A stretch of 64,000 nucleotides of DNA from Haplodiscus bocki (taxonomy: Eukaryota): assembly GCA_965655095.1 (NCBI GenBank), contig OZ296652.1, forward strand, positions 39,866,001-39,930,000, written 5' to 3'. The notes beneath the pieces were generated by a model. It did no database searches. It was not told where the DNA came from and saw nothing but the letters and a program-made list of their open reading frames with translations. The translations under genes were made by a program, and so were the position numbers. This document shows, piece after piece, positions 1 to 64,000 of this stretch; the stretch's first letter is position 1, and each line of letters starts with the position of its first letter.

Positions 1-448
1 TACTGACAGACAATCGTAGCCTCACCAGACTTCTACAAACATTTCCAGCGAGCCTTTGGATATGCGTGGACCATGTTCTGAACTTTTTTTTCGTCCTAGG
101 GCATCTTCCCGGCAAAGCCAATTTAGCGGCCGAATAGCTATCAGGAATACACATGAACCCGGAAACAAAACTACAACTGAAAATCCTTTGAAAACTTCAG
201 TGTGCGATGTTGACGTTATTATAACATTGCAGTCACCCGAAAATAGTTTGAATTTCGTTGAACAGCTCCCACCACTGATGGATTTAGATTTAATTCATGT
301 TAACGCCTCTGAGAAGCTTTGCATAAATGGTTTTCATCAAGGAACGCTCTAGATGATTTTAATTTATCCACTAAAATGGAACCACTGAGCTTAGCTGTAG
401 AACAAAATCAAGACAAAATATATGCATGATCATTGAATGGATGAGAAC

Positions 449-935
449 TAGTCGTTTTCCAGCTGCGTCGGCCCGTCTGCATCGTTCAATAAAAAATAAT
501 ACGAACATCGGAACATCCAACGTTCAAAGTTTTCTGATTTGTTGCCAAAAAAACTTCATAATGAGGGCGGAAAAAATATTTTAAACTATTATTACCGTAT
601 CATACGCATTCTACAGCAAGTTTACTAGCTTTAGCCATTTTTGAAAAAATTCAAGCTTTTATTCGAAAAACGCTATTTTTACCGTAGTTTACCCCAAGTT
701 TTGAACGTTCTGAGAATTCTTTTTAGTTCAGTCGCTTTCTGCAGCAAATTTGCTACAATTTGATGAAAAAACTTGACATTCAGACACGTGAACAACCGAT
801 GTTGGCTCGTTTAGCGCGAGCCCATATGGCAAACAGTGGGTATGAAAAAATGCACGTGTTTGAGGGGAGACCTTGCTTTCCATATTTTCAGCATGGCGCA
901 AATTAATAATTTCCCACTGTGTGTGAATCGACTTA
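449..935. mobile_element. Probable non-autonomous DNA transposon/MITE inserted in the relic element
   Basis: AT-rich non-coding block with weak inverted termini (TAGTCGTTTTCC / GTGAATCGACTTA) interrupting coding-like flanks. Confidence 0.25.
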
Positions 936-1999
936 CGTTACAGCCAAGAAAACCAAAATAGAATTTTGAAGACTTACCCGAGGTGACGTCAATTTGTTTC
1001 CGACCTGATCCTATAACCAAAATTTTCCTGAGGCAGAATCATTTGACAGACTTCCATGATTTATTGAATGAACCTAACTTAGACAAAAATGTCACGTTTG
1101 ATGATCAGCCTAACATCGTTTGTTACGTCTATGGCTGTAAGACGCCCCGGCCTGAAGATCCACCTAACCCAAAAACACGGTCAATAGGAGGATCAATGCG
1201 CGTTGTTTCTTCACGAATTTCTTACACAGTTGACATGATAAATTCCGGTACCTCAGCTACAGGCAGTGGATTTTCGATACCACCTGGTTTTGAGCAAGAC
1301 AAGTGTTTCCACAGAAACCCCATTATTCAATGAAATTTCAGCGGCAGTCTTTTCTAATGACACTTCAGCGTTCAATACAGGAGTTAGCCGATGTTTATCA
1401 CTTCCAGGTTAACCAGGCAGTTGTCCTAATTACCAGATGAATGGATTGCCTTCAGAACATCCAAATGTTTCGTTTTGCAAGACAAATCGATTCTAAAGAC
1501 TTTGAAGGGTTCGATGAGAGCGATTTGCAGTGTATAGCTTTGAAAATTCAATATCGTTTGAATGCAGACTCGAAACCAGTTGTTTCAACTCACAGAAGAC
1601 AGGAAAACGTAATCACTTTAGCTCAAAGTCCAAGGGTTGAACCCAAATTAGATCAGCTCTCTAATTTACAAAATATCCTCAATTAAAGGGTATCAGACAA
1701 ACAAGCATGAAAATGTCAGAATTTCCTTTCAGAGCTTCAGCAAGTACCACTGTTGCTCAAGCATTTACATCATCCTCAGTGAGGTTACTTCATTCAAACG
1801 TCATGTCACCAGCTCAAGTGTCGGACTTCATAACTTATTCAAAAGTAACAGCGAATTCAATTATGCCACTGATCACCGAATCAGCGGTCAGCACGGAAAC
1901 TGGATGCCATCTGAGGAAGTCACGCGTTTCGTATAAATTTTGTGGCAGTATTAGGAAATATTTCAATTTCTATCCATAGGTCGAAAACCAACTGAGCAG

Positions 2000-4265
2000 T
2001 CATCGAGAAAAAGTTCATATTACAATTTTCTCACTATATAATTACACCAGTTCCAGGTGAATATTGGAATGATCTTTTGATCATTCCACTGGATAAACTA
2101 CAGATTAAGACTTCTCCTACTTTTGATCGTCTTTTTCGATCTTAGTGCATCAGTTCATAACAACACTCATTGTAGGAATTTTGTTCAACTACCACCAAAC
2201 CATCCTGCTTGCGGAAATATTTGTGAACATTCAATTTGTCAGCTTCATTCGTAGGGATAGAAAACGTTGGGAAACACCCTCACTTCGGTTGCCAACTTGA
2301 ATTCTCGAACATTATTCAAACCAACGTGTCCACGAAATGGTTCTAGGAAGAAGCCAAGCACGAATATCACGTGTCTCAACCTGCCGCGACTTCGAATCGA
2401 TTTTTCGGAATTGTATCCTACCTATCCGACCGCATATCCCAGAGGATCAAAAAGAGCTGCTCCGCTACTTGCAGTTGCCGGACTCGCATGCCTAGGCTTT
2501 GGAGTTGGATCGAAATGCTTCATGAGAGAAATTTTTAGTGGATGTGAAGCAATGGTTGAAGCGAGTCGAAAAGCAATCAAAAACACTATTGAACATTTGA
2601 GTTCAATCCAAACGGAATGGGAACTAATGTTGAGCATCATCAACGACAAATTCTCTTTCATCAGAACTGAACCTCTTGAACTTCACACAACACAAAACCA
2701 ACTTGTTGAGATTCAGAGTGGGAACACAATGTCAATGAAGGACTTGTTTGAAATCCTCGACGGCAGTTTCATCATGATGCGCAACTGAGACCAGTTTCTG
2801 TACGTCCGGGAGGAGACCAATCGCCGATAGGCAGTCCTGAATTTTGTTCTATCTTGTTTGAATTCCACTGTTTTGGTTGTAAAGTTATCGTTTTTTTTCT
2901 ATATACTTTCGGTATATCTCATTACTGCTTTTGGCCCTACTGTCAATGGTTTTCACCTTTCTATCATTCACCAAATCTTTTTGCGAAAAATTTTACAAGG
3001 CGTGTTGGGGGGAAATGATTTGAGAACTGGACTAACACTTGCGATCCCTTTTGCTTTTTTTAATGACTTAATACGAAACGAAACAAATCATATCGTCTGA
3101 CTTCGGCCTACTTTTTTCAAAAGGACTTCAATTTGCCTCTCATTCTACCGTTTTGAATGTTTAGCATGCCATCCGTGTATTCATGCCTGATCCGAACTCT
3201 TCAAAAGCATTTGTTTGGGATATTAAAAATGACTATATAGGCGTAACCCTCAACGGTCACGAAGCTGCCTTACTTTCACAACATGATGTGGCATAATGCA
3301 TTAAAGGTTGATTGCATATCCAGCATGCTACTCTGGTTTTGCCATGGAAAAATCGAAAGTTGTTTGAAGACAATATATATTGAAAGTTCCATCGAAACTC
3401 TTCAAGCTTGCACGATCAAACCGCTGTTACTACCATTGAAAGAAAAAGTTAGAAAGTGTTGGTCAGGGACCTTAGCTAATAACTAGCGCATCGCTAGGTT
3501 TCTTTCTCATTCAGACCACGAATGATTGGTCCGCCTCTTCCAGGAAAGTGGTACGAAAAAAAAAAGATGTAAAGTGTGTCTTGTCACTTTGCCTTGCTTG
3601 AGAACTTAGAAGGGCCTAACTTCCCTCGTAGATCTGCTTAAGCGATACTTTCCTCACAGGAACTAAAAGGAACGAAATCTCCTTGCCGACTCACTTTTGC
3701 AATCCTTTTGTTAAAGCTACCGCAACTGAATGAGATGCCTCATGTTTTTGATGAAAACACAGCGAAATCCCATGTACTTGAAAAGGTTCAATTTGAGCTT
3801 TCACAGATCCCAGAAACCAACGCCCTGATTTGTGAGAAAAAAAATAGCTCCTCTAATGATCTCAGAAATAACTAGTTTCAATGCACAGTTTCCATCAAAT
3901 TTTGACAAGACGGTCCAATGCTACGTACTTGATTTTCGCCATCATCTCACTAATAGTTTCTTTTGGAGCCCATACCTTCTTTGCCTATCTTCTGCAAAAT
4001 TACCAGGAAGTTCACTGCCGCTTTCGGTTCCGATTGCACTTCGTTGATCGCTAATTCAAAACCCGACCTGTGGCAGTTGTTTCTTCTAACGATTGGGAAT
4101 TTTTGCAGCAGCGCCCCGATCATCCCCTTCTCAAAGCCTCACATAATTTGCAACCGTATGGAAAGCGATCAACACTACGTCGCTTGTTCTGTTAAGACGC
4201 CCACAGCAGCTGTTCCTTTAAACTTGCACTTATACGTGAAAATTGCTTGTTCTTCGACCATGTAA
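2000..4265 (+). pseudogene. env: Degraded env-like (F-type fusion glycoprotein) gene of an old LTR retroelement
   Basis: ORF 2267-2788 has a basic cleavage site followed by a hydrophobic fusion peptide (RGSKR|AAPLLAVAGLACLGFG), then C..IFSGC and INDKFSFIRTE, aligning by eye with RQRR|LIPALMAASGAAGLILG...C..LSTFKLC...NDRKFFFLGSE of the env at 33557-35950. Later broken frames (WDIKNDYIGVT, SCLKTIY..LQACTIKPLLLP, CKVCLVTLPC) match YQFRHDYLAIA, LCLTSLFY..LRNCHVESVLLP and CQACVIRPGC. Many stops and frameshifts; boundaries approximate. Confidence 0.75.
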
Positions 4266-4465
4266 TAACAACAAAAAACATTTTCTTTTTTCTTAACGAA
4301 GGTTCTTCGTTGATTTCTTTTTGCATCTTTCCCACCCCCCCCCCCTCAAAAATACCTGGCCCTTCTCAGTGGGAATTATTTGGGCAGATTAAGACCCCCT
4401 GAGAGGGGGGGGGCAAAAGAAGCAACCCCGAAATTAACAAAGACAAGTTGGGCAGGTGAACTATC

Positions 4466-4897
4466 TGTTTAACAGTCAGAAACTGACGTAGTTGAACCAA
4501 GCAAGCCTTCAACAATTCGTACATTCTGTGGGTGCACTTGGGTCGAAAGCCACACACAAGCAAATTAATAGCAAGAGAACTAACAAGAAGACGGATTGGT
4601 CATTTTTTTCACAAATAGTTGCATGGATTGTTAGGAGTTTAAATAATGACTCCCCAAGCAAATCCTTACATTTCCACCCAAAATCTTTGGTTCAGGTTTT
4701 GCAAAAACCCCTTTATGCTTCACGTGGCTAGATTTTAGTAATCAGTATCCTATTCCTATAAACTTTTGCTTTCAATCGAAATTGTTTATTCCTATTTTTG
4801 TTTTCTTCCTTCCTTCCTTTCTTTCTTCGTATCTTTTATGGAGTTGACAAGTATGGCTTCTTTTATTTTGATTCAATTGCTAAGGACTATGAAGACA
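4466..4897 (+). repeat. Candidate 3' LTR of the degraded env-bearing element
   Basis: Starts TGTTTAACAGTC and ends GACTATGAAGACA (TG...CA, imperfect terminal inverted repeat), directly downstream of the env relic and a purine-rich tract. No partner LTR in the window. Confidence 0.35.
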
Positions 4898-6009
4898 AAA
4901 AATAATTAAGCAGATTTAGAAATTTCAGTCTGTTGAAGCTTTCAACCCTTTCTACCTTCTACGGAAGCAGTCGAACCTTCGCTTTCGCGTCTTCAGCCCA
5001 CCCACCAGGTAATCTTAGCTGCCGCTCCCTCGGTCACTGGATCTAGTACGGAACGATACTTCAATGACGCAGCCTTTGGGGGTATCTCCTGTCTCCTCTT
5101 CAGCCCAGCGGACAACAAGTTTGAACCCTCAATATAGCCTGCCAAAACGTTGTGGCACATTAATTGTGGTACGAATACAGGATCGTTGACCTGCTGTATA
5201 TAATACAAAGTTTTCTAAACATTACCTTTGACTTTTTCAGAAATTTATTCAAGTTTCCAGCTCTTCCGAATGCGGAATCTTACGATCTGCTTCCAATGAA
5301 AATGAGAAGCCTTATTTTTCTCCTCTTTGTTGGCACTGATAAAATTGGCAAGCCTGTGTCTGGGTCCTCATCGACATGTAATCGTTGTAAGTCTTTTCCG
5401 GACAATCATAGCATACTGGGATCCGACTACAAATCAGCAGCCACACCGTGAAACAGGAACGACCTTGGTTCGCTGGATGGCCTTTTGTCCCCATTATGGA
5501 GATGGGGATAAATTGCCTCTAATACTTCGGTGGCCTCATGAAATTTGTCCTTCTTTACGCTGCCCTCGCTCAGCAGTTGTGACTTCAGCTCACTTCCAGT
5601 ACTATGCAACTCCGCCTTCGTCCGAGTTGCCTTTTTCTTGTACTCGATGAGTGGCTTTTTCACCACCTCTGGCAGAACGGCTTTCCCGATCAATTTCAAC
5701 AACTTAACGTACCTGCTCTACTTTGCTATTTTTCAACCAGTTGTCAAATTCTTTCAACTTTCTGATCTCTGTCGCAGCTCACATTTTCAAGCTTCACTTT
5801 ATCTGTCAGAAAATTAAACATTTTTTCAAAAAAATTGGGAGTGTCATGACATAGAGGCCATGAACTTTGCACGGCGTTTTAACGTTGTTATTGACGCCTC
5901 ATAAACGTTCTGTGTAAAACTTGTCTTGAGAGATGCCATATTTGTATAAGTAAAATTATTATTCTATGAAAGAATGTTCATGGATGGAATAACTATAAAT
6001 TTGGACTAA

Positions 6010-9000
6010 ATGGACAAATTGATCAAGAGAAAATCTTCATCTCTCAAACAATTTGCTCTGTGCGTCTCTCTTCGAGTTCAGACAGTAGGCGGTTCTTTCA
6101 GTTCGCCCTGCAACCGGTAACAGAAATAGTTGAAGACTTTTAGGCAAAGTCTTCAGACATGTGTTAGAGAATTTTGCAATGATTATCAGAAGCAGAATGT
6201 TCAGTTTTGATCTTTAACGTAGAGAGGGAAATCTTGGATGCAACGTCGTTTTTTTAGTTGTTGCAGCGAAATTGCTTTTCTGATTAGTGTTCATCCTATT
6301 TCAAAAAACAAGTTCACTTTTTCATGATTCCTATGAACTTGTTGTTCAACTTGAAATTATCAAAAAAAAGGAAGCGTAAAATTATGTTTCCAACTGTATA
6401 CACTATAAAAAAATGGCTCAGGTAAATTTACATGAAAAAGCAGGCAAATTTACTTGCGTCCCGCATTTATTTCAACCTACGGTACATGAAATAGCAGGTG
6501 ATTTTACGTGCTAATCCGCGGCAAGGTCAACATGAGTTTTACAGGTAATTCTATTGTCGGGTGAAATTTTAAAAACTTCGGTAAAATTTCGCGCTAGCAT
6601 AGTTTTTTTCGGAAGGTTTTAGATATTTTTGTGAAACACGACGAGGCCAGATTTATTGAGGTCTCGTATGACAACGTTCAAGGTGTCATGTTCAACCTAA
6701 CCCCATAGGTAGGAAAAAGTTGACCTACTCCAGTAAAAAGCAAAGAGAAGAAAGATGAGTTCAAAACAAAAACATCCCGACATGACCCAATACTATGACA
6801 TCTTCATGTCGGCATTTTTGGGAATATCAATATTCTCTGCAATTTAGCAGTCAATGTCTACAATATCTAGTCAATCTCGACGCTCTCCCATTTCCTAGAG
6901 TTGAATGAGAAGAAGTGAGGAGAGTGAAATTTTTAGGCTTTAAATATGGTCTTCAACAACCTAGACTACATTATGGTAATTTCTCAGGTACCAATATCTT
7001 GTTAGACAGCATGTAAAATTCTAGAGATTACCTGCGAAAACCGCAGGTTATCAATACTGGCGGAAAAATTTACCTGCATCTGGTAATTTTACCTGCGGGC
7101 GTCGTAGACAATTTTGCTTTGCCATTTTTACAGTGTATTGCAAAATTTTAAAACCATTGGGGAAACATCGGACTTTTCCACCAGTGTGCTTTACCGTGAA
7201 TATGCTTTTAGGAAGCAATTGGAGGTTTTCTACTTTGACAACGGAGACGGGGATGATACTTTACATATAACATGTTTGTTGCAGTGCCAGACTTTGGTAG
7301 TATATGGTTTCATCGGGTTAATATTCGAGGACATATTTTCAGTTGATTGCTGCCACCGTTTTGCTGCATGACTTACTCAATCTTTCATTTTCAGTCGTGT
7401 CCCAGCCTACGGAGAGCTGAGGGAGATATTGCTTGCAATATGGAGACTTCAGCTGGCCGACTACAGTGCAATTGCACCTCTGCTGGAAGAGATATTGGAA
7501 TTTTGTGGGCATAATCCAATTGCCATCTACTCCTTTGAGGTTAATTAATCACAATATTCATGGTCTAGTACAAGAGAATGTTCTGTTGAAGGGTTGGATC
7601 TCTCGTTTTACGTACGGAATAATCAGTATGATACGTTTTGTATAGGGCTGTGCAATTCATTGAATTGAAATTCGATTCTTTTCCGCTGCATTGAATTGAA
7701 TTGACTAAATCATCGCGAATTGAACATTTGAATATTTCAGTTCAGTTCGTTAAGAATATTTGTGACAACAAAAAAGTGTCATTCAACAGCAAAAATTTTT
7801 GTGTGTCCAGATTGGATTAAAATTTGGGGACGCAAATTGACATTGGACATCAAAAACTTACCTTTTTTGAATTTAAAGTTTGGCAGAAAATTACGATAGG
7901 ATACGCGAGAGCAAATTTTTTCATAAGTGATGCTTTTGTAAGAAAAATACTGGATAGTTTTGGAAATTTCAAGAATGTGAATTGAATAGCAGTTCATATC
8001 AGCAAATTGAATTCGAATTGAACTGAAATTTTTTTCCCATAAATTGCCTAATTTCTATCACATATCGATCCGTCACTACTAGTTTTGTGGGCACTAGCAT
8101 GCGACAAAGTAGTCATTAGCTAGATACGAAACCAAGGTAATGGTACGGAATCGAACCGCAAATCTTTAATATTCACAGCTGGATACCTGATTCCTTGGTT
8201 CAGCTGCCAGGAAAGACTTGTAGATAGTGAGGTTTGTTTTTAGGCATTAACCGAAAATTTAAGGCTTATTGCTTGTACTTTTTCTTGGCAAATCGGAAAA
8301 GAAACGGCAGAATGATAAATCGTCTAGTAAGTAGTTCATGTTGTTTACAACAAAGATACGGTGGCGTGAAAGCAGTTTGTTGACTATTTTTTACATTTTT
8401 GAATGATGATGAGTTCCTTGAGTCTGATCAACTGTCAGAAGTTATTTGGCTCAAGTTTCTTCTTCAGCATGTGTTGCAAAGTCTCCCCTTTGTTTTTGTG
8501 TATTGAATTTATATTTCGCCGCAATTTCGTTGCCTGTTGACTGGCTAATTTCTTCAAACGTACTAAGAGAGATAACACTGAAGTTTCCCTATTTATAGAG
8601 CTCTTTTCTTTATTTTACAGATGATGTGAGTTGCAATTTTCAACAAATGATCATGTCAAGTATTTTCTAACTGCTATTTATGTAATTGCTCCTTCATGGC
8701 TCCATTGTATTTGTAATCTTTTGTCTTCAAACTTTAAATGCTGCATCTTATCTTGGGGAATATTGAAAATTTCAAAACATCTTCATATTCGTTAAAAATA
8801 CTGGAGATATTCCTTATCTACTCAATGCTTTTGTTCATTTTTTTCATCTGATGACTGAAGAGAATTCTAGTTCGAATTGAATGTTTGCTTCTTGTCAAGT
8901 TGCCTTTAATTGGAGATTCTCTACGTCATTTTAAAATGAAATGAGCAGAAATCGTCTCATTCTTTGTCCTGTTTTAGAGTAATTTACATCCAGCGTTCAA

Positions 9001-12000
9001 AGTTAAGGCCAAGAGGAACAGATTAGAAGATACGGTAATGATTAAATTTATATTGAACCAATCCCATTTATTTTTTTTCTGTAAGGTTGATAAATTGGTT
9101 TTAGGAGCTTGTCGAACTTTTTTCCAGAATAGAGGCTGAAAATGTGGTGGAGATATTTTGCGCGTAAGGTTCTCACAACTATCTTTGTCAAATCAATGTT
9201 GCTTGGTTTCTTGGATAATTTTAATATGTCTGCTATTTTTGTTTCAGTATGCTCTTAGAAAGTACAATCATAGTTTCATCAGCGCGACTGGATTGGATAT
9301 CGAGTTGTATGATCCTCTTACACAAACTTTTCCGACCATTCAAATGGTATGTGAAAATGAAATTTCTATCAAATCAGTCAAAGATAGTATGTCACCAAAA
9401 AAGCTGTACAGTTTAGTTTGACTATCTCTCGAACGATTCATTTTACTGTAAAAAAAATTAGGACTCAAACAAGCCGAGAAAGCTTAGAGTTGGCGCGGAA
9501 AAATCGGCTGTAAAACGGGCTATCACGAAAAGGGGGTAATTTCATTTCTGGGTCAGGGTTTGGAGTGGCTGGAAATAAATTAAGACATTTTCAATGTATC
9601 ATTGTTTCCGTTTTTAATATCCAAGCCGATGTTATTGATATTATAGGGACGACGGTGACCTTTTTTTTCCAGACATGACATAAGTGCAATAGGACTATTC
9701 TGCCTCCCTTGTCATTGCTTGCAACCTCACCACTGCTGCTTGGTTCCACTTAGTTAGAAATTTTCACCCATTTTACGTAGGGAATAATCTAAATCAATAG
9801 ACAAACACATTTTCCCAACTTTTTCACCACATTTGCTGAACTAAAAGTTGGCATAAATGGGCCATATGGCTTTTGGTGCGTACTAAGGTGCACCTTTGTT
9901 CTGCAAAGAGCGCAAATTTTAGTTTTCAAATGTGAAATGATAGGTGATTTAAATGTTAATGCTCAATTCTTTCGTCCTTTTGCCTACCAAAAAGTCTTTC
10001 CTCAGAGTTGAGTTTCCTCAAGTTATGACAACCGTACATTTCTCAGAACCGTACTATTTTTCGTCTTTTCCAATTTGAGGGAAATCCTGTTTTTTTTTCT
10101 CTTCTGCTTTTTGCTTTCTCGGCCATCTTTCAACTACGGAACCAGCGTATTATATTACAATTTGAATTTTGAAGAGTTTTTCAAGAATTGGAAACTTCTA
10201 CTGAAAATGGTCCTAGTAGTTTTTCACAATAGTGAAAGAGATACCTAATTTTTCAAACTTTTGCGGAGTTCTTCGATGCTTCGCTTTATAAATCTGCTCT
10301 CTAGTTAGAAATCCGAGAAAAAGTCTTCGCTGAAGAAACAATTTAGGCAGACTTCAACAAAAATTTTAGTTGTTTGCTTGGAAAAATCTTCATTCATTGT
10401 GTTTCCAAGTCAGCAAAGATACATATTTTTTCGATATAATGTAAAATGTTTGCTGTTTTGTCTTCCAAATCAGCTTCATTACCACACATCTACTCAATCA
10501 AAACTTCCATACAAAAGAATAAAGTTTTTTTAAGAGCTCTCAAACTTCCTTTTGAATTGGTAATTTTGTTATTCTTAAAATCAGTCCGAAAAAACTCAGA
10601 GTCGAAAAAAATTTACAGTTCGTTTTTCTGGATTGACGTTTTTTTTGGAATTGAAGCCTTTTCCTTCCAATTTAACTTTTGTTTTTTTTTTGGCTGTAAA
10701 TTTAGCATGAAGCAGTGCAACAGAATATATTTTGAGGAGCTGTCTGATATCTTAAATTTTATCGAAAAGGGAGTTTCAGTACTTTAAACGAAGTCAAAAA
10801 TCGCTGACTTCGTGATTCATTCTATTTTTCGTACTTTTGACATCTGGATCAACTTTCCAGCTACTAGTCCATATGTAATCAATTCAAACATACATTTTGC
10901 TTTTTGAGCGGCTTTTTTATTTTCCCAGTTGCTTTTTTCCGCGATATATTGCTCTTTCGCTTTGCAAGTTAGCTTTTTTGCGACAACTTGGTTACAAGAC
11001 GATACGACTATGTATTTTTGCCAATTTTCTGTAAATTTCTTGCAAATTTTGGGAAATGCGTATTTGAGAACCCAAAATGTTTAACTAGTTTCGGCTTATA
11101 TTCTGAATTTTCGCTGTTCAAAATCAGTTTTAGATTTACAAATGCATTAAGTAGGATAAAAATGCTCTCGCTACTGTTACAAATCCCCTTTTCGACAATT
11201 GTTTCAAGCTTCAGTTTTGTTATAGGATGTATTTCAACCAAAAGAGAGCCTCATCGTGCCCTAGGATGCCATGTTTTTTATTTGGTAGCCTCAAAATGCG
11301 CGGTTTTCGTTTCTCGTGCTTCGATATTTTAGCTCCGGCAGGGGCCTATTTTGAGTTGTTTATGTCTTCAAGATATCCAAATTTGTCGATTTCAGTGGTC
11401 CTTTAAAAAAGTCACATCAAATATTTTTTAGAAGAGGAGAATAAAAGGTTATTGATTTTGGAATATCATTTGATTGGTGTTTTTAGGCATTAAGGGGAGT
11501 CTTTTGGTTTTACTTTTTCTTCGCAGTCAATAACAACTTTTAAACGCTTTGCATAAAGAATGAATTTGGAGCGATTAAAAGAAGTCTGTTTATACTCAGT
11601 TTTGGGACCTCTCGGATGTAAAATTCATTTTTCGCTAAATATAGCTGAGAAAGCTCACGTTTCCAGTTTTCATTTTCTTTATTTAACCTCGCGAAAATTT
11701 TTTGTAACCCTTTTTTGCTCACCTAAAAGATTTCTTCAATGAATTGCGATTTAGTGGCTGCCAAGTGATTCAAATTTTCCCTTAAATTTGTTCAATTTTA
11801 TTTTCATGATATTTTCATCTACCTATATAGGTATTAATTATCCGTCAGTTTACTCACTTCCTCGTTTTTTTTAACTATGCTGATTTGCTATTGCTTAAAT
11901 AATCCCTTGCGCCATGAATGACTATGTTTTAGGCAAAGATATTTGAACTGCCTGTTGCTTCTTGGTTGCATACTGTAGAGGAAAGACGAAACAAATATCT

Positions 12001-15000
12001 TTTCACGGAATTCATTGACCTGTAGTCCGTTTGAATTTTTAGATGAGCATTCATTTTGATGTGATCTTTTAGGACGCGCAACTATTTTCGATTTTTTCAA
12101 GGACGAAGTTAGGTCGTCAAAATAATTGGACAATTTACAGGAAGAGAATGCATCGTTCTCTTTCATCAATGCATACAACAAACATGATTAAAATTTTTCG
12201 TCTGTTTTTTCAAAAGAAATCGATTCGTGTTACTTTCTATGGGAATTACATGGCGTCAAAGGACAAAAGGATCAGCTGAAACTGATGTAGTTTGTTAGCT
12301 TTTATGGAAATCACTATTTAAAAGGTGCCGTAGTCGTTGCAATTGTGGCTTGTCATCCACTTGAAGACGCTATGTTTTTGGATGCTGAATGAAGTCAAGG
12401 TATATGTTGCTTCAAATGGGTGTTTTCAATGGGGTTTCTGTGTTGACAGGCAACGGGTCAAAATTCCGCTCCTTAGCCCTTCCATGGTACAAGTATGTAG
12501 GTAAGTTTAAACAAGTTGCATTTATTTATCTCGGATCTTGATGGACCTATAAACTTTGATTTTACTATTTTCGGAGTTCCATCATATGGGTTAGCGAAAA
12601 TGTATAATGGCTGACGGTGTTAATTTGTAGCAAGAAGGCAACTGTGGCTGTTTTACTCAATCAAACCGTTTTAATCGCCCTATTTAATTTCACTGTTAAA
12701 ACTTGTACTGCTTCCCTAATAGTCGAGAAATCAGCAAACATGTCACGCTAGCGAGTGCGCTACGAAATTTGGGCATCAGACGGACTCTTTAATGGACAAT
12801 TTTAGCTGAAGTCAAGGGAACCAGTTCGAGCCGCGGTAGCTCATAATTTATGACTCCTGTCTTTCTGAATTGATTTGAATTGAATTGAACTCCTGGACAA
12901 AGCGAAGCCTCGATCGTTTTTTTTCGGAAATCAATTTTTTCAGAATACCAAAATTTGTTGCTGAGCGAAAGTCATCACAATGCAAATTACAAAGCAACTT
13001 TTGTGACACTTTTCTTGTTTGAGTAAATGAAGTTGAAATTATCGTTACGATGAGTTAAATTGTCAACAACATACGGTCACTAGAGAACGTTTGAAACGGG
13101 AGTTTATATTAGACAAACAATGTGACTGGTTTTGACTTAGGGGGTGTATATGGAACAGTGGAACATGCTGTCTGTCAGAAATTTTGTTCGGGAGATGCGA
13201 ACAAGTTCGAGAACAGTGTTTGGGAATATTGCATCGGAGTATTTAGCTACTGTGACAAGTCACCCATATTTAGGCATACTTTTAGTCAAATCTTTTGTGT
13301 AGGAGAAAAAGTGCCCGACTATTACAGTGGCTTTTGTTTTTTTCTTTAGGACCGTCAAAATCGACGAAATTACCGTTGCTGTTAGATGCTGCGGCAAGAC
13401 CTGGCTCTCAGAAACTTATCCCGAAACCATCCGCAGATGGATGAATTGAAGCACCTCCGCGGGTGCTAAAACTCGTTGCAATTAAAGATTGTGTCATTCC
13501 ACTGGCTGTTCATAATGTTTTTCTTCCGTAAGACGCCAAAACGAACCTTGCTGTTCATCTGTTCATGTGGTTGCTGTTTCTTTCTGGTGATTTTCTCCTC
13601 GCTTTTCAATTAATTTAAAGTATCATTGAGTGCGTTTTCGGAAAAAAATCGTTCGCCAGTGAATACACAAAGATTTCCGTACATTTTGAAAAAAAAATCA
13701 TTTTTCCAAACACAACAGAACTGTTTGGGAGTACAGGAGGGACCATACGGAGCATCATAGTAGCGGTGACAGCGCACAACCCAAAGAGATTCCGAAGTCT
13801 CCGTCTTGGGCGGCTATGTATTTCTATCGAAGCTGTAGTCAGAAAAAATGCCAGAATGCGCAGGGAAACTACAATTGAGTCACCTGACAACTTTCAGAGG
13901 GAAACGGCTTACTCTGATTCCACCCACATATCCATAATCCACACTATGGGAATGTCAGTTCCACAGAGCTAAACATCTAACATGAAGCCAGTGGCAGGGC
14001 GATATTTTCTATCAAAAAGGAAATTTTTTTATCCGTGTAGAGTCTTCTATCAGTAGAAAGCTGTCGCTTTTTTATGGAAGAAATTCAACTGGTACATCTG
14101 GAAAATTTGAGTTTAAATTTCGAGAAAAGGCAAATAATTGCCGTTTTGGCATTTTGGACCTATCAGGTTTCCAATGCAATGCGCATTACGCTTCTTTCGT
14201 TATCAAATATGCACCAACAAATAGCTGTCGATTGAGAACTTCATGAAAGAAATCAAGGTGGTAGATTTGGAGGAACTTAGGAATTTGAATATCGTGAAGA
14301 GGCATAACTATTGAGCGTTTTTTGGCATATTCGACCTATCAGGGATCCGATGCAGACAGTCTTTTCTTTATGATGTGTTAATCAAATGTGCTTCTCAATT
14401 AAGAACTGCTGTTTGAGGTCTTGATTGAAGTAATACAGCCAGTAGTTTAAGCGAAATGTGAGTTTGAACTTTTCGAAAAATCAATTCTAAATCCTATTTT
14501 AGTACTTGCCGCCCTGCAGGATTCCAATGCAAGAAACTGAATCGATGATTTTCCATTTAAATAATTTCCTGAAACTTGTTTGTCAGTTGGGACGTCGTCG
14601 ATAATACAAATCCAACTGGTTATTTTAGAAGAAAATGAGTTTGCATAAGCAGCAGAATCGTAATTAGTTGCACCCTTTTGCGTAATTGGATCAACAAGTT
14701 GTCGATGCAAGTAACGACGTCTTGAAATTTCTGTACTGTAGAGGCCAGAGTGAAAACAAGAATTTGAAAAATATAAGTTGTTGTTCAGGAAAAAAACTCA
14801 GAACTTTGATATACAAATCGCTTGCTATCGTTAATTTTATTAGTTTTTCAGGTAGGGTAGAATGTGAGAGCAAGTTTGCTAAAAGATGGGGCTGTTTTGC
14901 TTAAACTTAAGACTCCTTCATCAAAACTTTCGAAAAACTTTTGTGAAAGAGACTTGCGATGAAATCATAAAAATATCGGCTCATCGAGGATTCGAACCTG

Positions 15001-18000
15001 CTACCTATCGCTACCTAACAGTGGTGAAAACGCAGTTTTGTGTCATGCAAGAAGCCTGCACTGCTACGGTTGCACTGGAAAAGCAGATGGAAAGCTTTCC
15101 CTTACACAATATAGAGTGTGCACGTAATGGGCAGTTTCAGGAGAAAAAACTAGTATTGAAACTCAATCGATTTTCTTTTTTTCGCTGTGTTCGTCGAGAA
15201 ATAACAGAACACTGTGTGTACGTGGAAGAAATGAACGCCAGAAGTCGACCGACTTTCAGATTGAAAGTGCCTATTTTGCAACTTTTGGTTGTTATTTTTC
15301 GAAAAATACACTTTTGAAACGACTCTGGAACGAGTGTTCAAAAATTTCTGGTATTTTCCAAGGGGCCATAAAACCTTTGCCTTACATGCTGTCTTTTTAC
15401 ACAATTTGACCGAAAGGAAGAATGTTTATAGAAACTGGATGGTTCCCAAATTTCTGGGGATTTTTTGTATTTGTTTGTTTTCGTATGCGAGTTCATCTGA
15501 AGGAAGGAATTTCGCGAGACATTCTGGAAAATGTTCAAAAATTTTTTTTTTCGAAAAAGCAGCAAAGATGCGTTGGAGAACAAGAGGGACCATGTCGACC
15601 ACCTTTAAAACGGTAAGAGTGCGAAGAGCAACAATTTTTTTTGTTCCCCGGCCAATGCACTTAGAGAGTTGTAAAGCACGGAAATTTTTGAATCCCTATT
15701 TCCTTATTCGCGGGAAAATGGATTAAGAGTTAATGGTGGACCCGATATTCATCTCAAGTTTTGAAGTCCTATGAGCTCTGGGCGGTTTTATTTTTTGGAT
15801 GGCAGAGTCAAACACCGGGGCTGTTCAATTCAGGCTCATCAAAACATAACTGAAAGGTATATGGTCCTCACGAATGTGGGGTTTTTCTAAAAATTGGGGA
15901 AGTGACATGTGTTGCTTCAAAAGTAGTGGCGAGTCATTTGGTTTTATCTCATTTATACCGAAGCTGAAATTGAATATTTTATCAATAAGGTTGTCTGATT
16001 TTTCCAGACGTGCAAATGTTGATATGATGTACATTCACTACTGATTTAATGTGTCTCGAAGTACGTGCCAATCATCTGGCTCCCAGTTACGTCTTGACCA
16101 ATGAGGTTTCAAAATATGTTGTTCGATGCTAAAGATTTGATTATTGGAGACGAAAGGAATAGTGTTAGATTATCGCAATATCGAAGCCGATGGTATTTTA
16201 AATTAAGCAAAAGTAGCTAATTTAGTGCTTTTTTCCAAAATTTCCATCTTCTTGCCTTCCAAGTCAACCTTATAACTCTGCCTCCAGAAGCATTCGACAA
16301 AAAAATGCATGAATTTGGAAACTTCTCTGAATTTTGAATCTTTCGTCCAAAATGGTAGTGTTAGTGACCTTAAAATTAAAACCAAAAAAGCATGTAATTT
16401 TAACATTTTTCTGTCCTTCCTTTTGCTTTCTAATTCAACGTCGAGCTACTAAACTACCATGAAATATTACAAGAGTACAAGTATAAAAGAAGAATTAAGA
16501 GAAATGGATCGGAATTTTCAACGAAAATTGCTGGTTTCAAGTCCCTTAAAGTAACTTTCTAGCTGCTGAGCTGCTTGTCTTCGATATCATATTTTTTGCT
16601 CCGACTTCATTAGGAAACAATAGTGATTTATGTTGTTCCCAATTTTCCCGATTTTCAGCATTTTCGCCAATAAAGCCAAATGATCATTTTTAAAATTTCA
16701 GGTGTGTTTTACATCGCAAGGCCTCGTCATCACCGGGAAAGTCTTCCTTGTAGAAAAGTTTTTCCTTTGTTAGCTTCAACGCAAATCTGCATGTACCGCA
16801 ACTTCTGTTTCGGTCGAAAGCGTCATCTCCAATTAACGCCTGATTGGTGGATTTGTGTTTAATTGGAGTATGTTACACAGTTCTAGCATTGCGTTGGCCG
16901 GTTTCTTCGATTCTTGGGAAGCGGTTGCTTATAAACTTCTGTAGCATCGATTGTGCATGTTTGAACTTTGCAGACAGTAGTCGAAGATGTGGCGTTGTCT
17001 GGAAGTTCAGGGGTAGAAATGATGGTAGTTGAAAAATTGGTGGGCAGGAAAAGATCGTCATTGGCGCTTGAGGGGTTTAACGAGCATATATCAAGCTCTT
17101 CGGTGGCAGGACAAAATACCCAAACCCATATTCCCAAAATACCCACGCCCAAAATACCTTAAGTCCCAAAATATACCCTAAGGCCCAGAATATCCATGCC
17201 CAAAATACCCAAGATTGAACTAGCCTTACTAATTGAATAATTAACAGCGTCTTGACGCCAAAAAGTTCCAAGTCGCCTCTAATTACTTGAGTCTAATGAT
17301 GTTTTGAAATACTCCGCCTGTGCTGTGACACGTGTCGTGCTCAGTAGTGCCGGTCCCATGCCAGGATAAAGGAGGAGGGTTAAGCACAACAAGAGCAGGT
17401 GGTTGTAAAAACATCTGCCATTTTATGAAGTTTTCTGCAAAACATTCCAATAAAGCTAGGGTTTCCCTCGGAAGCGACGCGCGCCCTACAGATCCTATCG
17501 ACGTTTCAAATCAGCCGGGACCACAATGAAGTGGATTGCTGCGAATTGCAAGCTGGAACATAGGAAACCTCTCCCGGAAACGTATGAAGGTAACCTAGGC
17601 TCTGAACAGGAGCAACGTCAACATCTGCTGCCTCCAAGAGCCTGGGGAAGAGAAAAGAGGCAAGGAATCAGGGAAGCGGGTTCCGATTGTACTTCAGAGA
17701 CAAACAGTACACGAAATGGGTGAAAATAGCAGTAGACGGTGCACTCCAAGAACGAATCCTTAAAATACAAAGGGTGAAAGACAGAATTATGTCCGTGACT
17801 TCCGTGTGCTCAACCCTGCAAGAACCGTAGACCCTGATCTCTGCGTGTGGGCCGCAGACCGGATTTAAAGAAGAGTTCTACAACGAGATGGATGAACTGT
17901 TGGGTTAAACAAGTGATCTTAGCCTGCGACGTTAATGGTCACGGGGGAACCGATGGAAAGGGATCAGGCTGCCATGGAGCGAAAGGAGTCGGTCGAGTTA

Positions 18001-21000
18001 ACGAAGAAGGCAGACTAATCCGAGACACAACAAAAAGTGCAAATGTGATCATGCTAAAGACATGCTTCAAGAAGAAGGAGAACATCAATACACATACACA
18101 GGCGGAAGCTGGAAGACCCTGATGGACTTCATCCTAGTTGAACAAGAACTGAGAATAAGAAATAGAGATAGCACGTGTATCCTGGGAGAACCGGCGGTGA
18201 CTCAACATAGACTGCTAGTGTCAGATTGGCACCTCAAAATAAAGCGACAGATTACGAAAACAACAGAAGGGAAAGTCAAATGGAACAACGTAGGGTTCAT
18301 TGACGAAGCCTTGGAGTACATGCTAAGAATATACCCTTCCCCGGAGTTACAATGGGAGACAATAGAGTGATAGACACTTAACAAGGTACTATACGAAGCT
18401 GGTACAGAGGCCGTAGGAACAATCAAAGGTGGCGGAAGAAGAACGCGAGACACATAGTGGTGGGACAAGCAGGTATGAGCCTCGCTCAAAGCAAAGGTAC
18501 AGGATTGAAAAGCGTGGCACGAAAACAACAGAAAGAAGTACAATTTCTCAAAAAAGAATACGAAAAGAGCCGTGGCAGAAGCTAATGCAGGCGCGTGAGG
18601 AACTGTACAAAAACTCCCGACGAGAGCAGGAAAAAGGAAATCCTCCGAACCGCCAGAGCTTGAGACAGCGCCAAAAAGGATGGATTGGTGGGGCGTTATG
18701 TGAAAGATGAAGAGAAAACTATCATCACAGACACAGGAAAGACCAATTAAAAGCGGGCAGAATACTTTGAAAAAGTTGTTTTTTGAACGAGACACGAGGC
18801 CACGATCATTTTAAAGGGCCCATTGTACACAGCCGTATCGAGAATATTGGAACTGAGGAGCACCAACTGGCTCGCGTAAAGAAAAGTAAAGCCTGGAGAC
18901 CAGATGAAATCACTATCGAGAGCTTGCCTGTAATGGAAGAGCTAAGAGTCGACCTAATGACCAATGTGCTAAATTACGTGAGCGAGGAGAAAATCCCAGA
19001 AGATTGGAGGGACAGCCTGATAACGCCAGTTTTCGAACAAGAAAAAGATCCCATTGACTGTAGCAAGTATAGGTAAATAAAGCTTAGCCACGTCTTCAAA
19101 TTGTACGAGAGAATTATCGAAAACCTTTTGAGGATGCTGGTGGAATAACCCCTCGACCAATTTTGATTCAGACCGGGCTTCTCAACAACAGACGCGATCT
19201 TCAACCCGAAGATTTTGATAGAAAAGCTTGGGGAGAAGCCACAAAATTTCCTCTCCGCGTTTGTCGACTTAGAGAAAGCGTTCGACACGGTACCTAGAGA
19301 AATCATCTGCTTTAGCCTAAATTACAAGAATGTCACTGAAGCGTACATCAGACTGATTGCGCACATGTATGACAATAACCAAAAAAAATTCAAATGATCG
19401 CAAGGCGTCAGCAGACCTCTTGATGTGACCATCGGACTACACCAAGATTCTGCTTTGAGCTCATTCCTATTCATAACAATACTGTACAACATTTGCGTAG
19501 ATATCTGCAATGACGTACCATGGGACCAACTGTATGCAGACGACCTACAAATAGCTGGGACAATTTAAAGCACCTGCTGGAAAGAAATTGAACCAGTGTA
19601 CAAATACATTGGATGAGAATACTGTGCACGTTACGAATGAGAATGAGAGCCCGATGAGAGTAAATGGCATGGAGATCATGAAATTATCCAGCCTCAATTA
19701 ACTGGGATCAGTAGTAAGCAGCACCGGCAACTGCATAGAGGACGTGAAAGCACGCATAAAATCAGGCTGGAATAGCTGGAGAAAGCTTACAGGAGATTCA
19801 CTTACGGCAAAAACATACCGCCAGAACTGAAACACAAGTTATTCCACACAATCAACAGGCCAGCTATGACATACGCAAGTGAAGCGTGGGCAGTGAAAGC
19901 TGCGGATATCAACAGGCTAGCAGTGACAGAAATGAAGATGCTCAGGTGGCTGAGTGGAAAGACGAGGCTGGACACGATAAGGAACGAAGAAGTAAGGAGA
20001 ATGACAATCACGTACCCAATGGATGAGTTTCTTAGCATGAAGTGGCTGATGTGGTTTTGGCATATGCAAAGAATACAAAGCACCCACCACTCAAGAGCCG
20101 CACGAGAAGCCACTATCGAGGGGAAAACAGAGACAGGAAGACCAAGAAGACACGTATGCATGTGATAAGACAAGATATGAGCTAGAGGAACCTGACGGAT
20201 AATATGGTGAGGGACAGGCTGCAATGGAAGAGGAGAACTCGGCCGACCCCTTACACGGAATAATATGGTCGACAAAGTTGAACTGGCATTGTTGTTTTAA
20301 AATATTGGTGGTGTCGAAATTAGAGATGTCAAAATTTTCACCCTACATTACCTTGAACAGAAAAATAGCCTCGATGCTCAGAAAATGGGGTATACACGGG
20401 GGTACCCCGGAAAATTTTTAGCACTCTGAGATTTATTTTTTGCACTTCAATTATTCCGGCACTGTGATTCCAGTCCCCCATATAATTTTCAAAATTTTGG
20501 GTACTCTTGAAAGTTATAAATATCAAATTGATGATTTTTTTCAAAGTTTATTCTAGATGTGGCAATAATTTCGTACAGTGTATTTATAATGGCTCATAGG
20601 AGTTTATTGTAGGAAGCACTATTGTTTAGCATCATAGTTAAGCTATTTTTCAAGTAATTTTGCAACATTCAACTATTTTGGGTACTTCTAATGCTAAGAC
20701 GCTTTTAATTATTTAATTGGCATTGTTGTTTCAATCGTGGGTATTTTGGACTTTGGGTTTTTTGGACTCTGGGTATTTTGGGACTTTGGGGATTTTGGTG
20801 GAGCCCAAATTCTTCACTTGCATGCAAAATTGGTGTTTCTTTAGCCCTAGGATGTTTAAAGTTGGCATTAAAACTACGAGATCATCCAGTGAGCTGCGAC
20901 CAAAACATGAAACTGACTCTTTGTCAAGTTCTCTATGGACACATCTTTCAACTCCAGATTTCTTCTTGATTGTGTTCAATAATGACAACGGTAACGAACA

Positions 21001-24000
21001 CGAATGGATGTTTCTTTCTTTGGGTGAAGATGCTGCCGAATGGTTCCTCTCGATTGGAGAATAATTATTCACCCTCGTGGGTGAGATAACTGGTTTTGAG
21101 GCAGGGACAGAATAGGGTTTTGCTCGCCGAAATAACAGTTGAATTTGAAATCCACTTCGTAGCTAAATTAATTTCTATAGTTGTAGAAACGAATGAAGTC
21201 AATTTCCTAATGTTCGTGCTAGATGACTCTGATATTGGATGACTGAGAAGGTGGCAAACGCTTGAAAGTAGCATCCCGATAAACTTTCATTTCCAAAACT
21301 TGGAGAAGGAACGCCTTGACATTGGATTGTTTCGAAAGTGCGAAAAGTTTCAAAGCTGCATCGCGATTTGTGCTGACTTTTCCTGATGATTCGATGATAT
21401 CAGTAACAACTTTGTCTGGCGTAATGGCAAAAGGCATGTGAAGATTTTTGTCCGTGGTACAAAATTCTTCCGAATGCTGTCGTCAATACGTTTCCACCGT
21501 CATAAAGTTTTGGAATGTCTTTCGCTGACGAAGGTGTTCTTTACATTTAATCGTGGTTGAAATCCGCTTGCGCTGTAAAAAAAATTCATTTAAAATAACG
21601 ATTAGAACCAAAATTAGAATTCTCTTCACGAAAGCATAGAAGTGGAAGCAGCTCCTGTAGGTTATAGAATAATTAACTTTTCACATTTTGTCAACACAAA
21701 GTGGTTCAACCCCCTTCAATTGGCTGCGTAAAAGCGACCAGCCCATGTGCCGAGCCTTTCGGCAGCGACGTCATCGGGGAATGGGCCCAGACGACAGCAT
21801 AATGAGCGGGCTTCCTGCTGGTGGCCTTTGTTGTTGCTGAAGTAATTACTAATTTGAAGTCGACTACTTTGATACATTAATACGTTCTCAAGTTTCAAAT
21901 GTAAACAACGGTTCAATTTACCTTCGAACTACTATTCAGTGTCCAAGCACAATATTTTGCGAGAAATGTGTCCAGGACGATCTTTCCAAGGACAATTTGT
22001 GGGCATGTAAGATGAAATTGCTTGGCTCCACAGCATTATTATGACTCCGCGCACAATAAAAAGTCAAACGTCATTGGATGTCCGTTTATTCCAATGGCGA
22101 CCTGTCGCGCTCTCTGGGAAGAACGTTGCCTCCCAGGGTGAAGATTGCTCCATGTATAGAAATTAACGGAGCAACCTTAGTCGGTCAGTCGGGATGGGAT
22201 TGTCACACCCAATTAGTTCGAAATGCGTCCCGTCCTGTGGCCACTGGCCCGTGAATTAACTACTACTAAAGACAAAAGCACTGTCAGATGAAATCACAAA
22301 GACAAAAACAGTCGAAATGAACATCACAGAAACGGTGGAAGATGAAAGGGCATACAATCGAGGGTTAACTGGGATATTTTTATGTGTCGACAAGGGGAGT
22401 ATCAAGAAAACTTTTCGTGTTGAGATTCCGAAAACTATACGTTTTAGGCAGAAGTGGAGGGGGTGTCACGATTTTTTTGTCGAAAAGGTTTAGTCACTAC
22501 CGAAATACTTGGTAGGTGGGTACTCTTTGGTGTTTCGCAAAATTTGGACTACCGGAAAGCGTGGATGAAATAAAAAATGTTTACCGAAGAGTGGGTCGGT
22601 TCAAATTGAGGACAGCGTCCTATGAAAACTAAGTCACTAATAGCCGGCACTTATTTCTAAGCAATGAAGCTTGAAGTGTCTTCATGTTATGCGATATCTC
22701 ATCATGAAATTTCAGTGGTAGAATTTTGCAGCTTCCACTGTATCAAAAACAGATTTGTTTTTAAATCTAGGAAAGCTATGATTACTTGATGCATATACAC
22801 AGAGATAATATATTGACTCTTGTACTAGAAATCGTGTAGCGCATGCTTCGTGTATTTTGGAAATTTTCAAAAAGATACCGTGAAGGTGAATTTGCATCTA
22901 AAACGGTGTCGAAAAGCAGAACAAAACCTTTTCGTTTTTTCATGAGCGCCAAATTGCGCAAAAGGACGTTCAGACGTTCATTTTTATTTGTCAATTACTA
23001 ATTTAAAGATTTTGATTTTATAATATATTACGAAGGAAAATAATAAAATATCAATCTTAGTTATGACAGAATGGACGGAAATTCTATTTATTTAAATATA
23101 AAAAAGTATTTATTGTTTATTTTAGTATCCCCATACCGGCAATAATTGGAATTCATTCCTCTCTACTTAAAGAGGCAATTTATCAAGTGGTGGTGGAGAA
23201 TTTGTGCAATGCTCCCAACAAAGAGGACACGGGCTTTTATCTCTTGATTGATGCCGATAGCCAACAGAAAAACATTCGATTCAGGAGACTAGACCAAATG
23301 CCGGCCGAGAAAGTTTCTGCTAGTTTTCCTTCTGCTTACGTTAGTTCGAGTCATAGTTTTGAGAAGGTCATGCGATCCACGTGTAATGAGGCAACTAGTC
23401 ATATTTAATATCACCTATCATCTTGAGTAGATCTTAACGACTTGATAAACGCGACTTTTAAACATGATATTTTTCTACAAGAATCAAACACTTTGGTCGC
23501 AAGTTTTTTCAAGTCATGAAAAAACACGGATACCATATATTGTTGTTGTGACGTCTTCGAGTATTGAACTCAATGTTAAGTTTATTCCTTTGATGTTTTC
23601 ATTGGTTAGCTATTTTAGAAAGAGGTTTAGTTTAGAAGGATAATTGCGCAAAATTGCAACATGCGTTGTCCGGAAACTGGGTTTTAGGGCTATCGCTTTT
23701 TGTGTCCAATTCACTTAAACTTTGGTACTGTTTTAGGTGTGGGCATTGCGTAAAAAGTGGAAGGCGTTTGTGGAGAAGCTGTCAAATGGAGACGTGTCTA
23801 TTGAGGAATTTGCTCGACTTGTTTACTCAAGTTGTCACACTTTCATCGCACATCTCATTCTGGGTTACGACACATGCTTCAGGTCCACGTCACTCCAAAC
23901 TAGCTTTGAGGTTAGCATGCCTAACCCAAATGTAAATGGTTTTTATAGGTATAAGTACATCGGTTAGCCGTTCGGTGGGCAGAAACGTGCGTGTTCTATT

Positions 24001-24348
24001 TCAGCAGAAACACATGTCCGAATCAGGGTTTGATACCGATAAGTTTGTCAAGTTGGGTGCCACAAATAGTAGCGTGCAACACACTCGCCAACTTCTGTCC
24101 AACTGCCAATATTTCGAACAAGTAAGTGCTCGTTGCTTGCTTTTCTTGACGTTATTTTCTTGCTGGATATAAAAGAAAACAAATACATAAAGGCTTGAAC
24201 TAATCGAACTCTCTTAGGGGAATAATTATTGATTTCATTATAAACGAAATAGTAAAAAGATAAAATTCATTTTTTTACTCAAAGCGCTTCTGTTTTTCAT
24301 CATCAGTTCCATCATATGGAGAATATTCGTAGAATTCATTTTGATTAA
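6010..24348 (+). CDS. DENN-domain protein (uDENN-DENN-dDENN, Rab GEF family), spliced gene of about 11 exons
   Basis: Manually assembled GT-AG exons with compatible phases: 6010-6116, 7212-7316, 7395-7539, 8978-9034, 9105-9163, 9248-9346, 12450-12500, 23126-(23312/23339/23366; donor ambiguous), 23737-23910, 24005-24121, 24307-24348. The joined protein has DENN hallmarks: VYGFIGRVPAYGELREIL; ELVELFSRIEAENVVEIFCAMLLESTIIVSSARLDWISSCMILLHKLFRPFKWQRVKIPLLSPSMVQVCSIPIPAIIGIHSS; FYLLIDAD..LDQMP; dDENN-like FIAHLILGY..GFDTDKFV..CQYFEQF. The start codon and possible extra exons are uncertain. Confidence 0.8.
6401..7135. mobile_element. Non-autonomous CACT-terminated (CMC/EnSpm-like) DNA transposon in a DENN intron
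   Basis: TIRs CACTATAAAAAAATGGC / GCCATTTTTACAGTG, TA on both flanks, and subterminal CAGGTAAATTT / AATTTACCTG repeats in inverted orientation. Confidence 0.7.
7643..8050. mobile_element. Degenerate hAT-like MITE
   Basis: Starts TAGGGCTGTGCAATT, has multiple AATTGAA subterminal repeats at both ends and ends AATTGCCTA; right TIR incomplete. Confidence 0.35.
17310..17385 (+). ncRNA. Twister ribozyme (P3-containing, degenerate) at the RTE 5' end
   Basis: TACTCCGCCTGT-[hairpin]-TGCCGGTCCCATGCCAGGATAAAGGAGGAGGGTT matches the twister consensus UAACUCCGCC..GCCGGUCCCAAGCCCGGAUAAAGGAGGAGGG with two substitutions; the element begins at the expected cleavage site. Confidence 0.8.
17311..20289 (+). mobile_element. 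RTE-clade non-LTR retrotransposon (LINE), full-length but decayed
   Basis: APE endonuclease fragments (ILACDVNGH, MDFILV, TQHRLLV) and RT motifs (FRPGFSTTDAIF, AFVDLEKAFDTVPRE, GLHQDSALSSFLF, LYADDL), plus an RTE C-terminus (MTYASEAW..EMKMLRW..TRLDTIRNEEVR..WFWHMQR..GRPRR). Degenerate 15-bp TSD TGATGTTTTGAAATA (17297-17311) / TGTTGTTTTAAAATA (20290-20304). Multiple stops. Confidence 0.9.
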
Positions 24349-27300
24349 AAATCCATTCCCTTCTTGTCCCTCGTGAAAAATATTGAAAGATTCATTTCGG
24401 GCTGCGATAGTTAATGCTTCTAGAATTACTGCGAACCACTCTCAGATTTTTCTTTTCCTGGTGTGACCTTTTCAAAATTTAACCGTCCTGATACCGGGGC
24501 GTGGGTGTTTCCAATGCAGAACATGAAAAGCGATTCTGCAGGAAGCTGTGATCATATTCATCAACAATTCTAGAGCTTCTTTCAGTTCATCGCCTCTCGC
24601 AATTTTGGTGCTTCTTCCTCCGAGGGGTCCAAGAGCGTCGAACCTGCGGAGTACAGACAGTTCGATCTTGTATACAACCGCGTGATGAAAACAGAGCGAG
24701 AGAGAATTGAACGACCATCTTCCAGCGTTTCTAAACTGGGCCAACAACTCCACTCTAAAGTTGATACTGCCTACTCCAGGGTTCGTTTCCGCTTATTTGT
24801 ATATTTTTGCCGTCCAAAAAAAGTTTAAAATAAATGGGGTTATCTCATGTAAATGAAGAAAGTGATAAATAATACTAATGCTTGGGCTTTTAGATATGCT
24901 TCAATGAAACTTCAGTCTGTGTATTAAGACGGCTAACGAATGTTTTCAGTCAGCGCTTTAAGTAGTATTCTACTAAAAGCACGACAATTACAGTACTTAT
25001 TTTTAGGACTTCGGAAAATTTTGATTTCGCGAGGTACTTATAATGTAACTCGGTTTTCGTGTTTTTTGATGCTTCTTTGTACAACATTGTGCGACCTCGT
25101 CTGAAAGATGGAATTTTGTGCGACTTTGAAAATTTTTGAATTTTTTGTCAAAGCGCAGCAGAGCGGCGTGGGAGTACAGGAGTGACCAAACGGAGCATCA
25201 TAGTTGCGGCGAAAGCGCGTAAAAAAATCCGTTTTTTTGGAAATCCCATCCTTTTTGGCGGCTATAAGTATTTTACGAAATACTTATGTTTTTCAGTTTT
25301 TCTACACTTTTTTGTTCGGCATTTTTCGACTTCATCCAGTACAAAGATTTTCGTGTGATGTTGTAAAAAATGTTTGAAACTTTTTTCAAGACACAATTAA
25401 GCTGCGTGGGAGTACAGGATGGACCCTATGAACCATCTTAGTGTTGATGAGAGCGCGCAATTCTAAAAATTGATATTTTTTCTCACTCGCCAAGTGAATA
25501 TAGTAGCCCTATCCACCAGCATAAATTCGGCAACACAGCGCAAACTCAAATAAAAACGAAAAGTCAAATTCCTCTGAAGGTATTCATTCTTAGGAGCACT
25601 AGTAGCGGGAATGACCGACGAAGTTGTCCTTAGTTTGAACTGTTCAATTTCAATACGGAGTGTTATCCGATCCGAGCAAAGGTCTAGCCTTTCCCAAGCA
25701 AGAATATTGAATATCAAAATTATTCCAACTTTGGTACAGGGGTTAGGTAGGATCTGTTAAGTGGGCCGCGAAGTTAAATTGGGAAGTATTTTCACCTTTT
25801 ATTGAACTGTTTTATCCGGGCAAAGATGCGGCCATTCGGTGGTATTGAAAAAGAAGGGAATTTTAAAAATATCGAAAAACATTAACTTTATTCTAGTGTC
25901 TCAACGACATTTCGCGACCTCGTCCGATATAAGGACTTTCGAGCAACATTTGATATTTTTTCTGTAGAAAACACAGCAAAACTGGGTAGGAGTACAGGGG
26001 GACCCTCCGGACCATCGTAGTAGCGTTGAGAGCGCACAAATCTACAAAACTTTGTCATTTTCCCAGTCAACGTACTAATAAAGGTTAAACCCACTGTTGT
26101 TATCCCAGCATTTTCCCATGTCCTCTCCGCCTTGGGTGGCTATGTTTCTCTTTAGAACATCGGAAATTTTTAATTTTACGAGCTATATATATTATTGCTC
26201 AGTTTTTGTTCTTCTTGCGCTTCTTGTTACGACATCTGCGAACTGGTCCGAAATATGCAATTTTGTGCGACTTTGAGAATTTTTGAATTTTGCTTTCAAA
26301 ACGCAGCAAAGCTGCGTGGGAGTGTAGGAGTGACCATATTGAGCATCATAGTAGCGGCGATAGCGCGCAATAAAGAAAATTCAATTTGTTTGAAGTCCTG
26401 TTTGCCTTCGGCTGCCATATTATGAAATTCATCACTCACTTTACGTAGATTTGACTGACTTCCTTCTTTTTGTTTTGATAATTGCTGAGATTTAATGAAT
26501 AGTGTCCTTCAGCCCTATGTTTTAGCACCCTTATTGTGCTCAATTATTTAATGTCTTCCGTTGGATCAAGTTCCCAATCCCCCCTGTACTTAGTTTATAA
26601 TCACCCCAAATATGCGCAGCAAGCAGCTCAACCAATCAAATTAAAGCAGTTTGCACACACGCGCATCTTCAAGCCAGTTACACTTAGACACAAATAGAAG
26701 CAACCTGAGTTTAAACGAGGTCTCGTTGTTTATTTTTTTGGTTTTCAGAGCCGCAAAGCTGCTCATCAGTTGCTTAATTTTCTAATCTTTTTCTCGGGAG
26801 TAGAAGCATTGTTGGGGGGAATGATTCAATATGTTAATGTAAGTGAACCAATTTAGTCCTGTAATGATGGGTGAAACCGTCAATGAACGAGACACCCGTG
26901 ATGCGAGAAGACCTCAATGCTTTTGTGAACCAATCACGGAACACCTTGATTGGCTGAATTTGTCTGCTAGAGCTGATCATTACAGTAAAGTGCATGTAAA
27001 CATTTTGATGAATATACGTACATTTGATGAATTCGTAATTTGCTACCACTTTCTACGATGGATTCTTAAATGACATGAGACCAGTACTCGAAATTGAAAT
27101 GAGTCTCACTAAACATAAAAAACTAAATCTCGTACCGGCAGAATGTTTTGATTGGCTGAAATTTACGTGCATACTTTTCAATAACTTTGGTATAATATAG
27201 TCAGCAGATGTCTTTACGAACAACATATTGTTACTAATGGCGGCAGGTAAGTATCTCCGAACGTATCAAAGTCACACAAAACTGCCGCCGATTGGTCGGA

Positions 27301-27925
27301 ACTGGCGATGTGGAGGTGCCGAAGCTGTTCGTTTCAATGCTGCTGGTAGTGCAAATCCCTTTCCGGTTGTTCTTCGCACAATTGTACTCGTTATGTATAA
27401 TTGTTATTGATAATTTTATGTTTTGTGAGACTACTTTCAAATTTATGTTTAGCGGTCTTAGGTCATTTGGTACCTAATCCTTTCCGTGAGCCTAGCTGTT
27501 GCTTAAAAATTGCTTACGTAGTATAGAATTTCGAGGCGAAGTTTCTTCTAAGTGGTTGCTTATTGTGGGAACTGGGAGTACTATAACTCTAGTTCATTGT
27601 TTTCATCTTCAGCCCATTGTATTTTTTGGGAGCGTGGAAGGAGGGAAGAGATTGCGAATTTGACTCCTACAGTTCTCTTCGGAGAAAGGCGGTATAATTT
27701 TGGTCATCTCTTATGTAGTGTCATTCTCGACGCGTTTGTGGACGACTAGCCTCGTTCCTGATAGTCCTATTTAATCAACTAATCAGTCTCGTCAAACTGT
27801 TTTTGTCCTATTTTCTAAATCGGTGGTTTGTGTCATTCCAACTTGGCTGTTTTTTTGCCGTTTCTCCGTTCTTGTGCACAAATTTTTATCACATACCGCC
27901 CTAGATAAAGAACTGGATGTAAATA

Positions 27926-28324
27926 CACTCATTAGACTTTATAAGACCACACCTATTGAAATCGAGCCTCATTTGTTCTTGACGAAAACAGCGAATTGAG
28001 TCTCAATTGTTCTTAAAGTGTTCTTAGTCTACATGTATGACGTAATTATCGTTCAGCCTGTGAAAATACTGAGTTGAGTTCTACAGCAGCTATTAATTAG
28101 TGCAGCTTAGCGCCTGCTACGTGTAATTCAACTAACAAAATTATGCCGCTGCTAATTTTTTCGGATAAACAAAAACTGTATTTAATTAGGAATTAGAATT
28201 GGAGATCCAGAATTATATTTTGTCTGATAAGACTTTTTGAATAAGTTTGAGCCTAAATTGTTCTTGAGTGTTCTTGATCAAAAAGTTTTTCAGACCCTCA
28301 TGTTCTTATAAAAGATAATGAGTG
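27926..28324. mobile_element. MITE with ~25-bp TIRs and TA TSD
   Basis: CACTCATTAGACTTTATAAGACCA ... TGTTCTTATAAAAGATAATGAGTG, with TA on both flanks. Confidence 0.65.
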
Positions 28325-28334
28325 TACATGTATT

Positions 28335-28524
28335 GGATCTTTCCTGTTCACCACCCCCCCACCGTAGAAGCTCAAAATTTAACCACCCCTCCCCCACGCA
28401 GAAGCGAACTCGTTTCTGATTGGCTAAAATTCACTCGCGCGGGAGTTAAAACATTACGCCGCTAATTATTTCGCATATCCATTATCGTGTGGGGGGGGGG
28501 GGGGGGGGTTAACAGAAAAGATCC
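28335..28524. mobile_element. Short MITE with poly-C/poly-G inverted arms
   Basis: GGATCTTTCCTGTTCACCACCCCCCC ... GGGGGGTTAACAGAAAAGATCC inverted termini. Confidence 0.5.
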
Positions 28525-29072
28525 CATGTATTTTCCTTCACTCAAATCAAGTTTGAATTAAATACTTACACTATTTGATTGCATTTATCACGGTTCTGAT
28601 AAATATTGACAAAATAGCCATGTTACTGTTACATAAGGTCACAGAAACTGTGAATATTAAACGTATCTACAAATGTAGTGAATATTACGGCCGGAACATT
28701 GTTTCCATTCAGAATCAGGGGGTTTGGTTATTCTAGTTGAACTGTAGATAATTATTTTGAAGGTTGGTTCTGAAAAGAATGTTAGTCCATTCGGCGGTCT
28801 TGATTATTAAGTTTGTGTTACTTGGTTGAAGTTTGATTCAAATAGTCTATATGCTCATTTATTGCATAGTGTAGCTATTTCATCATTCAAAGCAAGGTAT
28901 TCATTCATCTCTTATGCTCGGCAGATTTGTCAAAAGTAATTGCTCAAAGTTTTTCATCTCACTAATATTATCGTTGGTGCCAGCATTTTTCATTGTCATC
29001 TAATGGATTACTGCTGATAACAATAAACTATTGTGTTTTGATTGTCCAGCTGTAGTTGTAGTTATTCCCATC

Positions 29073-30446
29073 ATGACCAAAGTATCCTTGGCAATTTTTT
29101 GCCTATTGCGGTTATATTTGGTTGTAGCAAAGCCTCTTCCCGTCGGTTCAGAATGCAATAATTGCAAACATTTATCTGCAATTGCAATTGGAAAGTTTTC
29201 ACTTGGTGTTGATTGCGATTATTCCCATTGTTTTTCTGAAAGCGGTCGGTTCTTGAATTCTCACACCTCAAATGAAGCTCTGGAAGAACATGTTTTTGAG
29301 TTGAGTAGGAAATTTCCGCTGATAACACAGGTGCAGACAATCGGCCGATCTGTTCAGGGTCGTCCGTTGCTGGTTCTCATAATCTCTGATAACCCGAAAT
29401 CTCATGAATTGAAAGAACCCGAGTTCAAATACGTCGCGAACATGCATGGAGATGAAATTGTTGGTCGCGAACTTCTCATAAATTTGGCCCATTGGCTTCT
29501 TCACAACTACGAAAGCAACGAAACGGCGACAGAATTGATTGAATCAACCAGAATTCATCTTTTGTTTAGTATGAATCCTGACGGATACGCTGGAGATTCA
29601 AATGGCAAAATACCTCAACGCGGAAACGCCAACGGTGTCGATCTTAACAGAAATTTCCCAAATCTGAATAAAATAGCGTTCAAAAACTTAGAACTGGGCA
29701 TTTGTGAGTCGGAAAACTTGGATAAAAAATATGCAAACCTTTCGACTGATGTTGCCAAAGCTGAGCTTGAAACTCGTGCAATCATTAATTGGTTAGAAGA
29801 AGTGCCTTTTGTGCTAAGTGCCAATCTACATGGAGGAACGTTTGTCGCTAATTATCCCTATGACTCCAAAAGTGGCCAGAACCACTCCAAAACACCTGAT
29901 GATGACCTGTTCAAGTCGCTCGCAATGACATACTCCAAGTCACACGCAGTTATGGCAGCTGCCACCAATTCGGTCCCTTGGTTTTTCCAGGATGGAATAA
30001 CAAATGGAGCTTCTTGGTACGAAGTTGAAGGGGGTATGCAAGATTATAATTACGATGCATCAAATTGTTATGAGATAACTTTGGAACTTAGTCTGTATAA
30101 GAACCCAAATGCCAGTATGCTCTGGATGTACTGGCATCAGAACAAAGATGCGCTTCTTCACTTCATGAAAAAAGTTCACATCGGCATGAAAGGAGTTGTG
30201 ATGAATGTAGATGATGAAATTGTCGCCGATGTTCAAGTAATAGCCCGGCATTCGGGACTCAAACATGACCCAATCACGTGCCACTCAATATCGTCTACGG
30301 TTTATGGAGATTTTTTTCGGTTGCTGCTTCCAGGCACTTATGACATCGAGTTTCGACATCCCGATTACAAAATTGAATTGCTTTCAGCTGTCGAGGTGGA
30401 AGATGACGTCACTGATGTTGGCACAATTTTACTTCGCTCCTCTTGA
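29073..30446 (+). CDS. Secreted M14B metallocarboxypeptidase (carboxypeptidase E/D/M-like), 457 aa, uninterrupted ORF
   Basis: Signal peptide MTKVSLAIFCLLRLYLVVA; zinc ligands in NMHGDE and SANLHGG; substrate-binding DLNRNFP; GITNGASWY; catalytic Glu in EITLELS; C-terminal transthyretin-like domain (GMKGVV...GDFFRLLLPGTY). The first ATG is at 29073; the ORF-track start at 29031 is TTG. Confidence 0.95.
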   Translation: MTKVSLAIFCLLRLYLVVAKPLPVGSECNNCKHLSAIAIGKFSLGVDCDYSHCFSESGRFLNSHTSNEALEEHVFELSRKFPLITQVQTIGRSVQGRPLLVLIISDNPKSHELKEPEFKYVANMHGDEIVGRELLINLAHWLLHNYESNETATELIESTRIHLLFSMNPDGYAGDSNGKIPQRGNANGVDLNRNFPNLNKIAFKNLELGICESENLDKKYANLSTDVAKAELETRAIINWLEEVPFVLSANLHGGTFVANYPYDSKSGQNHSKTPDDDLFKSLAMTYSKSHAVMAAATNSVPWFFQDGITNGASWYEVEGGMQDYNYDASNCYEITLELSLYKNPNASMLWMYWHQNKDALLHFMKKVHIGMKGVVMNVDDEIVADVQVIARHSGLKHDPITCHSISSTVYGDFFRLLLPGTYDIEFRHPDYKIELLSAVEVEDDVTDVGTILLRSS

Positions 30447-30982
30447 TAACTGTTCATTTTTCGAGTTGATTTAGTTTGGACGGCAGCATCGTCAAGGGCT
30501 GGCAGAGAACTAACGTGGCTTATTTTTAACACGCTAATAACACGTGTTCGAAATCAATGTTGGATTTCAAGTTTTAAAAATCAAAATGAGGGCAAAATTT
30601 CCCGCCAGTTTTGCAAGATGAGCTCTTAATTTTAACAACAGTGTTCTTGCAAGTTAAAAGCTGCAACGTCTCGAAATCTGAAAGCGGTAAAAGCTGACAT
30701 TCAGCGATATTCATTTGGATCAAGTTGTATATAATGCTAAGATTTCAGTCTGAAGTTCAGGGAGATTGAATTAGAAATTGATTTGTTTTTCAATTTGATT
30801 CAAATTAAAATTTGATATTTTTTTTGAGATTTCGATTTCTAGCAGTTTCGATTTCTAACATGTTTTAATCAGATTTTTGTTTTCAACGTTATATAGCAAA
30901 AAATATTGTTAGTTTTCCACCGCTTATCATCGTACTGTTGTAGTTCTTACGGCTATGCAGATGTGTGCAGTTTTGGTATATA

Positions 30983-31365
30983 CTCTGGTGTACCTAATAA
31001 ACGGGAGCATCCTGCGTTGTGTCTATGAGTTGAAATCGGCAAACCTCCTCTAATTAGAACCCCCCCCCCCCCCTATTAAAAAATCGGCATCTTCAAAAAC
31101 GGACGGACGTAAAGAAATGGAGTAAATGTTTGCCAAGTGGTCATCTTCCGTTTCAGTAAATGCAAAATTCGTTATGCAGCTCCATTGACCATTGAAATAA
31201 AACGTTTATTTAATATGTGTAGGCATAGTTCGAGGTGTTATTACGCGCTGCCATAATGTTTACTTTTAGACTCCCCTCTTGTGTGGACCCCACCTATTAT
31301 TGGAGAATTTTCTATTAGACCCCCTTGCTACTTGTACCCCCTCCCCTATAATTCGGTACACCGAG
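30983..31365. mobile_element. Tc1/pogo-like MITE with TA TSD
   Basis: TA|CTCTGGTGTACCTAATA ... AATTCGGTACACCGAG|TA inverted termini. Confidence 0.6.
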
Positions 31366-31557
31366 TAGAAGTTTATATAGTGGAAGTCAATTTTTTCGTT
31401 TCAATTTCAGTAATTCATTTTCCTCATGAATTTCTAAGCGGGCAGACTGAAGTTTCTCTTAGATCCCAACACTGAAAATGTTCTGAGGCCGGTTTTTGAA
31501 AACTTACCTAGTTGAATTTTTCCGAAGTTTGCTTGAGTCCAGTATTCTTCGCCCTAT

Positions 31558-32185
31558 TATAGCGACCCTGCTTTGGGTGCTATGATTTTTGTAAGTTCTT
31601 TTTGCTACGAAAGAAAATTTGATACTTGCAAGAAATAAAATAAATAGTTAGGTTAAATAATTAAAACATTAAAAGTTAGGATTATTAAAACAAAGCATTT
31701 ACAGAAGTGAATAAACATAAAGCACTAACATTATTGGTTTTCTTCGTGATGTAGAGAGGGGAGAAGAGGACAAATTTAAGATTATTTTTCTTTAAGAGGA
31801 GAGAGAGAAGTTAAATTTTGCTGTATAGAAGAGCTGCTGTTTTCTGCACAAAAAGATTGTTACGATTGTTAAAAGAGAGACGAAGGAAAAGTGTGTGATG
31901 GAAAAACACTCACCAGATGGCGGCTATTACGAAGATGTCTACTTCACTAATCGTAGCTGTTTACGAGTGATGACTGATATACTTCATCACTCGTTTTCTA
32001 CAACGAACTGCTACGAGGAACGAATTATTAACGAATTACTCTGATTGTGGTAACGAGAGGTTGACTAATAATGGCCTGGAGAGCCTGGAGAAAGTGAAGT
32101 AAAAATTGAGTACATATTTTACAGAGGTCACGTACTAAAAGCAAAAAAATGAAAAATATTAAACAGTTTTGTTCAGTTTGTTATA
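31558..32185 (-). repeat. 3' LTR
   Basis: Direct repeat of 45371-45998, preceded on the element strand by the PPT. Confidence 0.95.
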
Positions 32186-32188
32186 CGG

Positions 32189-32200
32189 CTTTCTTCTTTT
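32189..32200 (-). promoter_or_regulatory. Polypurine tract (AAAAGAAGAAAG)
   Basis: Purine run preceded by a U-tract, 3 nt upstream of the 3' LTR on the element strand. Confidence 0.7.
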
Positions 32201-32229
32201 AAAAAAATGCGTCCCGCATTTAGTTGTGG

Positions 32230-33196
32230 CTACTTCCAATATTCGCTGGTGTCGATGTCATTCATGGGGCAACAGCGGCTGCATTGGTGTCGTTTTTGAT
32301 TTCGTACAGCTCTCATGCCGCAGCAATCAAGGATGGCGCGGGTGCGGTTGGAGGAAAGTATGCTGTAGAGGGTTGTTAAAAGGGTTGGTACCTCGGAGGG
32401 GCATTCAGGGTGCTGGTCGGGGTGTGTTAATCGTTCAAGTTGCAGGTATTGTCGGCGAATTGTTTGCGGGTGTGCTTGAGGGCCTAACCCAAAGAAGTGG
32501 TAAGTCTTCAGCGGTAAGGCGGTCAGAAGTTTCAGTGAAGCTGGACAGAATTTCGAAGAGCATGCTGAGAGCGCGGTCGTTGTCTTTAGAGATTTTGCTT
32601 GTTTTCTGCATGTCCTCCAGGCGGGACTGTGTGTTGCGAAGATCGCGCCGCAAGGTTTCATTTTCAAGAAGCAATTGATTGACTCTGGTTGTCATATGTG
32701 GTAGACGTTCTTGTTGTCGATCCAATAGATTAGAACGCTCTTTTAATTGCTCTTCAAGACGCTCAAGTTCGTCTGCTTCGCGAAGAAGAGCAGCAAATTC
32801 TCGGTGCTCAACCGAGTCAGTGATCGAACCAACAGTGGATGTTAAAGGCGGGGTTGTAATAGTACTGGCGTCCATGGCATCTGGTAGAACCGGGGGCGGA
32901 ACGGGGGAACACAAGTTACAATCTTGAATGGGATCAGTATTAACAGTCAACTCAGTTACATGTTTGGGTGGGGCCCAAAGCGCTGAAAAGCCAACAAAGA
33001 ATGAGCGGCGACGGCTGTCGAATGCAGGGTGAATCATTACACTATTCGTTGAAGGTACAACGCGAACAACATGGTACGGAGTTGGGTCCACAATATACAC
33101 GGTGTCACCAGGAGCCACATCCGTAAATTGACCGTTAGCAGTGAGAGCTCGGGATCGGGAATGAGACCTGAAACAAAAATGCTTGAAAAGGTTCAT
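32230..33196 (-). pseudogene. Accessory ORF: beta-rich N-terminus, coiled coil, DnaJ J-domain (HPD); one frameshift near 32503
   Basis: ORF 32435-33196 reaches ...LTAED. Skipping one nucleotide (GAC t TAC) continues YHFFGLGPQAHPQTIRRQYLQLERLTHPDQHP..LTTLYSILSSNRTRAILDCCG, matching the J-domain consensus DYY.LG....A....IK.AY..L....HPD....AY.VLSD...R..YD..G. Confidence 0.8.
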
Positions 33197-33556
33197 TAAA
33201 ACACTAAAAGGAAGACGGCGAGTTTCTTACGCGTGAGCGTAGGTGGAAAACCTCTTGAGCTGACTCAAAGACTCGGCGGAAAAGTTTTGCCGGAGAGCCG
33301 AAACCTTCGACTAAGCGTCGAGAAAAGAAAACCTCAGTGTCAAGCACTGGTCAAAAAACGTCACAGCGTGTGAGTTAGGCACGACCTAAGGAGGGGTGGG
33401 AAAAAGAAATGCTCGCGCTACAAATACGCGGAAAACTCTCGGAGTAAAACCCGAGGATAGAAGCATGATTTGACCTCAGTGAATTAGCACTGGACAGAAG
33501 TTGTTTGTAATACATTATATATAATAAATAGGACATAATATTGGAGCGGGAGAAAT

Positions 33557-35950
33557 TTACGGTGGTCGAGCATTAGGTGTGGAGTGCGCGTGAGCAACAT
33601 CGGGGTAAAGGAGGGGTTGTTCTGCTGATGCGTTGCTAGTGGGACAAGTGACAACTTTGCGGCGTGCGAGTACTTCTTTAGCAAGTTCGGATAACGCTGA
33701 AAACTCGTCTTCGGTTAAGTAGAGAAACGCAGTTGTTGCTTGCGTATCATCTGCGGCAAGCTCGTTAACAATATGTAAAAATCGTCCGTGTGTACCGCGG
33801 AAAAAGCGTTGCGGATGAGTGATGAACTGCTTCCATTGACGTCTGAACAAAGTGAAACTGATACTAAAAGAGATCAAAGAAATGGTCATGGACAAAAGAG
33901 CTAAACACAAGGCGCTTTTTGTCTGCATATATCTTTCAAGCGATTTACTCGTGGCTGGTGGAGTGGAGGCGTAGTAGTGAGAAATTGGCTCAGCGACTTC
34001 TTTGAGTTTATCAAAATCCATAGTGTGAACTTCAGGTAATTCTGCTATTTCCATGCGGACACTAGTTAAGACAGACTTGCGTACCTCGCTGTGAGAATAG
34101 ATGTTGAACTCTGCACTCGGTGGTGGTAAGGACTCAAAGACCTTTTGCAACGATGGGGTTAGTTGCACTTTGGCAACAAATGGCTCCGGACGAGTTTCAC
34201 AGTAATCCATGTCCGGGTTCAAAACAAGATCTCCATGGTTGAGCGTCAGTTTCGACGAGCAACCTGGGCGAATGACACATGCTTGACAATCAATAGTGGA
34301 CATTCTAGTGCCATGAGAATTGGTATCGTTCATCATCGGAAGGTGGCGTTGTCGTGAGATGACATGATAAAGACCATCTGCGAGGTAGAAAGCTTGCGGG
34401 GCATCAGGTAACAGAACTGATTCAACATGACAATTTCGAAGAGCAGGAACACTAAAGTTATAAAACAAAGACGTTAAGCACAACAAGGTCACATCTGTGG
34501 TAGTGGAAAATCCTGTTAGGCAAAGTTTGATTCTGTTCGTGCCGGAACACTGTTGTAACGTGGCGACACCCAGTTCGGCGTACTGGGATTTATCAGTCGC
34601 GATAGCTAAATAGTCATGACGGAACTGATACAAAGAAGCGGTAGAACCATCCTCATTGGGCTGATACAATGGAATTACACGGAGAATATTGAATGTGGCA
34701 GACTTTGAATTCATGGGTATTCCTTGTACAACAGAGATACCAGAAGCTAAGATGGAAACTTGTAACACAATTTGAACTTCGTAGTATGTTGCTTTGTAGC
34801 CGACTTGTATGGCTGGTGTTAGCTTTGTACCACGATGAACTTCTTCCATCGTGAGTTCATGAACAATCTCGGCTAGACGATTGGGTGTTAGGAAATTAGG
34901 AGTGACATAGCCGGACGATAATGAAGAAACTGCTGAATAAAGATTAGTTCTGTAAGAAACGAAAGCTGATCGGTAGGCTTTAAGGTGAGTGTAGACAAGA
35001 TCCAAATATGAAGTGTAATTTTCGACTTTAAAAACAAGGTTACTAAAGTGTTTAGTATGGACTACACAATGGTCGAAAAAGTTCAAAGAACGAGTGAGTT
35101 GGTCTATAGCTCTAGAGGTAGCGGTAAAACGGTTTTCAACAACGTCTCTAATTGCCTTGACATTTTCTTGTGTCTTTGAAATCTCCGAGCCAAGGAAGAA
35201 AAATTTTCTGTCGTTGGCTGTTTGAACCGTTTTCATTGTTTCGGCGAAAGAATTCCGTTGGGCCATGAGGGTTGAAATGTCCTTTCTCAAATCTTTATTA
35301 TCACTGCACAGTTTGAAGGTAGAGAGAGCACTGCATGCTGCATCTTTTAAAGGGTTACCAAGAATTAGGCCGGCTGCTCCAGATGCAGCCATCAATGCGG
35401 GAATAAGACGACGTTGCCGAGAATGTCCCGTTTGGCCTTTGTCTTCGTTCGCTTTCGTGGGCGGCGGTGCGAAAGACTCGGCAACTCGAAGGAGTTCAAG
35501 GTGATCATCTGCAATGGCTTTTTGCTCTTTGAAGAGAAGATTCACTCGATATTCGATTGACTCAGCTAAACCTGCCAACTTTGCTAACATATCATTGGTG
35601 TTGACGACGCAATACATGGGTGTGGAATAATATTTGCCTGTGGTAGGATCGATATTATCTTAGTATTTCTGACCGGTATTGGAAAGGTTTTGACGCGCCT
35701 CTAAAACGATCTGGCGCAGGCGGAGGGCTCCAGCTGGATCAATTGCTGGTGGCTGTGGAAATGGTGAAAAAAGTCTAACTTTACTCTCACTTTCAGATGT
35801 GACGGCTTGATAAGTGTAGATAAACACTGCGCCTCGTTGGAAAACCGAGTCTTCTTTCTCGGAGCCCACACTTGTTTGGAAAGTAACTTCAGAACTGATC
35901 ATAAGGAGCCAGGATTTCAGGAAGATAATGGAAATTAGCCAAGGACACAT
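33557..35950 (-). pseudogene. env: env: class I F-type fusion glycoprotein, 797 codons with one in-frame TAA (35660-35662)
   Basis: The signal-peptide ORF 35660-35950 is in frame with the 686-aa ORF 33557-35617. Furin site RQRR, fusion peptide LIPALMAASGAAGLILG, heptad repeats, Cys-rich region, TM helix ALCLALLSMTISLISFSISFTLF and a cytoplasmic tail. Confidence 0.88.
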
Positions 35951-36305
35951 TTCGGGGCGTTGATACTAAACAGAGTTACAAATGGAGGAAGAAAGAAGAA
36001 TACTACATGGAGACAAGTGAGATAAATGACTAAAAAAATGAAGATTACTTTTTCCTATCATGCTTTGAATTATGGGAGCTATTTTTCTTTTTACTTTGAC
36101 TTGTATGCTCTGACTTCAAGTTGCTGGGCAAGTGCTTCTCTAATTGATGAAGCGGTTGTGCATGACGTTGAAGTAATATAGTCGAACGTAGTTGACGCGG
36201 ACATACGGTCTGGTTGGCAGACGCTTCAGGGGTAGCTGAACGTTCTAAATTTTCTGCGGCGTTAGAGATGAAACTTTCAATGGAAAGGGAGGAGAAAGGT
36301 GAGTC

Positions 36306-37997
36306 CAGGGTGGCCACTTGGTCCCTTTTAAGGGACCTGGTCCCTTTTGGTCCCTTTTTTGTCCCTCAACTTTCAAAAGTCCCTTTTTTAAGGGACCTAG
36401 GGTTGATCAATTTAGACACATTTAGAACAGATCATTAATGTGTAGTAGCTTGATAATAACTTTTTTGTATACCTAAACATCAACTGCGGAATTTCTTGTA
36501 TATTGTTGCCAAATAGCCTATTTTCAGATGTTTCAGACCTATTTGAAACAGGTCTGAAACATTTGTTTTTCAGATGGGTGTATGTAAGGTTACTGAGACG
36601 CTTCTGTCGAAATTCCGATGGACAGTGAGGATACCGGGTGACGAACATCATGTCGAATGCAGATATGACGGCAGGATTCTGTCTGTTAAGGAGGGATGTG
36701 GATCTCTCGAGCAACATCAAACCTACGTCGTCCATGTTACTTCTGAAGCAGTACACTCAGGCGAGTATTAAAATACTTTAATTAGACCTTTGCGTTCATT
36801 AATGCAATATTTTTTACGAAATCAAGTTACAATCGAGATAGCAAATGCCAGAGCCACCACTGTTGCAACCAGCGTGCGAAAGGCCACAATTCTCCATGTT
36901 TTAAACTTGGTCCTCAATAAGCATTCATTCAGATCCAGTGACAGTGCCACCAGGAAACGAGCCATCTACGCCAAGATGTTCCCCGATTCCGCAACAACAG
37001 TGTCCCAAGATAATCGATTTTCCGGGATGCGCTTCTCACCAGTTGAACTTAATCCAAAAGTCTGAAGTGCGCGCATTCGACACCTTCGCTCAAATTGTCA
37101 AGATTATTGAGCTGTTTTCAAGTCTCATTCTTCAAATTATCCGCAACTGGGGTACTGGATGAACTGTTGTCATTTCGGACTGATCTGAGTGAAGAGCAAC
37201 GTACTAAGACACTTAAGTGCTTGTACGAGGATGGCAGCTGCAGCACATTTCATCAATTGACTGAGCTGGTTGAGTCCTGCCTACTGGTTTCTACTCACAA
37301 CATGATTGTCGAATCCGGATTTTCACTGATGAAGACAACTGAGACAAGTTACCAAAGCAATATGACCACAGAAACATATGATGCGTTGAGGACCATACAA
37401 GATTTCTGGGATGTTGAAGACTTCGAAGAAATCGAAATTACGAGTGAATTGGAATCATCAGTAGCTTCGGCCAGTGGACGGTATCGCGAGGTTACGAAAG
37501 AGAAGCAAGTTTTAAATTCCAGAAAGAGAACCTACGCGGAAGAGTTGCGGACCGAAGTTCAGGTATTTAAACGAAAGTCAACACTGACGGTTCAGCGGGA
37601 AATCACAGCGACCAACAATGAGCTTGAGCAAGCTCGGAAGCTGGTATCTGACCTTGAAAGCCGCAAAGCGATGTTAACGAAAGAACGCGACGCACCATCG
37701 ACCTGGTTTCTCTGAGTGCCCAAGGCCTCTGTTATAATGTCTGTTATAATGTATTCTGTTTAAATGGACCAAAGTTACTGGTCACAATCTCTTGCGTTTA
37801 AATAGAATTCTGAGAAATCAGTTCTTAAGTTAACATTTCTTTTTTTTTCTAGTAGTGCCTCTTACAATTCAAGTATAAAAGAGGGTCCCTTAAACGTCCC
37901 TTTTTCTATTTACGGGTTAATTTCAGGTCCCTTATTGGTCCCTTTTTATGAGGCTTCGCAAGGTCCCTTTTTCTTCGAAATAAATGTGGCCACCCTG
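36306..37997 (+). mobile_element. Internally deleted hAT DNA transposon nested in the pol 3' tail
   Basis: Perfect 12-bp TIRs CAGGGTGGCCAC, perfect 8-bp TSD GGTGAGTC (36298-36305, 37998-38005), subterminal GGTCCCT/AGGGACC repeats. Transposase remnants: HSFRSSD..KMFPDS (36790-37065) and dimerisation-domain-like HNMIVESGFSLMK (37095-37715). Confidence 0.9.
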
Positions 37998-39720
37998 GGT
38001 GAGTCTGGTGGTACGGACAGGTTCTTGGAGGAACTTGAAAGATCAAAAGTGTCATTAATTACAGTTCGAGATTGTGCTTGCGATGGAACTTGAGAAAAAT
38101 CTTGAGGTGGGCCACAAAGGGTGGTTCTGCTGGGAACCGAGGATGCTCGTTTTGTACTTGCAAGAGAAGAACTTTGGATGGGAGTTTCGGGGACAAAAAC
38201 TGCAGAAAATAGGGTTGGAGAGGCACTTCGGGGTCGAGGGCTTGGTGGAATTTGGTGGGACAGAGTTTGAGAACAGTTTTCAATGTTCGTGAGTAGCGAA
38301 GTGCGATTTTTGTGGCGGTTTGCTTTCCGGTGCCCTGGGGAGACTTGGTTCACGCCGTGGAAGCTGTAGTTCTGGACGTTGAACGAAGGGCTTTAAACGG
38401 TCATAATGAACGATGGTCTCTTTTTGGTTCACTGTATTTTTGATTTTATATGTTACGTCGTTAAGACACTGTACAATTGTGTATGGACCTTTCCACGGGG
38501 GTGAAAGTTTGGGACTCAGTCCTGTAGAAATTACAGAGCTATGTAACCAAACATTGTCACCTGGCTTGTATCGGGGGCCATGCAATTTAGAATTATACAA
38601 AGCGTTGCGTCGCAGTTGAGCAGCTTGACGATGGAGACGTGCTACTTCGTGAGCTCGTTGCATGTCAACACGTTTTTGTTGAACAAACTGATGCACGTCG
38701 GTTTTGTTGGGTTGTTCTGGCGAAGGGTACTGAATATCAATGGGAAGCTTAATTTCTTCGCCAAAAACAAGAAACTGCGGTGTATAACCTGTCGATTCAT
38801 GCACTGAAGTCCGAAATGCCATCATCACATATGGAAGTTGCTGAGTCCAATTGCTTAGGAAATCATCAACAGATTTGACCAACATGTTTAGTAAAGTTCT
38901 GTTCATTCGTTCGATTACAGCATTTGATTGTGGATGGAAAGATGTGGTTCGCGTTTTATCAATTTGAAGGGACTGCATGAGACTTTGAAAAAGTTTAGAC
39001 TCGAAGTTTCGGCCTTGGTCTGTGTGAATGCTCACGGGAACGCCAAAACGACTAATCCAGTGCTCAAGTAATGCGGTAGCAGTCATTTCAGCTGTCTGAT
39101 CTGGCAATGTGACTGCTTCATACCACTTTGTGAAGTGATCACCAAATAATGCTATAGAGGAATTACCATTTGAGACTGGAAGTGGTACCAGGAAGTCAAT
39201 ACCAATGTGGGCAAAAGGGAAACTGGGAGGCCAATTGACAAGGCTGTGTCTATGTTTTTGCTTGGGGCTGTTACGTTGCTGACAAACAAGACAACTTGAG
39301 ACAAACACACCGACATCTTTCTTATGTCCTGGCCAATAGAATCTAGCTCTAAGCTTTTCTAGAGTTTTTGTTACTCCTAGGTGAGCAGCTGTTGTGGAAC
39401 TGTGAATTGATTTTAGGATTTTGGGTCGCAATGTTGTTGGAATGACTTGCTGTAAATGACTTTGGCCTGTGCTCGAATCCTCAAAACTTCGGCACAGGAT
39501 ATCATTTACGACTTTGAGGGAGTCGAAATTTTTCCAGAGAACCCAAACGTCTTTTGACTGGCCTTAAAGGACTGAGCGATGGGGTTGTTTCTCGTTTTTA
39601 ACGCAATAAAGAACGGTGCTAAGGCTCTGACCGTCTTCTTGTGCTTGTTGCATGTCATTCTTTGTTCCTTTTTCTTTTCGAGTCCCGCTAGGACTGGGAA
39701 TTTGCTGTTGCGGTTGCGTC

Positions 39721-40133
39721 AAAACCGTAACTTTGATGGGCGATTTGTGGAAGCCATCCGTGATGATTCCTTTTACTTTCAACCAATTTAGCTTGTCGAG
39801 TCCTGTCGACAGTCGTGGTATGCTTATCTTTTCAATATTGTGTTTCTGCGCGTGTTGCAACATGGCTTCCAATGCTGCACGTAGGGAACTGTACGTCGGT
39901 TTGTTCCAAAATCTGGGCTTGACTATCAAGTGATAAATAAATCTATTCGGAGAAATTTGCTGTGCATAAATTTTTTCTTTCGATGCCTTCGACCCAAACT
40001 CGGGGTACGTGGTTGGGAACGCTTCCCGAACCTGCTTGGCAATACCTGTTGCAAGCTTGAAATCTGATGGAATGCTATGCGCTATTGAGTCTGTGGAATC
40101 AAATAGATTTCCACTCACTTCTACTAATTCGAT
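39721..40133 (-). other. TARG1/OARD1-like (Poa1p-like) macrodomain embedded in Pol between RNase H and integrase
   Basis: SGNLF..DSIAHSIPSDFKLATGIAKQ..RFIYHLIVK..NKPTYSSLRAALEAM..ISIPRLSTGLDKLNWLKV aligns by eye with human OARD1 (KGDLF..DSLAHCISEDCRMGAGIA..YIYYLITK..HKPTYENLQKSLEAM..LSMPRIGCGLDRLQW). Confidence 0.9.
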
Positions 40134-42574
40134 TTTCTTTGATTTTTCTGTTTGGCAGACTATCTGCACGAAGTCAAAACTTTGTTGACTTCTCTCTTCT
40201 TCAACATCTCGAGTATAGGGATGCTGTTCTTGCAATTTTGGCATCATGTGCCCTTTTCGCTGGGTAACTGGTTCTTTTTCCTCGTTCGTGCGAGGACGGT
40301 TTGGCCATCTGTGTCACTTATTTCATTGTTATTTTGCGTTGGTTGTTTTGCTTCTGCACCGCGCGCAGGTGCATTCACCAGGTCCGTGGTAGCGTCTTGG
40401 TTGGGAATCCTAGACATAGAATCCGCGTGTCCAATACTTTTTCCAGTGCGATGGACAATTTCATGTTCAAAAGCTGCTAGTTTTTCGAGCCAACGTGCCG
40501 TTAAACCATCGGGGTCTTTGAAATTATGAAGCCACTGCAAAGTTCTGTGATCAGTGACAATTTGAAATTTTCTTCCTAACAAGTAGTGCTTGAAATGTCT
40601 GGTGAAATTCACAATGGCCAAAAGTTCACGTTTCGATTTGAGCGAGAACGGCAGCCATTGCATGCTGGCTAGCATCAGTATATAATATGAAAGGTTCTCT
40701 CATGCTCGGGAAGGCCAAGATTGGGGCGGAAGTGAGTCTGGGCTTCAGAACTTCAAATGCTTCCCGGGCTTCGGAATGCCAAAGGTAATCCTTTGATTTC
40801 TCGGTCAGTTGATGCAGGGGACGGGCTATTTTCGCAAAGTCTTGCACATATCTTCTATAGTATGAACAGAGGCCTAAAAAGCTTTTGACTTCGGTAGCGT
40901 TCTTTGGTACCGGGTATCTGTTGACAGTGGAGGTTTTATCAGGATCGGCTTGGATGCCTTCACGGCTCACAATATGGCCCAAAAAGGGAACTTTTTGCCG
41001 GAAAAACTCACATTTGGTCGGATTGATTTTGAGATTGGCGTCTTTGAACCATTGAAAAACTTCGCGGAGGCGCTCTAGGTGTTCTTCGATTGTGCGAGAG
41101 AAAATGATGCAATCATCCAAATAAGGAATTGTAAACTTCCAAGTTAGGCCTACAAGTACCTTTTCCATGAGACTCTGAAAAGTGTTTGGACTGCCGGTGA
41201 GGCCCATTGGCATGCGCAGCCATTTGAATGATCCGAATGGTGTACTGAACGCTGTATAGTCCTGACTTGCTTCTTCCATGGGGAGTTGATAAAATCCCCA
41301 AGACATGTCATTGGTAGAGAAGTAACAACTACCTTCCAAAGTGTCAAAGATTTCCTCGATGGATGGTATCGGCCAACAAGACCTAATGGTCTGCTTGTTC
41401 AACTGCCGATCGTCAATGACAAGTCTCAGTTTACCATTATTCTTTGGAACTAACATAGCGGGTGCACTGTAAGGGCTATGGCACGACTCAATGAGTTCAT
41501 GCTCAAGGAAATTGTCCAACTTTTCCTGAAGGTCTGTTTTGAAATGCATTGGCATCCGGCGATTGGGAAGTTTCACCGGAGTTGAACCTGGGTAAACTTG
41601 AAATCTATGTTGTACGAGATCACATTTTCCGATGTCCCATTCATCTTGCGAGAAAACAGCCGAAAAGTCACGGAGCAGCTGCGCAAATTTGGCATGGGAA
41701 CTTTCGTTCATGACTGGCTTCGCTTGGTGGAGGATGCTTTGGTGGTGGAGATCATACTTGGTGATTGCGGTGTGCTTCTGCTTTGACTGAATCGCTACAT
41801 TGTTCTGGGCGAACGTGTCTTGCAGGATGGTGAATGTTCCTAGTGTTGAGCCTTTATAAATCATTCGATCTTCTCCGGGATTAATAATACGTGCTGGGAT
41901 GGCATCCTCTTGAAGTTCGGAAAGAGTGTTGAAAGCCAAGACATTTTGTTTGTCGCAGAAAGATTGTGAAGGTTCAAAGATTCCTGCTTTTGTCAAGAAG
42001 GTGTGATCATCAAGGTCAATCTTACCTAGAATAATCGCTCCGTGACCGGAGGGTATGAAGGATATTTCTCTGGCAACTAGTCTCATGACTGGGTAGTGCC
42101 AGGACTGAACCGGTGCTGTTCGATGGAAAAGGTCTGCGGAGGTACCTCGGTTCAAACGCAACTTCATTTCAGAAAACATAGGATCACACTTGTGTGTCTC
42201 AAGAAAGTCAATGCCTAACAAACACTCAGCTTCAGAAGCTTCAAGGACAAGAAAAGTATGTCGAAAAGTCATTGATGCTATTTTCATTTCAACTGTAACT
42301 TCACCTTTTACTCTAATCTCGCCTTGGTTGGCGGCTAGGAGTCGTCTAGAACATGGTTTCAGAGATAACTGTATCTTTGGAGGAAGACGAACAAACACTT
42401 CGGGGCTCAAACAAGAAACACTGGCGCCTGTGTCACAAACGGCATCTAACGCAATTTCACAGACCGTAACTCGTACGAAAACACTTTTGTCATCCACCAC
42501 TGAGTTCAAACATTCCGTCTTTTGGAGGCTTTTAGAGTTCCCTGCGCAGTTGCGTCGTTGATACGCTGGTGCTT

Positions 42575-43653
42575 TCAGTTTAAATGTTGGCGTCGGGCAC
42601 GGCATTCGTGCCTTAAGTGACCAATTTTGCCACAAGTGAAACATGCTTTGCACTCACGGCTGGAATCGTTGTTTCGGCCACAATGTTTGCATTTTTCGTC
42701 ATCACTACGCTGCGAACTGGAACTTCGGTCTCGTTTGTTGTTTTTGGAGTTATCTGAGAAGCGAACTTTCGAGTTATTCCTCTGATTGTTGCTGTTGCGG
42801 GCGGTGTTCCGCTAGTTGGGCTGATTAGGTTTTTTAAAGTTGGAAAAGTTGTTATTTCGTCTCGGGCCTGGTGAGGGAGACCGATATCGGTTACTATCTC
42901 GACTGTCTGAGCGATCTCTTTGATTGTTCTGGGAAGCATTTCTGTCGGTACGTGAAGACTTAGCCACTGCGTCTTGAATTTCTGTGCGGAGACTACGAAT
43001 TAACTCATTAAAAGTTTCGAGAGGGCTCTCAGTGCTGATATTGTTAACACCAGAATTTTGTAATTTTAAACCGTCAATTTCAAGAAAAGAGTGAGTTTCC
43101 ACTGCTGCTTGCAGTGCGGCGTCAGCATCTGCGGGTTTCGCTTTGCGAACCTCCCACCGAACAGTTGGGTTGGACAAACCAGCAAAAGAAGTGGTCAGAA
43201 GGATTTCGTTGCGGACAGCCTCAACAGGATATGCATTGCGGGCTAAATCTCGCAACTCTCGAAAAAAAGCGGGGATGGTTTGTCCTGGTTGTTGACGGAG
43301 AGCTTTAACTTTAGCTTTGAGTACATCTTGATTAGGAGCTACTGGGCGCGAAAAGCGTGAAAAAGGCGATTCATGTTAGTCTGCTGGGCTCGAGTCAGGG
43401 AGCGATAGAAACTCAAAGCGTCACCACTGAGGCGGGCAGAAAAGAATTGAGGACGCAAGTCACCTGATGGGTGGTTTTCCCAATCAGAAAGAGACGCAAC
43501 GGAATTGAACTGAGTAGCAAAGTCTTCAAAATCAGTGGTGCCATCAAACGGGGCGGGCAAAAGACAAGAGTAATTAGGCATGACTGTGGCACCAGAGGAC
43601 ATACTGGAAGATTGTTGTGATGCCACGTTTGGGGCTTGATCGTCGGGGTCCAT
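42575..43653 (-). pseudogene. gag: gag (capsid plus two zinc knuckles), disrupted
   Basis: PAPFDGTTDFEDFATQF..RLSGDALSFY..ALRQQPGQTIPAFFRELRDLARNAYP; knuckles CKHCGRNNDSSREC and CFTCGKIGHLRHEC. 1-nt deletion near 43340, TAG at 42812, natural TGA at 42575-42577. Confidence 0.9.
42578..42584 (-). promoter_or_regulatory. -1 ribosomal frameshift heptamer U UUA AAC at the gag-pol junction
   Basis: gag ends CAT TTA AAC TGA; the -1 frame reads TTT AAA CTG AAA GCA (pol frame FKLKAP); a GCGT...ACGC stem-loop follows. Confidence 0.8.
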
Positions 43654-43988
43654 AGAAAACAGAAACTAGAAAAAAAATCAAATAGACGTTCGACACATGG
43701 ACATATAATCGAGGATTTCGTTCAATTCATGGGCCTGGTAAAAACAAGTGAAAGGAGTGACACACTGATATTCAATCAAACATGAATAAAGGTAGTTCCA
43801 AGTTGGGGTTTATGGAGGCACAGAAATCAAATCAACATGTGAATGATTATTAGAGGAAGCGAAAGTTGATTATCGGAACCATCGGTACGACAGCGGATCT
43901 CAGTAACGAGTACGGGACATGGACAGCAAGGAGGAATCCATGAAAAAGAAAACGGAACAACAGTAGTTCCAACCATGAAACAAAGAGA

Positions 43989-44627
43989 CTAAGAGTCAAC
44001 AGACCAAAAAAGGTAAAGAACGAAAGAGCAGTTTGAAAACAACAAACAAAGAATACACAAACAAATGAGAAGAATCAAGAGCCGGTCAATAGAGTGTAAG
44101 CGAGCCAAAGTAGGAGAAATAGTGTCAGGAGGGAAATGCATGGCGCTTTCGTAGCTGGGGAGAGGGGTAGCTTGAGCCTGTTCCGGAGGATTTCCAGAGA
44201 CATTAGAAGTGGAGGAATGTACGGTGGAAGAAGAAGACGTGGCAACAGTGGCACTGGTCGAAGGCAAAGCGGATAAGCGCGGAGTTGAGGCGACTGGTTG
44301 GGCCGTTAAGATGTCAGGGTTGTTGTGGACATACAATTCCAAGTAAAGGAGCCAAAGATTTCCGAGGAGGTAGAAGGTGAGCGCATCGTGAACAGAAGAA
44401 TTATTAGTTTCAGTCAAATAAGACCAAGTGGAAGTGCGTGAAAGATGTGACTGGTAGTGCTGATTGAGAAGGACACTGTGAAGAAGTTGCAATGAAGAAG
44501 GGACCGGGCGACCCTAACCAAGAATACAAGAGTATGGATTTTTAGCTCGTGCACACTGACAAAAATAACAGGGGAAGGCAATGACAAAAGGGCCAGAACT
44601 CGTGTGAACAGTGTGGTAAACGGACAT
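43989..44627 (-). pseudogene. ORF0: accessory membrane protein upstream of gag (one in-frame TAG)
   Basis: ATG at 44627 (MSVYHTVHTSSGPFVIAFPCYFCQCARAKNPYSCILG*) is in frame with ORF 43989-44492 across a TAG at 44514-44516. The product has a Ser/Thr-rich region, an LPSY motif and a C-terminal hydrophobic Cys-rich helix. Confidence 0.5.
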
Positions 44628-45353
44628 AGAAACGATTTAATAAGTTAATTTATTTTGGTAGAGAAGCGACGAGAAAGGTTGAAAAACACGGCAGAACGCA
44701 ACGTGACGAACGGACGGCCAGGAAAGAACGTAACGGAAGTAACGGCGACAAAACAAAAAAGGCGGCGGAACGACGAGGACGAAATCGGAGCGTCGTGTAA
44801 AGTGAAAATCCTAAAGGTGGGGGTAGCAAGGCACTGCCGCGACTCCTACACCAAGCAATCTCAGTGTTGAACACCGGAGGGACGCCTAACTTAGTCTAGT
44901 TGGTCACCCATACGGAAGAAATTCACTGGACTGAAATGCTAGATCAAGTGAAAGCAGTTACTCATCAAACGTGTTGATGGACAAACAATAGTATTCTCAG
45001 TGAAATTGCAGGCCGTGACCAACTGATTGAAAAAAGTGCCTTGTCATGGGAACCATACTCCAAGAAGATAAAAATGAAAAAAAAAAAACGAACGCACGGA
45101 TCGGCGCGGGTTAGCAAAAACGGATGGAAGCGCGAAAAGAAAAACAAAAGGTAGTTCGATAAGCGAACTGTTGAAATGAAATCACTTTAAATAGCAGACA
45201 TCGAAAAAACAAAAAGGTGAAAAAAAAATTGAAAACTGCAGCGCTGATGCTGTTTAAGAAAAAATGCTAACGAAAACCAGGCAGAAAAATGTGCTAGAGG
45301 CCAGAGAAAAATTTAGAGGATGCCTGTGGGTGACATTCAAAATGCTAAAAAAA

Positions 45354-45365
45354 TGCCTGTCACCA
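45354..45365 (-). promoter_or_regulatory. Primer-binding site (TGGTGACAGGCA)
   Basis: TGG (complement of the tRNA CCA end) lies 5 nt inside the 5' LTR; similar to a tRNA-Leu 3' end with one mismatch, tRNA identity not established. Confidence 0.6.
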
Positions 45366-45370
45366 TTTTA

Positions 45371-45998
45371 TATAGCGACCCTGCTTTGGGTGCTGTGATT
45401 TTTGTAAGTTGTTTTTTGCTACGAAAGAAATTTTGATACTTGCAAGAAATAAATTAAATAGTTAGGTTAAATAATTAAAACATTAAAAGTTAGGGTTATT
45501 AAATTAAAGCATTTACAGAAGTGAATAAATATAAAACACTAACATTATTGGTTTTCTTCGTGATGTAGAGAGGGGAGAAGAGGAGAAATTTAAGGTTATT
45601 TTTCTTTAAGAAGAGAGAGAGAAGTTAAATATTGCTGTATAGAAGAGCTACTGTTTTGTGCACAAAAAGATTGTTACGATTGTTAAAAGAGAGACGAAGG
45701 AAAAGTGTGTGATGGAAAAACACTCACTAGGTGGCGGCTATTACGAAGATGTCTACTTCACTAATCGTAGCTGTTTACGAGTGATGACTGATATACTTCA
45801 TCACTCGTTTTCTACAACGAACTGCTACGAGGAACGAATTTTTAACGAATTACTCTGATTGTGGTAACGAGAGGTTGACTAATAATGGCCTGGAGAGCCT
45901 GGAGAAAGTGAAGTAAAAATTGAGTACATATTTTACAGAGGTCGCGTACTAAAAGCAAAAAAATGAAAAATATTAAACAGTTTGTGCAGTTTGTTATA
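45371..45998 (-). repeat. 5' LTR
   Basis: Direct repeat of 31558-32185 (about 20 differences counted by eye); element-strand termini TATAACAAA...GTCGCTATA. Confidence 0.95.
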
Positions 45999-48900
45999 CT
46001 ATGAATGATTCATCGTATTTTTAGTTGGCTCTGTTTCAGTAGAAGTGCTCGACTATTACACCGGCTTTAATAATAAGACGGCTTAGTTTCCTTCAAATCA
46101 ATCCCATTTTTGTACACATTTTACGCGAAATTCTTCCTGGTCGTTAACTAGGTGATCTTTGAAGGCGAAACTTTGAACACACGAAAAGCCCCTTCAGATT
46201 TCTCAGCAATTTGAGTTTTTTGGACAAAAAGTGCAATACTTCCTTTTGATACATGTCAATTCTTTAAAATCATATTTCTGATCATCATAGTGTTCCTTAA
46301 AGTTTTGGCATTGGCAGACCAAAACACTTCCGACAAAAAATGTGATTCGGTGTACTTAATAAATCGATTTTTTAAAAAAATCAAATGACCTCCTCCATGA
46401 GTGCTTTCAACCTAAACTCGGGTATTGACAACAGCCATCACGGCGCTCATCGGCTCTTTCCAAATTGCATCATTTTGGCTCTTAAATCTTCAATTGCTTC
46501 ACGTCTGCTAATTTTCTCGGTCTCAGCCAAGGCTTTTCTGAAAGCTTACAATAATTTGATGCTTCCAAGTGGAACTGATTTTTCGAGGTTTTCATTTTCG
46601 TTGTTTACACATTCTGACTGAAGGCAAGAATTTGTATTGTAAACGGCTAATGTCCAGTTGTTAGAGGCGACCAAGTGAAGCGAGTAAGACTTCTATTGTT
46701 GACACTTCTGTCATAGTGACACATTTTTGAACGAAGTGAAAATTTCGTTCCCCGCTTACTGCTTACTTGCAAATTTCCCGCCCAATTTACCATTTCACTA
46801 CATTTAAATCTTCCAATCAAAAATTTTGACCGTTTTTACGTAAGAAACAATATAAATCAGTTAACTAACATTTTTTGAAATTTTGCCAATTTCCGCTGTA
46901 TTAGATGAAACTAGGCGTAAATTATTAATTTTGCAATTTTTACCCGAATTCTGAAATTTTTGCTACCCATATAACTTTAACTTCTGGCTCGGAATTAACT
47001 TTACTCAATTTTTGACCAAAAATGCATCTTTCTGCTGTGGAAAACGCTAATTTGTGAGATTTTTAATGTGAAATTATTGGTAATTCAACAATTTCTGACC
47101 GAATTTCTCCATTTCGGCCCTAATTTTTGCTATTTTAACTAATCAAAACAAATTGCCCAGCCTTCAATCAAATTAGGACGAACGTACAGTTTTTGGAACA
47201 TAATACTCTTTTTGCTGAACGAAAACTTTTTTGCGTTTTTTTAAATACACGAAAATGGCTCATTTCGTTTTTTCGGTACTTTCACTGTTTTGCTTTCTCG
47301 TCTTGGTTTTTAAATACGCATCCAGTATAAATTAATACAAATTTTTGATTTTTGAAGCTTTTGCAAAGGTTTGATATTTGTCAAAAAGGCGTTTCTAATA
47401 ATTGAAAGTCAGCCAGAATTAGCGGATGTCGTAATTATCCCCCGTTTTGGGTACTTTTGCCTGCATATCAACTTCCTAGCTACTTTTGCCAACTAAGCCG
47501 AGACAGATGCACGAAATTGATTTTTGCAAATCCGTTATTTATTCAGGTTTTTTCGGTGGTTTAAAGTAATCGACGAGTAGCTTGTTTTTGATTTGCGGAT
47601 TTTTCGACTTGTGACTTTCAATTCTATTATTCTTCTACAGTTGTTCCAAATTTCTTCTCAATAATGGCATAAAAGTTTGAATTTTCAGAAAACTTTGAGC
47701 AGTTTCAAAAACAGTTATCTCGATAACGGTTCATATGATTTTTCCCCGCATGGCCTCAATCGAAAGCTAAGCGTTGTTAGAGATGATCACATGTAGTTTT
47801 TTCTTGTTCGTTTCGGCTTTGCGAAGAAATTCTTCGGAACTGCCACAAAACCTAATTTGTAGACATCTATCCATTCTGGAAGACTTTTCTTTAACGGATC
47901 TTTGGAATTGTTCATTCCAATATTTTGAATGTTTTCCCCCATAACCGCTCGTTGGATTTTACTCGGTGGGCCATATGTCTCCGGAAGTGACTCAGTCGGC
48001 TCCAGTTTGTAGATAATTTTAAAGTTCTCGAAAGTTTTTTTTTGAAAACACTTGGAAATACAACATGTAACAACTCAGATCGATTTTGTTCTTTCTTTCC
48101 CACTAAATTCCGTTTCGTTATCAAATTATATTTAGGTGCCGGCAGGGTCTAATTTTTTAATCAGACAGTATGACAGGCACTATGCAAACGTCCTAAGCTA
48201 AAGGGACATCAATGACATCAATTTATTAATGTGACACGGTGTGGCAGGTACTCGCTAATTTACGGATTTTTTGTGTAAATCACTTGAACATTCAGTAGCA
48301 AAATGATGAAGTACCCTGAAACAGCTCGAGAACCGCCTGAAGTTGGCGCGCCTATCGGCGGGACACGAAAATTTGTGTGAACCATAGAGGAGTCATGTCT
48401 TCTTTTTTTCTCTCAAAGTGCCGAAAAATTTCAATGTTTCTATGATATTGAGCTCTAAAGCATTACGAAAAACTCGATATTCTTTTTTCGTCATTTGGTG
48501 AAATTCGAAGGATGTTTTCAAAAAGATCGTGATCGCCTAGCAAGGTTTCTCGAAGATCTTAGATGTTTGCGTTTGGGGAAATTTTTCGGAATTTACAAAG
48601 GTGATATCAGTTTTGTTGTGTCACAGTTGCTGAAACTTCGTGGGAGATACCGTTTAGTGTTTCGCAAAAATTTTTCCTTTGCCAGCAAAGCGTTTTATTG
48701 AACGAAAAGTGGGCCGTCCAACGAATAAAAATGGATCGTTTCGAAGCTAGAAAAGTGTCTTGCGAAAAAACTCACTGTAATAGTTGGGCATTTTTCTTCT
48801 GGAAAGTACCGACTAAAACATGACTGATTTATCAAAAATTTGAATCTAAGAGAGTATGGCAAGTACTAGTTTTTTTGCGTTGTTTACTATGCAAAATTCT

Positions 48901-51900
48901 CAAACATTCGGCAGCAAAATAGCGTAAGCTGAAGACATGATTGGCATATCAATTTCCTGAATGAGTGTGACAGGTGTTTGTTTATTTTTGCGTTGTTCAC
49001 TGTGCAAACGTGTTAACACTGAGCAGCGTAACCTAAAAAGGCATGATTGACATGTCAACTTCTTATGTATGGGACCCTCTGACAGGACGACTTTTTGGAA
49101 TAAACTTTTGATTGACAGCTGATGTAGTATTTCTAAAAGTGCCGTCCACATCTCAGATCATGATTTCAAATGTTATTGGGGATCCGTTATCTCGACTGAC
49201 AAGTCAGGATATGTTGCGGAACTCCGTTTCGCCTCTATCGCACATTCTGACTGAAAGGAAAATGGGTATTGTACGTTCATTTTTTGAGTCATCGAAGAGT
49301 CGTCGTTTTGTAGAATGAGCTAGAATGACTTTTTTTGTGAAATTGGGCAGGTAATTGATTATTTGGGCGTGGCGTCCTAAGAAGTCCTAGTTTTTTAAAC
49401 ATTAGCTGAAAATGAAAAACAGCCTTCAAAAAAATCCATGTTCCACATATTAATGTTTTGAGTATCAGTCACTGTGGGTAGTAACTCGTTCATTTGTGTC
49501 GCGTGTTCTGTGCCTATCTCTTAAACGTTGGCCTTTAAAATGGCGAAACTTAAAACAACATGATTGAGAGATCAAATGTTTGAGTATGAGACACTGTGAC
49601 GGGTGCTTGGCTTAATTCGACTTTTTCGCTCATACTTTGATTGCCAGCCGGCGTATTGATTCTCAAAATTTTAATCGTTTTTCCAATAAATGTTTCAATG
49701 GCTCAAGAAGTTTGATGTGAAATGACAAGTCAGAATGTGTTGCGAAGCTCTCATAATTACAATAATTACCCATTTATTTGCATCCTGCAAAAAATTACTA
49801 TTTTCCTGATTTCTAAATTTTTTGTAATAATTCAGATTTTCCATTTGCTGCTTTAAAAAATTTGAAGTGGAAATCGTGCAATTGGCTAGAAGACGTAAAA
49901 AACGCACGCGGCAGGGATAGATTTTTTCCCTGGTATAAAAATGGCGGAAAATAATAATCGATCTTTTGGCAGCATCGAAATTGATATTGGATCGAGGCAT
50001 CTAAGTGGTAAGATATATTTGCAATTTTTGGTATCACTAAGTGAAACTGAAAACAGAAACGATCTGTCTTTACAAATTCGAGCTTTATTAGCAGCTACCC
50101 ACTGACCGGCCAGAAAATGAATTGTGCAGATTATTACTGCATGCAAGAACGTTACAGGCCGCGATCGGCTTGAAAAGCTAAACGAACATAGGTAAAATGT
50201 GTCCCCTTGTGGTCGCAGGTATTTAAAAGGTCGCACAATAAAAATAATCAGGCAAAAGTATCGTTTTAGCAAAATATTTTTTTTGAGATTAGTGAACCAA
50301 ATCAGGAACAGGTCAAAATTCAGTTGTAAAAATAGATAAACTAGTCTCAGTCAAACAACTCCGTGATACTCATCCTAAAGCAACTCCTAACTTACATTTT
50401 ACATTAAATTGACAATGTATTGGTGGTCTAAGCACTGACTTAAATTGAGAAATTCGTCAACGGGTGACTAGACACCGAAGAACAGTCAGGGAAATCCCAA
50501 AGAGCAAATGACTGATCAACATGTTCCATAACCAGTCCTCTTGTTCCCCATCGACTGGCTATCTGCCACGAACCTCGAAAATTCTGGCTACGCAGTTGTT
50601 GCCGATACACGTTCGATCGGGGCAGCATTTGACCAGTTTTATTGTTTTTTAGCATGCTCATTTTTGAAGCTCTGAAATAGACCTGCATTCCTAAACAATT
50701 TTTTGATATTTGGAAATATAACTCGTCTTAACTCCGGAAAGTTCTCATCGTTTCAAATTATTTTTTGCCATAAGTGAAGCCTCGAGTCATCGACAGGTGG
50801 CCCCATGGTAGCAACGAACCGAAAGAAAATTAAAACTTCAGCACGACAAGTTCGATCTTTAAGTGCAAAACAACCCCTTCTGGTTCTTAAGTATAGCTTC
50901 TCCAGGAGATATAAACAATGCTGGCATTTACATTGTGTAACCGTGAAATTCACATCCAAGCACGGAGGTTTTTCACCAAATTCATTCTTTGACCTTTTGT
51001 TTCTTTTCAACCTCTACATTTTTCAATCTATGTTAATACATATTCCCAAGTTTGTGATTAGCATAAATGCAGAACTAAGCACCTACATCAACCATTTGGG
51101 AAAGCTCTGGAATGCGCCTACTTGGGAATGCAAATTAGATCACTACAGTTTTTTCTTGCCGAGTAATAGCTAAACTGTTTTCTCGAATATACATCGGAGA
51201 TTTTGAAACAATTTAGGGAAACCCTGCCCCAGAGTCCCAAAATGACTGATCCTGGAAAACTTTTGGAATTAGCGGAACCAATCAATCCAAAAATGACATC
51301 AGTGCGACCGTCCATTCCAAACAAAGTCGAGTCACACTTTTGAACTCCTAACTCACTCATTCGAAACATGATTCTCCATGCTCCCTTCTTGTGGCTTTTT
51401 CATGGACATCAACATGATCATCACTCCGTTAACTATCTTTTGTATTGTAATTTGTTTTCTCAAAAACACATTAATGTCAGATTCTTGCCAAAGGAAATAT
51501 GTTTCGAAATGAGAGTCAAGTACGCCCTGGATGGAAATGAAACAAGTCTAAAACATAGGCGCTAAAATGCTTAGTGCAAGGCTCGCGAAGGTACTCAACC
51601 TGTAGATTACATCGCTGACCACATGCTTATGCAATGCCATAGAGCATGTAGCAAAACCCGGAGAGATTAGGCGGAGACCAACCAATCGAGATAACAGCGG
51701 AGGTTTAAGGTACCTATCCTAACTTCAAACAAAATTTAGCTCGAACAGAATATTTTGTCATCTCAAAAGTCAGCGAAAGCCAGCCGCTGTTTGGCCAAAG
51801 CCGTCTCAAAGCAGCAAGGTACCAGAAGTTGAGAACTAGGGCGTTAAGTAAAAAAATACGAGTATGGGAATAAGAAGTCTTCCCAAAAAGCCGTGTTTTC

Positions 51901-53595
51901 TCGATAAGTTTTCTCAGAAAACTCGACCAAAAGATTTTTCGCGCAGCCCAAGAATTACAAAAGCACTGAGCAGATGCTGAGGGTTATTAGGAGACACACA
52001 CTTGAGGCATTTTTCAAGGTGATGAGATTGACAGTAAATTATCGCAAAGGGTAAAAGAATTTGAAAAAAATGCTCTACATCGAAACAGTACCTTGGCCAG
52101 ACCACCTATTTACGACAGAGCGTACCCTGTGAAGCTCTCGACTGCTTCTCCAGGAAATCCAATGGGCGTCAAGAAGCCCAATATCCTTTCATTGTTTGTA
52201 CAACAGGAGAAAAAAATCTTTGGAAGAGTCGTCAAGTCTTATGGGAACCTATTTTTGCAATAAGTTGCACATTGCCGGCGAAATCACAGAAATTCGCACG
52301 GAGTCGAAACTTTTATCAAAACCCACTGTTGTACACATTGCTCAATCTGTTCCTCAATGCAAGTGATATGCATCACTTTGAATGACGCTGAACGCGCAAA
52401 ACTTTAGATAATGCTGAAATTCATTCGAAAACACAAATTTTTTCCGGAAATATTTCGGCCAAAATTTCATGGAAAAATCAGAAACTTTCGGTTAAAAACT
52501 AAATGCAACTTAGGCCTCATATTCCATCGCTTAACCAGCATTGGGATGCCATACATGGGATAATAGGCCAGAGAAGTGCGACAAAGTAACACTTGCCCTC
52601 TGGAAAAACTTGGGTTTTCAATTGCTTCCGCCAAAAACTCGCGTGCGAAGAGGTTTTGTCCACCGAAAATTTCGGCCCTGGTCAACTACGACCTTGCCAA
52701 TACAGCTAAGCAGTGAATAATTGGATCCTATAGATGAGTTTGTAGAAAATGAGCGTCAAATATACGAAATCGGGAGCAGTGGGGAATGTCAAATCTGTCT
52801 CAAAAAATTTCAAGAAAATTCCCGCTTTTTTTAACGAAAACTGGCCAAAAAATGGCGAAAAAAATATCACAACACGCTCAGCTGAATGCTGTTCTATCGA
52901 ATAATGCAAAAACATTTTTTCTTCCAAGCTTTTTGTAACCACAGGACCAAAATTTAGCCTTTGCCCTGTAAAAAGTCCGAAAAATACTTTTTTTTCGCTA
53001 ATAGCTCGCCGGAAAAAACGTGCGGCCGAAATTTCGAAATAAATCAGATCGTGAACCCATCTTAATGTTTATGCAAAAATCAGATAAATCCGACCAATAG
53101 GTGCCGTGAAAATTAAATTTAATGAGATGAAACACTGAGGGATGTCACGGACGTGAAAACGAAATCTTTTTGACAAGTCCTTGTGCGAATAGGCTTCGCT
53201 CCGCTCGCCTAGACACCGCGCATTTTCCCTAAATAGAAGCCCTTCAAGTCCTACCTCACGTAACGCAACATAACACAACAACCGAATCAGTTGAATAGTT
53301 TCGCGTTGGCAAAACTGCCAAGCCCGTCAACTTATCTGGCTAACAGTTAAGAACGAGAATGATCAATCTAATGAAATTCATAATCCGCAACAATGGAATG
53401 TACAGCATGACAACGTAGAAAATTTCATAGAACTAGTCAAGAATCTGTACCTTTATCATATTTTCTCTTCTCATCATCAGCAATCGAAATCAATAATTCA
53501 TTTTTACACTTGCGCAAGCAAGTGTTATAACAGTCTTCAACTTTTTCTCATCCGTCCACAACTGACACAAGTTCCTAGATTTCGACCAAAGAGGA

Positions 53596-53665
53596 GAGAG
53601 TGGCCTAGGATTGAATCGGGGACCATTCGCGGCGCGGTCCAGTGATCTAGTCACTGTGCCATTTT
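53596..53665 (-). repeat. tRNA-derived SINE-like head (degenerate)
   Basis: The minus strand has A-box-like TGGCACAGTGA and B-box-like GATTCAATCC. Similar fragments occur at ~8140-8208 and ~14975-15015; none folds into a complete cloverleaf. Confidence 0.3.
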
Positions 53666-56409
53666 CGCTTGAGAATCAGTGTTTTCATTCAAAATATCAA
53701 GCGATTGAACTATAATAGCGTCTCTTACTTCTAAATATTTTTAGCTGAAGTAACTGAGTTTCTGTGCACTTGTTCCAGTATCATTCGTAGTATCGTGCCC
53801 CTTCGAAAATCAGTTTTTTAGCCACTTTGTTCACATTGGTGCAAGTGTTTCGAAACACAGGTTTGTCTCGGTGTCTGATGGATACAACATCGTAAGATAC
53901 AAAAAAAACTAATGAGGTTGGACTGCTATGCACTGACAATTTTATGGATCAATGGTTCGGACGATATCTTTTCTATCAACACGTCGACAGTACAGTTTGA
54001 AACACACTTACACTGTGCTTTGCAACATTCGCGGGACTCTCGAGCCGAGTTCAAGCAGACACTTCAAAACAGGACAAACCTTGCTGTCTAGTTGTTCCAT
54101 CAAAAGTAACCGGAGTCATTTTTTTTCAACTTTTAATTAGTTGGCAAGCAAAACAAGAATATAGTTCCATTGATCGTCTTGATAAACATCTTTCAAGGAA
54201 AACACAATTTAGAAGTTCCTTGATTTTTCAATAACGTATCAGGTTTTTTCAGACACGAAATACTAAAGAGATCACCACTGCTCCTCTGCAGAGCCTACTC
54301 GTAAAACGTGATTGAAATATGATGTTCACATCAACGATGGATAGATGCGAGCCGACTAAACATCTCAAAGAAAATCATCTTTAACGGACGCTGAAAGTGA
54401 AAGCTTCTTCGATATTTGAAATACAAGTCGTTTTTTCGCACTAACTTAAAAATTAGACCATCCCAGATGCTGCACAAATGATGAACGTAGCCGTTAATTC
54501 AATAAGAGCCAGAAGGAAGCAATAGGACCATTAATCTTTGAGAAAATAACTTTGATGGAACGCCGCAAGTGAAAACTTCGGATTTTAAAATGCAACATTT
54601 ATCGAAGTAACAGTACGGAGCAGACCATCGCTGTATCTTCGGATATGTTTGTGCTCTGGTTACCGAATGGTCAAGTATGCCCTGGATGGACCCCATGTGG
54701 TAATTGGTATCCCGGAACTGCACTTTGGAAGATATAAGTTAAAAAATTCAGTGAATTTTCACACAGCTCAAAAATATTTTGCTGTCAAAATAGAAAGCCT
54801 TCATAGGCTGTCATTTGAAATACTAGGTTTAATGTTTTGAAATTAATGCTGGATAGATGGAATTGGGTTCATAGTTTTTTGAATAACACTTTCAAACAAG
54901 ATATAAATTTTTCGAATTCCAAAATATGAATCTACCGATTTTTTTGCTCTTCATTCAGTTGCATTTATAGGAAAATAAAACAGGTGATCAACTATCTACA
55001 ACGAAGATAGATCACGTGAACAAATTCGAGATTTAGGCAGAAGCCCGTACTTTGCGAGCGAGAACGCATATTTTGCGAGTCGGAGACGGACGTAAAAAAT
55101 TGGAAGCCGTCCGTTATAAACTTTGCTTCGTTCTTTCGGTCGTGTAAATACACTAGACCACTGCGATCGTCATATTTTGGATTCTTCTACATACACTTCT
55201 TTAATCTAATCTATATAACTCTACCAATATCTTCCTCACTTTCATAACAGCCTTTTCAATATGGGTATCTTTTTCTCTGCCGTTGACGGAGTAACGGAGG
55301 ATGGTTGTGTAATTTGTTTCATTTTTTTCCATGTCCTAAAGCAACACAGAGGAGATCTGAAGATATTTTTCATGAGCGAAGTTCAATTACGTGGCCCCGG
55401 TGGCTCGACACAATTTAGATGACATTTCAATCGGTCAAATGCTTGCAGGAACTAACAAGATAAACTTGAAACGTGTCGAATGATGAAATAAAAATTGAAA
55501 AACTGAAAGAATGCGTATCAAATTCTTCTGACAGTTTTTGTAATTATGATTTTTGGTCTTAACTTAAAAATCGTCATTTTCTAGATTGCCTCAAATAAGA
55601 GATTAATGAACTAAACTCTTTTATTAACTAACAATTCCCTGCTTTTGCTCTGCTGAGAACTTGAGTCCCCCAATTGCGTTTTTGATAATGAACCCTGGTA
55701 AGCCAACAAGGAAATTGAAACTAAAGGAGGGAGAAAGTTCAAAATAAATCATCCTCTTATTTGGATTTTGTAAATCACGTTTAATATCGAAGCCGAAGGT
55801 ATTCGATATCGTAAGGATACCTTTTGACCTGTTGTGGACATCCTTAGAAGACCAAAGAGTAACGTCAAAACTGTACATTTGCTTGTAGCCAGTGTACATG
55901 TAGCGAAAGATGTGTTGCTATAGCAGCTAACTGCAGTTCAATATAACAGCTAACTAATTGCGAATTGAATTTTCTAATACTTGACGTCGATGTATTAAAG
56001 TGAATAGAATTTTGTGGGTCGGTCCGAAATTTTTCCGCGCTCCTTGAAAATTTGCCAAAACTTAAGAAAGTCTCAGGAAAGGATTCCACGTTGCTTTGAA
56101 ATTGTAGAATTGATTTCCGAACGTTTGAACCTTCGTGCAATTGTTTTTGACTGCAGTACTTTTTTGCAAGTAAAAGGTCCTGTAAGAGAATCAGTTACAT
56201 TTCTTGCTAGAAATCGCTTCTGAGCGATCTGTTGACGTTAGTTTTTCATATGTGTCATTTAAACCGTTCATTTATCGACTTCAGAGTTTTGATCGGGGCT
56301 ACAAATGTTTCGTTGAAATTTTTGCTGATTAAAAAACGGCAAAGTTTTTTACTTTTGATGGAATCTTCCAAACTGTCAACCTAAGTTTCCTAATAACTTG
56401 AATGTTGCT

Positions 56410-56658
56410 TGTTGCGGTCGAAAAATGAAAAACTTGAGAAATTGGAAATTTTTCATTATTGGTTGAGTTAGATGTTTATAAACCTCAAAAATTTCTTACC
56501 AGTTGCTCAACATATGATATCATCGATAAAGCGCATTATAGCGTCTTTATGAACCTTAAAACAACAAAACAGTGAATTCCGCGCCTGACCCTACCCTGAC
56601 CTTTACAGTGTCGTATTTCAAGGTCACATAATGCAATTGACCTGATTTTTCGGTTTGC
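56410..56658 (+). repeat. Bel/Pao 5' LTR (3'-truncated)
   Basis: Homology with 62449-62700 ends at CGGTTTGC and runs straight into gag-like ORF 56655-57473. Confidence 0.85.
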
Positions 56659-59600
56659 CCGACGAAGAAGCATTGACGGCCTATATTGCTAGCTTCGTGA
56701 GACATTTCCAGTCAGAGCATTTGAAAGAAGAAGCGATTTCACGAAGTGTCTCCTGGCATTCATCACTGGAAACTGCTAAAAAAGAAATTTTGGAAAAAAG
56801 GGAAAAGCAAGCTATCGAACGACGACAACAAATACAACGAAGAGCAGAACTCATGAAAGTGCGGACCATGAAGGTCCCCGTAACAGTTCCAACAAAAGCG
56901 GTACACTTCGTCCCGACAGTGAGTACTTCAATGGTGCAGACAATGTCAGTCGCGTCATTTGTGTCCGTCCATGGTGACGAATCTCACGATACTCCAAAAA
57001 CGAGCACTGAAGCAGCAGTATCTGCCAGTGCTGGGAATGCAGAGAATAGAGACTTGACTTCAAGTGAAGCTCAAAAGTCCAAAAGTGAAGCGCTCGAATT
57101 TAACAGATTATCAATTGGATCAAACTGTTCCAAGAGTAGTCAAAGGAGACAACAGTCATCAAGCAGTCGTCTCGAGCAGCAACAACTGAAGCTCGAACTG
57201 GAGTCTAAACGGATCAAAATACAAGTAGAGCAATATCAAAGACAAAAGGAGGAAGAGTTGCCACAATTACAACAGAAAATGCAACTTCTGGAAATGGAAC
57301 ATGAACTACGCCAGTGCGGCGGCGAAAGTGAACGTGCAACAGTTGATGGCTCTAAAGTCCTCGATGTTGGGAAAGATTTGGAACTGGATGACAACAGTGT
57401 TGCTGGCTCTGAGGCTGTGAAAGGCTTCATGGCTCCGATGGTATCGCTCTCAGACGTCCGAACTTATCTTTAAAATGATTACCAGCATAATGGTTTGAAT
57501 GATATGCCTAATGAAAACAGATTTGATTTCAAAACTCTCAGTCAAAGTGGAAGAAACACTGAAGTGTTCAGTATTCCCTACTTCGAGTGTGGGATCGCCA
57601 TTCAGAGTACCGGGTGAGTTCACCCCAACATAATTGCAGACAAGTTCGATTCCAATGGGAAACATGGGAGCAGTGAATTCAGTTAACACTGACCATCAAA
57701 GAGCGGGTCAAGTGGCATTCAGTGGTTGATCTTTACCCAACTTGAAATTGGAGGAGTTTGATGGCGGCCCTTTGGAATGGCCGGAATGGAGTGGAATGTT
57801 TCAGTCTACAGTTGGGAGAAGTTCACTATCCATTGTTGAGTCATTTGAAGACTTTACTGCTGGACTGGCGAGATCAGTTCAAGGTTTGGGTTATTCTGGG
57901 TCTATGTTCAGCGCTGCTTGGAGTGGTTTGGAAAGAAAGTTTGAATAACCTCATCTCATCATATCCGCAAAGCTATCCAGAATACAGTCGTATCCAACGA
58001 TGAAATATCAAGATTCTAAAAGTTTAATGGAGTTTGCTGATATCCCTTCAATTTTGTTGGTGTTCTTCAACAATTTGGGCACAGTAACGACCTATTCTCA
58101 TCGGGCAATTTGGAAATGGTCACTGGGAAGTTGCCTTTTGACATGAGACGCAGGTGGTTGGGAAGTAATGAAAAACCCCAAAACCGTTCGAAACCACCTA
58201 GCATGATGGACTTGAATACTTGGCTACAAGAGCAGGCAATTGTACATGAGCGCCTTTTGAGTAGCATGAAAACATCAAAGTTTTATCCCGCTAAGCCCAA
58301 TGGGGATTCCAACAGAAGGGATCCAAAAGATCGGAGTTGTAATTTCGAAGCTGTTGTCAGTGACAAAAGGAGCACTAATCAATACCCATTGCAAGAAGGT
58401 GTCCATCGTATTTGGCAATGTGAAGCATTCAAGAAGCAGTCCATTGATGAGCACTATGTTTGTGAAAGTTAAGAAATTGTGTTTCTCATGTCTCCATGGT
58501 AGCCATCAAATCAAAGATTGCAAAACAAGAAAGGGTGGAATTGGTGGCTGGGAGATTTTTCATAATCGCTTGGTTCACAAAGCAGTCAAATAAGTGGAAT
58601 TTGCCGACAGCGAAGAAGAAACAAATTTGACAACTGTCAGTAAAACCATTGTGCGAGGAGCCTTGCAAGTGGTTTCAGTCAGAGTCCATGGGAAAACTGG
58701 GTCTCATGAAGACACCATGGCCTTGTGTGATACCGGCTCGTCACAGACATGGGTTGATCAAGAGTTGTTTGCAAACCCCAATTTGGATGGAGAGGAAGTG
58801 AAAAATCATGTAGCTGGTATCCACGGCACCTCAGTAATTCAGAGCAAGAAAGTTGAAGTTACACTTGGGCCGGCGGATAGCACTGCCTTAACACTTGTAC
58901 TATAATCGTGAACAGTCACAAGAATTTGGGCGTGGGGAAAAAAATATGACTTGAGGCCACTGAAGCGAAAGTATGGATATCTTTCATGCATGCGTCAAAA
59001 CACCATGCGCCTGTCTGAAGGTGAAGTAGTACTGGGACAGGACGCATTCCCTTTGATCTGCCCTGTTGCCTGCAAGAATGGTGGTGCGAATACCCCTTGG
59101 GCAGTCAAGTTGCCACTGGCTTGGGCGCTAAACGGATCATTGCCCGCTTCAGAAAAAGCACAATGCTATTCAGTGTGTAATATGAGCAAAGATGAAGAAT
59201 TAACAGCTGTTGTCAGACAATGGTGGGATTTGGAGTCCTACGGAACAGTGGTTTCGGTAGATAATCGAAGCAGCGAAGACAAGCAAGCTTTATCTCATCT
59301 CAATAATACTATTCAATACCAGGACGCAAGATACAGTGTGGGTCTTCTTTGGAATGGACAGCAAAGGAACCTTCAAAACAACTATTCCGCTGCCCTCAGC
59401 CAGTTGAAGTCGCTTGCGACAAGATTGGGCACGCATGAAAACCTAAAAGATCGTTATTCTGAGACTTTCGAAAGTGACCTGAAGAAGGAGTATGTCTCAA
59501 AGTTGGAGACATCAGATAACATCAGTAAAACTCCGTAATGGTATATTCCTCATCGTTCTGCTCACGACCCAAACAAATCTGAAAAGGTGCGAAGAGTTTC

Positions 59601-62448
59601 AATGCTTCAGGCAAATTTCGTGGAACTTCTTTGAATGACGTATTGTTGATTGGACCAGACCTATTGCGGAGTCTGAGGGGTATCATCTTCAGATTCCGAG
59701 ACAAGCCTGTAGCCCTCCCGGCAGACATTGAAGAAATGTTCGTCCAGGCGGAAGTGGAAGTAGACGACACAAACTATCTTCGATCTTTTTGGAGAAAGGA
59801 TGATGGACAAATACAAATGTAGCGGTATTACAGACATTTTTGGAGCGTGTGCTAATTTTCTACTTCAGTGGTGCGCAAAAGACTTCCCGGTGGCCAGCAG
59901 AGTGGTTCTCTCAAGATTTTATATGGATGACTTGCTGGTTTCAGTCGAAAGTGTTCATAGAGCCAAGGCTTGGTTGACTGAATTGCAGACACTGCATATG
60001 AAAGGGAATTTCAACTTGACTAAAAGGGCTTCAAACGACGCAGATGTATTCAAAGATCTAAAACCAACGGGAAAAGCCCCATTGTACTCCGGTTGGAATG
60101 GCTATTAGAGAGCACGAATTGAGAGTTTGTCGGGGCGTCCCCTTCGAAAGTCAACCACAATGGACACATAGAGAAATGTTATCGAAAGTGTCAAGTTTAT
60201 ATGACCCATTAGATTTTATGGTTCCATTCTCAATGAGAGGGAAAATGATCATGAAAAAAAATTCCGCAAACTCAAGGGCAACAATGGGACAGGCCAATTG
60301 AAAACAGTTTGCAAGAACCTTTCATTACCTGAATTTTAGAATTATCGCAGAACAATCCAATTGCTGTGCAAAGATGGTACAAATTGACTAACAATGGTGA
60401 AGGAGAGCTGCATGTTTTTGGAGATGCTTCAGAGGACGCCTTATGTGCAGTTGCGTACCTGGTGAGTGCTGGTATAGGTTACAGGCATGTCAGTTTTGCC
60501 ATGGTCAAAGCAAGAGTTGCACAATTCAAGCTTCATACCATACCAAAGCTTGAACTAATGGCAGCTGTCACTGCAACCAGATTGAAAGAGATGTTGGTTA
60601 AAGAACATGGGTGTAACTTCAGTGGAATCTTCATGCGGACTGATTCGACGACTGTGTTACAGTGGATTAGAAACAATGACAAGAAGCAACCAGTCTTTGT
60701 GGCCAATAAAGTAGCGGAAATGTGGGATTCAGCAACAGTGGATCAATGGAATCACATCGATTGCCTAAAGAACCCAGCTGATCAGGGAACACATGGTGTC
60801 AGCTGTCCCGAACTTATGGAAAGTGATTGGCTGCAGGTTCCTCTTTGGCTGAAAGACGGCGACTGGATTTCACACATTCATCAAAAATTGACGAATGAAC
60901 ACCCTACAGTGGATGATCTTTTTGAAGTGGCCACCGATTCAGAAGCGTAGGTGTTTCTTGCGGCATTATTTTCAAAGCCGATTGATTGGGAACGATTTTC
61001 ACAGTTCAACCGTCTCAAGTTTATGGTAATGCGAATTCTGAAAATACTCCCAAAGTGCAAAAATTTGAATCTGGTCGACTTATTAAAATTGGCGGAATTC
61101 AAACTCTGGTTGCTAGTGCGGCACGAGTGGTTGTCGAATGAAATTATCAGTTTGAAGAAGACCATGATGGTACAAAGCAAGAGCAAATTAATTGGACTTT
61201 TGCCGTTCCTATATAGACAGTGATGGTATCATGCGTTCGAAGGAAAGACTACGCAAAGCAGATGTGGAGTATCAGACAAAACACCCCATCATTCTGCACA
61301 GTCAACACTGGGCATTGAAATTTTCTCTGAAAGAAATGCACAAAACATGGCATCATGAGGGTGTTGAATTTTTGAGAAGCGTAGTCCTACAAAAGTTTTG
61401 GATACTTGGGTTGAGGAATGCTCTTCGATCTGTGAAGCATGATTGTGTTCAATGCAAGAAGTTGACACGAACAATGAATCCTCAGATGTCAGACCTACCA
61501 GCAAGAAAATTGGAAGGAATGGTTTCAGTAATTGTGGAGTGGATTACTTTGGGCCATTCCAGGTGAAACACTTCCGGAGGACAGTGCAGAAGTGGATTTG
61601 TCTGTTCACCTGTTTCACCACCAGAGCAATCCACCTCGAAGTTGTGTCATCACTGGACACCCAAAGTTGTTTCGATGCCATACATAGATTTGTGGCTGGA
61701 CGAGGGTGTCCAAAAACCTTTGAATCAGACAATGGTATTAATTTTGTTTGAGCAGCTCGAGAGTTTCGTGAATTGTTTTCCGCTTTCTGGAACTCAACTG
61801 GAAAGAGATGCTGCCAGATTGTGTATCAATTGCACCTTCAACTCACCGGGCGTGCCACACTTTGGTGGAGTTTGCGAAGGCCTGGTGAGGTCATACAAGA
61901 AGGCGATGTGGAATTTTCTTGGTTCCCAATCGATGAAAGAAGAGCAACTAATAACGATCATTTGTTCAGTGGAGCAACTGCTCAATAACAGACCCTTGAC
62001 AGCATCCAGCAGTGATGCTGCAGATTTGGAGGCGCTTACTCCTTATTTTTTCATCTTGGGACGATCTACTCGACTACCCAAATGTTGTATTCAATGGTGG
62101 ATCCACTGCCATGAAAAAGGCTTTCCGGGCACATAGTCAGTTCATGAAGATATGGGACAGGTGGATGAAGGAATATCTACCGCAGTTGGCAACGAGAAAG
62201 AAATGGGCAACTGAAGGGAAACGACCGATGGCAGTTGGAGACTTGGTTTGGATTTGTGACAAGCAGTATCACCCCTTCAATTAACCTATAGGAAGAATTT
62301 TGGAGCTTCACTCTGGTGACGGTGAAGTATCCAGACCATCGACAGTAAAGACTAACCGAGGACAATTCAAAAGACTGCTAGTCAGCTTTGTTCTTCTGGA
62401 GATTGACCGCAATGATGTGTTTTTGGCAACCAAAGACAGGGCAGGCGA

Positions 62449-62736
62449 TGTTGCGGTCGAAGACTGAAAAACTTGAGAAATTGGAATTTTTTCATTTGAG
62501 TTAGATGGTAGATGTTTTTAAACCTCAAAAATGCCATACCAGTTGCTCAACAAATTATATCGTGGATAAAACGCATTATTGCGTCTGTATGAAACTTAAA
62601 ACAGAACAAAACAGTGAATTCCACGCCTGACCGTTCCCTGATCTTTAAAGTGTCGTATTTCAAGGTCACCTGATGCTATTGACCTGATTTTGCGGTTTGC
62701 GCGTTCTATGTGCACCAATGTACCTCTATGCCAACA
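62449..62736 (+). repeat. Bel/Pao 3' LTR
   Basis: TGTTG...CCAACA termini, preceded by purine-rich AAAGACAGGGCAGGCGA. Confidence 0.85.
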
Positions 62737-64000
62737 TTCAACCCAAACGGAGAATAAAAATTTCAGTTTCCAGCCCAACGGGACCTATTTGATTGTTATA
62801 TCTCATTTCATAAATTTTTGAATATTCCGCCAGTATTTGATATATTAAAATTATGGTTCATTCCTGAGAGCGTCAGTTAGTTCATTGGTGCTGCAAGGTT
62901 CTAGAGTGATTGCCATTTTGACCCGTGTTTGAGACTTGATTTACAAAAAATGTAAAGATTTCACATGTTTTGGAGAACTCTGATGTTTCACATACCTTTT
63001 TTGTCATTGCCTGTACTTTTCGTCCCTGTTAAATGTCAAATATGATCTCGCCCGTTTTGATGAATATAATCTGCCCCACTTGAGTGCTTTTATGGTAATA
63101 GTTCTCACCTGATACTTTTACTTTACTTAAGTATCACATTTTTAGAATATTTCTTACTTTTATTTTATTAATTTGTTCATATCTTTTGCTTGATTCTGAA
63201 AATCTTGTAATATTTTAGTTGATTTGGTCCCCATTGTAAACCCTTGCCCCATGTTTCAGAAGTTTTAGTTTTGATCATATGAAAAGTTATTCACGAGTTA
63301 TGCTGTGTTTAATGTCATTATTTGTTGTGTAAACTTTGGATATTCTAGCTTAGTTTAGAAGTATTATTTAACTCACCGAGGAAAAATTGCTTTGAAATTC
63401 GATACTTAAGTCAGCACTTCTTTGTGCTAGAGCATGCAGGCAAAGTTTCAGTCAGATAGAGGTTTGAAACCAAGATTGCTGAAAGCTCAAAGAGAGCATT
63501 AAAGTTGTGGAAAACTTCGAATTTAGAAATAGTCAAAATGGGAACTATTTCAATCAAGCAAAAATTACAGTCCTTTCAAAACCCATTGGATGGACCAAGG
63601 CCGGTGTAAAGTATGAGAATAGAGTGTTCTTGTATAGCCGTTACATTGCTTGACGGTATTAAAAGTGTCGGCGCTGTTGTATACTAGATTATGGTTTGTT
63701 TCCGATGGTGTTTGAATTTGTTCTCTTTGCCAAAAACTCTTAAAACCGGGGTTCTTCAGAGTCCTGATATATCTTCATTATTTTGAAAACAGTGAAATTT
63801 TTATTGTGATCCAGTGACCGACAGGATGGTTGCTTGAGCATTGATACACAGCATTTCTAAATCTAATATTTGGCTTGTGATGGCAGTCTTCGTATCTGGG
63901 GTTTCAATACATCTTTTCTACTTAATAATTTGGCTCAGACTTCCATTGGCTTTGACTGGTGACGCTCTTTTGAAAAATTTTCAAAAAATTCCTTCGAGAA

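What the first reader, a model, noticed from the sequence alone, without database searches (positions are those of the whole stretch)
31558..45998. Complex retrovirus-like Gypsy element with several accessory modules in one provirus
Seen: a TSD-flanked unit with LTR, PBS, ORF0 (membrane protein), gag, -1 frameshift, pol with an embedded macrodomain, F-type env, hairpin array, J-domain ORF, PPT and LTR. The LTRs differ at only about 20 of 628 positions, so the insertion is fairly recent. Known: simple errantiviruses have only gag-pol-env. Inference: this is a 'complex' invertebrate endogenous retrovirus lineage with an entry protein plus candidate host-manipulation functions (ADP-ribosylation reversal, Hsp70 recruitment), possibly undescribed as a combination.
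Basis: partly seen in the sequence, partly recalled or inferred. Interest (0 to 1): 0.88.

Follow-up and report, generated by a model that had tools for sequence, protein, structure and literature searches.

The report
Envelope retrotransposon carrying chaperone-recruiting gene
This is a decayed copy of a large, recently active group of virus-like jumping genes in an invertebrate that, besides the usual genes and an entry protein, keep an enzyme domain for removing ADP-ribose marks and a separate gene for recruiting the host's Hsp70 chaperone.

Summary
The anatomy is real: a minus-strand Ty3/Gypsy provirus with 628-bp LTRs (20 substitutions), 4-bp TSD, ORF0, gag, -1 slippery site, pol (PR-RT-RH-macrodomain-IN), F-type env and a J-domain ORF. 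All 10 paralogs fetched share the gene order, and three distant, very young families in the same genome (RT about 80%, Env about 50%, J-ORF about 30% identical) keep it. Every accessory frame is under purifying selection. The macrodomain is TARG1/OARD1-like with both catalytic positions kept; the J-ORF (N-domain, coiled coil, J-domain) keeps HPD in all families and is modelled on host Hsp70 at the usual site. New: a second small ORF before gag, and a conserved donor in the LTR plus acceptors that would create the start codon of J (and of Env in distant families) by splicing; no RNA was available to show it. The 'hairpin array' is weak and ORF0's membrane anchor is family-specific. Env-bearing Gypsy elements with extra ORFs are known; I found no report of this accessory set. 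Verdict: new variant of a known kind.

The parts
31554..31557 (.). Target-site duplication, left (CTAT)
   Evidence: 4-bp TSDs exact in 8 of 10 paralogs
31558..32185 (-). 3' LTR, 628 bp, ends TATA...TATA; strong 32-nt hairpin at 31963-31994 (z about -5)
32189..32200 (-). Polypurine tract, 3 nt before the 3' LTR
   Evidence: similar in 10 of 10 paralogs
32230..33167 (-). J-ORF exon: N-terminal beta-rich domain, Pro-rich linker, coiled coil, J-domain (HPD at about 32416-32424), Cys-containing tail; frameshifted near 32503 in this copy; 298 codons from the first Met in open-frame paralogs
   Evidence: Pfam DnaJ 5e-8; profile hits PDB J-domains to 1.7e-8; dN/dS 0.06-0.17; breaks
33167..33190 (-). 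Predicted splice acceptor for the J exon (pyrimidine tract, CAG, exon begins G at 33167)
   Evidence: 10 of 10 paralogs, 6 of 6 distant copies that carry J; inferred, no RNA
33168..33556 (-). env-J spacer with several short hairpins, two CAGTG..CACTG stems; weak signal
33557..35950 (-). env, 794 codons, F-type class I fusion protein: signal peptide, RQRR furin site (35408-35419), fusion peptide, coiled coil, C-terminal membrane anchor; one premature stop near codon 97 in this copy
35965..35990 (-). Predicted splice acceptor 15 nt before the env ATG
   Evidence: inferred
36045..42605 (-). pol: protease, RT, RNase H, macrodomain, integrase, long Pro/Ser tail; broken by two stops, frameshifts, a gap of about 74 bp in RNase H (40635/40636) and the nested transposon
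36306..37997 (+). Nested hAT-like DNA transposon (12-bp terminal inverted repeats, 8-bp TSD GGTGAGTC), in the pol tail; not part of the family
39715..40130 (-). TARG1/OARD1-like macrodomain between RNase H and integrase, Lys84 and Asp125 positions kept
   Evidence: (E 2.9e-24); dN/dS 0.21
42578..42584 (-). -1 frameshift heptamer U UUA AAC just before the gag stop
   Evidence: frameshifting itself inferred
42575..43653 (-). gag, 359 codons in paralogs, Retrotrans_gag plus two CCHC knuckles; frameshifted and stopped here
43681..43976 (-).
   Evidence: (dN/dS 0.33)
43998..44627 (-). ORF0, 215 codons in paralogs: conserved N-terminal part with a PCxxCQ motif, Ser/Thr-rich stretch and hydrophobic tail (tail family-specific); one stop here
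   Evidence: (dN/dS 0.28)
45356..45365 (-). Primer-binding site, 10-nt match to the 3' end of host tRNA-Leu(CAG)
45371..45998 (-). 5' LTR; predicted splice donor AT|GTTAG with the G at 45543
   Evidence: donor inferred
45999..46002 (.). Target-site duplication, right (CTAT)

Best explanation
A dead copy of a complex, env-bearing Ty3/Gypsy lineage that has radiated into several families in this invertebrate genome and is still amplifying. Shown by sequence: gene order, family-wide conservation, selection on all accessory frames, F-type Env fold, kept catalytic and HPD residues. Inferred: full-length RNA gives Gag and, by -1 frameshift, Gag-Pol; tRNA-Leu primes reverse transcription; Env lets particles pass between cells; the TARG1-like domain travels with Pol and strips ADP-ribose from acidic residues or nucleic-acid ends during reverse transcription or integration, countering PARP-type defence; a donor inside the 5' LTR splices to acceptors before env and before the J exon, the AT of the donor exon and the G of the acceptor exon making the start codon; the J protein, probably oligomerised by its coiled coil, brings cytosolic Hsp70 to a client chosen by its N-terminal domain (particle assembly or uncoating, or a host silencing complex). 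My odds: family-level architecture 0.97; accessory proteins made and useful 0.9; splice-made start for J 0.75; J acts through Hsp70 0.7; macrodomain catalytically active 0.7; its purpose is counter-defence 0.45.
For: 10 of 10 paralogs collinear, 88-94% identical. 7 of 7 distant loci have gag-pol(macro)-env, 6 of 7 a J-ORF, 6 of 7 LTR pairs 99.7-100% identical. 11 of 150 scored J-domain matches are 100% identical with the same open frame. dN/dS ORF0 0.28, ORF0b 0.33, macro 0.21, J 0.06-0.17 against RT 0.28 and pol tail 0.64; 0.06-0.44 within distant families. Macro best hit human OARD1/TARG1 E 2.9e-24, dyad positions kept in 10 of 10 sequences. HPD in 9 of 9. J-domain with host cytosolic Hsp70 plus ATP: score 0.67, best control 0.07; the mark was reached by 51 of 78 solved and 2 of 108 mismatched pairs; runs agree in at least 84% of contacts, partner pLDDT at least 78; contacts are helix II and HPD on the Hsp70 linker; like complexes are solved, so the pass may be from memory. 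Env profile hits a solved fusion protein at 1.1e-8; model pLDDT 78, best PDB match paramyxovirus F 6e-7. One AT|GTDAG per LTR at -171 to -231 in four families (7-11% of shuffles have any). Frame open from the J acceptor through HPD in 5 of 6 distant copies while the first Met lies 79-114 codons in; those Met-less first 80 codons are 66-84% identical between families at saturated synonymous sites. AT+G is in frame for 5 of 5 distant env starts and 0 of 18 other ORF starts. The same AT+G start is published for Drosophila gypsy env.
Against: No transcript, protein or activity data. In this family the env acceptor does not give AT+G and env uses its own ATG. The donor motif is missing in 3 of 10 paralog LTRs and 1 of 3 sister regions, the J acceptor is altered in 2 of 3 old sister copies. 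The donor lies upstream of the PBS, unlike the usual retroviral major donor (recalled), and the transcription start is unknown. J-domains of the distant families lack the basic residues of helix II and fall under the Pfam cut-off, which may weaken Hsp70 stimulation. Within-family dN/dS values all use one query copy and are not independent. TM-scores of the Env matches are low (0.2-0.4).
Confidence: 0.7

Rival explanations
1. The accessory domains act as binders or decoys, not catalysts: the macrodomain reads ADP-ribose to steer integration (as chromodomains do) and the J-ORF sequesters Hsp70 or works mainly through its coiled coil.
For: The macrodomain sits in Pol next to integrase in all families; helix II is degenerate in distant J-domains; TARG1 localises to DNA damage sites (passages).
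Against: Both catalytic positions and HPD are invariant across families only 25-50% identical; the modelled J-Hsp70 interface is the canonical one.
Confidence: 0.2
2. The J protein starts at its own internal Met (this family) or from a non-AUG codon or another upstream exon; the LTR motif is not a donor.
For: This family has a Met 14 codons into the exon; a motif of this kind occurs in 7-11% of shuffled LTRs; no spliced retrocopy was found in the genome.
Against: Distant families have no Met before a conserved 79-114-codon domain; no conserved phase-2 donor was found in ORF0, ORF0b, gag or env; the in-frame G holds for J in all families and for 5 of 5 distant env starts at three different distances.
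Confidence: 0.22
3. An intracellular retrotransposon whose Env serves cell-cell fusion or is on its way out, so 'endogenous retrovirus' is wrong.
For: No particle or infection data; env is deleted or partly deleted in several shorter copies.
Against: env dN/dS 0.21, as low as pol; furin site, fusion peptide and anchor kept; env present in 7 of 7 distant loci.
Confidence: 0.12
4. The extra ORFs are captured host fragments carried passively, or the unit is a chance nest of unrelated insertions.
For: The copy does contain one nested transposon.
Against: All other modules are shared by 10 of 10 paralogs and by distant families, with purifying selection and saturated synonymous sites.
Confidence: 0.02

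Closest known systems
'Ancient errantiviruses' with F-type Env (Chary and Hayashi, eLife 2026, PMC13524379)
   Same: Ty3/Gypsy gag-pol-env order, F-type Env with furin site and fusion peptide, multi-copy, invertebrate host.
   Different: Macrodomain in the RNase H-integrase bridge, two ORFs before gag, J-ORF after env. 'macro', 'DnaJ', 'J-domain', 'accessory' and 'acoel' have 0 hits in the main text; figures could not be seen, and its unnamed bridge 'outlier' folds could hide a macrodomain.
Drosophila gypsy / springer subclade errantiviruses (PMC2585583; bioRxiv 2023.08.03.551782)
   Same: Subgenomic splicing in which AT plus G makes the start codon; F-type Env.
   Different: There it serves env only; here the predicted donor lies in the LTR and also serves an accessory gene; no macrodomain or J-ORF reported in the passages read.
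Bdelloid rotifer LTR elements with extra ORF3s (PMC5408684)
   Same: Gypsy-like elements with paramyxovirus-type F and captured enzymatic ORFs.
   Different: Their extras are GDSL esterase, DEDDy nuclease, dUTPase, usually one ORF3; 'macro' and 'DnaJ' 0 hits.
Fish epsilon-like ERVs with macro-domain or CNPase ORFs (review passage, PMC4977317) and lokiretroviruses with an smc-like gene (PMC7947760)
   Same: Retroelements carrying a macro domain; F-like Env with an extra coiled-coil gene.
   Different: Those are Retroviridae-side lineages of vertebrates; macro is described as an additional ORF, class not stated in the passage; no J-domain. The primary paper (Basta 2009) was not held.
Tor elements of Oikopleura (PMC4402516, abstract)
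   Same: Marine invertebrate Gypsy with env and subgenomic env RNA.
   Different: No such accessory set in the abstract; the host here does not use the tunicate mitochondrial code.
Polyomavirus T-antigen J-domain (search listing)
   Same: A virus-encoded J-domain that recruits Hsc70.
   Different: DNA virus; no sequence relationship tested; functional analogy only.

Membership tests
Ty3/Gypsy (Metaviridae) | pol order protease-RT-RNase H-integrase | tested here: met
Ty3/Gypsy (Metaviridae) | LTRs, PBS, PPT, short TSD | tested here: met
   LTR ends TA..TA or TG..AA, not TG..CA
Ty3/Gypsy (Metaviridae) | RT groups with reference Ty3/Gypsy elements | not testable with these tools
   no GyDB/Repbase set held; tree holds only this clade
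Ancient errantiviruses, F-type (Chary and Hayashi) | gag-pol-env with F-type Env (furin site, fusion peptide, anchor) | tested here: met
Ancient errantiviruses, F-type (Chary and Hayashi) | RNase H followed by a 'mini' domain in the bridge | tested here: inconclusive
   bridge holds a macrodomain and about 80 further residues before the integrase zinc finger; not folded
Ancient errantiviruses, F-type (Chary and Hayashi) | placement in the 'ancient' group of the RT tree | not testable with these tools
   reference sequences not held
Errantivirus (insect genus) | monophyly with Drosophila gypsy, duplicated pseudo-RNase H | not tested
   no second RNase H seen by Pfam; not filed here
Retroviridae (true complex retroviruses) | retroviral-type RT and Env | tested here: not met
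   Gypsy-type RT_RNaseH, Integrase_H2C2 and Retrotrans_gag profiles; Env matches are F proteins; it works like one, is not one
TARG1/OARD1 (ALC1-like) macrodomains | closest solved relative is TARG1; residues at positions 84 and 125 | tested here: met
   Lys and Asp kept in 10 of 10; the review names Lys84 and 'Glu125', the PDB chain shows Asp there
TARG1/OARD1 (ALC1-like) macrodomains | ADP-ribosyl hydrolase activity | not testable with these tools
   needs assay
J-domain proteins (Hsp70 co-chaperones) | J fold with HPD after helix II | tested here: met
J-domain proteins (Hsp70 co-chaperones) | stimulates Hsp70 ATPase | not testable with these tools
   only a predicted complex
hAT DNA transposons (nested insert) | 8-bp TSD and short terminal inverted repeats | tested here: met
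hAT DNA transposons (nested insert) | hAT transposase | tested here: inconclusive
   no Pfam hit; resemblance of 37053-37715 to the hAT dimerisation end is by eye

The most novel reading that the evidence does not exclude
The first retroelement lineage with its own Hsp70 co-chaperone: an invertebrate Gypsy clade that independently evolved a complex-retrovirus programme (one LTR donor, several acceptors, splice-made start codons, three to four accessory proteins) and uses a TARG1-type eraser and a J protein to defeat ADP-ribosylation and chaperone-dependent silencing.
Probability: 0.45. Interest if true: 0.88.

Novelty: new variant of a known kind. Interest (0 to 1): 0.76.

Why it matters
Accessory genes of mobile elements point at the host defences they must beat. 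A selected TARG1-like eraser fixed in Pol across thousands of copies suggests ADP-ribosylation restricts retrotransposons in an invertebrate, and a selected J-domain gene makes the role of Hsp70 in Gypsy assembly, uncoating or silencing testable with small purified domains. It also shows that the multi-gene, multiply spliced layout of complex retroviruses arose on the Gypsy side too.

Tried and rejected
No RNA holder listed; four runs of one study were contigs only, so expression and splicing could not be read (they do bridge the nested transposon in 3 of 4 runs and show many unlike flanks at the LTR end). Search for a spliced retrocopy: one match with a mismatch, unrelated to the element. A donor in ORF0, ORF0b, gag or env that would make a two-exon J protein: none conserved in the right phase. 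Single-sequence Env model failed (pLDDT 34.5); single-sequence Env found nothing in Pfam above cut-off or PDB. ESM Atlas gave only sub-0.9 hits for the J-ORF and for ORF-X. ORF-X: no Pfam or PDB match; an SGNH-hydrolase likeness is by eye only. J-ORF relatives: 42 and 86 hits, all ENA, unnamed, so host range is unknown. No relative in viral contigs. Strong 'hairpin array' not supported. J cassette dS is higher than env dS, and two copies 97% alike in env are 93% alike in J: suggests module exchange, not tested formally. The RT tree's long branches are decayed copies. Not in print as far as searched: (open-licence PMC and bioRxiv only; Repbase, Dfam and GyDB not searchable); earlier scan findings: none. 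Basta 2009 not held. Host species not determined.
Full report
Observation. The element lies on the minus strand between two 628-bp LTRs (31558-32185, 45371-45998) that differ by 20 substitutions and 2 gap columns, flanked by CTAT on both sides. The copy is dead: ORF0, gag, pol and env carry stops, gag, pol, ORF0b and the J-ORF are frameshifted, about 74 bp of RNase H are missing, and 36306-37997 is a DNA transposon with 12-bp inverted ends and an 8-bp TSD that has its own dispersed copies.

The family. The genome is 1.5 Gb. The LTR gave 359 candidates, 40 scored. I fetched 10 LTR pairs about 12.8 kb apart; all 10 are collinear with the window copy at 88-94% and lack the nested transposon. ORF0, ORF0b, gag, pol, env and J are matched in 10 of 10; unbroken frames number 1, 5, 2, 1, 1 and 6 of 10. 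Their LTR pairs are 92.6-100% identical, and 11 of 150 scored J-domain matches are identical at protein level, so the family is still or was very recently amplifying, while this copy is of middling age. No rate is available for a date in years. An older sister subfamily (RT 67-80%) keeps the order from ORF0 to J in 3 of 8 sites fetched, the others being fragments.

The clade. A search with the macrodomain of a distant database relative gave 6066 candidates, 150 scored. Seven loci fetched fall in three further families (RT about 80%, Env about 50%, macro about 48%, J 25-35% identical). All 7 have an ORF0-like frame, gag, pol with macro and env; 5 have ORF0b, 6 have the J-ORF, 4 have an extra 204-229-codon ORF after J; 6 have LTR pairs 99.7-100% identical. 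Their PBS is an 18-nt complement of host tRNA-Leu(CAG); this family keeps 10 nt of it. The nearest outside Env relative that could be fetched with DNA (31% identical) has no macrodomain between RNase H and integrase and no J-ORF in the 560 nt held after env; one outgroup only, but it suggests both were gained in this lineage. COX1 on a small contig of the assembly reads sensibly only under the invertebrate mitochondrial code (judged by eye), which argues against flatworm, echinoderm, tunicate, cnidarian and vertebrate hosts; the phylum was not determined.

Selection. Pairwise dN/dS against one query copy: ORF0 0.28, ORF0b 0.33, macro 0.21, J 0.06-0.17, env 0.21, RT 0.28, pol tail 0.64 (pairs not independent). 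Within distant families ORF0 0.06-0.44, ORF0b 0.06-0.09, J 0.15, ORF-X 0.19; between families synonymous sites are saturated at 47-66% amino-acid identity. The accessory frames are therefore real genes of the element.

Env. Alone it matches nothing. A profile of 37 relatives hits a solved fusion protein at 1.1e-8; the model on that alignment has pLDDT 78 and its best matches are paramyxovirus F in PDB (6e-7) and baculovirus F and chu-like glycoproteins among viral models, with low TM-scores. The RQRR site is followed by a hydrophobic peptide.

Macrodomain. Best solved relative is human OARD1/TARG1 (2.9e-24; next class 8e-4). The Lys and Asp at the catalytic positions are kept in 10 of 10 sequences from all families and two database relatives. 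TARG1 removes ADP-ribose from acidic residues and nucleic-acid ends (passages of PMC7050489). Being inside Pol it would reach the replication and integration complex (inference).

J-ORF. In open-frame paralogs it is one protein of 298 residues from the first Met: N-terminal domain, coiled coil, J-domain, Cys tail. HPD is kept in 9 of 9, and the family profile ranks cellular J-domains first (1.7e-8). The J-domain modelled with the host's cytosolic Hsp70 and ATP scored 0.67 against a best control of 0.07 (mark reached by 51 of 78 solved and 2 of 108 mismatched pairs; at least 84% contact agreement; partner pLDDT at least 78), with HPD and helix II on the interdomain linker; such complexes are solved, so this shows likeness, not binding. 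Against: distant families have lost the basic residues of helix II.

Expression model. A pyrimidine tract and YAG|GTCT precede the J-ORF in 10 of 10 paralogs and 6 of 6 distant copies; from the base after that G the frame is open through HPD in 5 of 6, yet the first Met comes 79-114 codons in where counted, and the Met-less part is conserved. Each LTR of four families has one AT|GTDAG 171-231 nt before its end (both window LTRs, 7 of 10 paralogs, 5 of 5 distant; 7-11% of shuffles). Joining them would give ATG. The same holds in frame for 5 of 5 distant env starts at 16, 22 and 40 nt and for 0 of 18 other ORF starts; it does not hold for env of this family. D. melanogaster gypsy env is made this way (passages of PMC2585583, and bioRxiv 2023.08.03.551782). 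This is a prediction from sequence; no transcript was seen. How ORF0, ORF0b and gag are translated from the full-length RNA is unexplained.

Weak points of the finding. The env-J spacer has short hairpins but only z -2.0 (paralogs -1.4 to -2.4), with 1 of 28 strong 50-nt windows; the clear hairpin is in the LTR. ORF0's hydrophobic tail (mean hydropathy 3.0) is absent from the 122-139-residue ORF0 of distant families.

Comparison and novelty. F-type env Gypsy elements are widespread (PMC13524379: abstract, sections 5, 6 first parts, 7, 8, 14, 22, term searches in text and 7 supplements; figures unseen). Extra ORFs are known in bdelloid elements (PMC5408684, abstract and passages), fish ERVs include macro-domain ORFs (PMC4977317, passage), lokiretroviruses an smc-like gene (PMC7947760, passages). 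Searches found no Gypsy with a TARG1-type domain in Pol or any retroelement with a J-domain gene; Repbase, Dfam, GyDB and subscription journals were out of reach, and from recall macro-plus-RT architectures occur in automatic annotations, so the macrodomain alone may be less new than the J-ORF. Other papers opened gave nothing relevant (PMC4695847, PMC9040795, PMC7217437, PMC3383448: passages; PMC4402516: abstract). Verdict: new variant of a known kind, interest 0.76.

Noticed in passing
L049:6835-7524 and three other loci: A further conserved ORF (204-229 codons, basic C-terminus) after the J-ORF in two distant families; about 1900 candidates in the genome, under purifying selection, no Pfam, PDB or Atlas match; SGNH-like motifs by eye only.
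   Followed up: partly
G000:C10:69550000-69588000 (L031-L033): Head-to-tail array of about 14 units of 2.73 kb, each J-ORF plus LTR plus leader, without gag, pol or env; most units are frameshifted in the J N-domain but keep coiled coil and J-domain.
   Followed up: partly
window 36306-37997: Nested hAT-like element; relatives in the genome are 95-99% identical with internal length differences; strong hairpin at 36525-36565.
   Followed up: partly
window 29004-30446 +: Intronless M14 carboxypeptidase (Pfam 1e-69) about 1.1 kb from the 3' LTR; host Hsp70 and BiP genes are also intronless or have one intron.
   Followed up: no
window 56400-62700: Decayed BEL/Pao element: Peptidase_A17 at 60333-60950 and a 255-bp direct repeat at 56410 and 62449 (87%).
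   Followed up: no
G000:C1:161094500-161176000: Tandem array with 424-bp period matching the 3' part of tRNA-Leu(CAG); 525 exact matches in the genome.
   Followed up: no
loci L002-L020, J region: Synonymous divergence of the J cassette exceeds that of env and pol and pairwise identities are discordant, suggesting exchange of the cassette between sublineages.
   Followed up: partly
LTR ends, this and distant families: LTRs end TATA..TATA or TGTA..TAAA rather than TG..CA.
   Followed up: no
window 25002-25246 and 26151-26398: A 250-bp repeat pair, 78% identical; short 15-19-nt tandem repeats at 17133-17213 and 20738-20798.
   Followed up: no

Follow-up and report, generated by a model that had tools for sequence, protein, structure and literature searches.

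A J-domain accessory gene behind env in a lineage of Ty3/Gypsy elements of Haplodiscus bocki

J domains act through their HPD motif to trigger ATP hydrolysis by Hsp70 on a client held nearby, and viral J domains occur in polyomaviruses, baculoviruses, giant viruses, and phages. In class C (type III) J-domain proteins, the J domain lies away from the N-terminus and is joined to client-specific modules; the protein described here has a similar J layout but is encoded by a mobile element. Few protein-based counter-defences are known from animal retrotransposons. The available part of PMC8894888 describes how polyomavirus T antigens use their J domain and Hsc70 to disrupt Rb-E2F, with virion assembly also affected. 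T antigen serves as our model by analogy, since in both cases a virus-encoded or element-encoded HPD J domain would engage Hsc70 beside a separate binding module, but it belongs to a DNA virus and its J domain is N-terminal and of the HPDKGG type (PMC8894888, in part), whereas that of the element is C-terminal, after a barrel and a coiled coil, and HPDKGG is found in 0 of 18 element cluster representatives. The baculovirus protein BJDP/Ac51 is similar in size and also combines DnaJ and coiled-coil parts (PMC12172431, in part), and BJDP models of 288 and 302 aa appear among the Foldseek viral matches to our predicted structure (ranks 24 and 44). Its order is DnaJ-RRM-coiled coil, however, while the element has barrel, coiled coil, and J domain, and the Foldseek match is limited to the J region (83-94 columns); the accessible text of PMC12172431 does not mention HPD, Hsp70, or Hsc70.

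Among retroelements, the errantiviruses covered in the accessible part of PMC13524379 resemble the element in having an LTR-gag-pol-env layout, a PR-RT-RH-IN order, an F-type env, and many near-identical copies. The present element differs in a J-domain gene that follows env as its fourth gene, in a Macro domain within the bridge, and in small ORFs ahead of gag. The 'ancient errantiviruses' of the same source are defined by their place in the POL tree and by an RNase H plus a 'mini' domain in the bridge (PMC13524379, in part); here a Macro domain lies between RNase H and integrase. The available main text contains no mention of DnaJ, J-domain, macro, accessory, or chaperone, and in its seven supplementary text files there are no occurrences of DnaJ or J-domain, the 'macro' rows shown being species names. 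Additional genes in LTR elements, typically expressed through spliced messages, are known as the ORF3 types of bdelloid elements (PMC5408684, in part), and the orf a/b/c genes of WDSV are likewise accessory ORFs made from spliced transcripts, with one ORF lying before gag and with an rv-cyclin that resembles a host protein (PMC3185748, in part). The cargoes in those systems are a GDSL esterase, a DEDDy exonuclease, coiled-coil or TM proteins, and a cyclin, rather than a J domain, and neither DnaJ nor chaperone is mentioned in the accessible part of PMC5408684. The initial annotation of the locus stated that no standard Gypsy or errantivirus gene of this kind was known, and our literature searches, whose coverage stopped short of subscription papers and repeat databases, likewise returned no J-domain gene of a retroelement. 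A J-domain accessory gene of env-bearing retrotransposons is apparently undescribed so far.

The window is the whole stretch of DNA analysed, 64,000 nucleotides from a 1.5-Gb assembly (G000), and its minus strand carries a decayed copy of an env-bearing Ty3/Gypsy element with a Macro domain in pol. The J gene lies, as first annotated, inside this LTR-bounded element and on its coding strand, 3' of env. The parts of the element are listed below.

31558..32185, minus strand: 3' LTR, 628 bp, TATA termini; 4-bp target duplication immediately outside
32230..33167, minus strand: J-gene coding exon, 312 codons in open siblings; frame-broken in the window copy near 32500-32510
32233..32325, minus strand: Cys-containing tail, (C/H)CG...CxxC; possibly a metal site
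32326..32505, minus strand: J domain, HPD at 32416-32424; identified by Pfam, PDB profile search, and fold comparison
32531..32812, minus strand: predicted long helix or coiled coil, placed approximately in the window from sibling-model residues 119-212
32963..33166, minus strand: predicted SH3-like beta barrel of KOW/Tudor type at the N-terminus, placed approximately from sibling-model residues 1-66
33168..33185, minus strand: splice-acceptor-like site, pyrimidine tract and AG; phase relative to the J frame constant in most subfamilies
33557..35965, minus strand: env, F-type fusion glycoprotein by a Baculo_F match in a sibling subfamily; a stop near 35660 interrupts the window copy
36045..42653, minus strand: pol, fragmented; protease, RT, RNase H, Macro (~39771-39956), integrase; insertion at 36306-37997
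42613..43665, minus strand: gag, fragmented; Retrotrans_gag and zinc knuckle found in a sibling
43680..44640, minus strand: three small leader ORFs 5' of gag, common to two subfamilies; approximate, mapped from L089
45371..45998, minus strand: 5' LTR, pairs with 31558..32185

The two LTRs, of 628 bp each, are 96.5% identical and are flanked by the target duplication; both end in TATA at each side, not in TG...CA. Pfam matches run in the order protease, RT, RNase H, Macro, integrase, followed by a long ORF resembling a fusion protein and then by the J gene. With its LTR pair and target duplication, gag, and a pol in PR-RT-RH-IN order, the element, known here from sequence alone, groups with env-carrying Ty3/Gypsy elements, and an F-type env is suggested by a Baculo_F match (E 1.8e-7, above the cut-off) in one of four env sequences scanned, that of L064, which is 62% identical to the env of the window. 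The window's own env gave no Pfam match over the cut-off, and a phmmer comparison of a sibling env with the PDB returned zero matches. The Macro domain (Pfam E 3.6e-7, over the cut-off) is present in pol of every subfamily examined of the J-bearing lineage, and a literature search for a Macro domain in Ty3 pol gave nothing. The leader ORFs (also in L089:1479-2451, L090, and L092) are 32-44% identical between subfamilies A and B and gave zero Pfam matches; one of them ends in a hydrophobic C-terminal stretch, and the leader of subfamily D is shorter and unrelated to those of A and B. The window copy is old, with gag, pol, and env all fragmented and with a 1.7-kb insertion in pol that has terminal inverted repeats and an 8-bp target duplication and is presumably hAT-like; the insertion holds a 220-codon frame without a Pfam match.

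Within the J gene, the downstream frame matches Pfam DnaJ over model positions 2-63 (E 3.3e-7, 30.7 bits against a curated cut-off of 27.8) and contains the HPD motif, while the beta-rich start, Pro-rich linker, and coiled coil noted at first are all present in the upstream frame; the two frames, described as joined near ~32503, do meet there. The Cys-rich tail was also correctly recognized, but the CSRCC by which it was characterized is the form of the window's subfamily only. The family-wide tail motif is (C/H)CG...CxxC, both halves of which are retained in most clusters, and it is a possible zinc site. The break between the frames had been put down either to decay of this copy or to a programmed switch between short and J-containing products, and sibling copies decide between these. 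From 40 scored DNA matches among 174 candidates in G000, 30 loci were fetched, including that of the window. In 15 of the 29 siblings the whole gene is open, with an exon-encoded part of 312 aa; 12 others form one tandem array with a common break of their own near the N-terminus, different from the window's; and the remaining two (L019 and L020) align over 1-298 in one frame and have internal stops. The window's break is absent from all 29, 27 of which read through its junction in one frame (by pattern). What breaks the frame in the window is decay private to that copy and not a switch. Proteins 99-100% identical to the query are encoded at sixteen loci, which indicates that the window's subfamily moved recently. 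The tandem array (G000:C10:69.55-69.59 Mb; L003, L005-L015, L083, and L084) has about 14 units of 2.73 kb, each consisting of an LTR, part of the leader, and the J exon, with gag, pol, and env missing; a 267-aa frame with the coiled coil and J domain is kept in 11 of the 12 fetched units, and the array may have arisen by amplification of a cassette or may serve as a source of small RNAs.

The 253-aa ORF of the initial annotation does not provide the start of the gene, as its Met precedes a conserved splice-acceptor-like site (intron end 33168) and only 2 of the 29 siblings have an in-frame Met at that position. The pyrimidine tract and AG ending at 33168 do not change phase against the J frame between subfamilies whose proteins are at least 70% divergent, and the acceptor is in phase in eight of ten further, newly fetched J ORFs, our script having missed it in the other two. 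Several subfamilies have no Met ahead of the first domain, and where a Met is present, similarity continues upstream of it. The conserved acceptor phase, the absent Met, and the similarity upstream of Met make a spliced first exon likely, and these sequence features lead us to regard it as probable that the J gene is made from a spliced subgenomic RNA with a separate first exon. The leaders of four copies and the sequence upstream of the acceptor in 15 loci were searched for a splice donor, and none is conserved there, either alone or together with an upstream ATG. Four contig data sets aligned to the window behave like genomic DNA, and no splice joint was among the joints listed for them, which speaks neither for nor against splicing.

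As an accessory gene, the J gene extends across a whole lineage of env-bearing Ty3/Gypsy elements; the window shows a dead copy. When 150 of 666 candidates from a DnaJ search of G000 were scored, about 17 of the top matches read as host genes and many others fell into multi-copy groups. The 10-kb stretches upstream of the multi-copy matches mostly have the order RT-RH-Macro-IN-env-J, the stretches that depart from it being host genes, copies with deletions or rearrangements, one stretch taken in the wrong orientation, and a second lineage; for L075, L076, and L095, neither pol nor env was found upstream of J. Conversely, when loci were picked with the env of an outside record as query to avoid selecting by J, a search that covers lineages A and B only, the J gene was found within 1.5 kb after env in 29 of the 30 best loci, L139 being the sole one without a J match in that interval. 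The 94 distinct full-span sequences form 20 clusters at 65% identity, with 22-65% identity among clusters and only 22-35% over the whole protein between lineages. HPD is kept in 83 of the 94 sequences and in 18 of the 20 clusters; it is absent from 11 sequences, and both HPD-less clusters are singletons. Of the 42 aligned members, 33 match DnaJ at E<=0.01. For natural copies compared in pairs by the Nei-Gojobori method, dN/dS is 0.146, 0.049, and 0.078 in subfamily A and 0.26, 0.175, and 0.125 in subfamily B, and 0-0.18 for the J domain alone in the same six within-subfamily pairs; purifying selection is significant in all five pairs tested (Fisher p<=2e-9). The signs proposed at the outset for a functional family, namely presence of the segment beyond one copy (29 sibling loci, 20 clusters), HPD conservation, and dN/dS below 1 (0.05-0.26), were thus all found. 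Three rearranged copies may be recorded here: in P0108, a gag N-terminus is fused in frame to a subfamily D J protein; in L126, the env-J ends form an inverted pair; and L094 has partial J repeats in tandem.

In a tree that left out the second Gypsy lineage, 20 element J domains stand on one side of a 100/99 branch and 14 host J domains on the other. The proposal that the family carries a captured co-chaperone gene stands as to the gene itself, which is family-wide, under purifying selection, and on one well-supported branch apart from the host J domains; as to a donor, three host J domains are tied at 47.6-47.9 bits and none stands out. Integrase, env, and J trees of 14 loci agree in the deep splits between lineages and differ in depth at the tips. 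The matching deep splits point to one acquisition followed by co-inheritance, and the sequences suggest that the J gene was acquired once, before the subfamilies radiated.

The env-J gene order, judged from contig sequence, extends beyond the window's assembly. When 1.84 billion representatives were searched with a profile, 54 proteins scored E<=1e-30, and almost all of them have the barrel-coiled coil-J architecture. For two of these relatives, P0137 and P0138, the best matches in G000 are 41-42% and 56% identical (the searches give lower bounds). P0222 had no match in G000 at E<=1e-8, and a word search found no relative besides P0222 itself; local tblastn against the G000 J proteins gave E 1e-10 to 1e-18. 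It is encoded by L128, a 3.5-kb outside contig in which an env ORF is directly followed by the J ORF. The env ORF is 48-57% and the J ORF 21-30% identical to those of G000, and at the DNA level L128 matches G000 at 66-69% identity within part of env and nowhere else; the phase of its acceptor is ambiguous. No cluster member examined bears a protein name, and no named protein or Atlas cluster matched the combination of barrel, coiled coil, J domain, and Cys tail; the ESM Atlas had no usable match to the complete protein, and for the barrel it gave only clusters without a name, at <=0.90.

An AlphaFold2 model of a sibling protein, built from a 42-sequence alignment (mean pLDDT 79; a single-sequence fold with pLDDT 53 was set aside), has a beta domain at residues 1-66, a low-confidence linker at 69-117, a helix of about 95 residues at 119-212, four J helices at 219-283, and then an ordered tail, with pLDDT 84-93 across residues 201-300. 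The structural expectation of the initial annotation is borne out in that a four-helix J fold is predicted with HPD in the loop that joins helices II and III. A profile search of the PDB matched solved J domains (best E 7e-14), and the J part superposes on Sis1, DNAJB1, ERdj5, and other J domains with Z 8.1-8.7 and rmsd down to 1.2 A, although no Foldseek E-value for the model reached 0.001. Two features are new relative to that annotation, the splice acceptor and an SH3-like fold at the N-terminus. The N-terminal domain superposes on Spt5 KOW domains (Z 7.0-7.1, rmsd 2.0-2.9 A over 55-62 residues) and on the Tudor domain of PHF1 (Z 6.7); the KOW, Tudor, and SH3 folds score almost equally, at 9-18% identity, and the model is consistent with an SH3-like barrel of KOW/Tudor type, a Z of about 7 being common among small folds. 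Comparison of the barrel with the C-terminal domain of the element's own integrase gave an hhalign probability of 5% and a score of 17.4 (shuffled maximum 14.0). The C-terminal position of the J domain is not the layout of class A/B Hsp40 proteins, which have an N-terminal J domain, a G/F region, and client-binding domains, and from sequence and model the protein would be a class C-type J-domain adaptor.

The best overall reading of these sequence and model data is that the J gene encodes an adaptor for recruiting host Hsc70 to a target, to which we assign a probability of about 0.7. The J gene would be transcribed as a spliced subgenomic RNA; the SH3-like barrel would pick the client; the linker and coiled coil would provide reach and probably mediate oligomerisation; and the J domain would call in cytosolic Hsc70, with HPD triggering ATP hydrolysis. 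Hsc70 would in this way be aimed at one complex that it pulls apart or remodels, much as polyomavirus T antigen acts on Rb-E2F. Given its sequence and predicted fold, the J domain with its HPD very likely binds cytosolic Hsc70 and sets off ATP hydrolysis there, and G000 has a cytosolic Hsc70 copy ending in EEVD. The identity of the client is a more tentative matter: a host factor, for example a silencing or restriction complex, has close to an even chance and is more likely than either Gag or Env of the element or the LTR transcription complex. A selected, lineage-wide J gene would directly show a retroelement bringing its own handle on Hsp70, and the extra gene suggests that such elements steer the main folding machine of the host. 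The gene is small, soluble, and modular, HPD is a built-in control, and a natural allele series exists on near-identical backbones, which makes it easy to ask, using isolated proteins, what host complex a retroelement must dismantle.

The most serious alternative, though an unlikely one, is that the protein is a co-chaperone of the element's own particle, recruiting Hsc70 to Gag, Pol, or the tail of Env to help in folding, assembly, or uncoating. It would account for the tight linkage of J to env in 29 of 30 env-picked loci and for co-inheritance of J with pol and env at deep splits, and it has viral parallels in the effect of T-antigen/Hsc70 binding on virion assembly (PMC8894888, in part) and in baculovirus Ac51, which with its DnaJ and coiled-coil parts serves nucleocapsid egress (PMC12172431, in part). 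A Gag or Env partner should track these proteins, however, and J alleles do not. In the pairs L064/L067, L074/L119, L118/L122, and L120/L123, RT is 94-98%, integrase 92-99%, and env 94-99% identical, while J identity is 53, 63, 67, and 81%, respectively, so that in the first three pairs a J identity of no more than 53-67% goes with 92-99% identity in pol and env of the backbone. In four pairs DNA identity falls at the acceptor from 88-100% to 46-77%, whereas control pairs hold 97-100%. Synonymous sites are saturated between the L064 and L067 J alleles, and in that pair, the one in which gag was checked, the gag start and leader ORFs are 90-100% identical. Saturated synonymous sites together with the drop at the acceptor indicate exchange among old J cassettes, not merely faster change. 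Such exchange between near-identical backbones is expected of a host-facing gene and fits a Gag or Env partner poorly, and as read from these sequences it favours a host target over the element's own capsid. It could also come from LTR linkage or small-RNA escape, not from a protein arms race.

WDSV's orf a and b genes lie 3' in the viral genome. The J gene has a position like that of such 3' accessory genes of complex retroviruses, and it might encode an LTR-specific transactivator whose KOW-like barrel binds nucleic acid or the elongation complex while Hsc70 remodels LTR repressors, a reading we find rather improbable. The top structural matches of the barrel are indeed Spt5 KOW domains, but the near-tie with Tudor and SH3 folds at such low identity weakens the argument, and while the J cassette and downstream sequence diverge together in four pairs, L064 and L065 keep 91-96% DNA identity in J with downstream sequence at 46-63%.

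A further and still less probable alternative is a decoy or pseudo-J protein, whose retained fold and HPD would tie up Hsp70 or a different partner but not activate it productively. In canonical J proteins the basic face of helix II contacts Hsp70. The 14 residues before HPD contain 1-4 Lys/Arg in the 18 HPD-bearing element clusters, just one in five of them, versus 4-5 in 15 of 16 full-length host J domains and two in the remaining one, and the Hsp70-contacting surface thus appears eroded in several subfamilies. Against a decoy, HPD is retained in 18 of 20 clusters, and subfamilies A and B and the outside P0265 keep 3-4 basic residues.

A neutral passenger left by a one-off capture of a host DnaJ exon would explain the decay of the window copy and nothing more, and this very improbable reading is refuted by purifying selection, the 20 clusters, the outside record L128, and the branch separating element from host J domains. 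Weakest of all, a programmed frameshift is suggested by two overlapping frames in the window copy only, a copy also broken in gag, pol, and env and carrying an insertion, and it is ruled out by 29 siblings without the break, 15 of them fully open, and by the absence of a slippery heptamer of the scanned pattern.

Returning to the Hsc70 adaptor, a broader and speculative extension, which we consider doubtful as a whole, would make these 'complex' Ty3/Gypsy elements carriers of a host-manipulation kit, comprising the Pol Macro domain, three leader proteins, and a swappable Hsc70-targeting adaptor directed against a host silencing factor, with Hsp70 recruitment as a repeated retroelement counter-defence. 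The barrel would then read, in the manner of a Tudor domain, a methylated protein of the Piwi pathway or of chromatin, and the J domain would have Hsc70 dismantle that client; an arms race between host and element would keep the J allele families; and the coiled-coil and J genes of a second Gypsy lineage would be a repetition of the same counter-defence.

That second, distant lineage of the same genome (L086, L093, L099, L101, and L102) has decayed ORFs that combine a coiled coil with a J domain, and the elements in L086 and L093 each contain two of them. Its RT is 20-35% identical to that of the main lineage, it has no Macro or env match, and its J domains cluster away from those of the main lineage (98/86). 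Elsewhere in the window, an uninterrupted 480-codon zinc carboxypeptidase gene of the host (29004-30446, plus strand; Peptidase_M14 E 1e-69) sits 1.1 kb from the 3' LTR of the element. A decayed Bel/Pao-type element occupies ~56410-62703 on the plus strand, with a Peptidase_A17 match at 60333-60950 and flanking 87% direct repeats (56410-56661 and 62449-62703), and a dispersed repeat of ~95 bp is present in four copies of 65-80% identity at 13686-13800, 25129-25481, and 26277-26391.

Follow-up and report, generated by a model that had tools for sequence, protein, structure and literature searches.

In humans, TARG1 is the enzyme that takes base-linked ADP-ribose off RNA and DNA. Macrodomains of viruses are well known, and databases annotate such domains. 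The catalytic pair of TARG1 is Lys84 and Asp125, of which the bacterial antitoxin DarG keeps the lysine only (PMC9967889, PMC7050489). TARG1 was found to remove uracil-N3 and guanine-N1 ADP-ribose from RNA at least 10 times better than from protein (bioRxiv 10.64898/2026.03.31.715305), and ADP-ribosylation of transposon-derived RNA has been raised as a possibility (PMC7050489). RNA viruses and phages are known to use erasers for counter-defence (PMC6397177, PMC11825919), and macro-domain ORFs have been described in fish epsilon-like endogenous retroviruses (Basta 2009, as cited in PMC4977317). In a survey of errantiviruses, the usual insect bridge domain was named 'pseudo-RNase H', with five strands of which the second and third are swapped, and some elements carry two of them in tandem (PMC13524379). 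A search of the literature outside Repbase, GyDB, CDD and the subscription journals found no paper on a TARG1-type domain in the Pol of an LTR retrotransposon; a term search of the accessible text of PMC4299795 gave no mention of macro or ADP, and the accessible part of PMC9040795 contains nothing on such domains.

The window, by which we mean the whole 64-kb stretch of DNA analysed here, had received an initial annotation from its letters alone, which placed a macrodomain of 'TARG1/DarG class' inside Pol, between RNase H and integrase, at 39721-40133 of the minus strand. This interval translates without a stop, and the domain as delimited in Table 1 has 139 residues. A Pfam search, which had been proposed as a check, returned Macro with E 3.6e-7 and 30.6 bits against a cut-off of 22, and Pfam also bore out the placement, with RNase H upstream and integrase downstream. 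Human TARG1 accounted for the 5 best of 8 PDB sequence matches (E about 1e-21, best 8e-22), and DarG-type entries ranked behind it with E 0.001-0.08. The domain was modelled with AlphaFold from a 58-row alignment (pLDDT 92.4), and the model superposed on TARG1 with Z 23.2 and an rmsd of 1.5 Å over 135 residues at 36% identity, and on DarG with Z 19.6, TARG1 being the nearest relative in both sequence and structure. Membership in DarG was considered and rejected, since NCBIfam antitoxin_DarG scored 35 bits against a cut-off of 250 and only profile positions 28-145 of 338 were covered. A DarG/DarT operon was rejected as well, the neighbours of the macrodomain being RNase H and integrase instead of DarT. 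By sequence comparison and model, the window domain is a TARG1-type macrodomain and not DarG; the first half of the original class name stands, while 'DarG-class' was too loose. The two catalytic residues named at the time were also found in place when TARG1 numbers were counted along the PDB alignment: LIVK aligns to LITK of TARG1, with the Lys84 equivalent at codon 39918-39920, and GLD aligns to GLD of TARG1, with the Asp125 equivalent at codon 39795-39797.

As shown in Table 1, the macrodomain is hosted by a Ty3/gypsy LTR retrotransposon of 14.4 kb on the minus strand, which has the LTRs, the target duplication and the PR-RT-RH-IN order of that group (Metaviridae). The two LTRs match at 96.5% (K2P distance 0.033), and no tRNA gene was found within the 64-kb window. 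The probable gag gave no Pfam match. The env-like ORF showed Atlas features of 0.94-0.95 to the Fusion_gly, Baculo_F and Gypsy clusters at a low recognition value (1533), with no Pfam match and no useful PDB sequence match. The nested insertion, which we take to be hAT-like, contains a 220-codon ORF (37053-37715, plus strand) without a Pfam or NCBIfam match. An extra ORF without an assigned family was seen in the 5' leader (43989-44513, minus strand). The linkers flanking the macrodomain had been described as low-complexity; they are polar, show little conservation and are not low-complexity in the strict sense. In the linkers of P0002, no 12-residue window reaches 2.2 bits and a few reach 2.5; P0002 is a natural open-frame family protein of 1608 aa and served as the reference for reading the window pol.

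Table 1. Features of the macrodomain-bearing element, in positions of the window
Feature	Position	Strand	Basis or remark
5' LTR, 628 bp, TATA...TATA ends in place of TG...CA	45371..45998	-	repeat comparison
3' LTR, 628 bp, TATA...TATA ends	31558..32185	-	repeat comparison
4-bp target-site duplication CTAT	31554-31557 and 45999-46002		flanks LTRs
Primer-binding-site-like stretch, starts TGG, 5 nt past 5' LTR	45354..45365	-	sequence read; role inferred
Polypurine tract ahead of 3' LTR	32189..32200	-	sequence read
Probable gag, frames 43339-43665 and 42812-43375	42812..43665	-	gag inferred from position
pol piece 1: protease, RT, RNase H start; ends at frameshift and deletion	40626..42653	-	Pfam; tblastn of P0002
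pol piece 2: remaining RNase H and linker 1 start, different frame	40244..40699	-	Pfam; tblastn of P0002
TARG1-type macrodomain	39720..40136	-	Pfam, PDB sequence matches, AlphaFold model; within ORF 39564-40313
Linker 2 and start of conserved pre-integrase segment, ending at in-frame stop	39564..39719	-	
Integrase: H2C2 finger, rve core, C-terminal domain	38280..39563	-	Pfam
Nested DNA-transposon-like insertion in Pol tail, 12-bp terminal inverted repeat, 8-bp target duplication	36306..37997	.	
Env-like open ORF, 700 codons, resembles paramyxovirus/baculovirus F and gypsy env	33557..35659	-	Atlas features
263-codon ORF between env and 3' LTR, coiled-coil-like stretch	32435..33226	-	weak matches only, all below cut-off

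Other sequence in the window was recorded as well. An unbroken 480-codon zinc carboxypeptidase ORF (Peptidase_M14; 29004-30446, plus strand) adjoins the element, and a decayed BEL/Pao-like element lies at about 56400-62700, in which Peptidase_A17 is matched at 60333-60950 and repeats of 87% are spaced by about 6 kb. A dispersed repeat family of about 95-230 bp is present at 13686-13800 and 25002-26391, with at least 4 copies of 65-90% identity, and short tandem arrays (period 15-19) at 17125-17213 and 20738-20798 form opposed inverted arms about 3.6 kb apart. The ORF at 2261-2788 (plus strand) resembles an env fusion-peptide region by eye, and tblastn with the env of the element as query gave no match at E 0.01.

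Read against P0002, the window pol shifts frame and lacks about 23 codons in RNase H at about 40632, and it has a second frameshift in linker 1 at about 40307, an in-frame stop at 39564-39566 just past the macrodomain, and an additional break near 38280. Two breaks of the Pol frame lie ahead of the macrodomain and one right after it, and the 1.7-kb nested insertion also interrupts the Pol tail. Intact gag and pol, by which errantiviruses were recognized in PMC13524379, are both broken in this copy, although an open Pol is known in the family (P0002). The window copy is a non-functional relic, which cannot make the macrodomain as part of Pol. The description 'inside Pol' is right as to the place between RNase H and integrase, but not as to the reading frame.

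To follow the domain in related elements, a search with the RNase H-to-integrase region was performed. It recovered 49 long Pols; a macro match was present in 24, and in 1 of these it was weak. The window's clade consists of 20 Pol proteins (P0002, P0176-P0194). Pairwise identity among them is 32-87% in the macrodomain (median 50), with medians of 79% in RNase H and 13% in linker 2. His32, Ser35, Asp37 and Lys90 are kept in all 20, Lys84, Asp125 and Gly123 in 19 each, Cys33 in 19 and Thr83 in 17. Conservation of 85% or more was seen at 9 of 13 literature-named pocket positions versus 33 of 126 others (Fisher p 0.003, indicative only, as the rows are related), and column conservation correlated with what is seen in 110 outside TARG1-like domains (Spearman 0.66). 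Most of the clade domains have a basic pI (range 7.2-10.1), and the site of the RNA-docking Arg86 is K or R in 18 of 20. In an RT tree, built with 7 of 51 Pols left out, all 16 clade Pols with enough RT formed one clade (SH-aLRT 100) and all carry the macrodomain; in the domain tree, the macrodomains of the window's clade grouped together with support 99. At the protein level, such a pattern looks like vertical inheritance under purifying selection. Since the active site is kept in these related elements, they probably carry their own eraser of ADP-ribose marks.

The wider spread of the domain was examined with HMMER, which returned 2162 representatives at E 0.001 or better, the best 150 of which were analysed further. 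Before counting, 9 of 147 matches were dropped, as were domains with fewer than 95 aligned residues, and the Pfam scan covered the 59 of 147 matches of 200 aa or more. Among the matches listed, at least 12 outside the window's family have retroelement flanks, with RNase H before, integrase after, or the domain following integrase, its zinc finger or a protease, and Lys84, Asp125 and Ser35 are kept in 12 of 12. The TARG1-like domain comes after integrase in P0054 and P0129, and just after the integrase zinc finger in P0073 and P0124. TARG1-like genes occur in 15 phage records at 24-34% identity. In P0072, P0077, P0115 and P0165, a TARG1-like domain is fused into a DNA ligase or a ligase III BRCT protein, and in other matches it is joined to NADAR, HMG box, SLOG or PWI domains.

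A further search was seeded with a macro-bearing insect-type Pol, and the best 120 of its 1313 matches were used. Bridges were parsed in 121 of 127 Pols and the 6 without a parsed bridge were left out; among the matches listed, 13 of the 121 contained an intact macrodomain and 4 a decayed one, and reversed controls for the bridge scan reached E 0.17 at best. The insect errantivirus-like Pols with an intact domain, a distant lineage, carry the same module at the same place as the window's clade; Lampyris noctiluca errantivirus 1 is among the named carriers, as are proteins of Harmonia and Rhynchophorus. All 14 members of the insect set, P0147 included, retain Lys84, Asp125, His32 and Thr83. Decayed macrodomains stand directly before integrase in P0207, P0209, P0212, P0214 and as the second domain of P0147, with Thr-Lys still visible in P0207 and P0209. 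Separate captures in the window's clade and in insects were considered and are not demonstrated: the RT tree needs at least 3 label changes, but the AU test on 39 domains does not reject one origin (p 0.52), and deep nodes are unresolved in the quick trees. Transfer between elements, or repeated loss, may also have occurred.

Beyond the fold, the position and the selective retention of the active site, which the analysis establishes, we propose packaging, a cleavage pattern, an activity, a substrate and a role in counter-defence as follows. Pol is packaged along with RNA, so the captured TARG1-type ADP-ribosylhydrolase, made as part of Pol, would enter the particle and travel with RT and integrase. 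After proteolysis, it would most likely remain on the integrase N-terminus. A hydrophobic-Asn motif resembling a gypsy protease site, whose pattern was set with the data already in view, comes after RNase H in 13 of 20 clade Pols and after the macrodomain in 1 of 20, versus 0 of 50 background windows, and this placement of a putative cleavage motif suggests a macro-integrase product in the sister clade. The 14 insect Pols are split, 4 having the motif ahead of the domain and 4 behind it, so that attachment to integrase does not hold generally. The domain could then use the Lys/Asp mechanism of TARG1 to strip ADP-ribose placed by host PARPs on the element's nucleic acid, whether RNA bases, single-stranded cDNA or the DNA ends that border the integration gap, or on acidic residues of element proteins, and removal of the marks would keep reverse transcription and integration going. 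Judged from sequence and model, we give a probability of about one half to a Pol-borne ADP-ribose eraser that protects element nucleic acid and integration intermediates in working clade members. Most insect errantivirus-like Pols manage without an intact domain, despite the macro-bearing query, and this counts against it. Conservation of the Lys/Asp pair fits binding as well as catalysis.

Some gypsy integrases are steered by chromodomains. It is rather unlikely that the macrodomain, fused to integrase, serves as an ADP-ribose reader that guides the integration complex towards chromatin that is PARylated or towards sites of DNA damage. The suggested macro-integrase fusion in the sister clade and the TARG1-like domains found after integrase or after its zinc finger would suit such a reader, and transposons often recruit chromatin readers (bioRxiv 10.1101/2021.11.30.470311). 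However, the catalytic Lys and Asp are conserved as well as the binding residues, and a pure reader could lose them; in addition, the motif in 4 of the 14 insect elements suggests that the domain stays on RT-RNase H. It is unlikely, too, that the domain is a housekeeping aid which removes ordinary PARP1-type marks from the gapped integration intermediate and thereby lets host repair seal the gap, with no counter-defence involved, although the ligase and ligase III BRCT fusions named above tie the module to nick sealing and TARG1 acts in DNA repair (PMC7050489, PMC4695847). In the nucleus, host TARG1 would normally do this work, a private Pol copy is more easily explained by substrates inside the particle, and the patchy gain and decay across lineages looks more like conflict.

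The pocket of the window's own family was compared with TARG1 as well. In the window copy, the His32 site is kept (codon 40077-40079) and the Ser35 site is altered to Pro (codon 40068-40070), and of the distal-ribose pocket His32/Cys33/Ser35/Thr83 only His32 is retained. The Thr83, Gly121, Cys33 and Gly41 sites differ from TARG1 throughout the family, and the Cys33, Thr83 and Gly121 sites changed here are 87-96% fixed among 122 outside domains, suggesting that the domain of the window's family may be weaker or altered. The TARG1 pattern TKx(30,35)Px[IL]GxGxD, as published in PMC6397177, had no match in the window and matched 0 of 27 close copies, because of the departures at the Thr83 and Gly121 sites; it was fitted by 12 of the 19 Pols from sister families and by 9 of the 14 from insects. 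The close copies (27 matches of 68-91% identity, mostly fragments) kept Lys84 in 20 of 25, Asp125 in 21 of 22 and Ser35 in 21 of 25. As a test of selection they were rejected, since they are mostly decayed and drifting and Lys84 is conserved no better than its neighbouring positions. The claim that catalytic residues are retained can be kept for the Lys84/Asp125 dyad, which is seen in the window; its retention under selection is supported by distant sister families only and not by the close copies, and other pocket residues depart from TARG1.

These departures bear on whether the clade enzyme is active while the domain of the window's family was already weak or binding-only before its copies spread. 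The changed Cys33, Thr83 and Gly121 sites and the pattern counts of 0 of 27 close copies versus 12 of 19 sister proteins favor such a family-specific decay, which we nevertheless regard as quite unlikely: P0176 and P0177, from two sister families, share the Thr83- and Gly121-site changes with the dyad intact, so the changes may be old and tolerated, and P0002 has 21 of 24 class-conserved positions. It is highly improbable that a host transcript supplied the domain as a neutral passenger or structural spacer, for despite decayed versions in insect elements and freely drifting close copies, the active-site residues stayed fixed while the flanking linkers diverged to near-random identity, which largely refutes it.

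Several insect Pols contain an intact macrodomain followed by the usual bridge domain. The latter was folded from 16 natural stretches (P0313 469-592 and 15 other insect Pols), and the model reached pLDDT 90.1 with five main strands; judged by where it lies and by the number of strands, it probably corresponds to the published 'pseudo-RNase H'. Against 48,161 PDB representatives, its best structural match was a Bacteroides ALC1-type protein (a weak Z of 6.7, rmsd 3.4, 99 aligned), with a leucine-aminopeptidase N-domain, Poa1p and TARG1 among the further top matches. The top 50 structural rows, all with Z below 8, comprised 20 macrodomains, 9 leucine-aminopeptidase N-domains, which we take to be macro-like, 4 unclear cases and 17 other folds; no RNase H-titled entry was among these 50, which does not in itself exclude an RNase H fold. 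Foldseek gave no match at E 0.001 or better, the comparison with the macrodomain profile by hhalign gave a probability of 0.6% with 5 of 30 column shuffles equalling the score, RNase H did no better (0.13%), and only unnamed short clusters were found in the Atlas. The modelled insect bridge domain folds most like macrodomains, without sequence support, and we treat this as a weak lead rather than a result.

Tentatively, the RNase H-integrase bridge of env-carrying gypsy elements might be a long-standing macrodomain slot that acquired ALC1/TARG1-type domains, saw them decay and acquired them anew. The same tentative reading would arrange the bridges in a series, from active-looking domains (the window's clade and 14 insect Pols) through decayed and detectable ones (4) to the fold-only 'pseudo-RNase H' of most insect errantiviruses. 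If true, the slot would point to an ancient and so far unrecognised conflict in which animal hosts and LTR retroelements contend over ADP-ribosylation, probably that of RNA or cDNA bases. A re-examination of the recently named errantivirus domain is suggested.

Taken together, sequence and model indicate that the module is a real and selectively kept member of a known enzyme class in a little-studied setting, of which the window copy is a dead and somewhat atypical representative. The apparent novelty is a TARG1-type domain fixed in Ty3/gypsy Pol, with the active site held across divergent families and in a second lineage. Because TARG1 erases base-linked ADP-ribose, these domains make it testable with small proteins whether animal PARPs attack retrotransposon RNA or cDNA. 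Compared with human TARG1/OARD1 (ALC1-like macrodomain class), the window domain is alike in fold, Lys84/Asp125 dyad, His32, Gly123 and minimal domain size, but it is embedded in a retroelement Pol, and its family differs at Cys33, Gly41, Thr83 and Gly121, the window copy also at Ser35. The bacterial DarG antitoxin shares the macrodomain class, the catalytic Lys and a similar fold, whereas the window domain has the Asp125 partner and no DarG C-terminal part was found with it. With the env-carrying Ty3/gypsy errantiviruses (Chary and Hayashi, PMC13524379), the element shares an extra RNase H-integrase bridge domain and an LTR-gag-pol-env layout in which its own env is a putative F-like one; in that survey the bridge domains go by the names 'mini' and 'pseudo-RNase H', the main text mentions neither macro nor ADP nor OARD, and at the places examined in the supplements 'macro' is part of species names only. 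Fish epsilon-like endogenous retroviruses likewise captured a macrodomain, described as extra ORFs in vertebrate retroviruses (Basta 2009, as cited in PMC4977317). With RNA-virus macrodomains and phage orphan ADP-ribose erasers, the likeness is that a mobile element bears an eraser against host ADP-ribosylation (PMC6397177, PMC11825919); the RNA-virus macrodomains form a separate clade and the characterised phage enzyme is a NADAR, whereas the domain in the window is TARG1-type and belongs to a reverse-transcribing element.
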